From the NCBI GenBank assembly GCA_000004985.1, contig GG738875.1: a stretch of DNA of 64,000 bases, one strand, 5' to 3'. The DNA comes from Naegleria gruberi. Taxonomy: Eukaryota. The notes below the pieces were generated by a model. That model was not told the DNA's origin and did not search any database. It saw nothing but the letters and a program-made list of their open reading frames with translations. This document shows positions 1 to 64,000 of the stretch, in pieces. Numbering within the stretch: the first letter of the stretch is position 1; every line of letters starts with the position of its first letter. The translations under genes were made by a program, and so were the position numbers.

Positions 1-3000
1 GAGATTCAACCTCTTTAATCTATTGCACAATTCTGCTCTGTTTACTGAATCCATAATAGGTAAATGAACCAGTTTTTTACGTCTACGGAGTGCCTCAAGC
101 CTAATATTTTCTGTTTTTCCGACACCAGATACATCTGATGAGTAAAGATAGGCTTTTGAAAATGGTTGAATAGCTTTAGTAGTGGTTGTGTTTGGAATAT
201 TTTGTAGGAATCGTTTGAATTGGTTTACAACATAGCTAGTTTGGTTTCCACTGGTATCTATCAAGCACAGTGAGCTCTTTTTTTCTAGATTAAGTTCTTT
301 GAGTCTATTAATTTTATCAACTAGTTGAGCTTGAAGTGAGAACGAAAGCTTCTCTATTTGTGCTATGCAATATAGATCACCAGATAGATTGTTAAAAAAC
401 GATCTTGAAACAATAGCATTAAGTGGCTGCCAAGTAGTACCATATTCACAAAATAGTACTGTGGAGGGTTTAGGAAGGCTATTAGTGAAAATTTTCAGGA
501 TTGTGCTAATGAGCTCTTTGTTTTCCACAGATAGGACTACAAAAGTATTTCTAAAGTAGGATGATACATTTGCATCAGATTTAACCTTATTGTGAAAGAT
601 TTTATCCAAAATCTTACCCAATCTTTCTAATCTATGTTCCATGTCTAATAGCTGTTCTTGTTGTTGGAATTGTATCAATTTAATTTCATTCTTGGATATT
701 GGATGGATAAAATTTAATAGAGGATAAACATCATCTACTGTGCCATTTCCAGAAAAATACCTTTCCAACACCCAGAATCGCTCTGGAGCGAAGAAATTCA
801 AAAAGAAATGTTTTCCTAAATAATTATCCAAAATGGTTTGCCAGTTTTGTGTTTCCGTCTCAATTTCTTGGATATTATCTGGCAATGCATCGAAATCTAT
901 TTTTTCAGAACAATAATCCTTATTGTTTCCCAAAGCTTTCAAATTGTTAATTTTTGTTAAGTAATCAAAAGCAAGATCACAATATTCTATAAACATTTCC
1001 ATATCATGGAAATTTCTTTCAAGAGATTGGTCTTTTCTTGAATTTATAATCAACAATGCTCCGCTTCGTAAATCTTGTATATCAGCTATACTGACTTGTT
1101 TTACCTGGTCGTCATTACCATTGTAAAGCAGAGATAAAATATAGGCAGTAACATTTTCCAATGAAACTCTAAAATAGCCAGATTGTGTGGCATTGTAAAT
1201 TGTTTCCTTTGTGAGCTCTCCTCTGTTAGCAATAGAGTCTAGCAGATTTTTCAAACCGTTAATAGAATGATTTGAGCTTTCGACCTTCACTACTAATTTT
1301 AAATCTACAACAATATTTGATAAACGGTTACAAAAATCTTGGATGCTTCTATATTCCTGGCTAATGATTGGCCTGATTAATTTGCTGGCCTCAATCAAAT
1401 CTGCCACTGTTTCTTGCCTTATAAAGTTTTCTCCCAAATCTTCAACTGCATTTACCAAAGCCATAATACTTTGTTGATCAGTCTCCTTAATGAATTGAAG
1501 GAGTGGAGAAGAAGTAGACAAGGCATCTAGAAAAAGACAGTCCATTCTAGCAAGAGAATAGGTGCTAATTATTTGCTCTACACGCTTACAAGTTTCAATC
1601 CAATTCGATTCTAAGCTCATATTCTTGAATTCATTTAATTCATCAATTTCAGTATCAATATCACCGATGTCAAGAGCATTTGAGCCAGTAATCTCTATAA
1701 TTTTTTGAACCAGCTCCATTACCTGTTTTGTAAAGAGAAGGGTTTTCAATTTGGTAGTAAGTTCTATTACTTTTTCATCACTTGCGTCAACAAGATTACC
1801 CAAAAATTTCACTTCATTTGTAATATTTTCTTTTTTGATAGCTCCTAAAATTTCAATAACTTTGGAGGAAGGTAGTATTCTCCCCTAAAAACAGTTCATA
1901 AGAAAAATGTGTAAGCTCTACACTTATAGCAGAACCAAGATCGATTATATCACTAACCAAGCTAGTATGTTTGCTTGTTCTCGCTTTAAGGAGTTTGGAA
2001 AAGGATTTTGACTGCTTGCAGCAAATGATAGTCTTCAAATTTTTGTTTTCAGCTCCAGATACAGATTGATTTTGGAATTCTGAAAAGCTCATCTTCATCA
2101 TGCCATCATATAAATCCTTATATTTCTTTTTCATCTTTTCGAAATCAGAACAATGGGTACAGTATGCATCAAGAATTTTTCTCATATCATTGATGTGTTC
2201 TTTGTATGTATTGATTTGTTGTATCATATCAGCAAGACTTTTAACACAATCCTCTCCGAGATATAACTTCAATATTTGATGATCATTGTTGTTCAAATTT
2301 TCAATTTTTTCCACTGTTACAGCTGCAAGGTTCTTCTTTAAAAAGTTAATCTTTGTGGTAATGTTCAAAAGTTTTGGCTCTGGTTTTAGAGTAAAGTACT
2401 TAATCAATAAAAACCAAGCATTGTCTTTAAACACTCTTTCCGTGTCCATCAATTCTAATATCTTCAAAAGGATGGCACGTAAGTGAGAAGTGTTGAACTC
2501 CTTTCCGCAACAAACACCATCAATGACATAAAGGTACAAGGGTACTTTTTTGCTTTGCAATTTTTTGATAGTAATTTTAATCACTTCAACCACAGATTCA
2601 TCAAGAAATTTAATTGGCAACGCACACGGTTCGTTGATGATCGTCTTTAAACAAAAATCCAACAGTGACTCATCAGTTCCCTTTTTCTCCAATCGAGGGA
2701 GAATAACCTCATGCACAGTATCTAGAAAATTCTTTCCAAGATTTACGGTACACAAGTGAAGATAATAAGTTAAATCTTCTACACGTACACCTCCGAAAGT
2801 AACTCTAGCGGCAAGCCATTTCTTCAGCTGATCTTTCAATTCATTGTTTTGGAATTTTTTTATAAATTTGCAATGGTGATAAAAAACTTTACAGTCTTTT
2901 CATTGTCGGTCAATTGCATGGTGCTAAGAAGTACTTTTAGTTTGTCTTCCTTCTTGATTTCAGATTGGTCAATGAGTTCTTGAATTCTGATCAATTCTGT

Positions 3001-4822
3001 TTCATCTTCCAAATCAACCTTTTCAGACAAAATCAATGCAACCATTTGTGTGTCAACAGATAAACTCAACTTGGGATAGTTTTCTCTAATTGAGAACAAC
3101 TTATCCATGTTGGATTCTGTACCAATTGCTTTCTTGAACTTGTCTTTAAATTCATATGAGTTTGAATATTCTGGATTCAGTTCTAAAATGAAATCAAGAT
3201 ACGTCATTCTAACTGGTAACGAATTCAAGAGGAAACGTGCCACTGCACCAACGTAAGGACTATTCAAAATGGCTTGCTTCTTTTTCATAAGGTTTTCCAT
3301 TATCTCACTCAAAGCTCCTTCGTTTGTTATTAAGTAATTAGTATGATTGTTCTTTACAAACTCATAACCTGTAATTTCGGTGTAATCTGAAGACAAAAGT
3401 CTTAAGGCAAAATCAGGAGTGAGACTGATGGCAATTCTGGTGAGAATAACACCTAAACATTTGGATATTGTTTTGTATTGCTTCATTTCTGAATTAAAGG
3501 GAACAGCTAAAAGAGAGTTGAAAATCAATTTCATATCATTAAATTGCAAATTGAATAGAGCATCTGACAATCCAAGTAGAGTACATATGATGAACCGAGT
3601 GTTAACATCTTCTGGGGTTAGGTTCTTCATAAAGGTCACAGCATAATAGAGATCAAGTTTTTTGTTTGATTGGACGAATGATGTTAATAAACTTTCTAAC
3701 TTTTCATAAATGTTTCTACCTGTTTACAGATATAACACGGCAATATTCTACAAGTCCAACAGTATGGTTTTGGTCGAACGCAAAACTATATCTACTTTCA
3801 CCAAGCATGACCATACAAGGTCTAATGTCATTGCCAGTGAAAAATCTATTTACTACATTCTTGGAAACGTGCATTTGTAAAACGACAGAATGGACATATG
3901 GATCAAAGTTACCTCTCATTACATAAAATTGTTGCCCAATCGGTTCCATCTCTCCCAATTTTCTTTTTCTATCATCAAAAACCTCTACCTTGCTGTATTG
4001 ATTGTTCTCTTGCCACAAATAGATGGTTCGTTTCAAGAATGCCTCATTGCTGACAATAGAACTGGAAGAAGTTGCTACCTGGTTGTCTTTTGTAATTGGA
4101 ATCTGAATCAGTCTTTTGGAGCGAGTACCCTTTCTGAAAAGTTTCGATCTTCTTCTCTTGTTGCTGATTTTCCTTACTCTCTGATACCACTGAAACAGTC
4201 TGTTGTTCGATTGTTTCTGGAGGATCTGAAATAGGAGGATATTGAACCTTCTTTGGTTCACTGATCGTACTGTTTTCGACTGCTGGTAACTCATTACCAA
4301 TAGTCTGATCAGTATCAATGTCCATATTATCATTCGATTGGTTACCACTTGTTTGATCGACTGGAGGTATGTGTGTTTGATCACCAGATGAAGTGCTAGT
4401 TCTAGGTGTTTGGGATTCGGTTGATGGTTTTGGAGGGCCTTCAGAATTCCCAACCCTATTCTCCTCTTGCACAGTTGTGGAACTGTTGGGAGGATTAGCT
4501 GTTAACATTTTTTTTGAGATGATGAGACGAAACGTGATGAAGTGTCAAAGTTTTATTTACCCAAAGGTTTGGAAACTGTTTGCCTCTCTGATCTTTGATT
4601 GGTACATGAAGAAGTTGCGTTGTGGACGCAGGTTGCCAATCCTCTTGTGTTCGAATTACAACAAGTGCATGGTCCTAAACAGACGAAACAAAACTTAAGT
4701 GAACAATTACTGCATAACATGTGACGACATCCTCTACCACTATGAGTATTTGGAGTAAAGAAGTCTGGACACAAACGCATTGAAGGCACTCCTGTAGCAA
4801 GAAATGGAGCTGATCCGTTCAT
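1..4822 (-). CDS. Large multi-exon gene, partial. Its N-terminus is near 4822 and its C-terminus lies beyond the window start. Product unassigned.
   Basis: Minus-strand ORFs 4553-4822, 4044-4508, 3716-4453, 2860-3639 and 1853-2839 are consecutive, and an open minus-strand frame runs off coordinate 1. A 63-nt GTAAAT...AACAG intron joins the first two in frame. The gaps 3640-3715 and about 2840-2859 look like introns. The first exon is Cys/His-rich and RING-like (CPDFF..H..C.H.LCSNCSLKFCFVCLGPC). It is followed by a Ser/Thr/Pro/Gln-rich linker. A Walker-A-like SSDVSGVGKTEN sits near coordinate 150. Exon phases were not fully resolved. Confidence 0.55.
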
Positions 4823-5145
4823 TGAAATATTCTATTCGAATCACGTTTAGTTACAGATGGATCAATTACGGATAATGAACCAATTAAAATACTTACAACT
4901 GTTTTGCATTTAGAGGCTGCGTCTTGTTTGTGTTCATTCATTTTTTTGTAATGAAAACTTCACGTTCAAGTCATCAATCAAATATAAAAAATGGAATGCT
5001 CATCATGTCACTTTGTGCTGCCATCATCAATGTTTGTTGGTTTTCCATTGAGTGATGACTGTGATCACATCACCACTTCTTGTTTATCTGTAGTTAGTTT
5101 ATTAGTACAAACATATATTTAACAAAATTTAAGTGTTTATTAGAA

Positions 5146-6048
5146 ATGGATAAATGTCCAGAAGATGGATTTCTCCTTCCGGAACAAACCAAGGATTTTA
5201 TCTCAAGATCTTTGAGAGGGCAACAAGTAGAGGTGAATGATCAAGAAATTAATGTGATTGAAACTCCACAAGTTGATGAACCAATCACTGTTCAAATTTT
5301 GACACTTGGTGGCTCAGTTTGTCAAGTTAAAACTAACAAGAAGCACTCAATCATCACATTGAAGGAAGAAATTGAGAAGTACATGGATATTCCAGTTGGT
5401 AAACAGTCGCTCTTCTTTAGGAATACAGAATTGGAGAATTACAATAATGGTATGTCAAGAAGAGTGGGAGATTTTGGAATTCAAGATAATGACAAGATCT
5501 ATCTCTCCATTTTAATGAAGGAAATTGATGTTGGAGACAATATCAATGCAGTGAAAGTTAGATTACAATGGAATTGGGTTAATTCTCGTGATTTCTTGGA
5601 TGGAATCGTCTACGTTCTCGATGGAAATAACAACATTACAGCAAGACTCGATTATGATAACAATGTTTCTCCTCTTTGTGGAGAATCAATCTTCCACAAA
5701 GGAGACGATATTGACAATGACAGAAAATTAGGATGTCAAATCATTGGCATGAACCTTGAAAACATTCCAATGTCTGTTCAAACTATTGTCTTTACTTTGA
5801 GCTCATACAGAGCATCTTCTCTCAGCTCCTTCAAGAATCCTCGTGTTCACATCGAAGAGGAAACAAGAGGTCAACCATTGGCTGGTTGTGATACTGATGC
5901 GATTAAATCTCAGGCAATTATTGTTTGTGCTTTTAGAAGATCACAACAAGGATGGAGAATCATTCAAATCAATAGAGAATCTTCAGGCAATGCACAAAAT
6001 GATTCTGCTCTCATAACATCCATTATTGATGTTGTCAGAAATTTGTAG
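5146..6048 (+). CDS. Fusion protein: ubiquitin-like domain followed by a TerD-family domain, 300 aa.
   Basis: Single ORF with an A-rich ATG context. Residues about 45-120 resemble ubiquitin (ITVQILTLGGSVCQVKTNKKHSIITLKEEIEKYMDIPVGKQSLFF). The C-terminal half matches the TerD/CABP1 pattern (GIVYVLDGNNNI...SIFHKGDDIDND...SVQTIVFTLSSY...NPRVHIEEE...AIIVCAFRR..GWRI). Confidence 0.6.
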   Translation: MDKCPEDGFLLPEQTKDFISRSLRGQQVEVNDQEINVIETPQVDEPITVQILTLGGSVCQVKTNKKHSIITLKEEIEKYMDIPVGKQSLFFRNTELENYNNGMSRRVGDFGIQDNDKIYLSILMKEIDVGDNINAVKVRLQWNWVNSRDFLDGIVYVLDGNNNITARLDYDNNVSPLCGESIFHKGDDIDNDRKLGCQIIGMNLENIPMSVQTIVFTLSSYRASSLSSFKNPRVHIEEETRGQPLAGCDTDAIKSQAIIVCAFRRSQQGWRIIQINRESSGNAQNDSALITSIIDVVRNL

Positions 6049-6059
6049 AATAAACTTTA

Positions 6060-6320
6060 TTAGAAGAAACTAAAAGATGAACCATCTTTGACACCAGAAA
6101 TAACAATATGATCACCATCAAATATTCTCAACTTTTTCAAGCTATCATTAAAACGATCATCACTATTATTAATAGAATCTTGACTTTCCTGTACGTAGAG
6201 ACTCATCTCTGAGCTATTGAGTTTAAATTCGATTCTTGCTGTGGCAGCAACTTCAGAGAGAGTTGTAGTTTCGGCTACTGTGATTTCCTTCTTGGTATTG
6301 TATTCAATCCAAATCTTCAT
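6060..6320 (-). CDS. Small 86-aa protein with a ubiquitin-like beta-grasp pattern and no C-terminal Gly-Gly.
   Basis: ORF MKIWIEYNTKKEITVAETTTLSEV...LKKLRIFDGDHIVISG has the spacing of a ubiquitin fold. It lies between two plus-strand genes. It is small, so this is tentative. Confidence 0.3.
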   Translation of the reverse strand: MKIWIEYNTKKEITVAETTTLSEVAATARIEFKLNSSEMSLYVQESQDSINNSDDRFNDSLKKLRIFDGDHIVISGVKDGSSFSFF

Positions 6321-6443
6321 ATTTTTTATTTATAATTTGCTTGGCAAGCTACGGGTGAATCGTGATTCTATTTGGACCTTTAGGATAATTCACGTTTCGT
6401 ATTTGCGTTTACAATGGGAATCGTGAAACAAAAACATAAAAAA

Positions 6444-9400
6444 ATGTCTGATACGCTCCTTCTCAGTCGTCAATTTAGTGTGTTTGGTGCCAATGAGACT
6501 CATCATATTGAAAACTGCAAGCTTTTGATCATTGGTTGTAATGGATTAGGCAATGAAGTTGGTAAGTTTTGTTTCGTCATTCATTCTCACAACAGTTTTA
6601 TAGCCAAGAACTTGATCATGGCAGGTGTGAAGAATGTTACTCTATTCGATCCGAAGGGTGTAGAATGGAGAGATTTATCAGGTCTTGTAAGTGAGAACAA
6701 TTCCACTTTTTCGAATACTTTTGTTAACATGATTATTCGAAACGTACTACAGACATTTGTTGGTTCGATTACAATGAAAACCAGAGCCAAGATCGTAATG
6801 GATTATTTGAAAGATCTTGCTCCCAAAACAAACATCAAGGAATCAACTGCAAAGACTTTTTCTGCATTATGTCAAGAAAGTTATCTCAGAGAATTCACTT
6901 TTGTTGTTTGTTGTGGTTATCCTCTTTCTTTGAATTCTAAACTTAACGAAACTTGCAGAAAGGTCGGTATACCTTTCCTTTGCTGTGATTCAAAGGGAGT
7001 TTTGAGTTATGTTTTTGAAGATTTGGGTGAAAATTATACCTACATTGTTGATGATGGTAAAACAAATTATGACACCTCAATTCCTATTGTTTCCATTCAA
7101 AAAGTTGAGAATTCTGATAACAAATATCAAATTATGTGTACTTCTACCTTGAGTGATGGGGTTCTTGTTTCATTCCATCAAATTGTTAACAAATCAATGG
7201 GTGAGGTCAGTGTTGAGGCAAAGAATGACAAGTCAATTGAAACTTCTGAGCATCTTAAAGAAGAATCTATTGATAAGGCTGCAACAACGTCTTCTGCCCC
7301 TGAAGTGAGTAATGAAGGGGAAGTTGAAACTGAAAAGCAAGAAAACATTCCACTTGAACAAACAAAACAAAACGAATCCAATATGAATCCTCAAAATTCC
7401 CAAGTCGAAGAAGAGGTGAACATGATGGAAATTCAAGAAAAATCACACCACCTCCTCGTGAAGAACTATTGGTCCAAAAATCATTCAATCTTCCTACTGG
7501 AAAGTTTAAAATTTCCAACTCTTCCAAGAACTGCTTTACAATTGAATGTGAAGATGAAATTAATCCTGAATGTTATGAAGGAGGATGTTTCTTGAAATTG
7601 GTACGAGAACAAAAAAGTGTTTCCTTTGTAAGTAGTTTTGAGTTTTTTCATGTTCAATTTGACAATGTTAATTAGAAACCATTGGAAGAATTGATTAATC
7701 ATTCCAAGGACAGTTTCTTTTACAATAGAAGAAAGCCAATTGACAATTTACAACTAATGTGCTTGAAAGTATATGATATCTTTGTTCAAGAAAATGGACG
7801 TTCTCCACTTCCATGGAACACTAAAGATTGTACTCAATGCAAGGATTTATCAATTCAGCTTATCAATTCCTATATTAATAATGATATCGTTGAAGACCTC
7901 AAAGGTTTAGAAAGCAAAGCAGAGCTATTCTTTAATACAAGCCAGCAAATATTGCACCATTGAATGCCATGGTTGGTGGTCTAGTTGCCCAAGAAACCTT
8001 GAAATCCATCTCCAGAAAGTACACTCCTCTCAAAGATGATCGAGCCCTTAATCAATTCCTTTTCATTGACAACTTTAATTTGGGTGATACTTTGGAAGAA
8101 TCAATAATGAAGGAAAATGTTCAAAATCTTAGAGGAACAATCTATGAAGGTGTTTCCCCACTTCTTACTGAGAGGGCAATTTCACATTTGAACGGAATGA
8201 ATGTTCTTGTGGCTGGTGCAGGTGCTGTTGGTTGTGAGGTTTTGAAAAATCTCTCTTCCATGATGGTGAGCACAAACAAGAACTCTTCGATTCATGTAGT
8301 TGACTATGATCGTGTTGCTCCTTCAAATCTCCACAGACAAATTTTATTTAGAGATTCAGATGCCAAATTAATGGAATTTAAGGCTATTGCTGCGAGTAGA
8401 AAGCTCAAGCAAATGAATCCAGATTTGAATTTGATTGCCAAAACTGAGAAATTATGCTATGAGAGTGAAGAGACTGAATTTCCTGAACAATTCTGGCAGA
8501 ATGTCAATGTCATCTTTTCATGTGTTGATAGCAAGGATGCAAGAGGTTATTTAAGCGATAAAGCTCAAATCCTTCACATTCCCATGATTGAAGGTGGTAC
8601 TGAGGGATCTAAAGGTTCCTCTCTCATCATTCACGAACAAGTTGCAGGTTATGGATCCTACATGAATCTGAATGCTTCAAGAGAGGAGGAAGTTGTAATC
8701 AATAATGCATGTATTCCATCCTTTGCAATTTATAAACCAGAGCAAGCCATAAGAAAGGCAGTAGAACTTTTCACATGGTTCTTTAAGGAAAATGTTGAAG
8801 TTGTGAATTTGCTTGGCAAACATGATCTTTCTGATGAGAAGGTTAAAGAAAATTATGAAATGTATAGAGATGGTCTTGAGAAACCAGAAAAAATGTCCAG
8901 ACAACTCTTTAATATATTGTTTGAGGAACAAATTAATGAAGCTGCTGCCAAATATAATGAAATCAATGAGAAGGGTAAGTTGTAAAATGTTGGAATTGTT
9001 CATAACCAAACTATTCGAAAGATGATGTCAAATTATTGTTGAGAAAACCACCCATTCAAGAAAAATTCAATGCTCATGACGAATCCCATTTAAGATTCCT
9101 CAAAGCATCCAATGCTATCATTAAGGAATTTAAAATCAAAAAGAAAAAGCTCACACCTATCCATTTTGAGAAAGATGAGGATTCTCATTTGGAATGGATT
9201 GTTTCCTGCTCTATTCTATTGTCCAAATGTTATGGAATATTCCATAATGGAGAGAGAGAATTTGTTAGAAGAGTTGCTGGACAAATTATCCCTGCCATCA
9301 TTACAACCACTTCAATGGTCTCAGGTTTCATGTGTCTCAATTTGTTCAAGTATGTCCAGACTGGATATAAGAATCTCAGTAATTTGGATTTTAATACTGC

Positions 9401-9632
9401 AAGTAATGGATATAGTTTCCATCATTGTGTTCAAAAACTGAAGAGTCCAGTCCCTGGAAAGTTAATTTCCAACTTTGAAACAGTTTCAGATTTTGTAATT
9501 TATCCTTCCACAACAATTACTGAATGGGTTGACTTTGTAAAGAGAAAGTATGAAATTGGAGTTGAAAAGATAACAATCTATCCAAAGTTTGATGTTTATG
9601 ACTTTGGATCTCTTCCATGGGGTGAAACGTAA
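6444..9632 (+). CDS. Canonical-type ubiquitin or ubiquitin-like activating enzyme E1 (tandem ThiF adenylation domains, FCCH, catalytic-Cys region, C-terminal UFD). Multi-exon, with apparent frame breaks.
   Basis: LSRQFSVFGANE...LLIIGCNGLGNEV|AKNLIMAGVKNVTLFD matches the first, inactive adenylation domain; the GT-AG intron 6562-6603 is 42 nt. PTGKFKISNSSKNCFTIECEDEINPECYEGGCFLKLV matches the FCCH segment. APLNAMVGGLVAQETLK...VLVAGAGAVGCEVLKN...VVDYDRVAPSNLHRQILF is the active ThiF domain. NACIPSFAIYKPEQAI aligns to the PICTLKNFP catalytic-Cys region. GQIIPAIITTTSMVSGFMCLNLFKY plus a roughly 95-aa UFD-like tail ends at a TAA at 9630-9632. A 48-nt intron at 7631-7678 removes an in-frame stop. 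The segments lie in three frames that no intron can reconcile at about 7420-7470 and 7932-7960. Confidence 0.75.
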
Positions 9633-9707
9633 GTTATTTGCAGGCAATCTGATTTTATATTCGAAACCATTTCTAGATTTTATGAAACTTTCAGCAAGAA
9701 TAGAACA

Positions 9708-10740
9708 ATGCAAAAGAAAGAATGGATTACCCTCATCAGTGAGACATACATTGATGGTTTTCCATACAGTTTCAAAACTCAAGTCAGAGTTTCTGTTCCA
9801 CTCAAACTGCAAAATGTTGAAGGATCGTGTTATTTGAATTCTGCATTGCAAGTTTTGCATTCATGTCATGAATTTGTTGAGCAATTGAGAAATAGCTCAC
9901 CAACAACACCTGTTGCAAAGGTTTTGAAATCTGTTTTTGAGGATAACTTTTCAAGAGTAAGTTTTTTCTTAATTCATGTTAATTTGAACCCAAAAAGTCC
10001 AAAATTAATGAACTCAGACGATTGACAAACAGATCAGACAAATATTCAGGAGATACACCAGTAAGTTTTTTTTGCCTAATCATCATCAAAATATTCTAAA
10101 TAATAATAATATTGACAACTAGAAATATGTGAGATCAATTTTTACTGAAATTTTAGGAGAGGAAGAAATTGATAGTGAACTCATCGATTGTAAACTGGTT
10201 GACTATTTCAGTTGGAAATCTCCTCAAATTTGTGATGTTTGTGAAGAGTGTCAACAGTCTATTAGAGGACCTATCAGACCCATTTCCTCTCAAGTTCTTC
10301 TACTTCAAGGAAATCCAAAAGTTTCCACTGAACAATTACTGAACAATAGTTTCTGTTTCGATTCCAATAACAAGTGTCAATGTGGAGGTAAAATTTTCAG
10401 ACACAAAATATTCCAATCCTGCCCAGAATATCTTCTCTGTGAAATTGAAAATCCACAACAAAAGTGGATTCCAAACAATTCTATCGAAACCAAAGTTTAT
10501 ATTGAAACAGTTGACTGTACTTATGAACTAGTTGGTGGAGCCATTTATAGTGGAAATAGAAGTGGTGGACATTGGAGAGCCTACTCAAAACAAGCTTATG
10601 GTTGGTTTAGTTGTGATGATTCAATGGTTTCCTATATTGGAACAACTATTCCAAGTTCATACTTGTTAGGAAGTGCCTTTGTGGCATATAAGAAAGTTGG
10701 CAATGATCCAACAAATGAAGATGAAATGGTTGATGAATAA
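9708..10740 (+). CDS. Ubiquitin carboxyl-terminal hydrolase (USP/UBP, peptidase C19), at least two exons.
   Basis: Cys box VEGSCYLNSALQVLHSCHEFVEQL sits in the exon ending at 9956, with a GTAAGT donor. His box GGAIYSGNRSGGHWRAYSKQAYGWFSCDDSMVS sits in the exon beginning about 10123. The intervening 9957-10122 is one 166-nt intron or contains a micro-exon whose phase I could not resolve. The ATG at 9708 lacks the usual A-rich context. Confidence 0.7.
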
Positions 10741-10899
10741 ACTAATGTACAATTTATTGACAAACTAATCGAATTGCCTTAGTTTCGTATGATGTTGTCG
10801 GAGAACACTCTCGAACTATATTCATTAATATTCGTACAAAAACTGGAAATTGCTTTTGAAACCAGTTTATTCAACAACAATCAAACTAAACATAAAAAA

Positions 10900-12141
10900 A
10901 TGAGTTTATGTATTGGTGGTTGTGGTTTCTATGGAACACCAGAACGTAGAGGATATTGTTCTTCATGTGAAAAAAAGCATCCGAATAATAATTCAAGTAA
11001 TTTAACAAATGACAGCTTCCAAAAATGGAAAGATGAGCATGATAAACAAAAAGAAGAGGAAGAAATTCTAAAGAAACGTTCTGCTGAATATTTAATTGAA
11101 AATCAACAAAAGAAAGTTCGTAATGAGCCTTGTGTGAAATTTAACATGTCGGAAGTCAGTATGTTGACAGATGGTGGATTATTTGTTGAGATTGTCAAGT
11201 TTTTGGAAGTTTCTGATATGTATCACATTATGCTGGCTTCAAAATCAATGAGTTCATTGGTAAATAATGAGTATATTTGGAAAATTTTATTCGAAAACAA
11301 ATATGGAAATGAGGAGAAACCAATAGTTGGAACTTGTTATGAAAATCTCAGAATGAGAGGAAGGTTTACAAGATCTGAAGTGTCATGGAACTATTTCACT
11401 GAAAATCCATGGGTATTAGAAAAGTTGCTCACCATTAAAATTACCAAAATTGGAAAAATTGGAAATCTCAATTCACCATTGGATCAATTAATTCCTCCCT
11501 CAATTAATAGACAAAACATCACTCAAATAATCAAACATTTATGGCAACCACTCAAAAATGACCTTCCACATCTTATTGAACTACTCACACAAAGAATCAA
11601 AAATCTCCTAGTTGTCAGAGATGAATTATCAAGATGGCATTTGATTTATGTTTTTAAATTACAATCAGAGGATGAAGAGGAAGATGAAGAGGATGAAGAG
11701 GAAAATGTTAGGTTTCTCTCAGGAGGTCTGCCTTACCATCCAGGAAACTCTGGAAATGAATTACAATTTGATTGGTGGGGGAAATGTCCAACCTCTCTGA
11801 AAAGTTTCATGTCAATTCATAATGGATTTGGTGATAATCCAAGTTTGGATTATAGTAAGGGAACTTTTGATAGTTCAGTATTTGTGAATTATCCAAAGTT
11901 TGATGGATTGGAAGTTTTGACGTTTCATCATGGTGCTGATTTGGATCAATGTAAGTATGATAATATTGTAAATTATTGTAATTTTCAATGAAATTGTAAA
12001 GGTTTTGTAAGAGATTCAGGAAGTTTAGAACTAGAACCAAAAACTGGTCAGTTCTGGAGAAGATATAAAGGTCGTCCATCACCTGAGATTTCATTTTACA
12101 AATTTATGGATTCGTATTATTCACAAGCTTTTCAAGAATAA
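10900..12141 (+). CDS. A20-type zinc finger plus F-box protein, two exons: join(10900..11950,12002..12141).
   Basis: N-terminal MSLCIGGCGFYGTPERRGYCSSCEKK is the A20 zinc-finger signature. An F-box-like stretch follows (LTDGGLFVEIVKFLEVSDMYHIMLASKSMSSLVNNEYIWKILFE), then an acidic EDEEEDEEDEEE tract. The 51-nt GTAAGT...AAAG intron restores the frame to a terminal exon ending ...YSQAFQE*. The true ATG is probably at 10900, in an aaaaaaATG context, not at the track start 10789. Confidence 0.6.
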
Positions 12142-12191
12142 CCGAAACATATCTATTCACTATCTGGCCATGACATTTTCGCAATAAAAAA

Positions 12192-13193
12192 ATGTCGTTA
12201 ATCATTGATGTTGGTTGCTATCAAACAAAGTTTGGACATTCAGATGAAAATTCACCTAAAATTATTTCAACAACAATTAGTGGAGAAAATCAAGAAGTGG
12301 AATATTTTGTAGATAGTAATGGACAATTAGTATCGGAGAAAGTTGGAGAATTTCTTGAAAATGTTTTTGGAATGGATGAGTATCCGGTTGTGATGAGTGA
12401 AAATCCATCATGGGAAAAGAAATTAGCTGATAAAAACATGTTTGAAATTTTATTCGAAAAGTTTCGAATTCCTTCTGTGAATATTGTTAATGAAGCAGAA
12501 TTAATCATGCTTGAGAATGGAAGAACTAATGGATGTGTTTTAAATTCTGGTCATGGAAATAGTTATGCTGTTGTGGTTCGAGATGGAAAATCTGTAAGTG
12601 AAACATTGGTGACAAGTGAATTGGGTGGACGAAACCTATCCGAATATTTGAAAAAGCTCATTTTGGAGAATAGAGGAATGGATATGAATCAATCTATTGC
12701 ATTCACCAAGTCTCTTACAGAATTGAAGGAAACTTTATGTTTAGTTTCGAATGATTATTCGTATGATATACAGCAAGCAGCAGAATTTGAAGAAAGTTTC
12801 TCCCTTCCAGATGGAAACTCAATAACTGTTGGATTGGAACGTTTCAAATCTTGTGAGGAATTATTTTCTCCTTCTCTCACCGAAACCATTGGTTTTCCAG
12901 AGCTAATTGTCAACTCGATTGACAAGTTGGAATTAGAATGGAGAAGAGACACATTTTCTAATATTGTTTTGGCAGGAGGAACGACAATGATTCCAAGATT
13001 TATGGATAGATTAAAGAGTGGTATTAAAGATTTGATTCCAACTGCCACTCCTGTCAACGTGAGAGGTTATTCCAATAGAATTCATTCAGCTTGGAGAGGA
13101 GGCAAGATATTGGCAAATTTGATGAATGGAAAATCGACATTTGGCATGAATATCAATAGGGAAGAATATGCTGAAAGTAAAAGATTGAATTAG
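12192..13193 (+). CDS. Divergent actin-related protein (actin fold, 333 aa).
   Basis: Single exon with an aaaaaaATG context. Actin-family motifs: IIDVGCYQTKFG (phosphate-1 region), VLNSGHGNSYAVVV, LAGGTTMIPRFMDRLKSGIKDL, and the IHSAWRGGKILANL C-terminal pattern. Confidence 0.7.
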   Translation: MSLIIDVGCYQTKFGHSDENSPKIISTTISGENQEVEYFVDSNGQLVSEKVGEFLENVFGMDEYPVVMSENPSWEKKLADKNMFEILFEKFRIPSVNIVNEAELIMLENGRTNGCVLNSGHGNSYAVVVRDGKSVSETLVTSELGGRNLSEYLKKLILENRGMDMNQSIAFTKSLTELKETLCLVSNDYSYDIQQAAEFEESFSLPDGNSITVGLERFKSCEELFSPSLTETIGFPELIVNSIDKLELEWRRDTFSNIVLAGGTTMIPRFMDRLKSGIKDLIPTATPVNVRGYSNRIHSAWRGGKILANLMNGKSTFGMNINREEYAESKRLN

Positions 13194-13203
13194 ATTTTTG
13201 ATT

Positions 13204-16200
13204 CTACTTCTTGTTTTTACAAATACATTGATGGAATATCCAATCTGATAATTGACATTCTCGTGAGCAGTAGTACACTTTTTTACATTCACCACATCTA
13301 CTCTTCACTCCATTTCTTGCACAAAAACAACATCTTGAAGGTTGACTTGTTTTGGCAGGATTGAAAGGTGTGTAATCTTCGGCCTGAAGGTCCGTTGTGC
13401 CTACTTTAAAGGTAATCTTTGAATCCTTTTGAGTGGATAAATGCATTGCAGTAAGCAGGTTTAAACAACCATTTTGAAGGAATGGGTTTGTTCCCATAGA
13501 TTCTTTCATTGCCCAATCTAATAATCCCAAAAATAGAGGATCATTCGTGATTCTAAAATCTTCCATAATATCTGATTTGTAACAAAGTACACCAATTGTG
13601 GATACAAGATTTGCTTTAAGTCTCTCTGGACCAATCAAGCACATTTTTACAAAGTACAACAATCCTCGTTCAGTATTCTTGAGAAGCATGTTTGCTAATT
13701 CTCTGCTTTCACTAGATAGAATTGAGAAGGATTGGGTGCTATGTCTAAATAAAGATACCTGCTCATCACTCAAGTTGTTGGTTTTTGGAGGAATGTGGTG
13801 CTGCACAGCTTTGATTAGTGTTTTAAGAAAATTCTCCTTCTCACTGTCTGACATTGTGCCATAATTAATTACAAAACTAAGAGCACGAATGGAATAATTT
13901 ACGAATTGAGTGTTGTACTTTTGATAATTTTTTAAGTAGCCATACGTTCTCTCCATAATCTTAAATTGTTTTTCAATTTGTTGCCTCATTTCGGGTGGCA
14001 CATTTTGAAGTATTCCGAAAATGACAGCCAAAGAGTTTTCATTTGTTTCCCACACAAGGAATTCCATATTATCAAGATATTCCAAAGCCATTTGAATTCC
14101 TTCCAAATTGTAAACTTCTTGAGGGAAATCCCATGAATAATATTGTACAATATCCATTAGTAATCTAGTAATTTCAGGATCTACAAGTTTGAATCCGGAC
14201 TTGAGATTTTTTTTCAATAGAGAAATAACATGTTCCATACCATTTGCATTATTAAGCATGTAGTGAACGTGATACCTCATCTCATTTTGATTAGCAAATA
14301 GTAGACAAACATCTTTGAATAGAGGGGCACCAAGTTGTTGGATTTTCACATCTTCTTGTATAAGTAAGAAAATTGAGTTATTAATCAAGTGTCCAATTAA
14401 TCCTCCTTCAAGCTTAAGAAGTACCTCTACGTATGATGATCCACCATACCAGTTTCTGATGGATTGGGTTGTTAGTGCAAGTAAGCTTTTCTTTTTGAAT
14501 CTGTCTTTACCAAACATTATCTTGGAGAAGAATTTATCAAAACATTTTTCTTGATTCAGTTTTGATTTGTTATCTTGGCTCATAAACATGAACATGTTAG
14601 AATAGAAAATATTGAGGTAGATAAGATCTTCATCACTAATATCATCAGCATGTTTGATTAACCTGCACCACTCCAGATCAAAATTCATTTTACACAACCT
14701 CTTCATACCTTCCGAGTCGAGTAACAATTCTCCCAATGTATCATCTTTGCAAGATTTTCCGCTGTTAATTGCAGAAATAGCCCTTTCCAATAATATCTTC
14801 ATTTCTTTAGAAAACATGCCATCAGAGAGCTTGTTAAATGTTGTTGAAGTTGGAATGTGTTGATTTAACTGAGACAGATTTTCATCGCCTACAGTATTAG
14901 ATGGAAGGTTGTAAGGCTGAAACATTATATTAGGTTCTGTGCTTGTTGTTTTGTTCTTTTTCTTTTCTATTTTTTTGGAAGCCTGTTCTACAGATTTTCT
15001 AATATTCTCAACATTGTCAAGTACTATTCCGTACCCTCTGACTGCTTTTTCTAAAGCATTGAACGAACTAATATTACCAGTATTTGCAGCAATCTCAATA
15101 CAGTTACATCCTTCTTTAGTTTTTTGCGTCATTAGTAATTGAGCAATCTTAATTTTATCTTTCATATCTTTACTTGTCTTTTCAAAATGGCTGAAAATTG
15201 CATTTACCAGTTCTTCGTTTCCATGAGATGCAACATATATCATAATAGAATTTCCTAAACTGTCTATTAACATAGGATTGGCTCCAACACTCAATAAATA
15301 TAAAACCAATTTTGGTCGATTACTCATACAAGCTGCGTGCAATGGTAAATATTTCACACCATTTGGGACTTGGTTTACATTAATTTTTTGCTTTCTATAT
15401 CCCAAAATCAAGCGAACTATATCCAAATTTCCCTGCAGACAAGCCTGTACCAGAGGTGTTAGCTTTGTAACCTTTTTTTCAATTAACCATGGTATGTTAA
15501 TATCTGGGACAGCTTGACTTTCAAGTAATATTTTCACACATGTTGCATGACCCTCAAATATTGCCATATTCAAAGAATCAGAAGATGGAATTACTTGATT
15601 GTCCAAAAGAATTTGTAAACAATTGGTATTTCCTTTAGAGCACGCCAATGCAGACAAAGTAAATAGCTCTTCATGAAGGTACTGGTTCTTGGATAACGCT
15701 CCAACTTCAATTAATGTCTGTGTGGCTTGAAAGTGGCTATGTGATACACTTACTGATAACGGTGTAAGTTTTGATTCATCTAATAAAAACTGGTCTGCTC
15801 CTAATTCTGTTACAAGAATATCTATTACTTGGGAATGAATACAGTTCTCACAAACAGAATGATCACAGGATGGTTTTCCAATCATACTAAAACCTCCCAT
15901 ATCTTTGGTAATAGGTGAGTTACCACTTGCTGCCAAGTGTAGAGAAGTGCTCCCATAAGAATTTTTCTCATTTACATCCAAATATTCCATAAAATTGTTA
16001 TCAATAAGAAATCTCAAAGAATCCACTGCTCCTGTTTCTGCAATCATATGAAGAAAACCTTGTCCCTTGATTTTAACCTTTGAAATTTCTTCCTTAGTAA
16101 TGATTTTCCCAGTGAAAAGAAATGAATTCAAGATAATTTCCAATGATTCTACAGAATTCCTTGATAGTGAAATAACAAAAGGAGATCCACTTTTTTCCTC

Positions 16201-17048
16201 ATTGGACATGAAAAGATTCTTGAGATTAGTAGCTTGAGATGGATCTCTGATATACTCTTCATATAATCTTTTCAAAAGTAAATCTAGGAATGCAGGCTCA
16301 ACGAGCAAACAAGTCATTTGAAGAACATTATACTTGAAAGGTGGGCTCGTTCTCTCTTCCCATCTGCATCCTTTTTGTAAGAGGAACTGAAAAGCTTCCT
16401 TATTATCTACCAGTAATGCTACTAGCAAAGCATTCACACGAGAAGTAAAACCAATGTCAATATTTGCAGTTGAATTAACATCATGCTTGTCTTGTTCCAC
16501 GAATTTTCGTAAGCTTGTCATGTCACTATTGACAATAACCTGAAAGAATGGCGTTAATGTACTTGTTAATCCTTTGATTCTTTCCTTTAGTTCCTCCTTT
16601 CCAGTTTCAAAACTGTCCAATTCAGACATTGTAATTCCTTTCTTCAATTTCTTTCGAATTACTCTAATTTCCTCTTTTAATTTCTTGATCAACTCAATTC
16701 CTTCCTTATTGTCAGCACTACCGTCAGACTGCAACAGTTCCAAAGCATCGGAACATGTTTTTGCAGCCTGATCATAGTTCTTCAATAACTTCAAGCTGGT
16801 TACTTTTCTGTGGTATTCTTTTCAATGCAAGCCTCACTATCATGGAGAGCATTGTAGTAATGACCCAAATCTATGTTTGCTTTTGCCCTATTCGAATAAC
16901 TTAAATGATCATTCTCATCAAGAGCAATTGCTCTCGAATAAGAGTTGATTGCCAGTTGCAATTTATTGCTTTTCATCAGAGCATTTCCTTCTTGTCTATA
17001 TTCCTCGGCTGTTTTGCCCATTTTTTTGTTGTCTTCTCCATACAACAT
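13204..17048 (-). CDS. Protein with N-terminal tetratricopeptide repeats (TPR), central ankyrin repeats and a C-terminal MYND zinc finger, about 1280 aa.
   Basis: TPR-like N-terminus at 16800-17048 (YRQEGNALMKSNKLQLAINSYSRAIALDENDHLSYSNRAKANIDLGHYYNAL). Multiple ANK repeats (LHLAASGNSPI..., LHAACMSNRPKLVLYLLSVGANPML). C-terminal MYND finger CCFCARNGVKSRCGECKKVYYCSRECQLSDWIFHQC. The two ORFs at 16800-17048 and 13204-16794 are 5 nt apart in different frames with no possible intron, so a frame break, a start at M16794, or a sequencing indel is implied. Confidence 0.7.
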
Positions 17049-17207
17049 GATAATCCGAATAATTGTTAGCCATCATCAACTTTGTGTGTATACAACCACA
17101 ACAGCTTATTCATCTTCTTCTTTACCGTTACGAAATTTGATATGAAGATTTAATCCATTTTTTAAAAAATATTAAAATTTCCATTTTAAAATTCAAAAAC
17201 AATAAAA

Positions 17208-17495
17208 ATGTCCTTTGTATTATTGCAAGTGTTGACCGTTATTCCTGTGGTGGTGCTTTTCTCTACTATGGATGCACAACAGGCTCGTTTCTATGCTAAT
17301 ACATTCCGTTCCATGATGAACAAGTATCAGGAGAAGGCTACAGAGTTTCAAGATGAGTACAAGAGGATGATTACTAATAGTCGTGATGGAAGGAAACAAA
17401 TTACATCTTTATCATTATCATCATTGGAGCAACAACAACAACAAATTCAAGAGTTTGATCAAGTAGTGGAAGATGTTATGAGAACATCAAAATAA
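17208..17495 (+). CDS. Small 95-aa protein with a hydrophobic N-terminus and a Gln-rich tail.
   Basis: ORF with an acaataaaaATG context. Predicted signal or anchor MSFVLLQVLTVIPVVVLFS. No recognised domain. Confidence 0.3.
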   Translation: MSFVLLQVLTVIPVVVLFSTMDAQQARFYANTFRSMMNKYQEKATEFQDEYKRMITNSRDGRKQITSLSLSSLEQQQQQIQEFDQVVEDVMRTSK

Positions 17496-17543
17496 TTTAT
17501 TATCAAAATTTTAGCTAGGAAGAGAGGAACAAATCATATATAT

Positions 17544-18596
17544 TTACAGGTTGTTATTTGTACAATATTCATTTACAAGTCGTGAAATTCTCTTCAGATG
17601 GCCAATCTTCTTAATATTGAATTTATCCCGATAATCATCAGTGGTAAAGTTTTTAAGCTGGTCTACAGTGATCAACTTCTTCTTGGCGAAGACTTTCACA
17701 TATTCTCCCATTTCATTGGCATTCAACATGTCTTCTACGAGATAGGTTGGTGGTTTAGAGGTCTGAATGGAAACCACTGGTGATGATTCATTACTCAATT
17801 CAATCACTCGTGTAAGAAGGAAGGTTATAAATTCAGGTGTCTTTTTGAAGGTTGGCATAATTTCATTATTGAATTGCATTTTCAGTGCTAAATCTATTTT
17901 CTCCATACATCTATCGATGGATTCTATTGTTGTAAGATGTGAAATATTTTCCTTTCTGGATGGTGAGAAGGAGGTGGATGATTGATATACAGATTGTGCT
18001 AATTGTCTAATAGCACTTGGTAAATTTACACAGGTTTTACTTTCCATGTCGATGAAAGTATTGTAAAAGTTTTGGAACTGTTTCACTTTGAGGGAGGCAA
18101 TTTCACCAAGTTCTAAACTTGATGTAGGAGAGGTAATTTGTGGTCTATTCGCTTTGAATAATCCAAAAGGAGATGAGGAAGTAGATGGTGAAGGTGGACT
18201 CGATGTAGTTGGAGAAGCTCTCTTTTGTGTATTATTCGAATAACTATTTCTTATCAGAGCAATATGTTGTAGACAAGAAAGCATTTCTTCATTCTTTCTT
18301 CTCTTGAGATATTCCTTCAGAACTTCAATACAGTCATCGTTCAACTCTACAATTGCCTCTATTGAATGATAGAGTTTGAGTTGTTCCTGAATGGCACTTG
18401 GTGATCTACTTGTCATTTCCTCACTCTCCACCACTCTTACTAAGTGGTTATTCATAGTAGTAGTGGTAGTATTAGTTGTGTTAACAGAAGAACACGACAT
18501 ATCCAATCGAGGTAGAGTAGCCATCGTTATCATTTCTATGGAGCTGATGTTTGTTGTTTTTTTAATGATTTGAAAAGCCAGACGGAACCAACACAT
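17544..18596 (-). CDS. Protein with a C-terminal SAM domain.
   Basis: The C-terminus GEYVKVFAKKKLITVDQLKNFTTDDYRDKFNIKKIGHLKRISRLVNEY fits the SAM consensus. The upstream half is Ser/Thr/Pro-rich low complexity. The start may be M18596 or the downstream MITMATLP. Confidence 0.5.
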   Translation of the reverse strand: MCWFRLAFQIIKKTTNISSIEMITMATLPRLDMSCSSVNTTNTTTTTMNNHLVRVVESEEMTSRSPSAIQEQLKLYHSIEAIVELNDDCIEVLKEYLKRRKNEEMLSCLQHIALIRNSYSNNTQKRASPTTSSPPSPSTSSSPFGLFKANRPQITSPTSSLELGEIASLKVKQFQNFYNTFIDMESKTCVNLPSAIRQLAQSVYQSSTSFSPSRKENISHLTTIESIDRCMEKIDLALKMQFNNEIMPTFKKTPEFITFLLTRVIELSNESSPVVSIQTSKPPTYLVEDMLNANEMGEYVKVFAKKKLITVDQLKNFTTDDYRDKFNIKKIGHLKRISRLVNEYCTNNNL

Positions 18597-18868
18597 CAGT
18601 TTTAAAGAATCATTTGGTGATCTTGCATAATCTGGTTCTTAAAACGTTGAGGGCAGTTGGCGAATATTTATACTGACGAGCTGCTATTTTAACATTGTTT
18701 TGGTTTTTGTGAACGATTGTGACAAAAAGACAATTTTTATTTGGTAAATTACCTCGTACTTATAGCAAGATCCGGATGCGGCACTTGACTAAATTTTAAA
18801 AGAATATTCGAAAACGATGAATTCGTATTAACCATACATTTTGAATATTAGGAATCAATCATATGTTT

Positions 18869-18901
18869 CTTCCTTGATTGGTAATTTAAACCAATCAAGG
18901 A
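18869..18901. promoter_or_regulatory. Perfect inverted repeat with 12-bp arms and a 9-bp spacer, carrying two opposed CCAAT boxes.
   Basis: ttccttgattgg-taatttaaa-ccaatcaaggaa was read directly. It lies about 275 bp upstream of the minus-strand SAM-protein start and about 540 bp downstream of the stop of the RhoGAP-LIM gene. Confidence 0.3.
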
Positions 18902-19436
18902 ATTGCATTGCTTTGCAAAGATGTTGTTGAGAAACATGCCCTTTTAACTTCGTTCAAATCTAACCACACCGTGGCCATTAATTGTCAAAATGAATACCAC
19001 AGTTTGATGTTTTGGTGAAACTGAGAGATATCCAGCGCCAAAATTGCAGCTATTGTCCTTTGTCTATTATAATAATGCATTCAAGTATTGCAACAAGTTT
19101 ACTGTAGTTGGGTTGTTAACTGTAAAGAACAGAAGCATGCCCAACAGGGAAGAGTTCTACATAATTTGATAATAACTGCTGAATGATTCGGGTAAAAGAA
19201 ATTGACACGATTATTTTCGCAATTGGTATAATTTTTCACTTTTGTATATTGGTTTATTGAGCTGAGGATCAATGAAGTGTAGGAATTTAAATATGGAAAG
19301 TAATGGTTGTTCTTGTTAAGATTATTCCATAATGTTAGGTCAAATTATACAGAAGGTTCAAATCGCTAAGTGGAATCAATAACAAATGCAGCCCTTAAGA
19401 AAGGTTTCCAAATGTTTGAATTATTTGTAAATGTTT

Positions 19437-22294
19437 TTATTTTACAGCTTTAGATTTGATGGACTTTCTCTTACATGTGGCACAAACTGGATCACCCAAA
19501 AGGTCATAGAATTTCATATTCTCAAATTCATTACCACACTTTTGACAGACAAAGCATTGTTTGTGGTAGGTCTTGGAGAGGGCCTTAACCATGTCTGCCT
19601 TGTTGATAATCTTTTCTTTACAGGCAGCACACTCCATATCCGTTGAAGCTGCTGCTGGTTTTGGCTTCTTTTCTGGATCTTCTTTGGTTTGATATTTCAC
19701 GTGTTTGTTCTTGTTTTGAATACAAGTAGCACACCAGAATTTACCAGATACATTGGCAAATGGTCCATTAATTTCCTTAATACAGTTAGAACAAGTGAAA
19801 CAGTGTTTGTGGAAGTAACTATCAGATGTTTCCATAAACTCTCCAGTAATTTTCTTTTTGCAAGCTCCACAACGTTTGGTAATTCCTGTATCATCATCGG
19901 ACGAAGAGCTATCCTTCTTCTTATTGTTAGTAGGAAGGAAAACACTAGAAGAAGGAGCTGTCTTATTAATTGATGATTGAGGTGTCTTGTCATCTAAATC
20001 ATTGAATAATACACTCTTGGATGGCTTGTGTTTGTTCTTGATGGCTTCTTCTTCATCACTGTCATCACTATCATCATCACCCTTTCTTGGAGGAGCTGAA
20101 GTGGCATCTGTCTTCTTCTTGAAACGAGAGTCTACAGCAATCTTTTGTCCAATCACAGATCTAGAAGTATTTCTGTTGGAAGATGGAGTATCTCCTGTTT
20201 CAGGATTTTCTTCAGTAGAAGCACGAGTACCTGGTGGAGCACTGTTTGCAGCCATTCTAGAAACTGCATCATCGTCTTCATCTCCCATAACAACATCAAT
20301 TTGGAAGTTTGTAATGCTATAATATTCAAGTGTTTTCTTGAATTGATCTCTGCTTTCTTCGACTTCCTTGGTTCTCTTTGCTTTTTCCTTTTCCAATTCA
20401 ACTTTTTCATTTTCCCAATTGAGTGCAATTTGTTCCCTTTGAAGTTCCCATTCTTGCCTCTTTTGAGCAATGTACTTTTTCTTTTCATCAAGTTGTTCTT
20501 TCAAGTTGGCAAGTTGTCCCTTGATTTGACTTCTTTCAAATTCAATTTCATCCTTTGTACTCTTAATTGTCTCGACCGTTTGCTCGTGAGCAATCTTTTC
20601 ATCTTGGTATTTCTTCTTCCAACTTTCAACAAATTGCATCCAAGATTTTTGGATTCCTTCCCATTCTTCTTCATTTTTAGTTGTTGGTTTTTTAGGTTCT
20701 CTTGGTGAGAAGATACTATTGGAAGAATCACCTGGGCGTTTCAAAGCAATATTGCTACTGCTTGAACTTGGATTTTGTTGTTGTTTGTGATCTTGCAACT
20801 TTTGAATGAATGCATCCAATGTCTTGGTGCCCATCATGTTGTTATTGGACTTGTCCTTTTTCTTTTTGTGATGGATTTTATGTTCCATCTCATTCTCAAA
20901 TATAGAACTATAATTATCAATAATAGCTCCAACTGTTTTACAATAAAAGTCAACCATCTTTTGTGATAATTGTCTAGTGGTGATTAGTTTTGTAGCACTA
21001 ATTGTGCCTTTCTTATTAGCATCGGTGACCTGAATGGCAACCTCTTCATCCTCCTTTACTTTACCACGAAGGAATACTGGTCCAAATACAACACTCAAGG
21101 ATTTAACACTCAATCTATTCTCTTCCTTGTACAAGAGTACTTGCACGAAATAATAGAATAAATCTCTAATAACATTTTTACAAATTGGATTCATATCTTC
21201 GATTTCTCTCCTGATCATATTGACACGTTCATTTTCAGATGTTTGTTCGCTAATTTCTACAAACTTTTGGAATGGTTCAAAGAGACCTCTATCTAAACTT
21301 TTGAAATATTCCAACATTAAATTACAAACAATATTAGGATCGATAGAGTTTGGGAACACAACTGGTGTCAAGTCACCATTCTTTCCTTGTGCTTCATTCA
21401 ATAATTGAATATATCTTTCCTTTTCCATTGTAGATCCTGTCAATCTGAAAATACCTGTTGTTCTTTGAACTCTTTCTTGTTTCAAATAACTCAACATTTT
21501 CTCCAAAACAGGAGGAATACTCTCCATTGCAATTGAAGAGTGAGCTGGGAAGTGATTCTCCAACAATCCTCCAAATAAAATTGGAGAACTCTGATTCACT
21601 TTAATTACACTAGCATTCCTCATCATTGTGTGCATACTATCCGATGAAGCATCAGCAGTATTCTTACCAGTCAACTTGTTCAACAACAAGTGCAAACTAA
21701 CCTTCGGAGGCTCTCCATTATTATTATCTGATGATGATGTTGCTGTTGCTGTTGTTGTTGTTCCACTATTCAAACCACTCATCAAATGTTGTCCAACACC
21801 CACTCCTTTAATTCTTGGTGAGGTAGTTGTAATCTCCTCCACCAACTTATCCGTACTATTACCAATGGCCAATGATGATGAAGAAGCTCCTGCTTCATTT
21901 TTCGATAGGGAAGTTGTAGAATTGGCGGGAGAATTTAAATTACTGCTACTGTTAGTAGCAACGCTTCCACTGCGTGGCGTTGTTTTTGGTGAGGCTGAGC
22001 CACCGTTGAGAAGAGCGAGTGGTGGATCGATGGTGAGAGTGAATTGTTCCTTGATGAGGTTTTTGATGGAGGTACCCCAGTTTACTTTTCTCGATTTAAA
22101 GTTGGTAACGTGGAGTTCATGAGTAGTGGCTGAAGGAGGTGGTATGATTTCTGGATGCTTGGTGATGATTTCTGGCAGCAAGTCATCAATGATGGCGTTT
22201 TGATCGAGTGTGTATTCTTCGGTGATGGTGGGAGTGAGTTGGAGGGTGAAATGTTTGCGAGAATTGGATTTTAGAGAGAAGCTACGAATCATTT
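19437..22294 (-). CDS. Rho GTPase-activating protein (RhoGAP domain) with a coiled-coil region and two C-terminal LIM domains.
   Basis: RhoGAP motifs: TGIFRLTGSTMEKERYIQLLNEAQG...PNIVCNLMLEYFKSLDRGLFEPFQKF. A Glu/Lys-rich heptad region follows (KEQLDEKKKYIAQKRQEWELQREQ...). Two LIM fingers follow: CGACKKKITGEF...HKHCFTCSNC...CATC and CAACKEKIINKADM...HKQCFVCQKC...CATC. The real ATG is likely 22294 (cataaaaaaaATG); the track start is a GTG. Confidence 0.8.
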
Positions 22295-22415
22295 TTTTAT
22301 GATGTTTTTTGTTATCGTCAGACGGGTGACATGTAAGAACCACAGAAGATTGATGATTGGAGTTTAGAAGAATGGATTGAAGCCTTATCAGTGTTAATGG
22401 ATCAGTAAATGAATT

Positions 22416-24263
22416 TTAATGTGAATGAAGATAAATGTCACCTTCTTCATCTTCTGCACCGCTATAACATTCTGCTGGAGATGTATTCACAATAATTGGA
22501 AGTTGATTCAATCTACTTCTCACCTTATTGGAGACGAAACAGTGACTCAGGTCTAGAATTTGTAAATGTAAATAATCACTTTCAATTCCACTTTCCAAAA
22601 GTTCTACAAATTCATTAACTCCCTTATCATTAAGGTTTGAAAGAGAAAAATCAATAATGTGAACTCTCTTTGAGATGGCACTTTCGAAAATTGTCTTTGT
22701 GCATTGATTAAGAAACTCAAAATTTCTCAAACCTAGATAGGTCAAACTTGGAAAGATTCCCTTCTCATCCTTGGAAAGTAATTTGGAATTCTTCATAAAT
22801 TCATCATTGCATCCATCAACTGAAAGTCCTATAAAGAGTTCCAAATGAGTTAAATTTGGAAGATAGGCATTGAATAAATTTGTTAAAAAATCTGTGCTCA
22901 GTGAGGCAGAAATTAAAACAAGAGACTTGAGATTGATGTGACTGAATTGAGCTGAAATGTTCAAATTTTCACCACCCTTAGATCTCCAAAATGACAACTT
23001 TGGGAGGCTATTGAAAACACTAGTCATGTCATCTTGTTGAATATAGCATACATCATTATCTTCTTCATCAACATTTAACAAGTTAATTGAATTGATTTGT
23101 TGTAATTTCTTAGAATTCTGCTTGATCCAATCAATGAATATCTTTGGCTTCTTATCGTGGAAATCTTCTTCAAATTTGGCAAGATCCAACTCTTCAAATT
23201 TTTCAATATTATCCAATGTCTTTTTGAGTTGAAGTTTAACTGATCCCTTATAAGTATTCTTTCTTTTTACTTTTCCTTCCTCTTCATCATCATCATCCTC
23301 GTCCTCATCACCGTCATCCTCGTCTTTGAAATAGATTCGAGAATATTTGAGACCAGTTGTGAAATATCTACTCATGGCCTCTTCACTCTTAATCAAGTGG
23401 AAGATAGTTGAGGAATTGTAGTCTGTTCTCTTTGCATGCTTGTGATTGGTGACATCGACTTGAATGGCTTTTTGGACTCTCTTTTTCCAATCCTTTCTCT
23501 TTTCAGCAGTGATAGCTAATCTACCAATGGATTTCTGCAAGTTGCAGATCTCCTCAGGTGTTAACTTTAATACTGGCTCTCCTTTAAATTCGTATTCATT
23601 ATCATGAATATGGTGAAACAGATTATTTTCAACTCTAGATTTCACATTTTGATTTCTAACAGAAAGTAAAAATGCAACTGTTTCCTCTTCTGTTTCATCA
23701 GCAATAAGGGTATTGAATTTTGAAATACAAGACAATCTAATCAAATCAGAAACTGAACAGAATGTGAAGATCTGACGAACAATTTCGTCTGGCAACTTGT
23801 TAAACTCTTTAAATTTGATAATCTTGCTTCCAGAACTGCTTGCCTTACCAGAACTACTGGCAGTTGATTTCGATGATGTTTTCCTCTTCTTCTTAGCTTT
23901 GGAATCACTATCCGAATCACTGCCACTATCATCCGAATGGCTGCCACTGCCACTTCCTGATATCAACAAGTACTTTCTATAATCTACAACCTTTCCACTA
24001 TCAATACACTTCCATAGAAAATCTTCACTCACAATAGGAACATCTTTTGCTTTTGCATTATTCACCTTTGACGTAGGAATACCACGAGCTTCATGTTCTG
24101 TTGTGATCAGAAAATTAGTCGAGTTGGTCACTGATGATGAAGTCTTTCCTCCATTCTTCTTGATATCACTCTCCACATCCGATCGTTTCTTGCTGAGTGT
24201 TCCAGAGCAACAGAAAACCAAACTAGATAGCACACCAGATTTACCGTTACTCTTTTTGACCAT
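22416..24263 (-). CDS. F-box protein with a C-terminal leucine-rich-repeat region and Ser-rich, acidic linkers.
   Basis: F-box LPDEIVRQIFTFCSVSDLIRLSCISKFNTLI. C-terminal LRR-like repeats (LTHLELFIGLS..., LTYLGLRNFEFL..., LQILDLSHCFVSN). Start MVKKSNGK at 24263 in an aaaaaaaATG context. Confidence 0.6.
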   Translation of the reverse strand: MVKKSNGKSGVLSSLVFCCSGTLSKKRSDVESDIKKNGGKTSSSVTNSTNFLITTEHEARGIPTSKVNNAKAKDVPIVSEDFLWKCIDSGKVVDYRKYLLISGSGSGSHSDDSGSDSDSDSKAKKKRKTSSKSTASSSGKASSSGSKIIKFKEFNKLPDEIVRQIFTFCSVSDLIRLSCISKFNTLIADETEEETVAFLLSVRNQNVKSRVENNLFHHIHDNEYEFKGEPVLKLTPEEICNLQKSIGRLAITAEKRKDWKKRVQKAIQVDVTNHKHAKRTDYNSSTIFHLIKSEEAMSRYFTTGLKYSRIYFKDEDDGDEDEDDDDEEEGKVKRKNTYKGSVKLQLKKTLDNIEKFEELDLAKFEEDFHDKKPKIFIDWIKQNSKKLQQINSINLLNVDEEDNDVCYIQQDDMTSVFNSLPKLSFWRSKGGENLNISAQFSHINLKSLVLISASLSTDFLTNLFNAYLPNLTHLELFIGLSVDGCNDEFMKNSKLLSKDEKGIFPSLTYLGLRNFEFLNQCTKTIFESAISKRVHIIDFSLSNLNDKGVNEFVELLESGIESDYLHLQILDLSHCFVSNKVRSRLNQLPIIVNTSPAECYSGAEDEEGDIYLHSH

Positions 24264-24321
24264 TTTTTTTAAATTAAATTTTATTAAAAACAATTTGGGC
24301 GGGAAACAATTTCAAAAAAAA

Positions 24322-25371
24322 ATGCAGAAAATATCTTTCCTGTTGGTTGTCTTGTTGATTGTGGGATTTGTTATTGTGAATCATTCGGAATGTGCTGATG
24401 CAACATCAGCAATGATTTTACGAGGAAATTCATCTTTGAGAAAATTTAATAATTTAGAATCATCATCTTTATTTGCAACTTATAATCAAGCAATGGTTCA
24501 ATTATTTTCAGTGAATGCTTCGGATGCTAGTTTTAATCCAGTTGGTCCTCCGAATCAAGCTGCTGGACAATCAATTATGGCACAACAATTGAGTGATATT
24601 GATGAGGTGAATAAGATTTTCTATGTCTTGTCTTTGAATAGTACAAATAATAGAGTTTACTTGTTGGGAATGAGTTTAAAGAGTGGAGAAATTGTGAGGA
24701 ATATTCTATTGCCAATTGTGGAAACTTATTGGGTTGGATTTGGACAATCTCTTGTTGTGAATCAAAATAATGGAGATGTTTATGTTGTGGGTCAGGAGAG
24801 TATGAATGCCAAGTTTGTTCTCCTCTCAATTAATTATGAAACCTCACAAATTACCAAACTAAATGAAATGCAAGAACTTATTGCAATTGGAAGCATTTGT
24901 GGATTTGATCCAAAGAATAATATTTTGTGGTTGGAATTTGCCAAGAATAGATCTGGAGTTGCTGAGTATGATTTGTATGCATTTGAACCAAAGAGTGGAA
25001 AATTAATTACAACTATTGTGAATACAGAGCTGATGCAAACCATGGAATTCGACAGAAAGACAGGTGTAATGATTGGAATAGGATTGAAACAACTCTCAAA
25101 AACCGCATTCCAGAGAACCATTGTTACACTTGATGGTTCAACATTCAAAATGAAAACCATTCTCAATGTTCAAGGCAACTATGTCGAATTGAATGATATT
25201 ATGGGACCAATTGATTATGTCAATAGAATTTTGTACTGTTTGATGAGACCTGCTGCCGCTAAAGTCTTTGATTTCTTAATGATTGATTTGGACAGTGGAG
25301 CAATTTTGAACAAGGTAAACATGTTAGGAAAGAGAACACCATGGAATTTACAATTTCTCAATAATTTATAA
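24322..25371 (+). CDS. Secreted protein, about 349 aa, with a cleavable signal peptide; family unassigned.
   Basis: MQKISFLLVVLLIVGFVIVNHSECADA is a signal peptide. The rest is hydrophilic with repetitive beta-strand-like segments. The start is 58 bp from the divergent F-box gene start. The stop is 1 bp from the stop of the convergent gene. Confidence 0.5.
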   Translation: MQKISFLLVVLLIVGFVIVNHSECADATSAMILRGNSSLRKFNNLESSSLFATYNQAMVQLFSVNASDASFNPVGPPNQAAGQSIMAQQLSDIDEVNKIFYVLSLNSTNNRVYLLGMSLKSGEIVRNILLPIVETYWVGFGQSLVVNQNNGDVYVVGQESMNAKFVLLSINYETSQITKLNEMQELIAIGSICGFDPKNNILWLEFAKNRSGVAEYDLYAFEPKSGKLITTIVNTELMQTMEFDRKTGVMIGIGLKQLSKTAFQRTIVTLDGSTFKMKTILNVQGNYVELNDIMGPIDYVNRILYCLMRPAAAKVFDFLMIDLDSGAILNKVNMLGKRTPWNLQFLNNL

Positions 25372-25372
25372 T

Positions 25373-26587
25373 TTACAACTCTGATAATAATTTAATGTAA
25401 TAGTAAGGATCCGAAACTTCCTTAAATAAAATACAAGAAATGGTTTCTTCAAATATCTTAATCTTTCCATAGACATTTCCTTCATGGTCTGCATCATTGA
25501 AAATCTCTGAAACATTCTCTCTCATCACATAACTCAAATTACTTGCAATGTGGTCAACTCTGAGACAATATATTCTCTTGTTGGTAATGAAATAATGTTC
25601 CGAAACTTGAATGTATCGTGTTGTGTGGAATAGAGCAAATAAAACTGGAAGAATTAGAATTGGAGCCATCCATGAAACAATTGTCTGATCATCAGTTGAG
25701 GCATACGAATACACAAACATTACAATTCCAGCAATAATGCAACCTATCAGCAATACAATAGTAATAATAGAGGAAACCAATAAATATCTGAATGACTTTC
25801 TACGAATGGCTTCATAGGTGAATAGTTCTTCTTCAGGAAGAAAAGTGGCCGATAGAATATTCAAAGAAGGATGTTCAGTATTGATAACCAGTTGTTCAGA
25901 TGACTTGTGTTCTGATATTATTGCAATATTATTGGAATCTTCTCCTAAACATTTCATTCCCTTTCCAAATCTGATAAATTCTTGGACTTTTTGACTTGAA
26001 GCATATTTGTTCACAAGAAAAAGTGTAATTGATAATCCGAATATTACTCCTGCACATACTATTAAACTCCAATACAATTCATCATAGTTAAATTCATCCA
26101 ATAACTTTAGGGAAATATCACTCGATGTTTGGATTGAGCTAGTGGATTGTACTTTCTTTGAATTGGCATAACAAGCAAATGACCTTGATTCCAATAAACT
26201 TTGAGCACATTTCAAAGTTTCATTCAATTTCTTATATTTACAAAAAGATGTCCATTCAATATTATTCCCAACATTAGTCATATTCACTTGAATAGGATAA
26301 ACAAAATGTTCCAAATCCTGCCTAATCAAACTCTGAATAGATTCCTTCCTCTCAACATTTGCAATCTCACACCTGTACTCATCAAACTTGATATACATTG
26401 TATCGAATAATACCAAGGCACCATACAGCACCACAATCACCAAGATGGAAATTAGAAAATAGAGCAAAATCCTACCAACATGATAACTGCTCCTACTTTC
26501 GGACTTTATCTTTGAGTGCTGATGAAAAGATTGTTCATGAGATGGGAGGCAATAATGTGTCGGATGAAGTAGAATCATTTTTTTCAA
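25373..26587 (-). CDS. Multi-pass membrane protein, family unassigned.
   Basis: 404-aa ORF with several 20-25-aa hydrophobic segments (ILLYFLISILVIVVLYGALVLF, LYWSLIVCAGVIFGLSITLFLV, LLVSSIITIVLLIGCIIAGIVMFVY, MAPILILPVLFALF). Confidence 0.45.
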   Translation of the reverse strand: MKKMILLHPTHYCLPSHEQSFHQHSKIKSESRSSYHVGRILLYFLISILVIVVLYGALVLFDTMYIKFDEYRCEIANVERKESIQSLIRQDLEHFVYPIQVNMTNVGNNIEWTSFCKYKKLNETLKCAQSLLESRSFACYANSKKVQSTSSIQTSSDISLKLLDEFNYDELYWSLIVCAGVIFGLSITLFLVNKYASSQKVQEFIRFGKGMKCLGEDSNNIAIISEHKSSEQLVINTEHPSLNILSATFLPEEELFTYEAIRRKSFRYLLVSSIITIVLLIGCIIAGIVMFVYSYASTDDQTIVSWMAPILILPVLFALFHTTRYIQVSEHYFITNKRIYCLRVDHIASNLSYVMRENVSEIFNDADHEGNVYGKIKIFEETISCILFKEVSDPYYYIKLLSEL

Positions 26588-26908
26588 GTGTTGTTTATTG
26601 AGGATGATCCTTTTTGTTTGCCATTAATGGTGCGCCCATTCTAATGTGATGGTGGTGCCCTTTGAATTGTTTTTTAATATTGCACGTATGATGACAATGA
26701 TGGTAATTTATCTAATATTTGAAGCAATTTGTGGAGTTTTAGAGTGTTCGGGTGTGTTAATTGTTGTAATATTTGCTATTAGTACGTTGAAAGAATCTGT
26801 CTTTGGGGAAGGAGTTTTGTTTACTGAGAGAATACAAGTGGATTTTCGAATTTTGGAAATTTGAAGAATAATTTAAAAGTGTATTGTAATAAGGAAAGCA
26901 ATTTTTAT

Positions 26909-28361
26909 TTAAACCTTAATAAGAGAAGCAGAGACAGAGGAAGCTTGATTGAGTCCACTGATAGCATACAATGTGTGCCAACAATTACTAGCTGGCCAAG
27001 TGAATACGAAACTTTGTCCATTATTAAGAGCTCCACTATTGATTACCTTTGTAGAATCTGAACAATCCAAATTGAATGAAAGACGCAATTGACCTCCCCC
27101 AGTTGTAATAGCAGTGAGATTGTATGATTGACCAGCAATTGGCTTGGCCCAATTCAACTTGGCAAAACCAGTTCCATTACTATTGGTTTGAGTAACACGA
27201 GCACTCTTGGAAGGGAAAACTACAGCTTGTTGATAAGTATCAAAAACTCCCAAAGCATCACCAGATTGCAAGGTCCATGGTCCTCTCATTGACAACAAGT
27301 TTTGATTTTGTGAAAAAGTAACTGGTTGACCATTACCATTCAACCAACTGGAGGCACTAACAAGAGGACGCAAAGCTTCTCTAATAGTTTGCAATTCACT
27401 GGCTGCGGTGTTGCTCCAACCACCAGGAGGATGCAAAGAGTAATTAGCTCCAATTTCAACATAGATTGCATAAGGAGTTCCAACATTTCTATCAACTACT
27501 CTAGCTCCATAAGTTTTCAAAGTTTCTGCAACTTTTCTAAGCTTTTGAGTAGTCAACTTGGAAGCATTGAATGAGGATGGAAGCATTAACAAACTACCTT
27601 CTGGAATAGCTCCATAATTGGTTGTAGAAGCATCACCATCTGCAGAAGTTGCTGGGAAAACATAAGTGTTACTACCATTAGCAAGAGCATTGTAAGTTAA
27701 AGATAAAGCCAATGCGTGTCTGTACATGACATCACCATCATCAACTTCGTGCTTTCTTATAATACCAGCAGAACTGACAATACCAACGGCACGAGCACCT
27801 TGATAGTAATGAGCTGGATCTCCCCAACCAGTTCCATCCAAAGCAGCCCATCCATAAAGAGTAGCTCTCCAAACACCTGTGACATTCTTGAGTTGCCAGA
27901 ATGAGTGAATAACCTTTGCAATTGGATCCTACAATAAAATATATTCGATAGTTCAATACGTTAACAATTTTGAACATTACAAGAATACTTACATAAATTT
28001 CACAATGTCCATCAGATCCAGTGGCTGGAACAGCATTAGCTGGCCAACGTGGAATTACCATACTAGTAACATAACCTCCAATATCAACATTCTTAATACC
28101 AACAGTTGCTGAAGGTCCGTAAACGGTCATTGGTTGATCGGTTGCTGAAGCAACATAAACACCAGTTGAGTAAGCACCTCCTTGAACAGTTGGGAAATAA
28201 GTTGATGCTGGAACTGTTACACCTGAAAGAATTGGGTTGACTGGACGACTATTCCACAATGAGTTGACAGAGAATGGTTTGTTGACTGTTCCCCATTGTG
28301 CTGCTACAGAATATGCAGCAGCGAGATAACAAAAAGTAATAGCTAGGATTACTTTAAACAT
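26909..28361 (-). CDS. Secreted protein of about 510 aa, two exons: complement(join(26909..27928,27993..28361)). Atypical composition.
   Basis: Signal peptide MFKVILAITFCYLAAAYSVAAQ. The GTAAGT...TTGTAG intron of 64 nt joins ...DGHCEIY|DPIAKVIHSFWQLKNVTGVW... in frame. The protein is Gly/Ala/Thr/Ser/Val-rich with almost no Asn or Gln tracts and noticeably higher GC than neighbouring genes. No family recognised. Confidence 0.55.
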
Positions 28362-28979
28362 TTTGATTTTTTTTGTTTCGAATAATGTTTAGGTTGTTTA
28401 ACAATGATCTTTTTAAAGGGGTTTGGTTTGTTACTGTTTCTAATAGATTACGAGACATAACTAACCATGTTCTAGTGCGGAATGTCAACTTGAATTAAAA
28501 TGTTTAGTATATTCACAAATCATTATTCGAATTAGTATGTGAATCATCATGAGATCTCGAATAAAACGCGAAAACCATACGAATTTCCAATACATTGTTA
28601 AATAATCCACGATTCGGCTGCTCTACAATCATACAATGATTGTAAAACAATGTTAAAAGTCCCACCTTATCAAAGGTTATTCAATGAACTGGAATGTTTT
28701 AATTAAACAATATCTTTATACTACGACTACTGTAGAATATTGTAATGTTAAATTGTCAGCTGTTTATTTTCAAATTTGAAAAAATAGCTTGCAAAATGAT
28801 TCGCTCTAGAAATTTATTGGTTTTTTGCTTGCATTTATCATTGCTCCATTGCAATCAATGATGACTAAAATAATATAATGAATTAATTAATACTTTATCA
28901 TGAACATTCCTATCATGATCAAATTATCTTAGATCTGCTCAGAATTAACAAGTACTAATTACATTCTTTGCTAAATAGA

Positions 28980-29470
28980 TGGTTACTGTTGAACATCTCT
29001 TTAATTGTAGCTATCAATCTATTTTGCACAGCTGTCATAATCAGCTTCAAACAGATTTTTTTTCTGGGGCCATTTCCTCCAAATGTTCCTTATCATCCCT
29101 AACATACTTTCTGAGAATCTTTTCACATTATGTTGCTACAATAATACAAGCTAAAGTAAATGGAGAACGATTCTTGCTATCCTTAATGTTGTAATCAGCT
29201 CCATGTTCCAATAAAAATTCAACCTAGTTTACCAATCTGTAAAATACTGCACCATGGAGAGAAGCCCATTGATCTCCAATCTTGAGCTTTTCATTGAGGA
29301 GATGTTGCTTTTCAGAGGTTTTGCACAACATAATGACAGGCTCGCTTTGTATAACAGAGATCTGTCACAAGACAACTTTAAAAAAATGCAAAACTTAACA
29401 TTCATTATTATGAGTAAATAGTCAAACAACTCAGATAAGCTCAATAATCTGTAAAACTTCAATCCTTAAA
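28980..29470 (-). pseudogene. Degenerate ankyrin-repeat fragments in a 2.3-kb ORF-poor stretch.
   Basis: The minus-strand translation contains LLEHGADYNIKDSKNRSPFTLACIIVAT, a classic ANK repeat, followed by stops, plus a second fragment (...EINGLLSMVQYFTDW). There is no continuous ORF. Confidence 0.25.
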
Positions 29471-30671
29471 TGTTGTACTGGTTGAAAATCCATTTTTTTG
29501 TTGTCAATTATCCTTTGTTGTATTTCAAGTGAAACAGGTTTTTGCTCGGTGAAGTGAAACATCATTGCCATGGTTTGAAAAGATTCCAACAATTAAAATT
29601 CTATGGGTTTGCCTTACCAATAATAGGACTATTTTCTGCTTCCGTCCCTTGAACTTTTTTAAACTCCACATGTCAATCTTTCATAATACTGAACTGGTCA
29701 GATAATCACGTCACTGACCATTGTATAAAAAAACCACCGCATAATAATTCACCAGATTTAAACAAATACTATCAGTTGACCACAAAGATCACCTCCAATT
29801 TCATATCAATATTCGTTATATCTTGTTTTATCAAATTCCTAATACTATTGACCCCAACTTTATATTCCCCAGATATTCATCTGACTAAACGCCACAAATC
29901 CAAAAAACTGTTTGAAAAATTTGGAGGCAAACGTAAAAATTGACTTTTTGAGAAGTAAAAAAATTTCGCAAACACACATCTTGGAGCTTGTGCGAAGAAG
30001 AATATTCAAAGCAAGGAACACACGGAAACAGCAACATTGATAGTAGTTTGTTTTCATTGCTGTAATCATCAATTCATCATTTAGTGAAATTTCCGATTGG
30101 TAAATAGTTGGTGGACGAACATCTTGTAGACAGAGAGTGTTGTTATTGTTCATCATCAGTAGCATTGGAATATATTCTAACATAAAATCGGAAGGTTTTT
30201 TAAAGTAACCAATTTAGAGGCTGATAATTTGTAGACTTTCCAGTCATTAAATTCTAGTTGGTTGATAATCTTCCAATTATAATTGTAGCAAGCATTTGAC
30301 TGGCTACCAATATTACTTTGATCAAAGCTTAGCCATCAGTTTGGATCCGCTAAATTGCAACAGTATTGTTTGTGGTAGGAAGATTGTTGCATAATTTTTT
30401 TCTATTGCTAAAGAGGATTCTCTTCGTGACTCCTCGTTGTTATTAAGATTCTCTTTACAAAAAGAATCAAGAATCAGATCCTCAACCTTCTGTTTTGACT
30501 GGCTCTTAAGAAAGACAAAGAATCCAATACCATTCAACAGATATTGAATTCAACTTTTGGAAGTATCCAACAAAATAGACAACACTTGTCACTGCTTTTG
30601 TGATTGATCTAACTGTTTTAGAAGATAGCTCAAGATAACGGTTCCTCTTGCATTTCAGTCGTTTTTGAAAA

Positions 30672-33600
30672 ATGTTCAATAATCCAAATGCATCCCACTT
30701 TCTTGGAGCTTCAGGAAGAAGAGGCAGCACCAGCTCCACTGCCAGCTCAACTTCATCAAGTCCATTCTTTCCCACCAGCATTCTCCAAAACAATGCATTC
30801 AATTTGAATCAACAAATTAATAATGTGAAAGGAACACCACCAATTCTTTCGACTGGCTACTACTTTCAACAATACCAAAAGCAAATAGAACAAAATAAGT
30901 CACTACGAAATACATTCAATTCGCCATCCATTCAAAGACAATCACCACAAGAATTGGCTACCACTCTTTATAGAACATCTACTGTTACAGGTAAACAACC
31001 AACTCTTGATTTTGTAATGAATAGACAAGAAGAAGAAGGTAACAATTCGAGTATGAATAGTGTTAAGAAAAATAATGCGAGCACTTCATCTTTCTCAACA
31101 GATTTACACAATAGTATGCAATCCATGAATAGTCACCAACAGGATTCATCCTCCTCTTCGACCACCTCAATTTTAACTACTGCGAATAATAACAATATAA
31201 TGACAAACAATAACACATCCTATCCAGTTAATTTCATTACACAAAATCAATCACAACCATATCAAAGTTTGTTTTCTTCCCAAACAAGTACCCCAATATT
31301 ACAAGGCAGCAGTCAACAACAACTCCACCACCACAATAAGATTACAAATGCAACTCTATGTAATTCACCATTTGGAGAATTTGAGCACGAACCTCACCAA
31401 TCCAAGAGAGACGAACAAGGAAACAATCAGAGCAAGACCATAATAACGAACAACGCGCCTTCTCTTGTGCAACAACAAAACAAGTCTAAAAAATTATCAG
31501 AAGGAACAACAAATTCCAAAACAAACAAATGNNNNNNNNNNNNNNNNNNNNNNNNNNNNNNNNNNNNNNNNNNNNNNNNNNTGTTGTTGAAAACATCTTC
31601 TTCATCATTATCACCAACTCTAAACAATAATTATTTAAATTCTATTGTTGTTAATAATAACCAAGGAGTTCAACTTGAAAATACCTTGGGTGAAAATTAT
31701 TCTTCAACAAACTCTTCCTCCGCCACAAGAAAACAATCTGCTGGGATTGTACCATCCTCCCCTAAAGAAGCAAACAAACAGTTTCTGTCGCAAAGAAATA
31801 ACATGTCTGTGAGTACAGCATCGAGCAATAATAACATGCTGATGAATCCTTCATCAGCATCACCAACCAAACAAAGTCCGCATCTTACCTCTTCACTTAA
31901 AACTAATGTTGGTTTTACGAGTATGCAGCCTCCTTCAAGCAGTTCATCAACAATTCCATCTTCCAATAGAAAGCTAGATATTCCCACGACGTCGAATAAT
32001 GATAATTCAACAAACTCTTCCTCCCAACAACATAATCCAATTCCAACTACCTCTTCATCCAATCCAACATCTTCCCCTAAAATACCAGCCCTTGAATCTG
32101 AACCACCAACAGTCAAATTACCTTCAATTTATGCTGTTTTACTTAATGATAAGGATCCATACTTTAGTCAAGGCAAGGATCAAAATTCTGAAATTATTTA
32201 TTTACGTCCTATTGCCAAGATGGTTGAAAATTCCAAGAAGAAACAATCATGCCATGCTCAATTTGGAAATAATATTGTCAAGAAGCAATCATCTCTAAGA
32301 TCGAAAATTAGAGGTATTGTTGGTTCGAGGAGAATGGAAGAATTTAAAAAGCAAACAACAAGTGAGAGAGCTCAATCTAAAACATCAAGTTCAGCCGAAG
32401 AGAGTGATAAGAAGGATCAATCATCAGAAAACAATTTAACCGTTGATGTTAAAACATCTTCATCAGATTTCAATCTCGATATGAATGATGATAATATCAT
32501 GGCTTTTGGTTCAAGCGAAGATTTTGGCCTTATGTATGACGACATGATGGGACTGGATGATCAAGACTTTATGAGTACATTGATGAGTGATGATAATTTG
32601 GGTTTATTGTCTGAACAGCCAAATTCCAACGTTTCAACACCATTACTAGATAGAGATTCCATGAGAAGATCTGGCTCTGCCATGAAACACGAAGTTTCAC
32701 ATACGTCCCTAAGTTCCTTCCTTAGTTCGCCTGCCACACCAATGGCCAGCTTACCAGTCAACCCTTCACAAACCAAGGAAGGTCAAATGGTTTCAAATCA
32801 AAGTAACTTTTGGGATAGTTCCATGAGCGGATCTCTTGATAATATTCCTGTTTCGAGTGGTAACTTTTTTATACCATCTGCTGCGAAAAACAGTTCATCA
32901 TCTAATAGTATGAATGTTAGCAACAATAATATTAGTTCAAGCATGACAACTCCAAACGAAATGGTGAGAAAACAAGAAGTTTCCACGAGTAACAATATGG
33001 CACCAAGTCGAGGAGTCAATTCTCAAAATCCTGTTCCATCCAATCAAATGAGTAAACCTGCATCCAACAATTCAATGATGAATAATTTTAATACCTCTAA
33101 TAACATGAATAATACCATGAATAATAACTTGAATATGAATACTATTAATAACAACATGAATTCATTGATGAATAACATGAATAATTCCATGAATAGCAAT
33201 TCCATGATGGGAAATAACAAATCTATGAATAATAACATGAATAGTAATATGACTAATAATAATAATATGAGTACTATGAATAATAATAATAATCAACACA
33301 TGGGCCTGAATCAGCAAATGGCAGGAATGCAGAATAACATGTTTGCTAACAATAATGGTATGAACAACAGTGTACAAAATGACTCTACCAGTAATTTTGA
33401 TACCAACAATTTTTTCAATATCAGTACTGATACATTACTTCAAGGCATTCTTTATGCACAAAAGAGTGGAATTAATCTTGCATCTCTGTTTGCTCTCACT
33501 TTACAGCAACAACAAAATCAAGCTAGTTCCTACAACGAATCCACTAGTAATTTTGGTAATAGCTTTAAGAATAATAATCAATTCAATAACATGAACAATG

Positions 33601-34598
33601 GAAACATGTTCAATAATAACGTATTTTCCAACATGGGATCTGAAATGTTTCCAAATCAAAATCAAATAAGTCCATTCCCAAATAATCAACAACATAACCA
33701 ATTCCAAAAGAATCAAGATAATACTTCTCAATTATTGCTCCAAAAATTACTTGATTCTAATAATCAACAACTCAACTCCAATGTACAGAACTCCTTCTCT
33801 TCTAGGCAACAACACCAAAATGATAACATGTTCAACATGAATAGCAATAATAATTTGAGCTCTCAAATTGATTCGCTAATGATGAACAAGAACAATAATA
33901 ACATGTTAAACATGACTAATAATTCCCAAATGCTCTACAATCAATTGAACAATCAACAACAGGTAAAATTTAATCAAATTTCTTCTCCTCAAAACCAACA
34001 ACTCAATTCCCCTCGCCAAAACAACAACCAACATAATCCTCTAATGAACCCATCCAATCATAATAATATCAATAGATTTGTCAAGACTGAATCGGATCTT
34101 AACCTTTCAATGAATTCTCAACCAAATTGGAAAGAATCATATGAGGAACCTGAAGTTGTTTCACTCAGTACACCAAGAGCTGTAGGAAGCAAGTCAGAGA
34201 CTAAGCGAATCAAGATCAAACAAGATACAATTTCTTCACCTCCTCAACAACAACACCAACACACTTCTCCATCTCATGATGCTGGCAATGACTCTTCACA
34301 CGACGAAGATGATGAGTCTGTCTCCTCAAATCCACAATCTCCTGACAAAAGTGGAAAGAAGAAGCGTAAGTCACATGTTACAGCCAGTCAGGTAGGAATT
34401 GTTGAATTGGAGAATAATGAAGGATTTGAATGTTCTTATTGTTTGAGAAAATTCAAGAGAAAATCTGATATCAAAGTCCACATTAGAAGACACACAGGAG
34501 AGAGACCTTATATTTGTGAAATTGATGGTTGTGGAAAGGCATTTACTACTGCAAGTAACCTCAGAAGACATAACAGGAATGTTCACACTAAAGAGTAA
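30672..34598 (+). CDS. Asn/Gln/Ser-rich nuclear protein with two C-terminal C2H2 zinc fingers, about 1300 aa. It is interrupted by a 50-N gap.
   Basis: Single long ORF with a gaaaaATG context. Long poly-Asn and Asn-Met tracts. C-terminal FECSYCLRKFKRKSDIKVHIRRHTGERPYICEIDGCGKAFTTASNLRRHNRNVH. N-run 31532-31581 lies inside the ORF. The stop at 34596-34598 is immediately before the second gap. Confidence 0.8.
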   Translation: MFNNPNASHFLGASGRRGSTSSTASSTSSSPFFPTSILQNNAFNLNQQINNVKGTPPILSTGYYFQQYQKQIEQNKSLRNTFNSPSIQRQSPQELATTLYRTSTVTGKQPTLDFVMNRQEEEGNNSSMNSVKKNNASTSSFSTDLHNSMQSMNSHQQDSSSSSTTSILTTANNNNIMTNNNTSYPVNFITQNQSQPYQSLFSSQTSTPILQGSSQQQLHHHNKITNATLCNSPFGEFEHEPHQSKRDEQGNNQSKTIITNNAPSLVQQQNKSKKLSEGTTNSKTNKXXXXXXXXXXXXXXXXXXLLKTSSSSLSPTLNNNYLNSIVVNNNQGVQLENTLGENYSSTNSSSATRKQSAGIVPSSPKEANKQFLSQRNNMSVSTASSNNNMLMNPSSASPTKQSPHLTSSLKTNVGFTSMQPPSSSSSTIPSSNRKLDIPTTSNNDNSTNSSSQQHNPIPTTSSSNPTSSPKIPALESEPPTVKLPSIYAVLLNDKDPYFSQGKDQNSEIIYLRPIAKMVENSKKKQSCHAQFGNNIVKKQSSLRSKIRGIVGSRRMEEFKKQTTSERAQSKTSSSAEESDKKDQSSENNLTVDVKTSSSDFNLDMNDDNIMAFGSSEDFGLMYDDMMGLDDQDFMSTLMSDDNLGLLSEQPNSNVSTPLLDRDSMRRSGSAMKHEVSHTSLSSFLSSPATPMASLPVNPSQTKEGQMVSNQSNFWDSSMSGSLDNIPVSSGNFFIPSAAKNSSSSNSMNVSNNNISSSMTTPNEMVRKQEVSTSNNMAPSRGVNSQNPVPSNQMSKPASNNSMMNNFNTSNNMNNTMNNNLNMNTINNNMNSLMNNMNNSMNSNSMMGNNKSMNNNMNSNMTNNNNMSTMNNNNNQHMGLNQQMAGMQNNMFANNNGMNNSVQNDSTSNFDTNNFFNISTDTLLQGILYAQKSGINLASLFALTLQQQQNQASSYNESTSNFGNSFKNNNQFNNMNNGNMFNNNVFSNMGSEMFPNQNQISPFPNNQQHNQFQKNQDNTSQLLLQKLLDSNNQQLNSNVQNSFSSRQQHQNDNMFNMNSNNNLSSQIDSLMMNKNNNNMLNMTNNSQMLYNQLNNQQQVKFNQISSPQNQQLNSPRQNNNQHNPLMNPSNHNNINRFVKTESDLNLSMNSQPNWKESYEEPEVVSLSTPRAVGSKSETKRIKIKQDTISSPPQQQHQHTSPSHDAGNDSSHDEDDESVSSNPQSPDKSGKKKRKSHVTASQVGIVELENNEGFECSYCLRKFKRKSDIKVHIRRHTGERPYICEIDGCGKAFTTASNLRRHNRNVHTKE
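31532..31581. other. Scaffold gap of 50 N.
   Basis: Run of exactly 50 n inside the zinc-finger gene. Confidence 0.95.
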
Positions 34599-34600
34599 AA

Positions 34601-34650
34601 NNNNNNNNNNNNNNNNNNNNNNNNNNNNNNNNNNNNNNNNNNNNNNNNNN
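34601..34650. other. Scaffold gap of 50 N.
   Basis: Run of exactly 50 n, 2 nt after the zinc-finger gene stop. Confidence 0.95.
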
Positions 34651-34820
34651 GTAATTGCTTGGAATCCAAAAGCAGCAAAAGAATACTCTTATTTGACTCA
34701 CTTTCTTGTACTTAACTTTTATTCAGTTAGATCTTCAAGATATTTTGTAAAGTTTAACAACGTGTTCCATGACGTATCTACTTGAGTTGACAGCAAGAAA
34801 TCAACAGAAAAAATAGATCA

Positions 34821-37372
34821 ATGTCTAGCAAGTATTTCCCTCCACATACCTATTGGGATGGTCGATGTTTTCCCAGTCACATAACTTCCTTCGGTACTAA
34901 TAATTCTTCTTCTGCCAATTATTCATCATCATTTGATGAGAATAATGGTGATGAATTGGATGTCAAGACGTATATTGAAAGTCAACAGGATGATCAACCG
35001 ATTGGTTATACTCCGATGGGTTCTGCTGCATGGGATGAAGGTTGGCAAGATTTTGATAATGATTCCTCACCATCTTCTCCACAGCCAATAACAAAATCTT
35101 CATCAACAGTTAAACAATTCTTTGATGATAACTTTGTTTCTTTAGAAGGAGATGATAATACTGATCAATCAGCAGCAGCAATTGATCAAAGTGAGAAGAA
35201 TTCTTCCATCAAACCGAATGAAAAATCAAATTCTTTTGATATGGTTGTCTTGTTGCAAAAGTTTTCCTATTATTACTTATCAATTGTGAATAATGATAAT
35301 TGTGGAGATAGATTTGAAAATGTGGAGGAGAGTGATGTCTTTATGATTCGTCTGCCTTCAGAGACAATTCGTGCCTCGAAGAAATTACTGATATCTGAGA
35401 GTAATTTCTTTAAGTTAATGATTGAGAGTCAAATGAAAGAAGCGAATGAAAATCAAGTGGATTTTAGTGCTCTTTCGAATGAAGAGGAATTGGACACACT
35501 CAAGATTTTGAATTTTCTGAGATATGGTAATATAGGCGTGCCAATTAAGGGAACAGCTTTTCCTTTAAATTTGGAAGATTTTGGAAGTAATCTTATTGGG
35601 ATTGTGGATTTATTGAGATTATTGGATGTGGCTGATAAGTTTGGAGTTGCTTCTTTTATTGTGTCGGTGACGAGTATTCTGAATCAATATAATGTTATGA
35701 TATTACTTGAGAAAGCTCTTCAAATTACACCAGAATTGGGGAGCATTCTAATTGAAGCGTGCATTTCTGTAATTTCACATAATTTGCCCTGTGTTTTAGG
35801 TGGTTTAATCTATGAAGGGGTCATTGATCAATTTCTGGAACGAATTCCAACCAGTATAGACGAATGGAATAAGAAATGCAAGGAAACTTACAAGATATTC
35901 AAACAAATCCAAATGTTCAACATCAAAACCGATACCAAACTCTTCATGCTACAATCTTTAAAGACCAATCCAACAGTGAACTATCTGGTTGATGTTTTGC
36001 CGTGTGACATATTTTTGAGAGTTATGAAATGTACAAATCAGCTGTGTGTTGATGATTTTCTTGGATTAATCACATTGTGGATCTTATCGAGCTCTTTTGA
36101 AACATGCTTTCAAGATTATTCCACATTGGAAAATCTCGAAACTGACAATTTAATTTATAGATTGAGAGAAGGAATCATTCTTGCATTGGAAAATGTCAAC
36201 ATGATGAAAATGACTCACAATAGAAGCTTATTTATGCTTCTTCATCCAATTATGAGATATTACAGCAGATCCTATCCTTTGGAATTCCAAGATTTATTTT
36301 CGACATTTCTTGTGGAAACAGCAGATCCAAAAAACTCAATAGGTGATTACACCTCTTTACACATGCTGGCAACTCAGACCATTGCACCCATGCTAAAGAA
36401 ATGCTTTGGAGATCATCCAATTTTGCCTAAAAAAGATATTGCTGAGCTATATTATCAATTCTGTTTTGATTCCACAGATAATTCTTATACGACAGATAAT
36501 GCGCAAAGGATTATTCCTCAACTTTTTGCAAAAATAATCAAGGAACAGGAAAATGATGAGATCATTAATGAATTTTCAAAATTACTGACCTATGTCATGT
36601 TTCATCAGTTTGGCAAGTTTGTTGAACAAGTTCCTAAACCTGCATTACCAATAGAAAAATATAAGATAATTGGACAAAAGAACTCTTTGAAATCTTTCGA
36701 GGCTAACTTATTTGGATTGGACGCCTCAGGAAAGACACTTCTATTAGAGAGAATGAAATCCCCAAATTCTAATGAGGTAGTTCAAACTTTTCAAACGATT
36801 GGATTTAATAATGAAACTATTTCATATGGAGGTGCTCCTATTAATGTTGTAAGTAGATTTTGAGTTTAGGATAATAATGTGTGGATTCTATTAAGGTTGA
36901 TGTTGGTGGGTCGGTAAGACTTAGAGGATTGTGGAAGAATTTCGTCTCACCAAATGCTCCTGATTTACTTGTCATGGTTGTTGACCTTTCCAATAGACAA
37001 AGATTCCAAGAAGCAAGAGAAAGTTTCGACAAACTAATGAACAATGTGGACACTCAACAAGATGATGGAAATGCCAAACCACTCTCTATTTTATTACTCG
37101 CCAATAAGACAGATTGCATACCAGATAAGGAACTTAGATCCGTCTTGGAATCAGAATTATTCAAGACATTCGAAACTTCTTCTTATTTATCAACATACAA
37201 CTTGTTGTGGAATAATTACCGATTCAAGTACATGTCCTGCTCTGCAAAGACTGGAGAGGGAATTGAGAATATTTGGAATTGGTTTTTTGAAAATGAATTC
37301 CTTAGTCAGTATTCAGTCGAGGAGAATCGTTACTTTATTCCTCTACCTTCATCAGCAGAATGGCTCGCCTAA
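34821..37372 (+). CDS. Protein with a large N-terminal region containing a BTB-like segment and a C-terminal Arf/Arl-family GTPase domain: join(34821..36848,36896..37372).
   Basis: The C-terminus carries the Arf-family motifs GLDASGKTLLLERM (P-loop), TIGFNNETISY, DVGGSVRLRGLWKNF (switch II), LLLANKTDC (NKxD) and CSAKTGEGI. A 47-nt GTAAGT...TTAAG intron (36849-36895) joins ...GGAPINV|VDVGGS... in frame; track ORF 36881 starts at a GTG inside it. N-terminal DVFMIRLPSETIRASKKLLISESNFFKLMIESQ is BTB-like. Confidence 0.7.
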
Positions 37373-37408
37373 AACTATTTGATGGTATTGATCTCGATTC
37401 AGAATAAG

Positions 37409-38251
37409 TTATTTATTTTGTCTTTCTGCAATTAGTTTGCTATGATATTCCTTAATTTCTGGATCATTTCTCATTTCAAAAGGAGTATAACAAAGTACAT
37501 CAGGATTTTTTTCAATAGCTTTCATGACAATATCCTTTTGATTTCTCAAATCAGCTGAAGCATATTTGATGGCTAATCCATCTTTCTCAACAGCCAACAT
37601 GATAATTTCTCGATCATTCTTGATAGCAAAGGGTAATTTGTCAATAATGGTGGTATCTCCTTTAATAGCAATCTTTAGCAGCTCCCTATCGTTTTCAAAT
37701 TCTTTCAAACAAATAAAGGCACGTCCATTTTGTTTAACTGCCATTTCAGCAAGTTCTCTATCTTTCTGAAATTCTTCTGGGGCGTCTGCAATTGCACATC
37801 CATCATTTTCAATGGCTTTTCTAACAATTTCTCTATCATTTTTCAATTCATCACCCACACCTCTCAAAATTCTTCCATTATTGGCAACAGCTGCCATTAC
37901 AATCTCCCTATCATTTGAAAATTCCTTTGGAAGCCATGATAGATTACCACTACTAGCAGCAGCCATCACAATTTCCCTATCCTTCTCTAATCCATCACTT
38001 ATAATTCCATGTTTCTTTGCAGATGCAAGATTAACATCTCTATCCTTTTTCAATTTCTTTGGTATTTCATAGGACAAGTCATATTCACTCTTTTCAATAA
38101 GCTTTATAACAAACTCCTTATCATTCCACAATTTAAATTCTTTGGCAACTACCATCATATCAGATGCAGTTGACAATTTTGCAGTCTGCTCAATAATCAT
38201 TGAACGATCCTTAGAGAAAAATGGAACTTTACACGAATAATAAACGAACAT
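37409..38251 (-). CDS. Protein made of tandem DUF4116-like repeats of about 35 aa each.
   Basis: At least five repeats of the pattern NDREIVMAAVxxNGxxLxxxxxELK (KDREIVMAAASSGNLSWLPKEFSNDREIVMAAVANNGRILRGVGDELKNDREIVRKAIENDGCAIADAPEEFQKDRELAEMAVKQNGRAF...). The family assignment is from memory of the DUF4116 consensus. Confidence 0.55.
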   Translation of the reverse strand: MFVYYSCKVPFFSKDRSMIIEQTAKLSTASDMMVVAKEFKLWNDKEFVIKLIEKSEYDLSYEIPKKLKKDRDVNLASAKKHGIISDGLEKDREIVMAAASSGNLSWLPKEFSNDREIVMAAVANNGRILRGVGDELKNDREIVRKAIENDGCAIADAPEEFQKDRELAEMAVKQNGRAFICLKEFENDRELLKIAIKGDTTIIDKLPFAIKNDREIIMLAVEKDGLAIKYASADLRNQKDIVMKAIEKNPDVLCYTPFEMRNDPEIKEYHSKLIAERQNK

Positions 38252-38276
38252 GAGATGATTTTAGAAAATTACAATT

Positions 38277-39419
38277 TTATATTCTGTTGAGAAATGATTC
38301 CATGTCGAGAGTGTCTTCTGCCATCCAGTTAATTGGTGCATGTTGTGGTGTTTTGGTAGTTTGAGATTTGTCATGATTGGATGGATCTTCTTGTTGCCAA
38401 ATGCTATCATTTGGAGGATAGGTTGGCATTGTACTATTGTAAGAATTCAGTGGTTGAAATTGTTGTTGTGGTTGAGTAGATTGTTGAGCTATCTCAATGC
38501 TTCTAATTTGGGATGAATTGGCTTGTGAAAGAGGAGAAAGAGTGAGAGAATTCACATACTGGAAAGGATAATCCACCTCAAGCACTCTGTTTGGAATAAA
38601 ATTGTCTAATGGAATTGCCTTAAACTTTTCAAGTTCTTTCTCAATCTGCTCCCTCGGTGAAGGATCTGGCAAATTCTCCTTCTTCTTATCAACAATTTCT
38701 TTAATTTCCCATTCAATTCTTCTAATAGTACAATGTGAATCATGAATTCCCAACCAATGCAAAGTTTTCGAATTGATCTTGTCGCCAATCATGTGGCCAT
38801 GAATTGTGGAGAAGGCATGTTCATCTCCCTTCATTCTGTCACATCTGTAAATTAACCATCCATCACATGCAAACATTTGCTCATTCTTTGCTGATTGATT
38901 GGTGAATTCTAGAGAATGAACACACAAATATACTTCATGACAATTCTCATCTTGAATGATTTTGCATTGATTTCTCTTGTATTGAACGCTTTCATTGAGA
39001 TGCAATTGACCGTGAGTCAATATCGAACAACAATTTCTATTATTCTCTGCAATCATCAACGTTTCTTCATAATTCTTCAAGATTGTCTTGATCATTTCAT
39101 CTCTAATCTTTTGAAAATTGAAGAAGATTTCTGATTGGGAGAGAGCTACTAGCTTACTCAACAAGGTGGTCAAATCAATTTTATATACACTTGATTCATA
39201 AGCGTACCATCTGTCTTTCTTTGATTCCTTCTTCTTGGTTGTGGTAGCTTGATTATCAACACTTTGATTATCGATTTCTTCATCATCACCCTCATCACGA
39301 TTTTTTTTATTATTATTAATTTTTCTAATTTTTATTTCGGAATCATCGGAGGTTGATGTTTCTTCATGTTTTCTCTTGGTAGATTGTTTCTTGGTGGTAG
39401 AGCTTCTTGTTCTTGGCAT
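38277..39419 (-). CDS. Basic nuclear protein, family unassigned.
   Basis: 380-aa ORF starting MPRTRSSTTKKQSTKRKHEE... with Lys/Arg-rich NLS-like stretches. The central Cys/His-containing region (NRNCCSILTHGQLHL...HGHMIGDK...HWLGIHDSHC) has no confidently recognised fold. Confidence 0.45.
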   Translation of the reverse strand: MPRTRSSTTKKQSTKRKHEETSTSDDSEIKIRKINNNKKNRDEGDDEEIDNQSVDNQATTTKKKESKKDRWYAYESSVYKIDLTTLLSKLVALSQSEIFFNFQKIRDEMIKTILKNYEETLMIAENNRNCCSILTHGQLHLNESVQYKRNQCKIIQDENCHEVYLCVHSLEFTNQSAKNEQMFACDGWLIYRCDRMKGDEHAFSTIHGHMIGDKINSKTLHWLGIHDSHCTIRRIEWEIKEIVDKKKENLPDPSPREQIEKELEKFKAIPLDNFIPNRVLEVDYPFQYVNSLTLSPLSQANSSQIRSIEIAQQSTQPQQQFQPLNSYNSTMPTYPPNDSIWQQEDPSNHDKSQTTKTPQHAPINWMAEDTLDMESFLNRI

Positions 39420-39610
39420 CTGATAATGATTTATAGTTCAAGAATTTTCAGCTGAATTTTTACTTACTTTTTTGTTCAGGCTTTTTTTTTTGAAATTGTT
39501 TGAAATGACTCTAGCCAGCTTTTATAGGGCAGGAAAACGAAAAATTTTGCAACGCATATTAATAGTATTGTAAAGTTTAATAAATTTTTACTGGTTGAAT
39601 TTGAATTACT

Positions 39611-41046
39611 CTATGGTTTGCACGATTTTTTGTGGTCTTTCCAGGCATTAACTTGGCATTCTCTGGAGCAATAATGCACCTTTTTACATTTGGCACAAAC
39701 TTTAAGATTCTGTGTCGAACCACACACTGCACATGTTTTGAGTATTTTTGGTATGGTTGCAATCGCCATTCGTGGTTCATTACGTGTTGGTTGTGAGTTT
39801 GGTGGCTTGATTTTTTCCAAATCCTCCTCTGTTAATAACTTCCTCAAGGATTTTTTCAAATTTAAATTTGTATCATAGTATTGAGGTTCCAATACTCCTT
39901 CAGTGTTTATCCATTTGGTGCCAGCTTCCCACCCAGCTTAATGTGTTATAATTCATCCAACATATTTCAAAACTTACATTCTGGAAGTGTTCCTATTGGT
40001 GCTTTCCAACCAACACTTCTATCCAAATTATCCAGTCTCTGTGATTCAAAATAAATAGTGCCATTGAGTGTATCAAGTAAAAGTTCTGATAGAATTTCCT
40101 TACTAGCGTATTCCCTCTGGCTGAAATTATGAAATGCTTCAATAATGTAACATTGTGTGGCATAGTCACTTGTTTCACTCAAGAGTTTAGCCATTTCACT
40201 AAATAATTCTTTCGACAATCTTGATAACAAGATAATGTCTTCAAATTCTTCGTATTCAATTTGTGAAAACCAATAAACTGCCTTTGTTAGACATCGTAGA
40301 CAATCCACCACAGTGATTTTCATGAATTTTTCATTCACAGTTGACATATTCTGCCTCGTAAGTAAATCCATTTGATAGGTAGCCTTTCCCATTTTCTTTG
40401 TATCCACAAGATGATTTTCAATGGTTACATATTTTGTTTCTGCTTGTACTTCTTGCTGTTTAATCTTTGAAATTGTTGCAGAATCTTTCACTTCCGATTT
40501 AAATTGCCACTCATTAATAAATTTGAAACAATGTAAAATTGCCTCCACTGCCTTTGCATCAATCATTTCAATTTTTGCAATTTTAGCAAGTAAACTCCTT
40601 CTGGTCTGTTTCTCCTCTTTCGATGATATTTGATTCTCCACCACAAATTTGAAAATACTAGCAAAACACATCAAAACCTCCCTCTTCTCTATCGTATGCT
40701 GATCAACTATAACACTTATCAAATTTTGCAATAAGGGAAATGTTTTTCCATAATATCCCTGTCCTCCTGATTCAACAATTGCTTCTTCACAACATTTCCT
40801 CATAATAATATTAATAATCCTAGCAGCATAAAAAGATGTAAATTCCATATCATATCTCTTCAAAAACTGAACCATTATTGGAAGACACTCTGATTCAATG
40901 TAAAAGGCTGTACCACCTGTTATATCCGATCCACTCACATGTTGAATTAAATTTGATAAGGGAAGTAAGAGGAAATTCTTTGATTCGGAATTTTGTGGCC
41001 ACTGTCTGAAGAATTCTCTCACGTTACTGCCATCACGTGATTCCAT
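39611..41046 (-). CDS. Protein of about 450 aa ending in a MYND zinc finger: complement(join(39611..39936,39978..41046)).
   Basis: A 41-nt GTAAGT...TTAAG intron joins ORF 39967-41046 (ends ...LPE-C) in frame to ORF 39611-39892, whose track start is a TTG. The product is ...APIGTLPESGWEAGTKWINTEGVLEPQYY...CAVCGSTQNLKVCAKCKKVHYCSRECQVNAWKDHKKSC. Confidence 0.6.
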
Positions 41047-41418
41047 GGCACAGAAGAGACAATTGTGTGGTCCAAATTTAATACCATGATGTTCTTCATG
41101 TTTTTGATTTTGTTTATTATTTGATGATGCTGATGGATTAACATTGTGATGCTGTTTTTGATCGGAATGATGAAGAGAATTTAATGATTTTATAGTGAGA
41201 ATGTACGTACAAATTTCATCATGTGCATTTCATAGAGAAAGGCCTTTTGTGTAATGTTCATTTTTTTTTGTTTAATTTGCCAATTCATTCTATAGTAGGA
41301 ATTTTACCATTTAATCCATATCATTATTTGGTACTGTATTTTCTCATCTGGAAAATAGCAAGAATAGCAAGCATTGCTTCAAAAACTAAAAAATTCTGAA
41401 TTTAGATTCAAAATTATC

Positions 41419-41491
41419 TGCTGACGGACGGGATCGAACCGGCGACCAATGGCTTATTAGACCAACGCTCTACCGACTGAGCTACGCCAGC
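41419..41491 (-). tRNA. tRNA-Ile, anticodon AAT.
   Basis: The reverse complement reads GCTGGCG-TA-GCTC-AGTCGGTA-GAGC-G-TTGGT-CTAATAA-GCCAT-TGGTC-GCCGG-TTCGATC-CCGTC-CGTCAGC-A. This is a cloverleaf with a 7-bp acceptor stem, GTTCGATC T-loop, U33 and A37. One mismatch each in the anticodon stem and the T stem. Confidence 0.8.
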
Positions 41492-41499
41492 TTACACTT

Positions 41500-41640
41500 A
41501 GTTGGAAATACCTTAATAAATGTGTAAAAGAAACAATTATGAGATTTATTCAGAATATTAGATAATTTTAAATCATTCTCTCTTACAAAAACCAGCAATA
41601 ATTTCCCTTTCACTCTTCTTCTCCTAAAAAAAGTTAGCAC
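41500..41640. repeat. Dispersed duplicate of the 3' end of the gene at 46242-46380.
   Basis: tttattcaga...ttagataattttaaatcattctc...acaaaaaccagcaataatttccctttcactcttctt matches 46240-46380 nearly base for base. The fragment encodes ...RENDLKLSNI, parallel to ...RMENDLKLSND of the parent. It lies right beside tRNA-Ile. Confidence 0.6.
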
Positions 41641-42101
41641 TGAAATTATCAAATACTGTAGGGATATACTCCACTGGATAGGTATTAGTAGCCAATCTAA
41701 TAAAGAGACAAGTTTTCCCAATAGAATTATTACCTAAACAAATTCTAATTAAATCTCTATAAATGATACCTACCAAATGATTTTTCTCAACAATATTTCA
41801 ACAAAATGTTGTTAAAAATCATGTTTTCCCAATAGAATTACATATACTTTTCCAAATCGTTTTGAACTTCTTCAGATTTGCATTTACAGTCATTGATCAT
41901 TAATTTTACATGGTCCAAACAAAACTGTTCCCAATATCTATCATCTTAACAAAGCTGACAAATTCTCATGTAAAATCATTTCCACCTGTAATAAATCATG
42001 AACATGTAGGAATGATAAAATCACTTGAAATTTAACATCATCAAAGTCACGTTTGGAGGAATTATTAATAGCCAAGATAAATTTAAAAAAATAGCCAATC
42101 A

Positions 42102-45100
42102 ATGATATCATCCTCTAAAACTCCTCCAAAGTTTGTGTCATATAAATTGATCTTGTTGGGCAGCAGTTCTACGGGTGAGTGTTTTTAATATGAGCTTTTA
42201 AAATTCACAACACATGATAATCAGGAAAGACGAATCTGGTCTTGCGATTTGTTAGAGGATACTTTAGTGAGCATGAGGAGAGCACTATTGGAGCTGCTTT
42301 CTTGACTCAAACTGTACCATTGGAGGATAGAGTTGTGAAATTTGAAATTTGGGATACGTAGGTTTTAGTATCTTTGATTAATCATTGAATGATTATTGTA
42401 AATGCATTTGAAACAATTATAGTAGTGGACAAGAACGATACAAATCATTGCCAGCAATGTACTTTAGAGGAGCTTATGCAGCTCTTGTGGTGTATGATAT
42501 TACCGATGCAGAGTCGTTCATACAAGCCCAAAAGTGGGTGACACTAGTTCAACAAGGTAATTCGACATTAGTAATTGCTCTTGCTGGTAATAATGCGCAC
42601 TTGGAGGATAAACGTCAAGTCGAGACATTTGAAGCCAAAGCATATGCTGAAAAGCATTCACTAATTTTCATGGAAACCTCAGCCAATACTGCTCAAAATG
42701 TTAATGAAATTTTTACTGCCCTAGCTCGCAAAATGCCAGTCGATACATCAATAGAAAGGGTGATGGCTTTTGAAGCTGTGAGGGAAAATTGGACAGTATT
42801 CAAATCACTTCAAGAAAACTTTAAAAGTGACAGAGACATTGCACTACTTGCAATTAGGAAAAATGGGTTGGCCTTAGAATTTGTATCAGTGGAACTGAAG
42901 AATGACAAATTATTGGTTCTTGATGCTGTGGAAAATCAAGGAATTGCATTGCAATATGCTTCAATGAATTTGAGGGCAGATAAGGAAGTGGTTCTTAGAG
43001 CTGTCAAAAATAATGGACTTGCTCTACAATATACCACAACAGAGAATTGCTCAGATGAAAAAATTATTCTGGATGCTATTGAAAATGATGTAACCTCCTT
43101 TCAGTTTGCTTCACAGGAAAAAAGATTTGATAAGGAATTTGTGAGAAAGGCAATATCAAAGGATTGTAAATGTTTTAATTTTACAGAATTGCAACACGAT
43201 ACTGAAATAATTCTCTTTGCTTTAGAGAATGGATATTCTCTCAAATATGCAAGCATGGAGCAACGAAACCATAGACCCTTGATATTGGAAGCAGTTAAAA
43301 AAGATGGAAATGCTCTTCGCTATGCCCCAAAATATTTACAAGACATTGAGCTAATTTTTATAGCCATTAATAATGGATTTACAAATCCAAAAAACATACT
43401 CACAAACGAACATTTAATATTGCAAGGTTTTACAAGAAATGTTATCAGTTTTCCAGATATTCCGAAAGAATTCAGAAACAACAAACAAATTTTGATGGAA
43501 ATAATAGCAAGATTTACAAAATTATATAATAACTCAAAGATGGAATATTACCAAGACATATCAAAATTTCAATCACTCTACAAGAGTGATCTAAAAATTT
43601 CATTAATGAATAATATTTTACAATCTTCAATAGATTCACATGCTATTACATGTTATGAATTGTTTCATGACTTGATTTTAATCGACACATTAAAAAGAGA
43701 AGAGCTCAGAAATTGGGGAAGGAAATGTAGAATGACATTGATATGGGCACAATATATTCCTGGCTTGTTACAATACTTGTCAAAAAACCATGTACCAAAT
43801 ATTGATTTAGAATTGGCAGTATATTTTTCCAATTACAGACCTAGAGGTACCTTTTCATTTAAAAGAACATATCCAAAGGAAATGTGGATAGAACTTAATC
43901 TTCTCAAGGAGATTTCTAATCATATCACCAAATTTAATTTAAGATCAGAATTAATTTTGGATTATCCATTTTACAATTCAAATTACTACCTGTTACTAGA
44001 TTTTATTACTAATATCATTAATGGATCTTTACAGGAAGTTAATTTCCAAAATATCAATTCATACACGTTTAATTTTTCAGATATATTTAACAAGGAATGT
44101 ACGGATACATTAATTTCAACTTGGATATCCCTAGATAATTTTCCAAAATTGTCCTCAATTTCAGAATTATTGAATCAAAATAAGGAAATATATTTGGAAG
44201 AGAGAGGTTATGCTTCTATAATACATTCAAAGTTTCCACTCTATATACCCACATCTATACTTGGAAAGGGCGCTGAAGGTATCGTTTTTGAATGTTATAA
44301 TGTTAAAGAAAGAAAAACGGTGGCATTCAAATTGAACTTTCAATATAATTTACAAGATCATGTAATAGTTGAATTATTAATGAAAAATATTGATGGAATA
44401 ATTCACTGTCATGAATGTAACGTATTTGAATATTCTGACAAGAAAATCAAATATATCATTATGGAAAAAGGGGAAAAAATTGGGCCTGCACTAGAGGACA
44501 TTTACAATAGAAACAATAATATGCTTGACAAGGAATCACTCACAACAATTCTACAAATGTTTGTACAAATATTACTGGCAGTGAATAATTTACATAACAA
44601 TAATTTTGCCCATCGAGATTTGAAACTCGCTAATATGGTTCTAGTAGGTGATACTATTAAGATTATCGATTTGGATTCCTCGAGAGTTATCATGACTAAC
44701 AAATCTTGCACATTGAATATTGGCACACTGAAATATATTGCCCCAGAATTATATAATAATGAAAGTGAAAGAATTTTACAGAACTTTGAAATATCCAAAC
44801 AATGTGACATGTTTTCTTTGGGATGTATATTATTGGAAATACTCATTCATCAACCCTTAATGTTAGACTCTGAATATTGTAATCAGGAGCAAATGGAAGA
44901 TGATCTAAATATCCAGCATTTTACAAATTCTGGATTGTACTTTCATCAAGCTGTTGGCACACAATACCTTCAACACAAGCTCCATCATGCAATCAAAATG
45001 CAAATAGATAGAATGGTTGATTCTTCATTAGAAATTAATACAATCCTCTCTAGGATAATCATTACAATGATTCAACAAAATCCAAACCTCAGAGGCAATT

Positions 45101-45327
45101 GTGCTATGTATTTACAAATATTTAAAGAACTATTATTGTCCTTAAACAATAGTCAACCACTAATACTACCAGAAACTTTAACCAAAAATCTACTTGATTT
45201 TAATAAGAATATTATTACATTGTTAAAAGAAGAAAACTTGCAGCTTAAAACAAAGAATGAACAATTGGAAATGGAATTGATTAAATTAAGAGAAGAATTA
45301 ACTTTTCTTTCACACAAGAATAAATAG
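42102..45327 (+). CDS. Single-chain Rab5-like GTPase, DUF4116-like repeats and a protein kinase, about 1036 aa: join(42102..42174,42225..42357,42423..45327).
   Basis: Exon 1 [25 protein letters not shown] carries the P-loop GSSSTGKT across a 50-nt GTGAGT...AG intron. Exon 2 is [44 protein letters not shown]. Exon 3 begins [28 protein letters not shown]...[14 protein letters not shown]...[15 protein letters not shown]. The frame then runs straight into about six DUF4116-like repeats ([70 protein letters not shown]...) and a kinase domain ([32 protein letters not shown] in place of [12 protein letters not shown]). It ends in a coiled-coil tail. Confidence 0.75.
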
Positions 45328-45399
45328 AGTTGATCATAATTTATGGTTAAACAAAATGTCAAATATTCACCAGATAGAAATAATCAGCTTAGGAGTTTG

Positions 45400-45436
45400 A
45401 AAGGAATGGCTGCTCTACCAACTGAGCTACGCCAGC
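45400..45436 (-). pseudogene. Truncated tRNA-like fragment (acceptor stem and D arm only).
   Basis: The reverse complement GCTGGCGTAGCTCAGTTGGTAGAGCAGCC matches the first 29 nt of the tRNA-Ile at 41491 and then diverges with no anticodon or T arm. The 5' flank (ttgtaagct) is similar to that of the intact copy. Confidence 0.5.
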
Positions 45437-46241
45437 TTACAATCAATATCTTAGAATGATTAATATGTTTCACTCTAACACAAATTTGTTTTTTCAAACC
45501 AACAGACGCCTTTTCCTTAAATATTCCTTGATAATATCACTGGGAAGATTTAGCAACCCTTCACAAGTCAGTGCACTTGTTTGTAATGCAATCCAATTTG
45601 CCAACATTTCACATACGTGAGTGGCTTGGTAAATTTAGCTCTGATTAAATGTTTGTATTGTTCTGGATCATTTCTCTGGGACTGGATCTACAGGAGTTCA
45701 GTATATGCTATTAACGATCAAACTGAACTGGAGCAGTTACAAATTACACTTGAATTAGAATAAACAATAGACTTCTTTGTAATCGTTCATATACTTGTTT
45801 TGGGAATTGTACTGCTTGTCAATTAGAATAATCTTACTCATCAATTTGTAATGTGTTGATAGACTATGTTCTACATTATTGCTAGTTGATGTTGAGGGAA
45901 CAACATTAAATGTTTTCCATCCTAATAAAATGTCACTGATTCCCATAAAATCAACACAAAGGGTAAATCATTTGTGTAATCCATATTTTTCACAACAGTC
46001 TCCCTATGATAGATGTGTATTCACAATTTGCTTAGACAATAAGCAACAGAAATATAATTGATAAATCTACAGTGTTATGGTGTGGCATTTTTCTATGTGG
46101 TTGTTGTTTCATCTAACGTTAAGAAATTGCTAAGGTTTGGTTGGGAAAAGTGAGATCTCCACAGAAGTTGGTATGATAGATTTTGTTGTGGAATTGCAAC
46201 AGGAAATTGGCAGGTGTTGGATTTAAATAATATTTTACAAT

Positions 46242-47366
46242 TTATTCAGAGCTTGTAAGCTTTGAATCATTAGATAATTTTAAATCATTCTCCATTCTTA
46301 CTCCAAAACGAAATAAAATCTCATCATATTTTCTCTCTCTAACAAAACCAGCAATAATTTCCATTTCACTCTTCTTTAAATCAATGGAACGTTTCAAGCC
46401 TGGAAGCTTGAATTTTAGCTTTTCAAATTTAAATCCACAATTTAATTGTAATTCACGACGAAGAGCCACATGAAAACTATCCACCGATTCAAAATCTTGT
46501 TCTCTCAAGCGGACCAATCTTCTTTCCTTCTTGCTTCTATCATGAACACAAATTATTTGATAATTAACATTGTGTGCTTGTTGATTATTGTGAGTCGATG
46601 ATGATGTTGTGTAGATTGTGGAAAGTACTTGTTGTTTGTTGATGACTTGTTGCTTCTTTGCAGAGGCTTTCTTAATTGCAGCCTTCTTATACTGTGGAAG
46701 ATCTGCTGGTTTCTTCTTCTTGTTAGTAGTGGTGGATTCACTCTTTGTTGTTGATGGAGGTGATGTATTGTTAGATGACGAAGTATTATCACTATCGCTT
46801 GCCAATACACTAGGTGGAAGCATTTGTTCATCATCTACATCAATTACAGCACCAAGATCAACACTCACCACATCATCTTCCATCATCGGGTTAATATCTT
46901 CATCATGATACTGATTATTTTTTAAATTATTATTAATTAAATTATTCTTCTTATCTTCCTTCATCTTTTCTTCCTTGATGGAGAGAATTAAATCTTTAGG
47001 AAGGAAGCCCATTTGCTTTGCGAAATTAGCAATCGGCTCATAGAGTTTGGCAATTAATAAACCTCTGTAGCCATTCCAAGATGCTGGTTTGATTGCTGCT
47101 AGACTACTAGCAAATTCTGCAACAGAATTGATGATCACGCCATCATATAAATCTGCTTGATGCTCGGGAACGATAGCTTGTTGATAGACCATTCTGTTAT
47201 AGCAACCAATGAATGGCTTATCAAAGCCAGATGTCTTGATCAATAATCGACTGTGAGAACATGAAGCATGCTTGAAGCATACTGGACATTTGCCAGACCT
47301 TCTCTCGTATTGGTAAGGTGTTGTGGAAGTGGAGTTCTTGGTTGATGGTTCTGTCTTGGAGGCCAT
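46242..47366 (-). CDS. Hypothetical 374-aa protein. It has a Cys-rich N-terminal stretch, a Ser/Thr/Asn-rich linker and a PB1- or ubiquitin-like C-terminal region.
   Basis: ORF with a caaatacaaATG context. KCPVCFKHASCSHS...GCYN near the N-terminus. The conserved-looking C-terminus is DFESVDSFHVALRRELQLNCGFKFEKLKFKLPGLKRSIDL. Its 3' end is the parent of the fragment at 41500-41640. Confidence 0.45.
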   Translation of the reverse strand: MASKTEPSTKNSTSTTPYQYERRSGKCPVCFKHASCSHSRLLIKTSGFDKPFIGCYNRMVYQQAIVPEHQADLYDGVIINSVAEFASSLAAIKPASWNGYRGLLIAKLYEPIANFAKQMGFLPKDLILSIKEEKMKEDKKNNLINNNLKNNQYHDEDINPMMEDDVVSVDLGAVIDVDDEQMLPPSVLASDSDNTSSSNNTSPPSTTKSESTTTNKKKKPADLPQYKKAAIKKASAKKQQVINKQQVLSTIYTTSSSTHNNQQAHNVNYQIICVHDRSKKERRLVRLREQDFESVDSFHVALRRELQLNCGFKFEKLKFKLPGLKRSIDLKKSEMEIIAGFVRERKYDEILFRFGVRMENDLKLSNDSKLTSSE

Positions 47367-47671
47367 TTGTATTTGTTATTTGTTTTGTTATTGGTTGTTT
47401 TTTTTTGTGTTGGTTTTTAGCAAACGCGTTTGTGTTGCGGGTTTTAAAGCTAGCAGGTTGTGCAAGCAAAAAGTTTTGCTGTGGTGAGTCACCAGGCGCA
47501 ATTATTTTTGTGACCTGCGTATGTGTAAAATTATTAAATTGTGTCAATGCTTCTTTTTTGAATTGGATAGGCTGCTTTTGAATCAGAGTTTATTTATCTA
47601 TCGATTATTAATAGAAAATATAATATTATAGAGCCTGTTGAAACTTTAGGAATATTGGTAAAAAGATAAAA

Positions 47672-47789
47672 GACTACAGCACCACAGGTTCCCAAGTTGT
47701 CTCCAACCTCAGTACTGATGTGGCTCGACGATGCTTAACTTCTCAAATCGGACGGGATGAGGTGCATTCATCGTGATATGGCCGTAGTC
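47672..47789 (-). rRNA. 5S ribosomal RNA gene.
   Basis: The reverse complement GACTACGGCCATATCACGATGAATGCACCTCATCCCGTCCGATTTGAGAAGTTAAGCATCGTCGAGCCACATCAGTACTGAGGTTGGAGACAACTTGGGAACCTGTGGTGCTGTAGTC is about 118 nt. It aligns with the universal 5S features GCCATACCAC..., CCCGTCCGATCTG.GAAGTTAAGC and ...GGTGCTGTAG, followed by a T-run. Confidence 0.85.
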
Positions 47790-48556
47790 ATACCATTAAT
47801 TAAAATGTGAAATATAAATGTATCTGGTTTGAGTTTATTTTAATAAGAAACCGATTCTTGGACATTTTGCATTACCACGAATTGTGAATCGGTTTTGAAT
47901 TCCAATTGAAGTATGTTGTGTGACTACGGAAAAGTGGCATTGATATTTGTGAAATTCCTTCTAGATTAAACAATTGAGCAAACATTGAATGAATCTCTTC
48001 AAGTTAGGCTGTGGTAAACATTGCAAATATTGAGTCAATTTGATATGTAAAGAGTGAAGCTAAGAATGCTTTTAAGATCTTTGATGCTTCTGAAGATGAA
48101 GAAGAAATTGACTTCCAAAATGTGTATTAAATCGAGTTCAACACCTTGTTATCGTAAATCGCATTCTGTTGTAATCACGTTTCCACCTCTTCATCACCAC
48201 AAACAATCACCAATATGTATTAATTTTGGAAATTCATTTGATTTTATTAAGGATTTTCCAATTAATATATTAGGAGAGAAAATAATTTTTGTACACATGA
48301 GAATTATTGGTGTGTTCGAATATTGATATCTTATTCTTATGTATTCAACACCTTGTTGATGATGTTGTTGATGGAGAAGGCTAGTTGGTTGGCTTGTTTT
48401 CAGTGATAATCATGCTGAGTTGGATTGAGAGTGTATTTGTTTTTTTTTGATTTGTTTATTGTAAAGTTACAGAGTGATACGCTTGGTGATTTTTCAAAGG
48501 CTTTCGAATACAAACCTGCAGGAAAATTCGTTAGTCTCAAAACTAGCCATTTAAAA

Positions 48557-49525
48557 ATGAAACTAAAGCAATCATCAACATCTCACTGGTACGAAACATG
48601 TGGAGAAGCCTTTTTTACACAATTACTCATTCCCTTCCTCCATAATCCATCTCAAGAATTAAAATCACTCTCACAAACCTGCCAATTTATTTATCAAACC
48701 TACTCTCAACATTTTGATAATTATTGGAAACGTTTACTATTAAACAAATATTGTGATTTTCAGAAAGGAACATTAGACAGTGAAAAATTGAAAGGAAAAT
48801 TAATGATGCTCTATTATCAATTGGAATATTTTGAAAATCATTTGGAAAAACTTCCAGAATCTTTGATATCTACTTCTGGTCCTATCGGAACGGATTCAAA
48901 ATATGGAGTTTATAGACCATGTTTTATTTCTTCATCTTCTTATGGATATGGTTATGGACAAGGATTCTGTACCATGTTGACCAGTTCATTCTTTTCAGAG
49001 GATTATGATCCAAGAATTTCCATTGATGATTATTCTTATAATTTGGAAATGGACGATTTATTAATTCAAAGAAGAAATATTTCACTATTTCCTGCAGTAG
49101 TCTATGAAGAATACTCTGCTCTTGTGGATAGTTATATTCAAAGGAGTGATGGAATAATTTTCACATTGGTTTTCTATAGAGAATTTCATCCATTCAATGT
49201 AAAAGCGGAAATGGAATCTTTTAGTGGTTTCTACAAGAGAGTGGCCAATGATTCAGATTTATTAAATAGATACATCTTTACTATTGCAATGCACTTTAAA
49301 GAAAATATTCCAGAAAGTGAAAGAAATGATCTTGAGGAAGAATTGAGAAAGTATATTGCGGAGAATTATTGTTTTAAAAATTATTTAATTATCAAATGTA
49401 ATCTTTCTAATAGAGAGCAGGTTCTGAAAACAGTTAGAGAAACTGTGAAAAGATACAGATGTATTAATGTCAATCTATTCTTGAAACATTTTATGAAATC
49501 AGAAAAAAAGTGCCTTCTCATGTAA
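48557..49525 (+). CDS. F-box protein with a C-terminal degenerate Ras-like pseudo-GTPase domain.
   Basis: F-box-like HWYETCGEAFFTQLLIPFLHNPSQELKSLSQTCQFIYQ...DNYWKRLL. Downstream, GYGYGQGFCTMLTSSFFSEDYDPRISIDDYSYNLEMDDLLIQRRNISLFPAVVYEEYSALVDSYIQRSDGIIFTLVFYREFHPF parallels Ras [31 protein letters not shown]...[30 protein letters not shown]. The P-loop (GKS to QGF) and DTAGQ (to FPAVV) are degenerate. Start at M48557 in a ttaaaaATG context. Confidence 0.5.
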   Translation: MKLKQSSTSHWYETCGEAFFTQLLIPFLHNPSQELKSLSQTCQFIYQTYSQHFDNYWKRLLLNKYCDFQKGTLDSEKLKGKLMMLYYQLEYFENHLEKLPESLISTSGPIGTDSKYGVYRPCFISSSSYGYGYGQGFCTMLTSSFFSEDYDPRISIDDYSYNLEMDDLLIQRRNISLFPAVVYEEYSALVDSYIQRSDGIIFTLVFYREFHPFNVKAEMESFSGFYKRVANDSDLLNRYIFTIAMHFKENIPESERNDLEEELRKYIAENYCFKNYLIIKCNLSNREQVLKTVRETVKRYRCINVNLFLKHFMKSEKKCLLM

Positions 49526-50081
49526 ATTATTGATATGCAACTTTCCAATTTTAGATATTTTACAAATCTAGTAATTATCAAAAACTTAAAAACAATTCAA
49601 AAAAAATGAATGAACAAGAAGAGAAAGCAATCAGAGAACATGACAAACAAGAAGAAAACACACGTCTATACTATTTAACACAAGTGCCATTTGTCAGTTC
49701 ATATGGAGGACTTATTGGAGATTGTATGTTTTATGGACATGGAGAAACCTTCTGAATTTTCAGATTTTGACCAATTCACTACATTAGTCAATGTGGATGC
49801 TGAACATTATGCAATTTATTCGATTCGTCAACCAACTGGTAGTTCAAGAGTTTATATGATTAGTGGAAAAACAGCTCTTACAATTGTTGTAATGTCTACT
49901 TCTATTAATTATATCAATAATAATCTGATTCCAAATTTGGTTTTAACTCTTCCAACAAAATACTTTTCACATTTCATTACTCCTCAATTTGTTTATATTA
50001 TTGGAGGAGTGTGGAGATCAGAATGTTTCTGATTCTGGAGGATCAATTGACTCAGCTATTGTATTTCCAATAAGTAATGGT

Positions 50082-50903
50082 TCACTGGTTACAGAAATTG
50101 CAACAAATCCATTTTTCTTTTCGTATGGTGTTGCAAGTTTTTTNNNNNNNNNNNNNNNNNNNNNNNNNNNNNNNNNNNNNNNNNNNNNNNNNNGCCAAAT
50201 AGTAGTGACCAACAGTGCCTGTGATGTGTAAATTTTGATGCAAGACAACTGGCTCACCAGAATATGTTAAAAACTTCACATGAACCGATGAATTCTTGAT
50301 AAAATACTCAATTCCATCCGTCGCTCTATTACTGGGTTTGAACTTCTCTTCTTTATCACTGTCATTTTTGTCATCATCCGAATCTTCATCATCCTCATGC
50401 GCAGAGCTTCCTTCACAGTAGAATCCCAAAACCTCCATCAATCCATTCTTGAAATAATAGTTATGAGCATTCAATACATGACAATTTATCTTGGCCAATG
50501 TTTCTTCATTATCGTGGACCATCAAGTCGTGTTCAAATTCCACACCATCCATAATATATAAATTCCGTAAAAAACCATCCAGTCTATACAAAATTGCTTC
50601 TTTGTCATTTTGCTTTATGATCTTAGAATAATGCTGATGAATATTGTGTAGATAACTCTTCTTCGGAAGGAAATTCTTTGCCTCATATAATTGTTTGCAT
50701 GATGAGAGAAAGTTTACTTGTGTTGTGGGAGATGTTACAAAGCTGAGAATTGTGTCGAGTATTGATGATAGTGATGAAGAATTGAAAAGTTGTTTTGGTT
50801 GTGTAATTTTTCTCTTCTTGTTGGATTCAAATTCCTCCTCACTTGTTGAATCATCAAAATCCTCAACTAGACGTTTTAACATTTTTTCAATATTTTCCTG
50901 CAT
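50082..50903 (-). CDS. Hypothetical acidic protein with an F-box-like N-terminal segment; it spans a scaffold gap.
   Basis: ORF MQENIEKMLKRLVEDFDD...ILDTILSFVTSPTTQVNFLSSCKQLYEAKNF (F-box-like) ...EDDEDSDDDKNDSDKEE. The 50-N gap 50144-50193 falls inside it, so the 3' part is unreliable. Confidence 0.35.
   Translation of the reverse strand: MQENIEKMLKRLVEDFDDSTSEEEFESNKKRKITQPKQLFNSSSLSSILDTILSFVTSPTTQVNFLSSCKQLYEAKNFLPKKSYLHNIHQHYSKIIKQNDKEAILYRLDGFLRNLYIMDGVEFEHDLMVHDNEETLAKINCHVLNAHNYYFKNGLMEVLGFYCEGSSAHEDDEDSDDDKNDSDKEEKFKPSNRATDGIEYFIKNSSVHVKFLTYSGEPVVLHQNLHITGTVGHYYLXXXXXXXXXXXXXXXXXXKTCNTIRKEKWICCNFCNQ
50144..50193. other. Scaffold gap of 50 N.
   Basis: Run of exactly 50 n. Confidence 0.95.
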
Positions 50904-51423
50904 TTAAATCTTCATGAACACAATTGAAAGAAATAATAAATTAATAATGTGTGATTTCATGAAATATTTTGGAAAGTACTGCAGACATTATCTACCACTC
51001 AGAATCTCCGATATTTAAATATCATCAATTATTTTAATAATCAGTTGGCAATAGAATCACCAACTCGGAAATTGTTAAAGTTTTCCTAATTATCATATGA
51101 ATCTGGCACTGATGATGATTTTAGTGAAAACATTGAATTTCACTTAAATATTACTATTTTGTGGAAATAACAATGGTGGTTAGTTGTTCCGATGATGTAC
51201 CAACTTGAATTTTTCTGTTAAATTCCAAAAATTCCTATTATTACTATTATTCAATATTTTCAAAAATCCCAAAAGTATATTGTAGTGAAACATCCTTCTG
51301 CAATCTTGATTTATCTGTCTTTGCTTATACATGAAGTTCACACAGGAGAGTTTAAATAAGGTTAAGTCTATAAAGTTCCACAGAAGGGGCATTGAAATTT
51401 GTCATTGACAGAGTGTGAAGTTC

Positions 51424-53130
51424 TCACATGATTGGTCTAGCTTTGGATTGAGACTGAACTTGATTAATTAAGGCCCTGCAACAATGATAAAGAAGTGCTA
51501 ATCGATCCTCAGAACCATTTTCACACTGCATAAAATCCAAAGAGACACCATGGTCAAAATATTTGGTACAGAAGGTTTGGCAATGTTCTTCAAATGACAC
51601 ATTAGTACCTCTGACTGAGATGTGTTTCATTGCAGCAGCCAAAACTTCCAATATTTTCCTGTCTGATTGGTATCCTCTATCTATTATTTTAAAGCACAAA
51701 TCTTCGATTATTTCATCATTTAACAGTTGCTGTTTGAAATATTTGTCAACCATTTCTAAAGATTCAAGAAATTCTGAAGAGTCATAAAATATACTTCCAA
51801 AATAGGATATGACTTTTTTCTGATAGAAAACAATATCCTCTTCCCTTTTCATATCCACAGGCAACTTATCCAAATCAAATGTTCCATATTCATTGTAAAA
51901 ATCCTTAAAATAGTGGTTAAATGAGCGATTATAGCACACAACAAAGAACGATCTCACAAAGTGATAAGGATGCTCTCCTATCATATAAATTTCATAGGGA
52001 TCAAAATCCTTCAATACTCTTATAAATTTCATTGGATTGGTATTGACATTGTGGTAAATGCGTGTGTGTACAAGTCTCTTAATATCATTAACATCTATCA
52101 TTTCATGATTGTACATTTCTTTAAGCAAATCATATTCATTCTCATTGTTTAGTAAATTTACATCTAATAGGTTAATCTTTTTAACTCTTACAATCTCACA
52201 ATACTTTTTAAGATATTCAAAATTTGGAGGTACATTCAATAATATCAATCTGTTGGTATATCCAATTAGGTTCAAACTATAATCAAATATTATCTCAGAC
52301 ATGCCAGGATATAATATTTCCATACAATCAAACCAGCATTCAAGTCCTAAAAGAGATGGATAAGGAAGTTTAAACATTGATTGAGATGGTAGTGATATTT
52401 TCGATGGATCACTTGCTTTTTTCACATTTCCATCGATTGAAATGTATTCCTTGATAAATTTCAGTAGATTTTCATTCGTTCTATATTTACAAATATACTC
52501 TAACAATTCAGAATCATCAAGTATTGGTTTAAAATTTCTCATAAACTCAATTATTGAATCCGTTATTGTTAGATTGCAAAGATTCAATTTAAACATTGAT
52601 TTTGAAAATTGTGTCCAATATTCCTTAGCCATCAAACCTTCCATTACCCTTCCATATTTTGTAAATTTCTTGGCTTTTGACAAGAAATATTGAGCTATTA
52701 CTCCAGTATGTGTGTAATCAACAATACTATGCTGAAAATCAGTATTCATTTCTTGCAAAGCCTTATTCATCATGATTGAAAAAATAGAATTCAATGCTAA
52801 TGGTATCAACATTTTGAATCGAGTTCCAAAAATTACTGATCTTTCCTCCACATTCTTCATATATTTCACAAATGAATGCTCGTTCACCTTTTCATTCAAA
52901 ATATGTACAGTGTGAAACTTTCTCAAATTATCAGAAACTGTTTTGTAAATTTTGTATTGAACAGATTTTTTAGAGAAGGTTTCCAGCAATTCTTGACAAT
53001 TACGAATCTTGAATAATAACCAATTGGATAAGAGTGTTTTCCAGATTATTTCAAACCGATCGAGTTGATACCATCCCTTGCAGACTAACATACAGGACAT
53101 GCCATCTCTGATGTCCAAATGTTCCATCAC
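51424..53130 (-). CDS. F-box protein of 568 aa; the 5' end is uncertain.
   Basis: N-terminal ...HVMEHLDIRDGMSCMLVCKGWYQLDRFEIIWKTLL has the F-box pattern. An upstream overlapping ORF 53051-53260 (MDNEIIRIIREVEMEQF...KFIPTHT) is in a different frame over the same nucleotides. This suggests a 1-nt indel in a cacaca run or a shorter real start at MEHLD. Confidence 0.5.
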   Translation of the reverse strand: MMEHLDIRDGMSCMLVCKGWYQLDRFEIIWKTLLSNWLLFKIRNCQELLETFSKKSVQYKIYKTVSDNLRKFHTVHILNEKVNEHSFVKYMKNVEERSVIFGTRFKMLIPLALNSIFSIMMNKALQEMNTDFQHSIVDYTHTGVIAQYFLSKAKKFTKYGRVMEGLMAKEYWTQFSKSMFKLNLCNLTITDSIIEFMRNFKPILDDSELLEYICKYRTNENLLKFIKEYISIDGNVKKASDPSKISLPSQSMFKLPYPSLLGLECWFDCMEILYPGMSEIIFDYSLNLIGYTNRLILLNVPPNFEYLKKYCEIVRVKKINLLDVNLLNNENEYDLLKEMYNHEMIDVNDIKRLVHTRIYHNVNTNPMKFIRVLKDFDPYEIYMIGEHPYHFVRSFFVVCYNRSFNHYFKDFYNEYGTFDLDKLPVDMKREEDIVFYQKKVISYFGSIFYDSSEFLESLEMVDKYFKQQLLNDEIIEDLCFKIIDRGYQSDRKILEVLAAAMKHISVRGTNVSFEEHCQTFCTKYFDHGVSLDFMQCENGSEDRLALLYHCCRALINQVQSQSKARPIM

Positions 53131-53372
53131 GTGCCTGAGTGTGTGTCGGGATGAATTTCATGTTGAGCCATTTTTTTTGTAATTGAAAAAGTTTAGAATC
53201 GGCAGTTTCGAACTGCTCCATTTCCACCTCTCTGATTATTCTTATTATTTCATTGTCCAAGAATTACTACTGTACATCTTTTGTTTTTCAGTTCCGATCT
53301 AAATTGATGAGAAGATATGATAGGTGAGAATTTCCTTTTAATTTTTTAATTGAAATTAAATAAATTAAAAAA

Positions 53373-54446
53373 ATGTCTCAACAACCGTCAATGAATCACA
53401 CAACTTGGTTTGATCAAGATTTGCTGTTGGCCAATATATTTCTCTATTTACATCCGTATGAATTATTTGATAATTCTAAATTATCTTCATGTAGAAATGT
53501 TTGTAGATCATGGAATGGTTTAATTTGTGGTGAAGAATTTTGTAAATTTTATTTTGAAAACTCGTTTTGTTGTTATTCGTCCGAACCTTTTATTAATCAG
53601 TTAAATTGTAATCAATTGTTTGATACTTTAGATGATGCACAATTTAATTGTTTTATGGATGAGGATGATGATATTCAAGAGGTAAAGCCTATTAATACGT
53701 TAACAATTCAAGAATCTATTAAACAATTTGAACATGTGGCAATTACTAAAATTGGATATGAATTCAATAATTTAAATTGGAAAAATAATTTTTACAAACG
53801 ATTTCTAACACTAATTGCATATTTAAAAGATATTGATTCTGCAATTTGGAGTGTAACTGAATCATTATTAAAACCATTAGATGATTCAAAAGTATTTAAA
53901 TTAAATAATTTATTGAAAAAGTGGAAACTATCAAAATTATTATCCAGTAATATATTTGAAATCAATGAAAAGACAATGTTATTTTTTAATGATGATGGAA
54001 TACCATATGTATTAAGATCCATTCGTAAAAGATTAATTCTTGACAACATTGAGATTATGAACAATATTAAATTTGGATTTGACAAGGAAAGGATCACTAA
54101 AGTCCTTCCACAACTTGACAAAAAACAAGACCAACAAGTGTTGTGTGATGTAATGTGTGGATTATTTCCAAAATTAGTAGAAAAAAAGAAGAAACTACTA
54201 ATTAAAAGGCCACTAACAGAATTCATGATGTTTGTCAGGAGTGAAAGAGAAAAAATTAAACAAGAAAATCCTACAATAACTAATATGGATATTATTAAAA
54301 AAATGGCACACATTTGGAAAGAAATGGATGATAATGAAAAGCAAATTTATGTTGAACAAGCAATTCAAGAAAAATTGAAATATCAAAAACAAAAAGAAGA
54401 ATTCATTTATTGTATTAGTGGATTAGATGAAAATGTTAGTGAATAA
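53373..54446 (+). CDS. F-box plus HMG-box protein, 357 aa.
   Basis: The aaaaaaATG start is followed by the F-box LLLANIFLYLHPYELFDNSKLSSCRNVCRSWNGLI. The C-terminal HMG box is KRPLTEFMMFVRSEREKIKQENPTITNMDIIKKMAHIWKEMDDNEKQIYVEQAIQEKLKYQKQKEEF. Confidence 0.65.
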   Translation: MSQQPSMNHTTWFDQDLLLANIFLYLHPYELFDNSKLSSCRNVCRSWNGLICGEEFCKFYFENSFCCYSSEPFINQLNCNQLFDTLDDAQFNCFMDEDDDIQEVKPINTLTIQESIKQFEHVAITKIGYEFNNLNWKNNFYKRFLTLIAYLKDIDSAIWSVTESLLKPLDDSKVFKLNNLLKKWKLSKLLSSNIFEINEKTMLFFNDDGIPYVLRSIRKRLILDNIEIMNNIKFGFDKERITKVLPQLDKKQDQQVLCDVMCGLFPKLVEKKKKLLIKRPLTEFMMFVRSEREKIKQENPTITNMDIIKKMAHIWKEMDDNEKQIYVEQAIQEKLKYQKQKEEFIYCISGLDENVSE

Positions 54447-54668
54447 GAGGATGGCAAGAATTAACATTATTGAGGGACCAATAAATAGTAATTTTTATTG
54501 GTGAATGTGTTGTTATGGCTGGTGGAAAGTAACCAAAAGGAGAACTCTCCATGTTGGCTTCGCAAGGTTGTATTAATACCTATTTAGGGTGATGAAATCA
54601 TTCTTTCAAAATCAAGACCATATGGATTCAGAGATTGTGGATAATGACAAGAAAGCAAGTCTAAACTC

Positions 54669-55283
54669 TCAAAATACAACAATTCTCTTATTGTCATAAT
54701 CTGAAAGAAATATTTTCCCTCCTTTTCTGTCAATCGCCAATCCTAATGGTTGACTAAAATGAATATTCTCTGCGTCTTCAATTGTATGTATCAATTTCCA
54801 TTCATTTTCGTTCATTTCATCATAAATAAAACATGTATTATGAAAAAGTTCAGCAACAAGCATTCTTTTTGGATTGATGAAAACAATATCCGTCACTGTT
54901 TTGATTTTTTCAAGCTTCAACTCTTTAATGACCTTTCCATTCACAGTATCTATTATATCCATAGCTCCTTGGGAAGCAATAAATCTGAATAATTGTTTCT
55001 GATTTCCAATTATTCTAATTGCCATTCCGTACAAATGATTTCTTTCAATTTTTCAAATACAATCAGCACTTGATCCTAATCTCATTAAATCCTTCACTCT
55101 ATATTTAAAAGTATACATATCCTCTCCAAAATAAATAGCATCATTTTGTTCATGATCAAAATTCTCTTCAATTAACAAGCCAGTCACCCCTCCTTCAACA
55201 AAAAAGGCTCCTAAATATTCATGATTAGTCAAATCAAAAAATTTCACTTCAGAATTTGAATCATCAGAGATTGACACAAACAA
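54669..55283 (-). CDS. Short NHL-repeat or beta-propeller-like protein, two exons (54669..55034, 55053..55283); possibly a fragment.
   Basis: The NHL-like C-terminal repeat FSQPLGLAIDRKGGKIFLSDYDNKRIVVF. A second upstream ORF with a short gap suggests an intron. No long ORF continues downstream. Confidence 0.3.
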
Positions 55284-55693
55284 TTATGTGAATGAGAAAC
55301 CTTGGCATGGGAAGGATAGTGAAATTTATGTTCGATCGACATGATATTATTAATCTCTTCAAACTTCAAAATGGTACACGATTCCGATAACCTCTCATAT
55401 GAATTTTAAATTTGTCGAACAGGGCATCGTGCTGCTGTAGGGGAAGGATTGTGATCAATGAGAGAAATGATCACACAACAACACTCTGAATCATCGTTTT
55501 GCATTTTTTTTATTTAAATTTGCTTATTGTAAAGGCACTAATACAAACTTCTTTTCAGAATGTTGAATGTTACTAGCTAGTCAAAGTTTCAAGCATTACA
55601 TATGCAACACTCATAAACTTAGCAACAAAATTTTGAGATGATGCCAAACTTGAGAATGTTGGTAAAAAGATAAAAGACTACAGCACCACAGGT

Positions 55694-55834
55694 TCCCAAG
55701 TTGTCTCCAACCTCAGTACTGATGTGGCTCGACGATAAAAGACTACAGCACCACAGGTTGCTTAACTTCTCAAATCGGACGGGATGAGGTGCATTCATCG
55801 TGATATGGCCGTAGCCATTTATAACCTTAAATAG
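55694..55834 (-). rRNA. Second 5S rRNA copy with an internal 23-nt duplication; variant or pseudogene.
   Basis: It is identical to the 47672-47789 copy except for one substitution near the 5' end (GGCTACGG versus GACTACGG). An inserted aaaagactacagcaccacaggtt also repeats the gene's own 3'-terminal 23 nt between ...gctcgacgat and gcttaac.... Both copies share about 25 nt of 5' and 3' flank. Confidence 0.6.
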
Positions 55835-56065
55835 TGAAATATGAATCAGTTCAACAATTGAAATTGATAACTTTTTGAAATTTAATATATGGGAGCTTCT
55901 ATATGAAACTAAATAACAAACCCATCACGTACCCTGTTGACAGTGATTAAACGCTTGGCAGTGTATTTTTCTTGTAATTTAGCAAAAGATGTTTGCAACG
56001 TTTTGTAATAAAATAATACGATAAGACAAGATAGTATAAATAAAATATTTTTATCATGAATGATA

Positions 56066-56123
56066 TCCCGTGTAGTCCAATGGCTAGGATACCTGGCTTT
56101 CACCCAGGAGGTCCGGGTTCAAT
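56066..56123 (+). pseudogene. 3'-truncated tRNA-Glu(TTC)-like sequence.
   Basis: TCCCGTG-TA-GTCC-AATGGCTA-GGAT-A-CCTGG-CTTTCAC-CCAGG-AGGT-CCGGG-TTCAAT follows the tRNA-Glu pattern through the T-loop. The 3' T-stem and acceptor strand (expected CCCGG..CACGGGA) are replaced by GGGAGGATATTTTTG. Confidence 0.45.
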
Positions 56124-56189
56124 GGGAGGATATTTTTGTTTTTCAACACGCAAAATCAAATAATAAAATGTTCATTTATTAAAATTATC

Positions 56190-58289
56190 CTAGACCTTCA
56201 TTTTGGGTAAAATGCTTAGCTCCTTTTCCAATTGTTTCTCATATGATGCTTGGAAACGAGTGTAATTATCCAACATGTTGTGTTCACAAGCTGTTTGAAT
56301 TCTATCAAATATTTCAGGAGTGATGGCAAAGAGGAAACTCATATCTTGTGGATTTGTGGAAGTTTGCTTTGGAGAAATATTCAATTTTGGAGAAGGTGAA
56401 ACATTTCCATTTTTAGAAGCAAAATTAATGGTACTGTCTTTTAGGGATTTGAAGATTTTCTCAATTTCTGGAATTCCAAAATCCTTTCTTGAAATGTTCA
56501 ATTCAAGAGGAGCTCCAATTCGAATATAAGTATTACAAATATTGTAAAATAATTCTCTTCTTTGTTTTTCTGATTTGATTGTTTTGAATTTCTCAATGGC
56601 ATTCCACATCATGACATCTTCACATGCAAAACATTTTTCTGAGAATTTCAGAAAGAGATTATTCCACTTTTCATTCAGTAAAATCTTTCGAATGCTACTT
56701 TCAGAAGGTTTCGAATGTTGAAGTTTAGAATCAACTGATGGAGTGCTTTCTGTATGTTGTTTCTTGTCAGATTTGAATCTTTGAAGGAAGAATACAGGAT
56801 ACGTGAATGAAATTAATGTATCCCACATATTTCCAATTAAAATTGTAATCGTCCATGGGAAATAATAATCAATACTTTACAAAATATTACAATTATTATT
56901 CTAATCTCAGATATATATTACTTACTAGGTTGTAAAAATAGTGAATAAAGAAGGCACAGCATACAATACAATAAAAAAAACCCATCCAAATATCACAACA
57001 ATAACCTCAATCTTAATATGCCAAACATCTCTCTTGGTAAAGAATGAAAACAATAACAGTAAAACTCCAATAAATCCATAAAAGGCAAAATAACTAATGA
57101 AAATATTTTGATTGTAAGATCCAGTTCCACATCCAGATGGTGAAAATAAATAACTATCAATTGTAAAGCTATTTCTCGAATTGCTTGATGCACCTCCAGT
57201 ATTTTGAAAATTGAAATAGTCAATTGTGCCAATAATTAGGAAAATTAAAATGTGTAGAGCTAGTAATAATCCATAATAAATGAAAATAAATTTGGAGCTC
57301 ACTAGAAATCTCATAATGGAAATTAATTTGCCTCTTTCGAATGATTCTAATAGAGTTTCTTTTCTGAAAATCATTTCGTCTTCAAGTGGTTTGTCAGTTG
57401 TGATATCTTTTGGTTCGATTGTGAATTGTGACATAATGCTTGAAGTTCTGCCAACTGTCAATGCTGACAATGAGGTTCTATTGGTAGCTTTCAATAATCC
57501 AGATGAGCTAGAAACACTGCTTGTTTCTGAATGAACTTTCAATTCTTTCATTTCAGTGTCAGTTGTCAATGGGTTGTTGGCAGATGGAGGAGTATTATTC
57601 AATGTTTCCAATATATCCAAACTCACATTTGCATCCATAAGTGGTTTCATATTTTCTGATGATGTTGTTGCATGCAAGTCATATTGTCTCTTTCCAATCC
57701 TCACTTTCAATTCGTTCAGTTTGGTCAATACCAACAATCTAATACATCTCAATATGACAGTATTCGAAAGTGCAGGCACAGCCAAATAATAGATTAGTGA
57801 AAATATGAAACATGGATAAATCTTTCGTCCAATTAACACTCTAGTCATTAATACGAAAGTATAGGTCCATCCAATAATTGCTCCCATGACCATCAATGCT
57901 GGATTCCTGGCAACCTGCAAATAATTCACAACTTGTTTGTGTTCCTTTTGGAGAATATGCAACATTCTCAATTTATAAACTAAACCTCCAACCGAAACTA
58001 ATAACAAACATGTGTGAATAAAGAGGATAATTGCTGAAATAACAACAGCTGATGTGGTATCATCACACAATCCCTTCTCACTCTTGTTTCCTTGTGAAAG
58101 GAGGAGTGGATGACAAACTGTGCTGTCATTATACATGTTGGTAGAGTTGACTATTAGTGAGGTGTTGATATTGAGCGTTGTGTGGATGTTGAAAATGGGC
58201 ACATGCATGTTGGTGACATGGAACGTCAACGTGGATAAAAATCCATCAAACATGCCATTTGTCTCTTCGGAATGAGCATTCAAATCCAT
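56190..58289 (-). CDS. Seven-transmembrane receptor-like protein with a C-terminal RGS domain (7TM-RGS), paralog 1: complement(join(56190..56874,56926..58289)).
   Basis: Track ORF 56925-58304 has six hydrophobic helices and ends ...SLFTIFTT then tag. A GTAAGT donor sits two nt into that stop codon. A 51-nt intron (56875-56925) then joins in frame to YIDYYFPWTITILIGNMWDTLISFTYPVFFLQRFKS (helix 7). This runs into track ORF 56190-56828, whose RGS domain is ILLNEKWNNLFLKFSEKCFACEDVMMWNAIEKFK...ELFYNICNTYIRIGAPLELNI...ACEHNMLDNYTRFQAS. The real ATG is 58289 (cttgaaaATG). Confidence 0.7.
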
Positions 58290-58535
58290 TTTCAAGTTGG
58301 CCAATTGAAAAAGGTGATATGAGTTGATTAGTTTTTTTTTCTTCTTTAAAATTGTTATGGTTCACCATTGAGCGACTTTGTCCTCTCAATGAAAGTGAAC
58401 CTTGATTGTGAAATCTTGATAAAATTTATTTGGGAATCTGATTTCTAATTTGTGCTATTCCATTAGTGGCCCTGAAAAACTATTCGAAAGAAGACTATTA
58501 GTTGTAGATTGGTAGAGTTGAATGTTGGTTGTTTA

Positions 58536-60536
58536 TTACACTTTAAGCTTGGCTACGATATCCAATTCCTTTTCCAATTGTTTCTCATACGATGCTTGGA
58601 AACGAGTATAATTATCCAACATGTTGTGTTCACAAGCAGTTTGAATCTTGTTGAATATTTCAGATGTTATTGAGAATAACAAATTATTTGGGTCAACCTT
58701 TGCATTGTTATTCGAAACCTTTGGAGAAACATTTCCATTCTTTGAGGCAAAATTAATGTTACTCTCCTTTAATGCATGATAAATGTCCATAATTTCTGGA
58801 ATTCCAAAATCCTTTCTTGAAATGTTTAATTCAAGAGGAGCTCCAATTCGAATATATGTATTACAAATATTGTAAAATAATTCTCTTCTTTGTTTTTCTG
58901 ATTTGATTGCTTTGAATTTCTCAATGGCATTCCACATCATGACATCTTCACATGAGAAGGATTTCTCTGCGAATTTCAGAAAGAGATTATTCCACTTTTC
59001 ATTCAGTAAAATCTTTCGAATACTACTCTCACCAGAAATATTTACACTGGAAACTGAAGGATTGGTCGAGAGAGCTGGTTCAATGGAATTACCCTCTGAC
59101 TTGTTTGATTTGAATCTTTGAAGCACAAAAACTGGATAACTGAATGAAATGAGTGTATCCCACATGCATCCAATTAAAATTGTAATTGTCCATGGGAAAT
59201 AATAATCAACACTTTAAAATGTTAAGTTATCAAAACTTAATGATACCTACTATGTGGTAATAATTGTAAATAAGGAAGGAATACTAAAAGCAAGAACAAT
59301 AGCAGCCCAAAACAAGTTAATAATCACAACTTCAATCTTAATATTCCACACGTCTCTCTTTGCAAAAAAGGCAATTATGGATAGTAAAATTCCAATTAAT
59401 CCATAAAAGCAAAAGTAGCTAATGAATATATATTGATTGTAAGCTCCAACTCCACATCCAGATGGTGAAAATAAATAACTATCAATTGTAAAACTATTTC
59501 TCTTTTGATTTGTTTTTACAGAAGTATCATTTTGATAATTGAAATAGTCAATAATGGCAATGATAAAGTAAATGCTCAAGTGAAATCCAATGACCACAAC
59601 ATAGCTCAATAAAACAAATTTGGAGCTCACGAGAAATCTCATGATGGAAAGTAATTTTCCTCTTTCGAATGATTCTAATAGAGTTTCCTTTCTGAAAATC
59701 ATTTCCTCTTCCACATTATTTTCATCATCATCTGCATTACTATCCTTAGGTTCAATTACAAATTGTGAGAGAATACCTGAAGTTCTGCCAACTGTTAATG
59801 CTGACAAATTTGTACTGTTCTGATTTCCAGCTAAACTACTATTCGAAATGGATAAACTATCAAGAGACGTAACTGTTTCCAATTCCTTTTCCACTTGATT
59901 TTGTGAAATATTCGTGTTTTCCTCAATCATGGATTTCATATTGTCCGATGATGTTGTTGCATGCAAATAATATTGTCTCCTTCCAATCCTCACTTTCAAT
60001 TCGTTCAGTTTCGTCAATATCAACAATCGAATACATCTCATAATAATAGTATTCGAAAGTGCAGGAATAGCAATAAAATAGATTAGTGAAAATATGAAAC
60101 ATGGATAAACCTTTCGTCCAATTAACACTCTCCCCATCAACATGAACGTATAAGACCATCCAATCAGTGCTCCAATTACCATTAATAATGGATTCCTTGC
60201 AACCTGCAAATAATTCACAACTTGTTTTTGTTTCTTCTTTAAAACATGCAACTTTCTCAATTTATAAACTAAACCTCCAACCGAAACCAAAACGAGCATT
60301 GTGTGAAGAAACAAAACAATGGCAGAAATTACTGTGGAAGAGGTCATGTCATCACACAATCCCTTCTCACTCCTATTTCCAAGAGCTAATAGGAGAGGAT
60401 GACACACAGCACTATCATTGTATTTGTTATAGGTATTGTTGTTGTTAATGGTGATGGAATCGTTGGAAAGAGTTTCGAATATGTTGTAGGAAAGAGATGT
60501 AATGACATCAGCATGTGGTTGGTGGTGAAAGGACAT
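58536..60536 (-). CDS. 7TM-RGS protein, paralog 2: complement(join(58536..59211,59251..60536)).
   Basis: Same architecture as paralog 1. A GTAGGT donor inside the tag stop of the 7TM ORF and a 39-nt intron (59212-59250) give ...SLFTIITT-Y-VDYYFPWTITILIGCMWDTLISFSYPVFVLQRFKS and the RGS domain. The bridging peptide differs from paralog 1 by 2 of 15 residues, although the ORF track treats it as intergenic. Confidence 0.7.
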
Positions 60537-61070
60537 TTGATGACGTTTTTCGCTGTTGCTATTTCAAATGCGAGCTCACACGCCAAGGTTCAAGTCGTTA
60601 CGAAACTAAACTAATCTCTCCAAGTTGTGAGTTGTTTTCTTTTTGTTTAGTTTTGCACCACGACATGCAACAATGAACCTGAATGTTGTGGCCGCTACTT
60701 TCCAATCATGAAATTGCAAAAGCCACAGATGGAATATCGGAACAGCACACAACGTTTGAAGTTGCGACACAGAGTTGACTGATAACATATTGCCATCACA
60801 GCCTAGTGGTGAACCATGTCTAAATAAGGTGGATTTTGGTTCCATTTTGATTAAAGTATTTTAGAAATTATTAGAAAGAAGTGAACCTTGATGGAGGAAC
60901 TGAGTACAATTTATATTTGCTCTTGTAAACGTTTAGGATTCCGACTGTAGTTTACATTAGAAAAGTATGTGATTAGAAAATAAAGCCGATCACAATTTTC
61001 TTTCATCTTTCGCTTTTTGTTTCTCCATTAAGGAAGTAACTAGAACTTCATAATTGGTAAAATTCCCAAC

Positions 61071-61110
61071 TCCTCCAATTATTTCTCATACGATGCTTGG
61101 AAACGAGTGT
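61071..61110. repeat. Third fragment matching the extreme 3' end of the RGS genes.
   Basis: ccaattatttctcatacgatgcttggaaacgagtg matches 56225-56262 and 58572-58609 (ccaattgtttctcatacgatgcttggaaacgagt), the minus-strand ...YEKQLEKE end of the RGS ORFs. There is no adjoining ORF. Confidence 0.45.
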
Positions 61111-61207
61111 TTCAAATACGATCACTTTTTCAATCTCATCGTTAATGAAAACAAGAATAGAAAACTTCCCAAAGTGATTTTAAAAAAAAACAAAGAAACC
61201 TTATAAT

Positions 61208-61663
61208 ATGATTAATCTAGAGTGTGAAGTTGCACCTCTCTTGAGAAAGTTCATGTATCTTGCCAATATTATGGTGGCAGGATATGTGGCTTGTTTCGCT
61301 CTATTCTTTCCTCAACAGGCACAATCTGAACTCTTCTATGGGAATTCACTTACTGATGATGGAAGTACCATTGCAGTAATGATTGTTGGATGTCATTGGA
61401 TGGCCATTGTCATCATTTCAATGTTGGGATTGTTCTTTCCATTACAATGTTCCATCGTTTTCGTTCATCAATTGATTTATAAGAGTTTGTACTTGTTGTT
61501 GGTTGCCTTGCCTGCCATGTGGATGAAGAGAGAGGTGCCTCAACCCATGACCACACTCTTTGCTATTTGGGTGTTGTTGTTGCCTTTGGTCATTCCATGG
61601 CATTACTTGTTTCACAGTGAAGATAATATTTCAGCAAAACCTGTTTCAACAAAACAAGAATAA
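61208..61663 (+). CDS. Small hydrophobic protein of 151 aa, about four transmembrane helices.
   Basis: ORF with hydrophobic stretches (ANIMVAGYVACFALFF, IAVMIVGCHWMAIVIISMLGLFF, LYLLLVALPAMW, LFAIWVLLLPLVIPW). No family assigned. Confidence 0.35.
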   Translation: MINLECEVAPLLRKFMYLANIMVAGYVACFALFFPQQAQSELFYGNSLTDDGSTIAVMIVGCHWMAIVIISMLGLFFPLQCSIVFVHQLIYKSLYLLLVALPAMWMKREVPQPMTTLFAIWVLLLPLVIPWHYLFHSEDNISAKPVSTKQE

Positions 61664-61719
61664 TAAACATAATAAACAAACAAACTGTAGGGCAAAAACC
61701 CATTCCTTAATACCAAAAA

Positions 61720-64000
61720 ATGCGCAAGCTTACCCACACTGTATTAAAATCACATTCTTCTGCAGTGATTAATGCTCGCAAAGTGCCCTCTATCATCAAA
61801 TCAAATAATATTTTGAATGTTTCATGGCATCCATGGAAAGCTTTTCAAACAACAAGTCCTTGGCAAAATCAATCCTTCACACGGGACGGTTCTTCGGTTC
61901 TTGGGGGAAAGCCACCAACAGAGACAACAGACAACAAATCCATCATCACCCTAGCATTGAAAGACTTTGACACCTGGTCGGTTGCACAAGTATCTGCTGT
62001 GTTGATGTTGAGCAAACAGGAAGGGGGTATCGGTTTGTCCGAGGAGAAGATCAAACCACTCTATGATTCTGCTTTTGATGGACTGGCTCTGAGCTATATT
62101 GCAACAGGTATTAAGGGAAATAGATTAGAAGGAAAGAGTGAAATCAGTTGTATCGAACATACCATCAAGACAATTACAAACAGTAAGGACTTTGCTTCAG
62201 TGCCGAAAACTACTTGCACAACTGTTGTTGAATGGGTTGCTACCAAGTTGACACCTAAACCATATAGGTTGTGGAACACTCAAGAGTTAGATGATTTTCT
62301 TAGCAAACCAAAAGCCGAGGGAGGTGCTGGATTGAGTGATGAGTCCGTGGTCTACCTCCATCGTGCCAAAATCGACAACCTAACACTTGCCCGAATTGTT
62401 ACTGTCATTAAGGAAGAAAGAATGAAAGGCCTTACAGAAGAAGAATGTATTGAGCTTGCCACAAAGATAATGACAAGCGATAAGGACTTTGCTTTAGTAC
62501 CAGAATCTACTTGTAAAGCTGTCACTGAGTGGGTTGCTGCCAAGTTGGCTCGAAAGGCTGATGAGAGAGGTACTTTCATTAACATACCCTCCGATTTGCT
62601 TGGTCATTGGAAGCGCCAGTTGGGAGGAGAAATATCTGAAGGTTTGAGAAAGGAAAGAACAAATGCAAAATATGACTACCTCCGTAATTTACATGATCCA
62701 ACAAACATGAAAAAACTGGAAAATTTCATTGGAACATATATTGATCTTCCTGTCTTTGGAAAGGAAGATAGTGATTTATCTCCAAAAGACTTTGATCCAA
62801 ATGATAAATTTCTTTTAACTCAGCAACGATTTGATATACTGAAAAAGGTTGTGAATGGAAGCACTGGATTGGTTTTATCAGGTCCTCATGGAATTTCAAA
62901 GTCATACACACTTTATCTAATAGCTGCCTATGCCTTTGTAAATTCCATTCCAGCACTCTATGTTCCAAAGTGTCGTTCCTGGCTCAGCACTTTCAACATA
63001 GATAAGGAAGTTGGTGCCAATAACTACTTGCGTAGATTGTTCTTTTCGCTGAATAGTGACATTCTTTCTACGACCCAAATTATGGAATTACAGAAATCAA
63101 GAAATGTGGTCGAACATTTGAGCACCCATATTGGAGATAAGGGATCTATGTTCTATTTGTTTGATGAACACAATGAATTATTCAGACCTGACTATTACAA
63201 TAAGATTCCTGCTTCTTTTGCTTATTTTCAAGATTTTATCAGATGGACAGGAGTTACATCAGGGAATTACACAGTTACTATCTATTGTGGAAGTGCTCAT
63301 AGCTCCTTCGAAGACCATTTACCAGGAGGAGAAAGAGGAAGGGTAGTTAGAATCACTCCTCCAACAATGACAGAATTTGAACAACTTGTTTCAGCTGTGG
63401 GTTTGAATCCAAAGGATAAAAGAATAGCTCATGTAACAGGAAGAATTCCAAGAGAGTTGAAATACTTGGCTGACCATTTGAAAGGTAAAAAGGGTACTGA
63501 TGAAGATTTCAACCATTTTATCACAGTAAGGCAGGGAGAATATGCTTCTAGATTGCGCTCATTAGTTAACAAAATGGACAAAGAGGAGAATGATGAGTTT
63601 TTAAAAACACTTGAAGATCTTTTTACTCTGGGTCTTTTCGATGGAAGACCTTGCACTGTTTCAGGAAATGTTTACGATATGGGTTTACTATACAAGGATT
63701 CTGATCAAAACCTTTATATTATTAATGATCCAGCAAATAGATGCTTATTCCATCACTACTGCAGCAAAGTTGACATGCCACACATACCCAAGAATATTTC
63801 TGTTTCACAGAAAGGAGCACTGTTTGAAAAATACTTGTTAAGACGAGAGTATGGACTTTGTAAACATTTGGATGGAAAATTCTATGTAACAAACAAGTTG
63901 AGTACAACCACAACATCCACCTTATCATATGAAGTTAACGAACATGCAAGTTTGGATCTAAAGGATTTACATTCCCTCAATCGAAGAAACTATTTGCGGG
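61720..64000 (+). CDS. Partial gene of more than 760 aa with three N-terminal SAM-like repeat modules and a P-loop NTPase domain. It continues beyond the window end and is absent from the ORF track.
   Basis: A continuous stop-free frame runs from the ATG at 61720 (ccaaaaaATG) to the window end. Repeats KDFDTWSVAQVSAVLMLSKQEGGIGLSEEKIKPLYDSAFDGLAL, KDFASVPKTTCTTVVEWVATKL...LWNTQELDDFLSKPKAEGGAGLSDESVVYLHRAKIDNLTL and KDFALVPESTCKAVTEWVAAKL... are SAM-like. The Walker A LVLSGPHGISKSYTL is followed by MFYLFDEHNEL, a Walker-B-like hhhhDE. Confidence 0.65.
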   Translation, partial: MRKLTHTVLKSHSSAVINARKVPSIIKSNNILNVSWHPWKAFQTTSPWQNQSFTRDGSSVLGGKPPTETTDNKSIITLALKDFDTWSVAQVSAVLMLSKQEGGIGLSEEKIKPLYDSAFDGLALSYIATGIKGNRLEGKSEISCIEHTIKTITNSKDFASVPKTTCTTVVEWVATKLTPKPYRLWNTQELDDFLSKPKAEGGAGLSDESVVYLHRAKIDNLTLARIVTVIKEERMKGLTEEECIELATKIMTSDKDFALVPESTCKAVTEWVAAKLARKADERGTFINIPSDLLGHWKRQLGGEISEGLRKERTNAKYDYLRNLHDPTNMKKLENFIGTYIDLPVFGKEDSDLSPKDFDPNDKFLLTQQRFDILKKVVNGSTGLVLSGPHGISKSYTLYLIAAYAFVNSIPALYVPKCRSWLSTFNIDKEVGANNYLRRLFFSLNSDILSTTQIMELQKSRNVVEHLSTHIGDKGSMFYLFDEHNELFRPDYYNKIPASFAYFQDFIRWTGVTSGNYTVTIYCGSAHSSFEDHLPGGERGRVVRITPPTMTEFEQLVSAVGLNPKDKRIAHVTGRIPRELKYLADHLKGKKGTDEDFNHFITVRQGEYASRLRSLVNKMDKEENDEFLKTLEDLFTLGLFDGRPCTVSGNVYDMGLLYKDSDQNLYIINDPANRCLFHHYCSKVDMPHIPKNISVSQKGALFEKYLLRREYGLCKHLDGKFYVTNKLSTTTTSTLSYEVNEHASLDLKDLHSLNRRNYLR

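What the first reader, a model, noticed from the sequence alone, without database searches (positions are those of the whole stretch)
5146..12141. Seven-kb ubiquitin-system neighbourhood in a eukaryote
Five consecutive genes all belong to ubiquitin-like conjugation, deconjugation or recognition. They are a ubiquitin-like plus TerD fusion, a small ubiquitin-fold protein, a tandem-ThiF E1, a USP deubiquitinase immediately after the E1 on the same strand, and an A20 zinc finger plus F-box gene. Functional clustering of this kind is unusual in eukaryotic genomes. It resembles the operon-like ubiquitin-like/E1/deubiquitinase/TerD associations seen in prokaryotic conflict systems. It may mark a dedicated, lineage-specific ubiquitin-like pathway.
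Basis: partly seen in the sequence, partly recalled or inferred. Interest (0 to 1): 0.7.

Follow-up and report, generated by a model that had tools for sequence, protein, structure and literature searches.

The report
Naegleria ubiquitin gene cluster, E1–deubiquitinase fusion
A 7.6-kb stretch of the amoeba Naegleria gruberi really does pack four or five ubiquitin-system genes side by side, and its centrepiece appears to be one unannotated gene that fuses a ubiquitin-activating enzyme to a deubiquitinase. That gene has no detectable orthologue and carries two frame breaks, so a working pathway is not shown.

Summary
The window is Naegleria gruberi. The domain calls hold. Clear: ubiquitin+TerD, UBA1-type tandem-ThiF E1, USP, A20 finger. 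Sub-threshold: the 86-aa ubiquitin fold and the F-box.

New findings:
- The E1 and USP are most likely one gene. A GTAAGT donor overlaps the E1 stop codon, and a 48-nt intron joins it in frame to the USP.
- This E1 is absent from about 15 billion public proteins. The best hit is 35-40% identical, and none of the 150 nearest E1s carries a USP.
- The E1 half has two 1-nt frame breaks, near 7442 and 7942. This means a recent pseudogene allele or assembly errors.
- An RBR-type Rcat-like ORF lies just upstream, at 4553-4941.
- The 64-kb window holds no E2 and no modifier ending in Gly-Gly.
- Nothing ties the locus specifically to prokaryotic defence systems.

Synteny could not be tested because no orthologues were found. 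Verdict: a real, lineage-restricted cluster with an unusual E1-USP fusion. A dedicated pathway is possible but unproven.

The parts
4553..4941 (-). Small Cys-rich ORF with an RBR-type RING2/Rcat-like finger (…LCPDFFTPNTHSGRGCRHMLCSNCSLKFCFVCLGP…). Exons 4941-4897 and 4831-4553, with a GTAAGT…ATAG intron at 4896-4832. It may instead be the N-terminus of the giant gene downstream of it: a GTAAAT donor at its stop joins in frame to 4500.
   Evidence: PDB phmmer hits fall only on Rcat domains: ARIH1/HHARI 1.3e-4, and parkin. Pfam IBR_2 E 0.001, below threshold. Splice sites read. No RING1 or IBR was found.
5146..6048 (+). Single-exon gene of 300 aa with a ubiquitin-like domain (residues 47-122, internal, no Gly-Gly) fused to a TerD domain (residues 131-276).
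   Evidence: Pfam ubiquitin 27.2 bits and TerD 43.7 bits, both above threshold. PDB ubiquitin and TerD 3ibz. Identical to an annotated N. gruberi 'predicted protein'.
6060..6320 (-). 86-aa ORF, a probable beta-grasp (ubiquitin-like or PB1-like) protein. It sits head-to-head with the E1 gene, 93-123 nt apart. Its tail …HIVISGVKDG-SSFSFF aligns with ubiquitin …LHLVLRLRGG.
   Evidence: Codon-usage score 0.32, like bona fide genes, against 0.08-0.16 for antisense ORFs. Weak hits to TUG-UBL1, UBL_USP40 and NPL4-UN and to NBR1 PB1. hhalign P 0.015. AF2 model uninformative.
6414..9628 (+). E1 part of the fused gene (start at 6414 or 6444). Exons 6414-6561, 6604-6686, 6753-7627, 7676-8974, 9022-9628. 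Domain order: inactive adenylation domain, first catalytic half-domain with an ~80-aa acidic insert, four-helix bundle, active adenylation domain (GAGAVGCE at 8215-8238), catalytic Cys (NNACIPSF at 8701-8724), shortened SCCH, first half of the ubiquitin-fold domain.
7437..7444 (+). Frame break 1 (-1). The coding signal changes frame at an A5 run; A6 would restore …EIQEK-ITPPPREE….
   Evidence: No credible GT-AG intron fits. Codon-score switch at 7437-7460.
7940..7944 (+). Frame break 2 (-1), inside a conserved helix (…ELFFNTS/PANIAPLNAMVGG…). CCC in place of CC would restore the frame.
   Evidence: The profile of 91 E1s aligns without a gap across the break. MAFFT alignment. Too short for an intron.
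9629..9676 (+). 48-nt intron whose GTAAGT donor overlaps the E1 'stop' (ACG|TAAGT). Acceptor TAG at 9676; an alternative CAG acceptor at 9694 is also in frame. It joins E1 to USP.
   Evidence: Sense-strand GTAAGT occurs only 0.1 times per kb inside long ORFs.
9677..10740 (+). End of the ubiquitin-fold domain plus a minimal USP deubiquitinase. Exons 9677-9956, 9998-10060, 10123-10740. Cys box GSCYLNSALQ at 9822-9851, zinc ribbon CDVCEEC / CQCGG, His box GGHWRAY at 10564-10584, Asp in FSCDDS at 10606-10623.
   Evidence: Pfam UCH 49.6 bits on the spliced product. Ubp6/USP14 alignment. Motif coordinates.
10789..12141 (+). A20 zinc finger plus a probable F-box protein. Likely start at 10900. Intron 11951-12001. 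The C-terminal ~230 aa have no recognised domain.
   Evidence: zf-A20 28 bits. ZNF216 and Rabex-5 A20 fingers. F-box-like E 0.009 and hhalign P 4e-4. Gene model.

Best explanation
The locus is a genuine, very compact cluster of lineage-restricted ubiquitin-system genes in Naegleria gruberi. All are built from eukaryotic-type parts.

Its core is one multi-intron gene (6414-10740). It encodes a highly divergent UBA1-family E1 whose ubiquitin-fold domain runs straight into a minimal USP deubiquitinase.

Shown:
- The active-site motifs of both enzymes are intact.
- The junction is an in-frame canonical intron.

Inferred:
- The fused protein couples C-terminal processing or editing of a ubiquitin-like protein (USP) with its adenylation and thioester formation (E1).
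- The neighbours supply accessory roles. The 86-aa beta-grasp protein, divergently transcribed from the same short spacer, is the best candidate partner or modifier.
- The A20/F-box protein would be a ubiquitin-binding SCF adaptor. The Rcat-like protein would be a thioester-type ligase element. The UBL-TerD protein would be a Ca2+- or ligand-sensing UBL-domain regulator or substrate.

In the assembled haplotype the E1 half carries two single-base deletions in short homopolymers. The gene is therefore either freshly inactivated or mis-assembled. That probably explains why it is missing from public protein sets.
For: Organism. Domains.

Fusion:
- All seven GTAAGT sites in 6400-10800 lie at ends of exon ORFs.
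- Sense-strand GTAAGT is rare inside ORFs, 0.1 per kb.
- The 48-nt intron matches its neighbours (41-66 nt). Both possible acceptors keep the USP frame.
- A profile of 91 full-length E1s stops at position 944 of 1011 with only 16 residues left before the stop codon. Splicing leaves 59 residues before the USP Cys box, about the length needed to finish the ubiquitin-fold domain.

Lineage restriction:
- The exhaustive search gave 5100 E1 hits, the best at 132 bits and 35-40% identity, with no self hit.
- None of the top 150 carries a USP region.
- Word-indexed, metagenome and viral scans found no relatives.

Other support:
- The 86-aa ORF has gene-like codon usage.
- The Rcat-like neighbour.
- The same exact 14-mer, AACATAAAAAAATG, sits at the likely start codons of the E1 and A20/F-box genes.
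Against: - Two frame breaks sit in the E1 half, while about 30 kb of other long ORFs in the window are intact. A pseudogene is therefore a real possibility.
- No transcript evidence for the splice was available.
- The window holds no E2 and no modifier ending in Gly-Gly. The 86-aa protein would end in Asp-Gly after trimming, unlike every known substrate of UBA1-type E1s (Asp-Gly: read from the sequence; no Gly-Gly modifier; the rule about UBA1-type substrates is from memory).
- F-box genes are common here, with two more in the window. Tight spacing also applies to the unrelated actin-like and ankyrin neighbours.
- The functional link between the genes is inference from adjacency only.
Confidence: 0.55

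Rival explanations
1. Chance neighbourhood. Ubiquitin-system genes, especially F-box and UBL-domain proteins, are numerous in N. gruberi. This is a coincidental run in a gene-dense region with no shared function. Only the E1-USP adjacency is meaningful, because those two are one gene.
For: - Two further F-box ORFs lie in the same 64 kb.
- Two of the five calls are sub-threshold.
- My estimate is about 0.4 chance runs of four per genome.
- The cluster holds no E2 and no conjugatable modifier.
- Equally tight spacing occurs with unrelated neighbours.
Against: - With the Rcat-like ORF the run is five genes, for which I expect about 0.03 per genome.
- An E1 is a rare gene class.
- The beta-grasp ORF and the E1 are arranged head-to-head.
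- The E1 and A20/F-box genes share a start-site 14-mer.
Confidence: 0.3
2. The E1(-USP) gene is a pseudogene and the cluster is a decaying relic of a lineage-specific duplication of ubiquitin genes. This can be true together with the best explanation, which describes what the gene was.
For: - Two independent 1-nt frame breaks lie within 500 bp.
- Other long ORFs in the window, up to 1308 aa, are intact.
- The gene is absent from the annotated proteome.
- The sequence is very divergent and the SCCH is shortened.
Against: - There are no nonsense codons in about 1320 codons of an AT-rich genome.
- All catalytic motifs and all splice sites are intact.
- Codon bias is fully gene-like on both sides of each break.
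- Both breaks sit in homopolymers, where assembly errors also occur.
Confidence: 0.45
3. E1 and USP are two separate genes. The E1 ends at TAA 9630-9632 with a truncated ubiquitin-fold domain, and the USP starts at ATG 9708.
For: - An ATG-initiated USP ORF exists.
- Same-strand spacers of about 50 nt occur elsewhere in the window.
- Intron retention would produce exactly this pair of products.
Against: - GTAAGT sits exactly on the stop codon (chance about 0.001).
- Both acceptors are in frame.
- The ubiquitin-fold domain would lack about 50 residues.
- The stand-alone USP model is not in any public protein collection.
Confidence: 0.12
4. A conflict or defence island acquired from bacteria or a giant virus, analogous to prokaryotic Ubl/E1/peptidase operons.
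For: - TerD is ultimately of bacterial origin (from memory).
- Prokaryotic E1-like proteins fused to a JAB peptidase exist (PMC1779556).
- The genes are compact and orphan.
Against: - The E1 is closest to eukaryotic UBA1, UBA6 and UBA7.
- The USP, A20, F-box and Rcat domains are eukaryotic-type.
- No defence-model hits beyond the generic ThiF fold.
- No relatives in viral contigs.
- Eight spliceosomal introns and host-like G+C content.
Confidence: 0.04

Closest known systems
Canonical single-chain E1s (UBA1 / UBA6 / UBA7)
   Same: Same domain order: inactive and active ThiF domains, first catalytic half-domain, four-helix bundle, catalytic-Cys domain, ubiquitin-fold domain. GxGxxG motif and catalytic Cys are conserved. 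PDB E-values are 8e-68, 1e-63 and 2e-59.
   Different: Only about 30-40% identity in the most conserved domain. An ~80-aa acidic insert. SCCH shortened by at least 55 profile positions. A C-terminal USP domain. Two frame breaks. A survey of eukaryotic ubiquitin toolkits states that E1s use an exclusive set of accessory domains with little connection to other families (PMC4327156).
Prokaryotic JAB-E1 fusions ('6e' operons; Iyer, Burroughs and Aravind 2006, PMC1779556)
   Same: An activating enzyme and a de-conjugating peptidase on one polypeptide, with a small beta-grasp gene nearby.
   Different: There the peptidase is a JAB metalloprotease at the N-terminus of a single-ThiF bacterial E1-like module, in an operon. 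Here it is a papain-like USP at the C-terminus of a tandem-ThiF eukaryotic E1 with introns. This is a convergent analogy, not homology of architecture.
ISG15 system (UBA7 plus USP18)
   Same: A paralogous UBA1-type E1 paired with a dedicated USP-family protease for a lineage-restricted modifier (from memory).
   Different: Those are separate, unlinked genes, and the modifier ends in LRLRGG. Here the two enzymes are fused and no Gly-Gly modifier is evident.
TerD-domain proteins (bacterial TerD; Dictyostelium CABP1-type, from memory)
   Same: The Pfam TerD domain is above threshold and similar to the Streptomyces TerD structure 3ibz.
   Different: Fused to an N-terminal ubiquitin-like domain. 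No relative with this architecture was found. I found no literature link between TerD and ubiquitin machinery.
A20-finger ubiquitin binders (ZNF216/ZFAND5, Rabex-5) and F-box adaptors
   Same: The N-terminal A20 finger aligns with the ubiquitin-binding A20 fingers of ZNF216 and Rabex-5. An F-box-like helix bundle follows.
   Different: I know of no characterised protein with an A20 plus F-box combination. The F-box lacks the Leu-Pro motif and is below the Pfam threshold.

Membership tests
UBA1-type ubiquitin-activating enzyme (canonical E1) | Tandem inactive and active ThiF adenylation domains on one chain | tested here: met
   Pfam ThiF 210.8 bits in two stretches. The profile of 91 E1s aligns residues 7-989. 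PDB UBA1 8e-68.
UBA1-type ubiquitin-activating enzyme (canonical E1) | ATP-binding GxGxxG and Arg/Asp motifs in the active domain; catalytic Cys at the start of the SCCH | tested here: met
   GAGAVGCE, SNLHRQILFR and NNACIPSF align with GAGAiGCE, SNLnRQFLFR and PvCTlknFP.
UBA1-type ubiquitin-activating enzyme (canonical E1) | Complete C-terminal ubiquitin-fold domain for E2 recruitment | tested here: inconclusive
   The profile aligns only the first half (to position 944 of 1011). The length is right only if the 9629-9676 intron is spliced.
UBA1-type ubiquitin-activating enzyme (canonical E1) | Uninterrupted reading frame | tested here: not met
   Two -1 frame breaks, at about 7442 and 7942.
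USP (C19) deubiquitinase | Cys box, His box and Asp/Asn of the catalytic triad; Pfam UCH above threshold | tested here: met
   UCH 49.6 bits against a threshold of 23.9. GSCYLNSALQ, GGHWRAY and FSCDDS aligned with Ubp6.
TerD family | Pfam TerD domain above threshold | tested here: met
   43.7 bits against 25.3, covering profile positions 18-173 of 187. PDB 3ibz E 0.0012. Ca2+-site residues were not examined in detail.
Conjugatable ubiquitin-like modifier | Beta-grasp fold with a free C-terminal Gly-Gly, or Gly-Gly followed by a short propeptide | tested here: not met
   The UBL of the TerD protein is internal and lacks Gly-Gly. The 86-aa ORF ends …VKDGSSFSFF. No ORF in the 64 kb matches a ubiquitin-like modifier or ends a ubiquitin-like ORF in Gly-Gly.
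Ubiquitin-like beta-grasp fold (86-aa ORF) | Significant similarity to, or a model of, a beta-grasp domain | tested here: inconclusive
   Pfam TUG-UBL1, UBL_USP40 and NPL4-UN at E 0.003-0.04, all below threshold. PB1 E 0.04. hhalign P 0.015 over 26 columns. AF2 pLDDT 39.
A20-type zinc finger | C-x2-4-C-x11-C-x2-C finger; Pfam zf-A20 above threshold | tested here: met
   28 bits against 21.6. ZNF216 4e-5 and Rabex-5 2e-4.
F-box protein | F-box motif (about 45 aa, with Leu-Pro at the start) above threshold | tested here: inconclusive
   F-box-like E 0.009 (16 bits against 24.3) and F-box E 0.06. hhalign P 3.8e-4 in the correct register, with LTDGG in place of Leu-Pro.
RBR E3 ligase (for ORF 4553-4941) | RING1-IBR-Rcat triad | tested here: not met
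   Only an Rcat-like finger is present (PDB ARIH1 and parkin Rcat, 1e-4 to 2e-3; Pfam IBR_2 below threshold). No RING1 or IBR was seen in the six-frame reading of 4400-5145.
Prokaryotic Ubl/E1/peptidase conflict systems (6E/Bil, CBASS Cap2-Cap3) | Bacterial-type single-ThiF E1 or E1-E2 fusion, a JAB peptidase, an E2-like protein | tested here: not met
   The PADLOC E1-E2 hit is only 1e-9, against Ube1 at 1e-42. No JAB and no E2. The other four proteins hit no defence model.

The most novel reading that the evidence does not exclude
The locus encodes a private, self-contained ubiquitin-like conjugation system.
- The 86-aa beta-grasp protein would be the precursor of a new modifier. Its tail …VKDG|SSFSFF is in register with ubiquitin's …LRGG.
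- The USP domain would trim it, and the E1 moiety of the same polypeptide would activate it.
- The adjacent Rcat-type Cys protein and the A20/F-box protein would act as ligase and reader, possibly without a dedicated E2.
- The UBL-TerD protein would act as a Ca2+- or ligand-responsive regulator or target.
Probability: 0.1. Interest if true: 0.85.

Novelty: new variant of a known kind. Interest (0 to 1): 0.5.

Why it matters
E1 enzymes sit at the top of every ubiquitin-like cascade, and their domain make-up is very conservative (PMC4327156).

- A UBA1-type E1 carrying a deubiquitinase on the same chain would be a eukaryotic counterpart of the bacterial JAB-E1 fusions. It would suggest direct coupling of precursor processing or proof-reading to activation.
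- Physical clustering of ubiquitin-system genes is also rare in eukaryotes. If it is functional, it offers a compact, testable candidate for a new modifier pathway in a deep-branching protist.
- The gene is missing from public protein sets, so surveys of ubiquitin toolkits have not counted it.
- If it is a pseudogene or a chance cluster, the finding reduces to a lineage-specific curiosity.

Tried and rejected
- Word-indexed homology searches with ubiquitin-TerD, E1+USP and the E1 exon returned only the query's own record or distant canonical E1s. In one search I set the E-value cut-off too strictly.
- Exact look-ups of my gene models and ORFs found nothing.
- Metagenome scans (2 of 2) and viral scans found no relatives, so synteny could not be examined.
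I assumed the structure predictor applies the same rule and submitted only window ORFs to it.
- AF2 single-sequence models of the 86-aa ORF and of the A20/F-box ORF were uninformative, with pLDDT 39 and 35. No fold search was run.
- I looked for GT-AG introns that would remove frame break 1. One 263-nt candidate (7201-7463) gives a canonical-looking junction. It is rejected because the interval has a strong in-frame codon signal and a poor donor.
- A 37-53-nt intron at break 2 is rejected because the flanking residues align without a gap to the E1 profile.
- My guess of a SUKH/SMI1 domain in the F-box protein's C-terminus has no Pfam support.
- The upstream giant P-loop gene has no Pfam or PDB match.
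- The Ter-system paper (PMC4104200) is not held. Literature searches for an E1-USP or ubiquitin-TerD fusion found nothing.

Full report
**Identity and setting.** The 300-aa product of 5146-6048 is 100% identical to a 'predicted protein' of Naegleria gruberi on a 396-kb scaffold. The window is uniformly about 33-35% G+C. Its genes are closely packed and carry short GTAAGT…(T/C)AG introns of 41-66 nt.

**Checking the observation.**
- 5146-6048(+): ubiquitin (residues 50-122) plus TerD (residues 131-276), both above the curated cut-off. PDB hits to ubiquitin and to TerD 3ibz agree.
- The plus-strand ORFs 6414-7595, 7682-7963, 7960-8985 and 9036-9632 together make a UBA1-type E1. They contain two ThiF domains, a four-helix bundle and the end of the SCCH. 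On the spliced model, PDB gives UBA1 8e-68, UBA6 1e-63 and UBA7 2e-59.
- 9708-10025 and 10129-10740 are the Cys-box and His-box halves of a USP. UCH scores 49.6 bits against a cut-off of 23.9 on the spliced product.
- 10789-12141 begins with an A20 finger that aligns with the ubiquitin-binding A20 fingers of ZNF216 and Rabex-5.
- Two calls are weaker. The 86-aa minus-strand ORF 6060-6320 has codon usage like real genes: 0.32, against 0.08-0.16 for antisense ORFs. It reaches only E 0.003-0.04 against three beta-grasp families and a PB1 domain, and P 0.015 in a profile comparison. An AF2 model from the single sequence failed.
- The F-box is below the Pfam cut-off (E 0.009). It aligns in register with an F-box profile (P 3.8e-4) but lacks the Leu-Pro motif.

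**Gene models: E1 and USP are probably one gene.**
- Every GTAAGT on the plus strand between 6400 and 10800 lies at the end of an exon ORF. One of them (9629) overlaps the apparent E1 stop codon (ACG|TAAGT).
- Inside long ORFs of this window, sense-strand GTAAGT occurs only 0.1 times per kb. A chance occurrence on the stop codon has a probability of about 0.001.
- The first good acceptor (TAG, 9676) gives a 48-nt intron like its neighbours. Both it and the next acceptor (CAG, 9694) join in frame to the USP ORF.
- A profile built from 91 full-length E1s aligns up to profile position 944 of 1011 at residue 989. Only 16 residues remain before the stop codon. After splicing, 59 residues remain before the USP Cys box, about the length needed to complete the ubiquitin-fold domain.
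- I therefore read 6414-10740 as one gene of eight exons. It encodes about 1324 aa: E1 (inactive adenylation domain, first catalytic half-domain with an ~80-aa acidic insert, four-helix bundle, active adenylation domain, shortened SCCH, ubiquitin-fold domain) followed directly by a minimal USP.
- The catalytic motifs are all present: GAGAVGCE, SNLHRQILFR, the catalytic Cys in NNACIPSF, GSCYLNSALQ, GGHWRAY and FSCDDS.
- Retention of the intron would give a stand-alone E1 with a truncated ubiquitin-fold domain.

**Two frame breaks.** The E1 half cannot be read in one frame.
- Near 7442 the codon signal switches frame at an A5 run, and no credible intron fits. The acidic insert upstream is clearly coding in its own frame.
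- Near 7942 the break lies inside a conserved helix. The residues on both sides align without a gap to the E1 profile.
- Both look like single-base deletions in short homopolymers (A6 to A5; CCC to CC).
- About 30 kb of other long ORFs in the window are intact. Two assembly errors within 500 bp are therefore not expected.
- On the other hand, there is no nonsense codon in about 1320 codons, and all motifs and splice sites are intact.
- I cannot decide between a very recent pseudogene allele and local assembly error.

**Orphan status.**
- An exhaustive HMMER search of 1.84 billion cluster representatives with the most conserved exon (7960-8985) gave 5100 E1 hits. The best scored 132 bits at 35-40% identity, and there was no self hit.
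- This means the gene is not in the annotated N. gruberi proteome, although that proteome is in the collection. It also means no orthologue of 50% identity or more exists in public protein sets.
- The nearest hits are unnamed environmental eukaryotes and a leech E1.
- None of the 150 nearest E1s has a USP region.
- Word-indexed, metagenome and viral-contig searches found no relatives of the E1 or of the ubiquitin-TerD protein.

**Surroundings.**
- Upstream of the ubiquitin-TerD gene and divergent from it, a two-exon ORF (4941-4897, 4831-4553) encodes a Cys-rich finger. Its only PDB matches are the RING2/Rcat domains of ARIH1/HHARI and parkin (1e-4 to 2e-3), including the GC-x-HM catalytic-Cys motif. 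No RING1 or IBR is present, so it is not an RBR ligase by definition.
- That ORF may be spliced in frame onto a giant minus-strand gene. The giant gene runs off the left end of the window and has a GVGKT P-loop but no Pfam or PDB match.
- Downstream, the cluster ends at 12141. The next genes are an actin-related protein and an ankyrin/MYND protein.
- No E2 and no Gly-Gly-ended ubiquitin-like ORF exists anywhere in the 64 kb.
- Two more F-box ORFs occur in the window, so an F-box neighbour carries little weight.
- My rough estimate uses p about 0.07 from this window and about 15,700 genes (from memory). It gives about 0.4 chance runs of four and about 0.03 runs of five per genome.

**How it most likely works.**
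- Shown: an E1 and a USP with intact active sites joined by an in-frame intron; a ubiquitin-binding A20 finger; a UBL-TerD fusion; tight head-to-head and tail-to-tail packing.
- Inferred: the fused enzyme couples trimming or editing of a ubiquitin-like protein to its activation.
- The best candidate partner is the 86-aa beta-grasp protein, transcribed divergently from a 93-123-nt spacer. By eye, its tail HIVISGVKDG-SSFSFF lines up with ubiquitin's LHLVLRLRGG, which leaves a six-residue propeptide.
- However, Asp-Gly is unlike any known substrate of UBA1-type E1s (from memory), and the fold itself is unproven.
- The exact 14-mer AACATAAAAAAATG sits at the probable start codons of both the E1 (6444) and the A20/F-box gene (10900), and occurs nowhere else exactly in the window. 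This is a weak hint of shared control.

**Comparison with known systems.**
- The E1 is a member of the eukaryotic UBA1/UBA6/UBA7 class by architecture and motifs. It fails the intact-ORF criterion.
- The closest functional analogy to the fusion is the bacterial '6e' operon type, in which a JAB peptidase is fused to the N-terminus of an E1-like protein (PMC1779556). The peptidase fold, its position, the E1 type and the gene structure all differ, so this is convergence.
- The E1 exon scores 1e-42 against eukaryotic Ube1, but only 1e-9 against CBASS E1-E2 models.
- TerD, the USP, the beta-grasp ORF and the F-box protein hit no defence model. I found no paper linking TerD with ubiquitin machinery.
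- The 'prokaryotic conflict system' reading is therefore not supported.
- A survey of eukaryotic ubiquitin toolkits notes that E1s use an exclusive set of accessory domains (PMC4327156). That makes an E1-USP architecture unusual.

**Verdict.** The cluster is real and lineage-restricted, and it is built from eukaryotic parts. Its novelty lies in the probable E1-USP fusion gene, which is unannotated and without orthologues, and in the possibility of a private modifier pathway. Three things weaken it: the two frame breaks, the absence of an E2 and of a canonical modifier, and the lack of comparative or expression evidence. Interest is moderate (0.5), and I rate it a new variant of a known kind.

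Noticed in passing
window 4553-4941 (-): Two-exon ORF encoding an isolated RBR-type RING2/Rcat-like finger, with the GCRHM catalytic-Cys motif but no RING1 or IBR. It is divergent from the ubiquitin-TerD gene and extends the ubiquitin neighbourhood to the left of the reported coordinates.
   Followed up: partly
window 1-4508 (-), running off the left end: Giant gene with a disordered N-terminal region, long helical ORFs (2860-3639, 1853-2839, 1-1884) and a GVGKT P-loop near coordinate 100. It has no Pfam or PDB match. It may carry the Rcat-like finger as its N-terminus, through a GTAAAT…AACAG intron that is in frame.
   Followed up: partly
window 6433-6446 and 10889-10902 (+): The exact 14-mer AACATAAAAAAATG occurs only twice in 64 kb, at the probable start codons of the E1-USP and A20/F-box genes. 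The chance expectation is 0.39 even when one mismatch is allowed. It could be a shared initiator or 5'UTR motif, or simply the A-rich start context common in this genome.
   Followed up: partly
window 22416-24293 (-) and 53373-54446 (+): Two more F-box proteins with unusual partner domains: BRCT plus F-box, and F-box-like plus HMG box. F-box genes are frequent in this genome.
   Followed up: no
window 37409-38251 (-) and 42448-45327 (+): DUF4116 repeat proteins. One combines a Ras-like GTPase, DUF4116 repeats and a protein kinase, a ROCO-like layout.
   Followed up: no
window 56190-56828 (-), 58536-59165 (-) and 17544-18596 (-): Two neighbouring paralogous RGS-domain genes, plus an RGS-plus-SAM gene further left.
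   Followed up: no
window 34821-37372 (+): Arf-family GTPase with a ~620-aa N-terminal extension. The GTPase domain is split by a GTAAGT intron at the end of ORF 34821-36863. This served as an internal control for the rule that GTAAGT at an ORF end marks an intron.
   Followed up: partly
window 6048-6060, 12141-12192 and 13193-13204: Extremely short spacers: 10-11 nt between convergent stop codons and about 50 nt between same-strand genes. Neighbouring transcripts must overlap or share signals.
   Followed up: no

What the first reader, a model, noticed from the sequence alone, without database searches (positions are those of the whole stretch)
9589..9760. Possible in-frame splice fusing the E1 to the downstream USP deubiquitinase
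The E1 ORF ends ...LPWGET with the T codon acg followed by taa, and that g-t forms a consensus GTAAGT donor. Two candidate acceptors, ...tttctag at about 9676 and ...ctttcag at about 9694, both lie before the USP ATG. Both put the USP Cys box in the same reading frame as the E1: ...WGE-T-FYETFSKNRTMQKKEW... or ...WGE-T-KNRTMQKKEW.... The USP ATG also lacks the A-rich start context seen at other genes, and the genes are only 76 bp apart. An activating enzyme covalently linked to a deubiquitinase would be a remarkable architecture.
Basis: inference. Interest (0 to 1): 0.6.

Follow-up and report, generated by a model that had tools for sequence, protein, structure and literature searches.

The report
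Probable intron fusing E1 to deubiquitinase
In this Naegleria gruberi region, the stop codon ending a ubiquitin-activating enzyme (E1) gene sits inside a perfect splice-donor signal, and splicing there would join the E1 in frame to the next gene, a ubiquitin-removing protease; this unusual "activate and remove" enzyme is likely but unproven without RNA data.

Summary
The sequence facts hold. The E1 frame ends ACG-TAA, and G+TAAGT forms GTAAGT at 9629-9634. The acceptors TTTCTAG (ends 9676) and TTTCAG (ends 9694) give introns of 48 and 66 nt. The USP reading frame is the E1 frame, and TAA is the only stop between them.

The window is Naegleria gruberi. Its confirmed introns are 39-66 nt, nearly all with GTAAGT donors and TAG, CAG or AAG acceptors. 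By the rule that identifies the six other GTAAGT introns of these two genes, 9629-9676 (or 9629-9694) is an intron. Thirteen of 16 sense-strand, in-gene GTAAGT copies are real donors.

An E1 ending at ...WGET would lack about the last 40% of its C-terminal region, that is half of the E2-binding ubiquitin-fold domain (UFD): 113 residues after the PAIxTTT motif, against 141-211 in 105 homologues.

Against: there is no RNA evidence. No E1-USP fusion appeared among 156 E1 relatives. The peptide after the junction shows no significant similarity to the missing UFD half. Spacers of about 50 nt are normal here. Two frame switches inside the E1 are unresolved.

I put an in-frame E1-USP fusion at about 0.65. 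It would be a new eukaryotic architecture, paralleled by bacterial E1-JAB fusions.

The parts
6414..9628 (+). UBA1/UBA6-type E1 coding region. Exons are 6414-6561, 6604-6686, 6753-..., ...-7627, 7676-..., ...-8974 and 9022-9628. GTAAGT introns are 6562-6603, 6687-6752, 7628-7675 and 8975-9021. Two frame switches (within 7355-7593 and 7945-7972) are unresolved.
   Evidence: Pfam ThiF, UBA_E1_SCCH and E1_4HB. phmmer to Uba1 structures, E 7e-45. The full-length model scores about 515 bits against an HMM of 78 E1s. Introns.
9629..9634 (+). Consensus GTAAGT splice donor. Its TAA (9630-9632) is the in-frame stop of the E1 ORF.
   Evidence: Identical to the donors of the other six GTAAGT introns in the E1 and USP genes.
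9629..9676 (+). Candidate intron A, 48 nt, acceptor TTTCTAG. It gives ...WGET-FYETFSKNRT-MQKK...
   Evidence: The length lies within the 39-66 nt range of confirmed introns, and it is the first AG downstream of the plausible branch region.
9629..9694 (+). Candidate intron B, 66 nt, acceptor TTTCAG. It gives ...WGET-KNRT-MQKK... A third in-frame acceptor lies at 9703 (75 nt). An out-of-frame AAG acceptor lies at 9698 (70 nt).
   Evidence: 66 nt equals the longest confirmed intron here (6687-6752).
9677..9707 (+). Linker coding segment if intron A is used (FYETFSKNRT). It is 5' UTR if the USP is a separate gene. It contains an out-of-frame ATG at 9681.
9708..10740 (+). USP/UCH deubiquitinase coding region. 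Exons are 9708-9956, 9998-10060 and 10123-10740. Introns are 9957-9997 and 10061-10122. Cys box GSCYLNSALQ, His box GGHWRAYSK.
   Evidence: Pfam UCH, 51.3 bits against a cut-off of 23.9, covering residues 34-284. Exon structure.

Best explanation
Positions 9629-9676 (48 nt), or alternatively 9629-9694 (66 nt), are a spliceosomal intron of Naegleria gruberi. Its removal deletes the TAA and joins the last E1 exon in frame to the USP exons. The product is one polypeptide of about 1,230-1,300 residues: inactive and active adenylation domains, catalytic-Cys domain, ubiquitin-fold domain region, then a USP-type cysteine protease.

Inferred mechanism: the protease trims a ubiquitin or ubiquitin-like precursor, or recycles conjugates, to expose the C-terminal glycine. 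The attached E1 then adenylates that glycine. This would be a 'process-and-activate' module, probably serving the cluster of ubiquitin-system genes around it. Retention of the intron would give an E1 truncated in its UFD, so splicing could also act as a switch.

Shown: the splice signals, frame continuity, intact catalytic motifs of both enzymes, and truncation of the E1 if it is not spliced. Inferred: that splicing happens, which acceptor is used, and the function.
For: (1) The donor is an exact GTAAGT, as are the donors of the six other GTAAGT introns in these two genes and seven elsewhere in the window.
(2) Of 16 sense-strand GTAAGT copies inside genes, 13 are real donors. The three exceptions lie inside uninterrupted coding sequence: 12594, 34366 and 15753(-).
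(3) Lengths of 48 and 66 nt fall inside the confirmed range of 39-66 nt. TAG, CAG and AAG acceptors are all used here.
(4) The frame is open for 207 codons before the donor and 115 codons after acceptor A. This is the same criterion that validates the other introns.
(5) The TAA is followed by G, whereas 16 of 20 true terminal stops in the window are followed by A.
(6) The unspliced E1 ends 113 residues after the PAIITTTS motif, against 141-211 in 105 full E1 homologues. It aligns only to positions 1 to about 100 of a 170-position HMM of the region from the PAIxTTT motif to the C-terminus. S. pombe Uba1 has 72 residues beyond the last aligned position, against 24 here. The closest E1s all keep the ...VEVPxVRY end of the UFD.
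(7) Splice A adds 44 residues before the UCH domain begins, restoring a typical length.
(8) The catalytic residues of both enzymes are intact.
(9) An out-of-frame ATG at 9681 would interfere with an independent USP mRNA that had a longer 5' UTR.
Against: - There are no transcript data.
- No relative above 40% identity exists in the collections. None of the 156 E1 homologues retrieved contains a USP domain.
- The peptide after the junction has no significant similarity to the second half of the UFD: -0.6 bits, and no better than shuffled sequence. However, about 5% of genuine UFD halves score as low in a leave-one-out test.
- The USP has its own first in-frame ATG with A at -3.
- Tandem genes about 50 nt apart are normal here.
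- The E1 contains two frame switches that need non-consensus introns or sequence corrections, so the locus may be imperfect.
Confidence: 0.65

Rival explanations
1. Two separate genes. The TAA is the true E1 stop, the GTAAGT is a coincidence, and the USP is transcribed and translated on its own from ATG 9708.
For: The USP has a good start context, AGAACAATG. Spacers of about 50 nt between tandem genes occur elsewhere in the window. No E1-USP fusion appears among 156 E1 relatives. The post-junction peptide is not detectably UFD-like. Three sense-strand GTAAGT copies in coding sequence are evidently not spliced. GTAAGT overall is about as frequent as dinucleotide-preserving shuffles predict.
Against: It requires a joint coincidence that I estimate at below 1e-3: the donor landing exactly on the stop, the same frame, no other stop, and suitable acceptors. 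It leaves the E1 with half a ubiquitin-fold domain, shorter than every complete homologue. The stop context TAA-G is atypical for terminal stops here.
Confidence: 0.2
2. The donor is used but with the out-of-frame AAG acceptor at 9698 (70 nt). This gives the E1 a 46-residue alternative tail (TIEQCKRKNGLPSS...KDRVI) that overlaps the 5' coding region of a separately expressed USP.
For: AAG is the commonest acceptor among confirmed introns here, 7 of 14. Frame 1 is open for 46 codons. The tail length would roughly restore the UFD length.
Against: 70 nt exceeds every confirmed intron in the window. Two good in-frame acceptors lie upstream of it. Same-strand overlapping coding is rare. The alternative tail also shows no UFD similarity.
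Confidence: 0.05
3. A decaying or mis-assembled locus. The E1 is a recent pseudogene or carries sequence errors, so the TAA and the frame switches are lesions rather than signals.
For: Two frame switches lie inside the E1 (7355-7593 and 7945-7972). Only non-consensus donors are available to repair them: GTGAAG, GTGAGT, GTTTAG. A frameshift-corrected model scores the same as the intron models.
Against: All exons stay open, and the ATP-binding and catalytic-Cys motifs are conserved. The E1 model scores about 515 bits. The TAA is not an indel, and it coincides with a perfect donor. Other long ORFs in the window (up to 1,308 codons) argue against frequent assembly errors.
Confidence: 0.1

Closest known systems
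Canonical eukaryotic ubiquitin E1 (UBA1/UBA6/UBA7; e.g. S. pombe Uba1, PDB 5UM6/4II2)
   Same: Two ThiF-type adenylation domains, the GAGAxGCE ATP motif, a catalytic cysteine aligned within one position of the Uba1 Cys, and SCCH and 4HB elements. It is 30-40% identical over the core.
   Different: It is very divergent. It has an acidic insert in the first catalytic-Cys half-domain. It has no Pfam E1_UFD match. If unspliced it lacks the last ~60-70 positions of the family model. If spliced it carries a C-terminal USP domain, which no retrieved E1 has.
USP/UBP deubiquitinases (Pfam UCH, PF00443)
   Same: A minimal USP core of about 250 residues with a Cys box and a His box. The Pfam score is well above the cut-off.
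   Different: Its N-terminus would be an E1 rather than the usual UBL, DUSP or zinc-finger modules. No close homologue was found.
Bacterial E1-like proteins fused to JAB deubiquitinating peptidases (Iyer, Burroughs and Aravind 2006, PMC1779556)
   Same: An activating enzyme and a ubiquitin-removing or -processing peptidase in one polypeptide, sitting in a neighbourhood of Ubl-system genes. [quoted passage not shown]
   Different: The bacterial fusions use a single-domain E1-like enzyme and a JAB metallopeptidase. Here there is a two-domain eukaryotic E1 and a papain-fold USP, so the parallel is convergent rather than homologous.
Ordinary phase-2 GTAAGT introns of this genome
   Same: The donor is GTAAGT, and when two codon bases precede the intron, the intron's TAA always reads as an immediate in-frame stop. 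Example: 36849-36895, which splits an Arf domain.
   Different: Here the downstream exon begins a different enzyme and has its own ATG.

Membership tests
Spliceosomal intron of this genome (N. gruberi short-intron class) | GTAAGT (rarely GTAGGT) donor | tested here: met
   GTAAGT at 9629-9634. 13 confirmed introns use GTAAGT and one uses GTAGGT.
Spliceosomal intron of this genome (N. gruberi short-intron class) | Length 39-66 nt, ending in TAG, CAG or AAG | tested here: met
   48 nt ending in TAG, or 66 nt ending in CAG.
Spliceosomal intron of this genome (N. gruberi short-intron class) | Removal joins two long open frames | tested here: met
   207 codons upstream and 115 codons downstream, in frame.
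Spliceosomal intron of this genome (N. gruberi short-intron class) | Spliced junction observed in RNA | not testable with these tools
   No transcript data are available.
Canonical UBA1-type E1 | Two ThiF adenylation domains with an ATP-binding motif | tested here: met
   Pfam ThiF, 136 bits and 87 bits. GAGAVGCE is present.
Canonical UBA1-type E1 | Catalytic cysteine in the SCCH domain | tested here: met
   The Cys in NNACIPSF aligns within one position of the Uba1 catalytic Cys. Pfam UBA_E1_SCCH scores 29.3 bits against a cut-off of 21.
Canonical UBA1-type E1 | Complete C-terminal ubiquitin-fold domain (E2 recruitment) | tested here: not met
   For the unspliced ORF there is no Pfam E1_UFD hit. 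The tail after the PAIxTTT motif is 113 residues against 141-211, and it aligns to HMM positions 1 to about 100 of 170. For the spliced form the length is restored, but similarity is not significant, so that case is inconclusive.
USP deubiquitinase (PF00443) | UCH domain above the Pfam cut-off, with Cys and His boxes | tested here: met
   51.3 bits against 23.9. GSCYLNSALQ and GGHWRAYSK...CDDS are present.
Bacterial E1-JAB fusion systems | JAB/MPN metallopeptidase domain fused to an E1-like domain | tested here: not met
   The peptidase is a USP, and there is no JAB match. The resemblance is functional only.

The most novel reading that the evidence does not exclude
N. gruberi makes a single E1-USP polypeptide that processes and then activates a dedicated ubiquitin-like modifier encoded in the same gene island. 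Candidates are the 86-residue Ubl-like ORF that diverges from the E1 promoter and the Ub-TerD protein. An IBR-type ligase gene and an A20/F-box gene lie beside them. This would be a self-contained, lineage-specific conjugation system that converges on the bacterial E1-JAB design. Intron retention could serve as the switch between a truncated E1 and the fusion.
Probability: 0.25. Interest if true: 0.75.

Novelty: new variant of a known kind. Interest (0 to 1): 0.55.

Why it matters
E1 enzymes and deubiquitinases act at opposite ends of the ubiquitin cycle and are normally separate proteins. A natural eukaryotic fusion would show that precursor processing, or recycling, and activation can be physically coupled. 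It would give a convergent parallel to the bacterial E1-JAB systems. It would also offer a compact model for how a DUB next to the UFD affects E2 loading. Practically, it bears on the gene models of a reference protist genome.

Tried and rejected
- Word-indexed homology search with UFD+USP found no hits. The same search with 860 residues of the fusion found six distant E1s and no fusion.
- An exhaustive HMMER search with the E1 core exon gave a best identity of 35-40% and no long C-terminal extensions. A local phmmer of the USP against all 156 E1 hits found nothing.
- Scans of metagenome and viral contigs found nothing.
- Exact look-ups of window ORFs or gene models in assemblies and clusters found nothing except the Ub-TerD gene.
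- Structure prediction, representative search and contig look-up all refuse spliced sequences, so the fused UFD could not be modelled.
- HMM, hhalign, phmmer-versus-shuffle and leave-one-out tests for UFD similarity of the post-junction peptide were all non-significant.
- AlphaFold on the small Ubl-like ORF as a single sequence gave pLDDT 39, which is uninformative.
- Literature searches found no E1-USP fusion.
- My first mononucleotide estimate that GTAAGT is strongly depleted was wrong. Dinucleotide-preserving shuffles expect about 21 copies against 24 observed.
- I rejected an alternative 96-nt intron (9548-9643, GTATGA donor), because it would delete a UFD strand that aligns well to homologues.

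Full report
**What is there**

The window has 34% G+C and is densely packed with eukaryotic genes interrupted by very short introns. One ORF, 5146-6045, is 100% identical to Naegleria gruberi XP_002675874.1 / NAEGRDRAFT_49954, so the window is N. gruberi.

A large E1 gene runs from 6414 to 9632 on the + strand. It has Pfam ThiF twice, UBA_E1_SCCH and a sub-threshold E1_4HB match. It matches Uba1 crystal structures at E 7e-45, and a spliced model scores about 515 bits against an HMM built from 78 full-length E1s.

A small USP deubiquitinase follows from 9708 to 10740. It scores 51 bits on Pfam UCH against a cut-off of 23.9, and it has Cys and His boxes.

**Checking the observation**

- The E1 frame ends ACG TAA, and G+TAAGT forms GTAAGT at 9629-9634.
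- TTTCTAG ends at 9676 (48 nt) and TTTCAG ends at 9694 (66 nt).
- Both candidate introns are multiples of three, so the E1 frame runs into the USP frame. TAA is the only stop between the two coding regions.
- A third in-frame acceptor ends at 9703 (75 nt). An out-of-frame AAG acceptor ends at 9698 (70 nt).

Two supporting arguments do not hold:
- The USP start context is AGAACAATG, with A at -3, like the E1's own TTTACAATG.
- A 75-nt spacer is not unusual here. USP to the next ATG is 48 nt, and the A20 gene to the Arp gene is about 52 nt.

**The genome's own intron rules**

I catalogued the introns that are proven by joining long open frames, or by restoring alignment to homologues. There are 14, with lengths of 39-66 nt. 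Thirteen have GTAAGT donors and one has GTAGGT. Acceptors are AAG (7), TAG (5) and CAG (2), with no exon-side consensus.

Six of the GTAAGT introns are in the E1 and USP genes themselves. The candidate meets every one of these criteria, with 207 open codons upstream and 115 downstream.

Because GTAAGT contains TAA, any such intron that follows two bases of a codon creates an immediate in-frame stop. An ORF 'ending' in this way is therefore what such an intron looks like.

GTAAGT as a hexamer is not rare: 24 copies against 20.7 +/- 4.2 in dinucleotide-preserving shuffles. However, of the 16 copies on the sense strand inside genes, 13 are real donors. The three exceptions lie inside uninterrupted, homology-supported coding sequence.

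True terminal stops in this window are followed by A in 16 of 20 cases and by G in only 2. The E1 TAA is followed by G.

I estimate the joint chance of a donor exactly on a terminal TAA, the same frame and no further stop at below 1e-3 per tandem gene pair.

**The truncated E1**

From the conserved PAIxTTT motif to the C-terminus, 105 complete E1 homologues have 141-211 residues, with a median of about 164. The window E1 ending at ...WGET has 113.

It aligns to positions 1 to about 100 of a 170-position HMM of that region and then stops. S. pombe Uba1 continues for 72 residues past the last aligned position, against 24 here. Even the closest, already divergent E1s keep the characteristic acidic-loop-VEVPxVRY ending.

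From established knowledge of Uba1 structures, the missing part is the helix and the central strand(s) of the beta-grasp that recruits the E2. An unspliced product would therefore have half a domain.

Splice A adds 44 residues before the UCH domain begins, which restores the typical length.

This remains only a length argument. The added peptide (FYETFSKNRTMQKKEWITLISETYIDGFPYSFKTQVRVSVPLKLQN) shows no significant similarity to the second half of the UFD by HMM, hhalign or phmmer against shuffled controls. In a leave-one-out test about 5% of genuine UFD halves score equally low. The result is therefore neutral to mildly negative.

**Comparative evidence**

None could be obtained.
- No protein above 40% identity to the E1 exists in the 1.8-billion-protein representative library.
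- The word-indexed searches returned nothing relevant.
- None of the 156 E1 relatives retrieved contains a USP domain.
- Metagenome and viral scans were empty.
- No protein identical to the E1 or USP exons is in the searchable collections, so the public gene model for this locus could not be inspected.
- The tools refuse spliced sequences, so the fused domain could not be modelled.

**Complications**

The E1 has two frame switches, 0 to 2 within 7355-7593 and 2 to 1 within 7945-7972. They can be repaired only by introns with weak donors or by assuming single-base errors. The intron candidates are 7458-7504 (GTGAAG) or 7305-7504 (GTGAGT) for the first, and 7905-7945 (GTTTAG) for the second. All repairs score alike against the family HMM.

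The conserved motifs and long open exons argue against an old pseudogene. Even so, this lowers confidence that the locus is fully understood.

**Mechanism and context**

The most likely reading, at about 0.65, is a real intron producing an E1-USP fusion of about 1,230-1,300 residues in which both active sites are intact.

The inferred logic is that the protease exposes or recycles the C-terminal glycine that the E1 then adenylates. Intron retention would yield a UFD-less E1, which gives a possible switch.

The surrounding genes form a ubiquitin-system island:
- an IBR-like Cys-rich gene on the minus strand;
- a ubiquitin-like + TerD fusion protein;
- an 86-residue Ubl-like ORF that diverges from the E1 start;
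- an A20-zinc-finger/F-box-like protein downstream.

The closest functional precedent is the bacterial E1-like proteins that are 'typically fused' to JAB peptidases (PMC1779556). The domains here are different, so the resemblance is convergent.

**Rivals**
- Two independent genes with a coincidental donor: about 0.2.
- A decaying or mis-assembled locus: about 0.1.
- Donor use with the out-of-frame 9698 acceptor: about 0.05.

**Verdict**

A few junction-spanning RNA reads would settle it.

Noticed in passing
window 5146-6048 (+): A protein with an N-terminal ubiquitin-like domain fused to a TerD domain. It is 100% identical to N. gruberi XP_002675874.1 (NAEGRDRAFT_49954), which identifies the organism. 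It lies directly upstream of the E1.
   Followed up: partly
window 6060-6320 (-): An 86-residue ORF (MKIWIEYNTKKEITV...ISGVKDGSSFSFF) with sub-threshold Pfam matches to three Ubl families: TUG-UBL1, UBL_USP40 and UN_NPL4. Its start is 94 nt from the E1 start, in the divergent orientation. It is a possible dedicated modifier that would need C-terminal trimming. AlphaFold on the single sequence was uninformative (pLDDT 39).
   Followed up: partly
window 4553-4822 (-) and 10789-12139 (+): More ubiquitin-system genes flank the pair. One is a Cys-rich segment with weak IBR matches, inside a large minus-strand gene. The other is an A20-zinc-finger protein with F-box-like and SUKH-like sequence, carrying an intron at 11951-12001. 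Together with the Ub-TerD gene, the E1 and the USP, they form a ubiquitin-system island.
   Followed up: partly
window 7355-7593 and 7945-7972 (+): Two reading-frame switches inside the E1 with no GTAAGT intron to explain them. Weak-donor introns (7458-7504 or 7305-7504, and 7905-7945) and single-base corrections fit the E1 family HMM equally well.
   Followed up: partly
window-wide gene 3' ends: Sixteen of 20 terminal stop codons are followed by A (TAAA or TAGA), often with AATAAA- or TGTAA-like motifs close by. This suggests that the stop codon is part of, or adjacent to, the 3'-end signal in this genome.
   Followed up: no
window 56875-58304 (-) and 59212-60536 (-): Two neighbouring paralogous genes of unknown function share an intron position. 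The donors differ (GTAAGT and GTAGGT), and the downstream exons are nearly identical.
   Followed up: no
window 47671-47789 (-), 55675-55816 (-), 41419-41491 (-): Two dispersed 5S rRNA genes, the second weaker at 66 bits, and a tRNA-Ile(AAT) lie among the protein-coding genes.
   Followed up: no
window 9681 (+): An out-of-frame ATG 27 nt upstream of the USP ATG opens a 52-codon frame that overlaps the USP start. It would be a disruptive upstream start codon for an independent USP mRNA unless the 5' UTR is shorter than 27 nt.
   Followed up: no
window 42448-45327 (+): A multidomain signalling protein: a Ras-family GTPase, five DUF4116 repeats and a protein kinase domain.
   Followed up: no

What the first reader, a model, noticed from the sequence alone, without database searches (positions are those of the whole stretch)
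56190..60536. Tandem paralogous 7TM-RGS genes whose seventh helix is hidden in a conserved mini-exon
Each unit looks like two ORFs separated by about 90 bp: a six-helix membrane ORF and an RGS-domain ORF. In both copies a GT donor sits two nucleotides into the stop codon of the membrane ORF. A short intron (51 nt in one copy, 39 nt in the other) then reaches an exon encoding (I/V)DYYFPWTITILIG(N/C). That peptide is conserved between the paralogs and continues in frame into MWDTLISF...; it is hydrophobic and supplies a seventh helix. The result is a GPCR-like receptor with its own C-terminal RGS domain, the AtRGS1-type design, duplicated in tandem.
Basis: seen in the sequence. Interest (0 to 1): 0.7.

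Follow-up and report, generated by a model that had tools for sequence, protein, structure and literature searches.

The report
Tandem Naegleria seven-helix RGS receptor genes
Two neighbouring genes of the amoeba Naegleria gruberi each encode a seven-helix membrane receptor joined to a G-protein "off-switch" (RGS) domain; this kind of protein is already known in Naegleria, but the public annotation wrongly splits one of the two copies into two genes.

The parts
56926..58289 (-). Copy A exon 1: N-terminal extracellular tail, TM1-TM6 and a roughly 120-residue disordered ICL2 loop. It ends 2 nt into the apparent TAG. The public model EFC43219.1 starts at Met52 (58136).
   Evidence: helix positions from the AlphaFold model
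56875..56925 (-). Copy A intron: 51 nt, phase 2, GTAAGT...TTGTAAAG.
   Evidence: The public model P0001 uses the identical junction. It is 41% identical to the copy B intron and has a 12-nt indel.
56190..56874 (-). Copy A exon 2: end of ECL3, TM7, linker, RGS box and stop codon (56190-56192).
56790..56849 (-). Copy A TM7 (residues 464-483, ITILIGNMWDTLISFTYPVF). It spans the ATG that the ORF finder took as the start of the RGS ORF.
   Evidence: AlphaFold helix 413-432 of P0001, pLDDT about 95; coordinates
56229..56693 (-). Copy A RGS box (residues 516-670), with a roughly 35-residue low-complexity insertion (56328-56432) between helices.
   Evidence: Pfam PF00615 34.7 bits; Foldseek matches to RGS16, RGS8 and RGS4 with target-normalised TM-score 0.7-0.8; the C-terminal helices align to the complete RGS domain of P0115
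59251..60536 (-). Copy B exon 1 (TM1-TM6). It is annotated publicly as a separate 428-aa protein, EFC43221.1 / NAEGRDRAFT_68912.
59212..59250 (-). Copy B intron: 39 nt, phase 2, GTAGGT...TTTTAAAG. It is not recognised in the public annotation.
58536..59211 (-). Copy B exon 2: end of ECL3, TM7 (59127-59186), linker, RGS box (58575-59021) and stop codon. The public annotation has only the part from Met445 onward, as the 209-aa protein EFC43220.1 / NAEGRDRAFT_49971.

Best explanation
Each unit is a single two-exon Naegleria gruberi gene encoding a 7TM RGS protein. The parts are a short glycosylatable extracellular tail with two conserved cysteines, a seven-helix GPCR-type bundle of class-C-like fold with a long disordered second intracellular loop, a short linker, and a cytoplasmic RGS box. 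One short phase-2 intron interrupts the codon at the ECL3/TM7 boundary. Its GT overlaps what looks like a stop codon, so ORF finders, and the public annotation of copy B, see two genes. The protein most likely works as a membrane-anchored GTPase-activating protein: the RGS box speeds up GTP hydrolysis on Naegleria G-alpha subunits, and the 7TM domain places that activity at the membrane and may gate it in response to an extracellular cue. Shown here: the gene structure, the conservation, the fold, and family membership. Inferred from experiments on N. fowleri relatives and from conserved contact residues: the GAP activity. Speculative: ligand gating. The two copies come from an old tandem duplication (dS about 0.7), and both remain under purifying selection.
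Confidence: 0.9

Rival explanations
1. Two separate genes per unit, as the public annotation has it for copy B: a six-helix membrane protein ending at the TAG, and an independent soluble RGS protein translated from the MWDT methionine.
For: GenBank lists EFC43221.1 (428 aa) and EFC43220.1 (209 aa) as separate proteins. An ENA contig also yields the 428-aa ORF. An ATG is present at that position in both copies.
Against: The 45 nt upstream of the ATG are the most conserved stretch in the gene, and conservation starts exactly at the AG acceptor. DYYxP is invariant across the family. The methionine is not conserved: it is Ile in N. lovaniensis 002444. The RGS ORF would begin with half a transmembrane helix. 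A six-helix protein would be an incomplete GPCR bundle. The homologs in Acrasis and Willaertia are continuous across this point. Copy A is annotated as a fused gene.
Confidence: 0.03
2. Both forms exist. Regulated intron retention yields a truncated six-helix product without the GAP domain alongside the full 7TM RGS protein, which would uncouple the receptor part from the RGS part.
For: An unspliced message stops right at the donor in every homolog: TAG in N. gruberi, TTG-TAA in the others. From general knowledge, intron retention is the commonest form of alternative splicing in protists.
Against: A stop at that point follows automatically from a phase-2 intron with a GTAAGT-type donor, so it is not evidence of design. 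Acrasis and Willaertia have no intron there, so such a switch cannot be general to the family. No transcript data are available.
Confidence: 0.07
3. Copy B is a decaying or non-functional duplicate whose 39-nt intron with a GTAGGT donor is no longer spliced efficiently.
For: It has the shortest intron of the seven homologous introns examined (39 nt against 47-130 nt), a weaker donor, and a split annotation.
Against: Both exons of B are open. The family's invariant residues are all present in B. The pairwise dN/dS of 0.25-0.35 at dS of about 0.7 indicates long-term constraint. Introns as short as about 30 nt are allowed for when mapping Naegleria RNA-seq reads (PMC8296547).
Confidence: 0.04

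Closest known systems
Naegleria fowleri 7TM RGS proteins (Bosch, Jeck & Siderovski 2022, PMC9283941)
   Same: Same genus and same architecture: an N-terminal seven-helix domain and a C-terminal RGS box. It is a large expanded family (28 in N. fowleri). The membrane-domain profile built from the window genes retrieves N. fowleri RGS-domain proteins such as FDP41_005079. GAP activity on G-alpha subunits was demonstrated for the RGS domains of some members.
   Different: The four proteins studied there have large extracellular regions (EGF-like repeats, lectin domains, GPS motifs). The window proteins have only a tail of about 70 residues with two cysteines. I did not establish whether the window subfamily is among the 28 listed. 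The paper does not discuss a class C relationship or the intron.
Arabidopsis AtRGS1 and plant RGS1 (7TM-RGS)
   Same: Same layout and the same expected topology: N-terminus outside, RGS box in the cytosol. The RGS boxes are homologous (hhalign 97.7%, E 2.5e-12), and the Glu and Asn aligned with E320 and N363 are conserved. The probable logic is the same: a receptor-like GAP acting on G-alpha subunits.
   Different: The 7TM domains show no detectable sequence homology: hhalign on the 7TM parts alone gives 0.6%, E 0.097, equal to the reversed controls. Plant proteins lack the roughly 120-residue ICL2 loop and the insertion in the RGS box. Plants carry about one copy, against a large expansion in Heterolobosea. 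One plant ortholog has a 7tm_3 hit below the gathering cut-off (27.6 bits), so a very remote common origin is neither shown nor excluded.
Class C GPCR transmembrane domains (Pfam 7tm_3: GABA-B, mGlu, GPRC5D, GPR156, GPR158)
   Different: There is no Venus-flytrap or other large extracellular domain. The window proteins do not hit 7tm_3 themselves. They carry a fused RGS box, which would switch G proteins off, not activate them.
GPR158/GPR179 with RGS7-Gbeta5 (animals)
   Different: In animals the RGS protein is separate and is recruited non-covalently. Here it is fused to the 7TM domain in one polypeptide. I know of no evidence for common descent of the arrangement.
Trichomonas vaginalis 7TM/5TM RGS proteins and fungal 7TM-RGS proteins (e.g. 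MoRgs7)
   Same: Membrane-spanning RGS proteins in another excavate and in fungi. TvRGS2 accelerates hydrolysis on TvG-alpha5 (PMC3865004). MoRgs7 is described as an RGS-like protein that is endocytosed on sensing hydrophobic cues (PMC10184898).
   Different: I did not compare their sequences here. None of the 20 profile hits that I identified by name came from outside Heterolobosea; they were Heterolobosea or unnamed environmental sequences.

Membership tests
RGS domain (Pfam PF00615) | Profile score above the curated gathering cut-off | tested here: met
   34.7 bits (copy A) and 40.6 bits (copy B) against a cut-off of 23.9. The match covers only profile positions 2-71 of 117, because an insertion of about 30-35 residues interrupts the domain.
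RGS domain (Pfam PF00615) | Complete all-helical RGS fold | tested here: met
   The top 40 or so Foldseek hits are RGS domains: RGS16, RGS8, RGS4 and others, with target-normalised TM-score up to 0.81 over about 150 columns. The C-terminal helices align to the complete RGS domain of P0115.
RGS domain (Pfam PF00615) | G-alpha contact residues retained (equivalents of RGS4 Glu87, Asn88 and Asn128; AtRGS1 Glu320) | tested here: inconclusive
   Glu (A540/B517) and Asn (A581/B558) are invariant in the family and align with plant E320 and N363. The Asn88 position is Asp (FSEENLEFW against FACEDVMMW). The residue roles and RGS4 numbering come from my knowledge of the RGS4-Gi-alpha1 literature, not from a tool.
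RGS domain (Pfam PF00615) | GAP activity on a G-alpha subunit | not testable with these tools
   Shown only for the RGS domains of N. fowleri 7TM RGS2-4 (PMC9283941).
Naegleria / heterolobosean 7TM RGS family | Homologous membrane domain followed by an RGS box in one polypeptide | tested here: met
   The membrane-only profile finds 110 cluster representatives. 54 of the 71 longer ones carry Pfam RGS. All 13 that carry an organism name are Naegleria, Willaertia, Acrasis or Pharyngomonas.
Naegleria / heterolobosean 7TM RGS family | Seven transmembrane helices, with the N-terminus outside and the RGS box in the cytosol | tested here: met
Naegleria / heterolobosean 7TM RGS family | The fused protein is made from a single mRNA | tested here: inconclusive
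   Met in relatives: the Pharyngomonas transcript ORF and the uninterrupted exons in Acrasis and Willaertia. No N. gruberi transcript data were reachable.
AtRGS1-type plant 7TM-RGS | 7TM domain followed by a C-terminal RGS box (architecture) | tested here: met
AtRGS1-type plant 7TM-RGS | Membrane domain homologous to that of plant RGS1 | tested here: not met
   hhalign of the 46-sequence heterolobosean 7TM profile against the 14-sequence plant RGS1 7TM profile gives probability 0.6%, E 0.097. The reversed controls give E 0.14-0.21. The plant 7TM profile against the P0115 7TM gives E 0.26.
Class C GPCR (Pfam 7tm_3) | 7tm_3 profile score above the gathering cut-off | tested here: not met
   No 7tm_3 hit for P0001 even at E <= 10. 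The criterion is met only by the distant family member P0115 (41.1 against 33.5 bits). P0076, P0079, P0084 and P0098 score below the cut-off.
Class C GPCR (Pfam 7tm_3) | Transmembrane fold closest to class C receptors | tested here: met
Class C GPCR (Pfam 7tm_3) | Large extracellular ligand-binding (Venus-flytrap) domain; activation of G proteins as an exchange factor | tested here: not met
   The N-terminal tail is only about 70 residues and has no Pfam domain. Some animal class C orphans also lack this domain. Exchange-factor activity cannot be tested with these tools.

The most novel reading that the evidence does not exclude
The heterolobosean 7TM RGS proteins of this subfamily are true descendants of class C (7tm_3) GPCRs with an RGS box fused in cis, and their membrane domain is unrelated to that of plant AtRGS1. 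If so, the 'receptor-GAP' design arose more than once by independent fusions, and Naegleria carries a covalent counterpart of the animal GPR158-RGS7 arrangement. I found no statement of this in the papers I could search.
Probability: 0.4. Interest if true: 0.4.

Novelty: new member of a known kind. Interest (0 to 1): 0.22.

Why it matters
The practical value is a gene-model correction. NAEGRDRAFT_68912 and NAEGRDRAFT_49971 should be merged into one 653-aa 7TM RGS protein. Other Naegleria family members with very short introns at this site may be split in the same way, which would distort counts of 7TM RGS, RGS-only and orphan membrane proteins in comparative surveys. Prokaryote-style gene calls on environmental contigs split them systematically (P0006, P0008). 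Conceptually, the class-C-like fold and the lack of detectable homology to the AtRGS1 membrane domain bear on a modest evolutionary question: are 7TM RGS 'receptor GAPs' in plants and excavates one ancient invention or repeated fusions? The protein class and its biochemical activity in Naegleria are already published, so this is not a discovery of a new system.

Tried and rejected
1. The first AlphaFold run on a 9-sequence alignment gave pLDDT 45 and pTM 0.27 and was unusable. The 46-sequence alignment solved this.
3. The N. gruberi proteins P0001 and P0004 are not in the contig index, and the spliced copy B product is not in the protein collection. No N. gruberi transcript evidence could be obtained.
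4. The afdb50 fold library was unavailable, so no structural comparison with the AlphaFold model of AtRGS1 was possible.
6. The full-length hhalign hit to plant RGS1 (E 2.5e-12) looked like support for homology running into TM5-TM7. I rejected that reading after the 7TM-only test and its reversed controls.
7. Removing the RGS insertion did not extend the phmmer alignment to solved RGS structures.
8. A translational frameshift instead of splicing is ruled out, because all three frames of the gap contain stops.
9. Synteny between the N. gruberi and N. lovaniensis tandem pairs was not found. Only the RGS genes themselves match.
10. An orthologous one-to-one relationship between the two tandem pairs is rejected by the tree. 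A and B group together with 100% bootstrap support, and the N. lovaniensis pair groups together with 97%.
11. The idea that the stop codon at the donor is a designed feature is rejected. It follows automatically from a phase-2 intron with a GTAAGT-type donor.
Full report
**What the window is.** The window has 33.8% G+C. The spliced product of the downstream copy matches a Naegleria gruberi predicted protein at 100% identity. Exact look-ups give accessions EFC43219.1-EFC43221.1, all on one 396-kb scaffold. The finding therefore lies in the nuclear genome of the heterolobosean amoeba N. gruberi, and both genes are on the minus strand.

**Checking the observation.** Each unit consists of a long membrane ORF and an RGS ORF in a different frame. 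In copy A the ORFs are 58304-56925 and 56828-56190, with a 96-nt gap. In copy B they are 60536-59250 and 59165-58536, with an 84-nt gap. In both copies the G of the terminal TAG is the first base of a donor, GTAAGT in A and GTAGGT in B. Removing 51 nt (56925-56875) or 39 nt (59250-59212), each ending in AAAG, joins the frames. The result is ...SLFTI(F/I)TT-Y-(I/V)DYYFPWTITILIG(N/C)-MWDTLISF... and products of 682 and 653 residues. Without splicing, all three frames of the gap contain stops, so a frameshift cannot join the ORFs. Pfam RGS is above its gathering score in both products.

A frame-restoring GT..AG pair is not remarkable on its own. I counted 13-16 such pairs per copy. Conservation is what singles out the proposed pair. 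Between the copies the intron is 41% identical with a 12-nt indel, like the non-coding flanks at 32-33%. The 46 nt directly after the acceptor are 89% identical, the highest value of any segment, even though they lie upstream of the supposed start codon of the RGS ORF.

There is no mini-exon. The conserved peptide is simply the first 15 codons of exon 2, which continues without interruption into the RGS region.

**Comparative evidence for the splice.**
- The public model of copy A (P0001 = EFC43219.1 / NAEGRDRAFT_68910, 631 aa) uses exactly this junction.
- Copy B is annotated as two proteins, EFC43221.1 (428 aa) and EFC43220.1 (209 aa). The fused 653-aa product is not in the protein collection.
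- N. lovaniensis has its own tandem pair (C9374_002444 and _002445). Both are modelled as fused, and both have an intron at the homologous site and in the same phase, TT|GTAAGT...AG|A-GTG-GAT-TAT-TAC, of 49 and 130 nt.
- A much more distant N. lovaniensis paralog, C9374_008759 (about 34% identical to copy A), has the same intron (130 nt).
- In a Logan contig from an unidentified relative, a prokaryote-style gene caller split the gene at the same place, giving "...ITTL*" followed by a 247-aa RGS ORF. The intron there is 47 nt.
- These introns share no sequence beyond the splice signals.
- In Acrasis kona and Willaertia magna the homologous genes have introns elsewhere. TM6, TM7 and the start of the RGS box lie in a single exon.
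- The homolog in Pharyngomonas kirbyi is a complete ORF from a transcriptome assembly (GECH01004910).

The fusion therefore does not depend on this splice prediction in other members of the family. D-Y-Y-x-P at the start of exon 2 is invariant across the Naegleria sequences.

**What the protein is.** An AlphaFold model built on a 46-sequence family alignment is confident (pLDDT 79.8, pTM 0.77). In P0001 numbering it shows:
- TM1 28-64, TM2 79-102 and TM3 109-161
- a disordered loop, 167-257
- TM4 281-312, TM5 340-365 and TM6 374-396
- a short ECL3 helix, 399-408, which contains the junction tyrosine
- TM7 413-432, encoded by exon 2, at pLDDT about 95
- an all-helical domain, 464-623

Simple hydropathy finds six strong helices and only a marginal seventh. 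TM7 straddles the MWDT methionine, so about half of it was hidden upstream of the ATG.

Conserved cysteines at the top of TM3 and in ECL2, NxS/T sites in the N-terminal tail, and K/R-rich ICL1 and ICL3 all fit a topology with the N-terminus outside and the RGS box in the cytosol.

**The family.** A profile of the membrane part alone finds 110 cluster representatives among 1.84 billion proteins. Of the 71 longer ones, 54 carry Pfam RGS. I looked up 20 of the hits. The 13 that carry an organism name are all Heterolobosea: N. gruberi, N. lovaniensis, N. fowleri, Willaertia magna, Acrasis kona and Pharyngomonas kirbyi. The other 7 are unnamed environmental sequences.

The Pharyngomonas protein P0115 passes Pfam's 7tm_3 gathering score (41.1 against 33.5 bits) and has a complete RGS domain. 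The Naegleria subfamily aligns to it from TM1 to the end of the RGS box (99.6%, E 6e-24). The alignment also holds on the 7TM part alone (97.0%, E 1e-10, against E 0.24 for the reversed control). The window proteins themselves give no direct 7tm_3 hit.

**Comparison with AtRGS1.** I fetched plant RGS1 sequences from the database, using a remembered AtRGS1 sequence only as bait. The full-length profiles align significantly (97.7%, E 2.5e-12), but the RGS box drives that result. The 7TM parts alone score E 0.097, no better than the reversed controls at 0.14-0.21. The layout is therefore AtRGS1-like, but homology of the membrane domain was tested and not found. One plant ortholog has a 7tm_3 hit below the gathering cut-off (27.6 bits). 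A very remote common class-C-like origin therefore cannot be excluded.

In the RGS box, the Glu and Asn that align with plant E320 and N363 are invariant in the Naegleria family.

**Evolution of the pair.** Copies A and B group together (100% bootstrap), and the N. lovaniensis pair groups together (97%). The flanking genes are not syntenic. The tandem pairs therefore arose within each lineage, or gene conversion has homogenised them. Between A and B, dS is about 0.7 and dN/dS is 0.35 for exon 1 and 0.25 for exon 2 (0.19 for the RGS box). The duplication is old, and both halves have stayed under constraint.

**What is already known.** 7TM-RGS architectures are described in plants, Trichomonas and "many bikonts" (PMC3971589, PMC3865004). 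N. gruberi is reported to have 229 RGS genes (PMC3971589). Most directly, Bosch, Jeck and Siderovski (2022, PMC9283941) describe 28 seven-transmembrane proteins with C-terminal RGS domains in N. fowleri. They show that the RGS domains of three of them accelerate GTP hydrolysis on, and bind, specific Naegleria G-alpha subunits, some of which are self-activating. The likely mechanism here is therefore a membrane-anchored GAP for G-alpha, possibly gated by an extracellular signal. That mechanism is inferred from close relatives, not demonstrated for these two genes.

**Verdict.** The feature is ordinary for this genus and largely known already. The modest new points are three:
- a corrected gene model for copy B
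- a conserved ECL3/TM7 intron in the Naegleria subfamily that causes systematic splitting by ORF-based gene callers
- evidence that the membrane domain is class-C-like and not detectably related to that of AtRGS1

Noticed in passing
window 55675-55816 (-): A 5S rRNA gene lies about 370 nt downstream of copy A's stop codon (Rfam RF00001, 66.3 bits against gathering score 38, E 9e-13). The match spans 142 nt for a 120-position model, so it contains an insertion or extension.
   Followed up: no
window 56066-56128 (+): A 63-nt tRNA-like element lies between the 5S gene and copy A. It only just reaches the Rfam tRNA gathering score (29.5 against 29) and is not called by ARAGORN. The anticodon loop reads CTTTCAC (TTC, Glu-type) and the T-arm looks truncated. 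It may be a tRNA pseudogene or fragment.
   Followed up: partly
window 41419-41491 (-): tRNA-Ile (AAT) is the only tRNA that ARAGORN calls in the 64-kb window.
   Followed up: no
window 58136-58289 (-): The public model of copy A starts at Met52 (MYNDS, 58136), but the frame is open from an ATG at 58289. This N-terminal stretch is poorly conserved between the copies (42% DNA identity with gaps), so the true start codon is uncertain. Copy B has no methionine at the corresponding position.
   Followed up: partly
L001 7002-7098 and 9243-9310 (N. lovaniensis): Both N. lovaniensis tandem genes carry an extra intron inside the ECL2 coding region (after ...GCGTG) that is absent from both N. gruberi copies. 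The Acrasis and Willaertia homologs instead have an intron inside the RGS box (after ...PENL and after ...FWED). Intron positions have turned over within the family.
   Followed up: partly
P0005 (N. lovaniensis C9374_001237), alignment A1 columns about 200-260: This public gene model lacks the conserved TM3 segment (YPCF...LRxIRL) and has unrelated sequence in its place. It is probably a mis-predicted exon or intron.
   Followed up: no
L002 6001-8501 (Logan ERR1598038) and P0006 (ENA): Prokaryote-style gene calls on environmental or unidentified Naegleria-like contigs split this family at the same intron: a membrane ORF ending ...ITTL* and a separate RGS ORF. Such halves sit in large protein collections as unrelated entries.
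   Followed up: partly
plant RGS1 proteins P0143, P0146, P0163, P0174, P0194, P0214 and others: Many plant RGS1 orthologs carry a precomputed Pfam 7tm_3 (class C GPCR) hit next to RGS. When I rescanned five of them, only P0143 reproduced it, below the gathering score (27.6 against 33.5 bits, but spanning profile positions 7-249 of 251). This hints that the AtRGS1 membrane domain may also be remotely class-C-like.
   Followed up: partly

Follow-up and report, generated by a model that had tools for sequence, protein, structure and literature searches.

A probable Crinkler-type NTPase protein behind two SAM-like modules in Naegleria gruberi

Crinklers (CRN) are viewed as effectors, secreted or nuclear, and mS29/DAP3 is the P-loop protein found in the small subunit of the mitochondrial ribosome. 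In animal innate immunity, SARM1/TIR-1 and SAMD9/SAMD9L join SAM domains to effector or STAND NTPase modules. Most Phytophthora CRN C-termini consist of an NTPase, an HTH and a domain that the Crinkler literature names restriction-endonuclease-like (REase), and CR proteins bear various alpha-helical headers (PMC5289972). As summarised in that source, the CR C-terminal module 'P-loop NTPase + HTH + REase' goes back to Zhang, Burroughs, Vidal, Iyer & Aravind (NAR 2016). CR-ATPases, S29/Dap3 and RNA12 have been placed in one STAND subgroup (PMC8195603).

We compare these systems with a locus at the end of a 64,000-nucleotide stretch of Naegleria gruberi DNA, which we call the window. The locus is probably best explained as a single-exon nuclear gene of N. 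gruberi encoding a Crinkler/CR-type protein behind two SAM-like modules. From the N- to the C-terminus the protein has a leader, two SAM-like modules, a helical extension, a STAND P-loop NTPase, a helical/winged-helix region that bears a GxP motif, and a partial C-terminal domain. In the body, the domains follow each other as they do in the Crinkler/CR-effector module, and the homology of the two is demonstrated below. There are nevertheless three differences. Firstly, Crinklers carry a ubiquitin-like header (PF20147, LxLFLAK-type), whereas in the window protein its place is taken by a basic leader and two SAM-like modules. Secondly, a glycine of Walker A is a serine in the window protein. Thirdly, the window copy is truncated within the C-terminal domain. 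SARM1/TIR-1 and SAMD9/SAMD9L are without sequence homology to the Naegleria protein, and their NTPase clade and effectors differ. The features are as follows.

61720..61956, plus strand: N-terminal leader (aa 1-79), basic, first acidic residue not before aa 56
61957..62265, plus strand: SAM-like module A (aa 80-182), five-helix bundle
62254..62562, plus strand: SAM-like module B (aa 179-281), abutting module A directly
62563..62859, plus strand: short flexible linker, then conserved helices of the NTPase N-terminal extension; not a third module
62860..63354, plus strand: P-loop NTPase core with Walker A, Walker B and a sensor-1-like strand
62881-62904, plus strand: Walker A, GPHGISKS (aa 388-395)
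63151-63171, plus strand: Walker B, FYLFDEH (aa 478-484)
63277-63303, plus strand: sensor-1-like strand, TIYCGSAHS
63355..63789, plus strand: helical, winged-helix-like region with the GxP motif TGRIPRE and YDMGLLY
63436-63456, plus strand: STAND-type GxP motif, TGRIPRE
63673-63693, plus strand: YDMGLLY
63790..64000, plus strand: first third of the C-terminal alpha/beta domain, a helix followed by a beta-hairpin
63811-63837, plus strand: helix motif KGALFEKYL in the C-terminal alpha/beta domain

Frame +1 is open for 760 codons from the ATG at 61720 to the end of the window, with a chance of about 2e-24 of arising at the local base composition; because of an in-frame TAA at 61708-61710 this is the earliest possible ATG. 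An earlier note on this DNA had called the frame an unannotated long ORF. The open frame is real, but it is already known, since the database holds an identical 768-aa "predicted protein" of Naegleria gruberi; the ORF is thus a real gene of this amoeba, annotated already and still nameless. The same identity means that the frame does continue past the window, as had been claimed, yet by 8 codons only, the stop being known from the database protein alone, whose C-terminal end reads ...RRNYLRGTGVPLPE. A stop just past the window had been named beforehand as speaking against the reading of SAM-like modules and an NTPase; it does occur, and that reading survives. The ORF track does hold nothing but short ORFs in this region, as it leaves out any frame that is still open at the window's edge. 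The homolog in N. lovaniensis is a single exon of 950 codons. Comparison of the window with its locus by tblastx found no synteny, therefore we do not claim positional orthology. Searches of the window protein against Pfam, NCBIfam and PADLOC gave nothing useful, i.e. no curated family model matches it. In the window the gene lies beside a membrane-like ORF and RGS genes, and no transposase is adjacent.

The Crinkler connection comes from a search profile built from Heterolobosea only, which retrieves proteins at E values of 2e-17 to 5e-11. The Pfam Crinkler header PF20147 lies above its cut-off in seven of the retrieved proteins (best E = 2e-22), and three of the four looked up in UniRef (P0095, P0135, P0140) are named "Crinkler-domain" protein. 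The fungal Crinkler-header proteins, which come from Diversispora, Gigaspora, Podila and Gryganskiella, share the whole body, that is the NTPase, the helical region and the C-terminal alpha/beta domain. When the body profile was aligned to Crinkler P0132 with hhalign, the probability was 100% (E = 6e-44) over 516 columns that include the C-terminal domain, and the C-terminal domain alone, with the fungal row left out, matched the Crinkler C-terminal domain at 93.7% (E = 2e-7). These profile comparisons show, at the level of sequence, that the body is homologous to Crinkler C-terminal modules. The PF20147 header itself was found on no heterolobosean or amoebozoan member. The identity of the body as a Crinkler-type NTPase, HTH and C-terminal domain was missed by the earlier note, which had been made from the sequence alone. 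As the Crinkler-type class is known, the window protein is a nameless member of it and not a new kind of system.

The C-terminal domain deserves separate discussion. In the model of a homolog it consists of a helix, strands and a helix, with pLDDT of about 70-96. Every one of the closest full-length homologs is about 180 residues longer than the window protein, whose ORF stops ahead of the strands that bear an invariant D (FPxFDY), an invariant Q (hFhQx[ST]hS) and a well-conserved H. The window copy therefore lacks the conserved core of its last domain; measured against its closest full-length homologs the gene is truncated, and what is presumed to be the effector domain is incomplete. The sequence FIPESETFPSFDY...IYFEK belongs to the part that is absent from the window copy. 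We looked for this part among the short matches that cover the C-terminal domain only, and none was assignable to N. gruberi; one came from Willaertia, and the rest are sequences from metagenomes or ENA. The family pattern in this domain is D...Q-x-[ST], with an H in most rows, and not the canonical D...(D/E)xK of the PD-(D/E)xK restriction-endonuclease fold with its alpha-beta-beta-beta-alpha-beta core, the lysine being missing, so that nuclease activity is doubtful. A profile of the domain matched nothing significant in the PDB or Pfam.

Given the missing core, the window copy would be either in decay or an adaptor or regulator without an effector. That it is decaying and without function, as an incipient pseudogene in a family that turns over rapidly, is a possibility to which we give some weight, even if we rather doubt it. 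The early end just ahead of the invariant D and Q would fit decay; the only other N. gruberi match, P0014, is a rearranged chimera, and P0012, P0006 and P0004 are likewise truncated or carry deletions. On the other hand, the 768-codon ORF is still intact in spite of the AT-rich genome and has kept every invariant motif of the NTPase. This alternative concerns present-day function only and is compatible with the identification as a Crinkler-type protein.

The NTPase itself is well preserved. Walker A (GPHGISKS) and an hhhhDE Walker B, both recognised in the earlier note, occupy columns that are invariant across the aligned family (G388, P389, S393, K394 and S395; F478, L480, F481, D482, E483 and H484). 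The S that replaces the usual G before the lysine of Walker A is found in the whole heterolobosean clade and in that clade only. The N-terminal extension also has invariant columns, which include KYDYLRNL (62668-62691) and IDLPVF (62740-62757), and in the homolog model its pLDDT is 72-97 from about model residue 21. Besides Walker A and a Walker B of the form hhhhD[DE], the protein has the succession typical of STAND proteins, i.e. a helical domain with a GxP motif after the NTPase core and then a winged-helix domain. The NTPase is a STAND-class switch NTPase, and it belongs to the clade of mS29/DAP3 and the Crinkler ATPases. NACHT and NB-ARC had been named among the classes to check, and it matches neither profile.

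The header contains two modules of about 95 aa in tandem, whose HMM envelopes overlap by PKPY. Three SAM-like repeats had been counted at first. Modules A and B align with each other with a score of 205 (z = 34), the 100 aa after module B show no similarity to either (z about 0), and an HMM scan finds exactly two modules; a third module is thus rejected. The supposed linkers between repeats (KDFA.VP..TC..V.EWVA.KL) are really helix five of each five-helix module. Structurally, the modules are compact bundles of five helices and can be superposed on SAM domains of known structure, which shows a SAM-like fold. In addition, a relative from Balamuthia (P0045) has a Pfam SAM_3 match near threshold (E = 2.4e-4) before the same NTPase and at the same position. 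Sequence profiles give a different picture. SAM families are absent from the Pfam matches of the window protein at E <= 10; none of 12 family members matches a curated SAM profile at E <= 1; the module profile matched no SAM protein among PDB sequences; and hhalign of the modules against the Balamuthia SAM aligned helix 1 only, at 6.8% probability. Foldseek returned nothing in support of SAM membership, and word-indexed homolog searches with the modules alone or with a diverse alignment gained almost nothing. SAM membership is therefore without support from any sequence profile. What stands of the proposed SAM platform before a signalling-type NTPase is the pair of SAM-like modules and the P-loop NTPase; SAM membership at the profile level does not. 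A classical NLR-like signalling NTPase, of the NACHT or NB-ARC class and with a canonical platform of three SAM domains, is very improbable, since membership in either class is largely refuted.

A closer look at mS29 is needed, because it is the closest solved structure of the NTPase. The earlier note had proposed profile searches to classify the NTPase; run with the family profile against the PDB, these return mS29 in all of the best 13 matches (best E = 8e-10). Pfam DAP3 (PF10236, curated threshold 23.1 bits) is found in 6 of 12 family members at E <= 1, the best at E = 1e-4, and the threshold is passed by the relatives P0026 (23.4 bits), P0045 (25.7) and P0047 (31.2) as well as by several Crinkler relatives. 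The archaeal Walker-type ATPases PABY2304 (2qen) and SSO1545 (2fna), of Pfam ATPase_2, also stand close to the family; these two come from prokaryotes, lack a SAM-like header and carry other C-terminal domains than the Naegleria protein. One could argue that the protein is Naegleria's own mitoribosomal mS29/DAP3, extended in a lineage-specific way, as mS29 is the best PDB match by both structure and sequence and the N-terminus resembles a mitochondrial presequence (see below). We reject this reading as highly unlikely: where mS29 is single-copy, here we find several paralogs per species, with extra N- and C-terminal domains and some of them truncated or rearranged; no DAP3 match to the window protein appears up to E = 10; and the similarity to Crinklers is stronger and spans HTH and C-terminal domains that mS29 does not have. 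A mobile element, i.e. a transposon-borne TnsC/MuB/IstB-like ATPase with a TnsA-like nuclease in place of a cellular gene, is the least credible of all and is rejected, as the window holds one copy flanked by the membrane-like ORF and RGS genes with no adjoining transposase, the headers are eukaryote-specific in an intronless, otherwise ordinary family, and TnsC scores lie far under those of mS29.

For the Crinkler-type protein we can sketch a mode of action by analogy. As in STAND proteins and in the Crinkler model from the literature, the protein would change between a closed and an open state as it binds and hydrolyses nucleotide at Walker A and Walker B, and through the SAM-like modules it may associate with itself or with paralogs. 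The NTPase of full-length family members might gate a C-terminal effector domain directed at nucleic acids. Since the presumed effector core is absent from the window copy, this gating does not apply to that copy as such.

There remains the leader. Of the 32 long ORFs in the window, only 4 are free of acidic residues before aa 50. The leader segment KAFQT (aa 40-44, 61837-61851) fits the family-wide motif [RK]-x-[YF]-[STQ]-[STQ], which occurs in 28 of 46 leaders, while shuffles give 2.2 +/- 1.4. By its composition and this motif the leader of the window protein is a candidate mitochondrial presequence with a putative R-3-type cleavage site, and leaders across the SAM-like-header family look like mitochondrial presequences, as judged from their amino acid sequence. 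Basic, acid-poor leaders ending in [RK]-x-[YF]-[ST]-[ST] precede the SAM-like modules in the window protein and in dozens of heterolobosean proteins whose STAND/AAA NTPase bodies differ; in the Arcella relative P0029, and in relatives such as P0042 and P0047, leaders of a similar kind stand directly before the NTPase. We speculate, quite tentatively, that the leaders are mitochondrial presequences and that the whole repertoire of SAM-like-header NTPases, the Crinkler-type NTPase-nuclease modules included, is imported into the mitochondria of Naegleria and its relatives.

The Crinkler NTPase-HTH-C-terminal module is thus present in Heterolobosea, both free-living and pathogenic (N. fowleri included), and in Amoebozoa, and there a SAM-like header replaces the ubiquitin-like Crinkler header. 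A Naegleria gene family without a Pfam domain, listed so far as "predicted" or "hypothetical protein", now has a name and a domain map, and the literature's placement of Crinkler ATPases together with mS29/DAP3 gains structure-based support. If the presequence reading is true, these would be organelle-targeted Crinkler-like proteins, which would change the picture of Crinklers; they might form an organelle-resident system for surveillance, cell death or action on mtDNA or RNA, and the Crinkler ATPases would be tied, in evolution and in function, to mS29/DAP3 and RNA12, which are mitochondrial STAND proteins.

The reading frame that opens with the ATG at position 61720 (+ strand, frame +1) runs for 760 codons without a stop to the end of the window, which would be expected by chance with a probability of about 2e-24 at the local base composition. 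An in-frame TAA is found at 61708-61710, three codons 5' of this ATG, so 61720 is the earliest possible start. Along its entire length the translation shows 100% identity to P0001, a 768-aa database entry named "predicted protein [Naegleria gruberi]", i.e. the gene, which the earlier note had listed as unannotated, is annotated already, but unnamed. The long ORF is thus real and it does continue past the window, but only by 8 codons, as seen from the end of the database protein (...RRNYLRGTGVPLPE). Despite this nearby stop, the reading of SAM-like repeats followed by a P-loop NTPase stays largely right, and it has to be corrected in the number of repeats, in the linkers placed between them and in the end of the gene, just past the window. 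The window has a G+C content of about 33% and its ORFs are densely packed, RGS, HMG-box and F-box genes among them:

53373-54446, + strand: ORF with an F-box-like match (E = 6.5e-5, below the cut-off) and a C-terminal HMG box (E = 3e-18)
56190-56828, - strand: RGS-domain ORF (Pfam RGS, E = 1.4e-9)
58536-59165, - strand: RGS-domain ORF (Pfam RGS, E = 5.2e-11)
61208-61663, + strand: membrane-protein-like hydrophobic ORF of 151 aa, no Pfam match
62881-62904, + strand: Walker A of the gene studied, GPHGISKS (aa 388-395), invariant columns of a 12-member heterolobosean alignment
aa 478-484, + strand: Walker B of the gene studied, FYLFDEH, invariant columns of the same alignment

Between the end of the hydrophobic ORF and the start codon of the gene studied there are only 56 nt, a very short intergenic region. 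The two RGS ORFs have nearly identical N-termini (MWDTLISF[T/S]YPVF...) and look like tandem paralogs; between them lies a 459-aa ORF with no Pfam match.

Besides the Walker motifs, the TIYCGSAHS strand, the TGRIPRE (GxP) motif and YDxGL are well conserved in the 12-member alignment, and an exhaustive HMMER search with it found 320 relatives at E <= 1e-3. When a profile widened by diverse relatives was compared with PDB sequences, the top 13 matches were all mS29/DAP3 proteins (best E = 8e-10) from kinetoplastids, plants, ciliates, fungi and others, covering both Walker motifs and the region between them; below them ranked the archaeal AAA+ protein 2fna. Pfam DAP3 is above its curated threshold in several relatives, and is absent among the Pfam matches of the window protein. 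The Walker motifs proposed earlier are upheld, and the class of the NTPase, which the earlier note had wished to see settled, is that of the mS29/DAP3 clade of STAND NTPases; it is neither NACHT nor NB-ARC nor a classical AAA. Kaur et al. 2021 (PMC8195603) place the "CR-ATPases" of Crinkler effectors in one STAND subgroup with S29/Dap3 and RNA12. All members from Naegleria and Willaertia in family alignments A1 and A4 have a serine (GPHG[IV]SKS) in place of the glycine that precedes the lysine of Walker A; GxGK[ST] is kept in the relatives examined there from Amoebozoa, from metagenomes and among the fungal Crinklers.

The repeats N-terminal to the NTPase are two and not three. In a Smith-Waterman self-comparison, module A (aa 80-182) matches module B (aa 179-281) with a score of 205 (z = 34 against shuffles), while the 100 aa after module B resemble neither (z about 0), and a module HMM detects two copies and no more in P0001 (59 of the 164 retrieved proteins contain the module, 1-3 times each, with 90 copies in all). 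The motifs are real, but the supposed separate linkers are absent: in an AlphaFold2 model of aa 79-288 (pLDDT 89) each module consists of five helices, and KDFA.VP..TC..V.EWVA.KL is the fifth. As for their identity, Pfam SAM models match neither the window protein nor its relatives, with the exception of a near-threshold SAM_3 match (21.4 vs 22.6 bits, E = 2.4e-4) in Balamuthia mandrillaris KAL6049233 (P0045). A 23-sequence module profile found no SAM protein among PDB sequences, hhalign aligned helix 1 alone with the Balamuthia SAM, and Foldseek against PDB gave no matches. The Balamuthia match precedes the same NTPase body as in the window protein, and this gives independent support from context for a SAM-like reading. 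We therefore assign to the modules a SAM-like fold enlarged to about 95 aa; they belong to no curated SAM sequence family.

The window gene is a Crinkler/CR-type protein with a SAM-like header. A Heterolobosea-only profile retrieves, at E = 2e-17 to 5e-11, relatives that are longer at the N-terminus by about 145-250 aa, and in seven of them (P0095, P0096, P0135, P0153, P0132, P0116 and P0140) the ubiquitin-like (Ubl) Crinkler header PF20147 is well above threshold (best E = 2e-22). Four were looked up (Diversispora, Gigaspora, Podila and Gryganskiella), three of which are named Crinkler-domain protein in UniRef. The family body aligns with the Crinkler P0132 over 516 columns spanning the NTPase, the helical region and the C-terminal domain (hhalign, 100% probability, E = 6e-44, with one fungal sequence in the body profile). 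With that sequence removed, the C-terminal domain still aligns over 166 columns (93.7% probability, E = 2e-7), but the four heterolobosean rows alone give no significant match, so the C-terminal link rests on intermediate sequences. The body is therefore homologous to that of a Crinkler, whereas the header is SAM-like and not Ubl. As reviewed in PMC5289972, Zhang et al. 2016 describe the C-termini of most Phytophthora CRNs as "NTPase + HTH + REase", in which toxicity is ascribed to the restriction-endonuclease-like (REase) domain and its regulation to the NTPase, and mention "various unrelated alpha-helical" headers besides Ubl. One N. fowleri gene is already annotated as "crinkler (CRN) family protein" (PMC13380426). 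Two relatives with the family NTPase body have further domains: the metagenomic P0046 has a PHD finger inserted in its C-terminal domain, and P0060 (Synstelium polycarpum) has N-terminal IPT/TIG repeats.

Past GTGV, all closest full-length homologs (Naegleria, Willaertia) run on for about 180 aa (LFIPESETFPSFDYAIVMY...EIFLKQTTIS...IYFEK). Two residues of this domain, a D and a Q, are invariant throughout the diverse family; a G and a P are nearly so, and an H is well conserved. P0001 ends just before these residues and retains only the first helix and a beta-hairpin of the domain. The canonical PD-(D/E)xK lysine is missing (D...Q-x-[ST]) and no sequence search, including profile against PDB and Pfam, supported a nuclease, so the REase label is putative and taken from the literature (PMC5289972). 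Lacking the core of the presumed effector domain, the window copy is either in decay or a partner protein without an effector. The sole other N. gruberi match, P0014, lies on a 10-kb scaffold outside the window and is a chimera: residues 1-132 match window aa 151-282 at 98.5% identity, and the modules are followed by about 440 unrelated residues (a CPFCDCP...H cysteine/histidine motif, no Pfam match) and then by the C-terminal core missing from the window gene. This copy could have arisen by mobile-element insertion or rearrangement, or be a gene-model artefact. The family genes are intronless in N. lovaniensis; no synteny was found between the window and the locus in that species, and we therefore speak of closest homologs and not of positional orthologs.

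Domain architecture, homologies and conserved NTP-binding motifs are demonstrated; by analogy with STAND proteins and the Crinkler model, the protein would act as an NTP-dependent switch, the SAM-like modules would mediate association with itself or with paralogs, and in full-length members the NTPase would gate a C-terminal domain that is probably directed at nucleic acids. In Naegleria and Willaertia, leader and SAM-like header are also found on unrelated NTPase bodies (P0013, P0015, P0031, P0057, P0058, P0059 and P0076, with weak Pfam matches to AAA_22, AAA_16, NPHP3_N and ATPase_2), which marks the header as a mobile adaptor across NTPase families. In Willaertia magna three paralogs of the family, P0011, P0012 (truncated) and P0017 (ABK040_010951, ABK040_010954 and ABK040_010989), lie on one 224-kb contig, a local cluster of the kind typically produced by lineage-specific expansion. 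Multiple copies, clustering, truncation and rearrangement are typically seen in fast-evolving families of the conflict type.

The leader (aa 1-79) deserves a separate comment. No acidic residue occurs in the first 55 aa of the window protein, and eight K/R fall within the first 60. By comparison, 32 long ORFs of the window have their first acidic residue at a median position of 13, and in only 4 of them does it lie at or beyond position 50. The motif [RK]-x-[YF]-[STQ]-[STQ] (e.g. RSYTT, KNYST, RTFSS, RAFQT; KAFQT at aa 40-44 in the window protein) occurs in 28 of the 46 full-length leaders preceding the first SAM-like module, as against 2.2 +/- 1.4 (maximum 8) in 2000 shuffles, the motif having been defined after the data were seen and many of the leaders being related to one another. 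It is present in 4.5% of 80-aa windows elsewhere in the same proteins. It lies about 20-50 aa before the module, after a basic stretch of variable length, and relatives without SAM-like modules begin alike (Arcella P0029, MIGMLRSLRRFQSRHYSTF..., P0042 and P0047). A basic leader with such a motif has the look of a presequence with an R-3 site for the mitochondrial processing peptidase (MPP) and Icp55. We tentatively regard the leaders as candidate mitochondrial presequences, a reading to which we give less than even chances. The gene is real and was correctly spotted, and its family is of a known kind, Crinkler/CR-type with an mS29-like STAND NTPase; the possible mitochondrial targeting of the whole header family is the sole element that specialists might find surprising.
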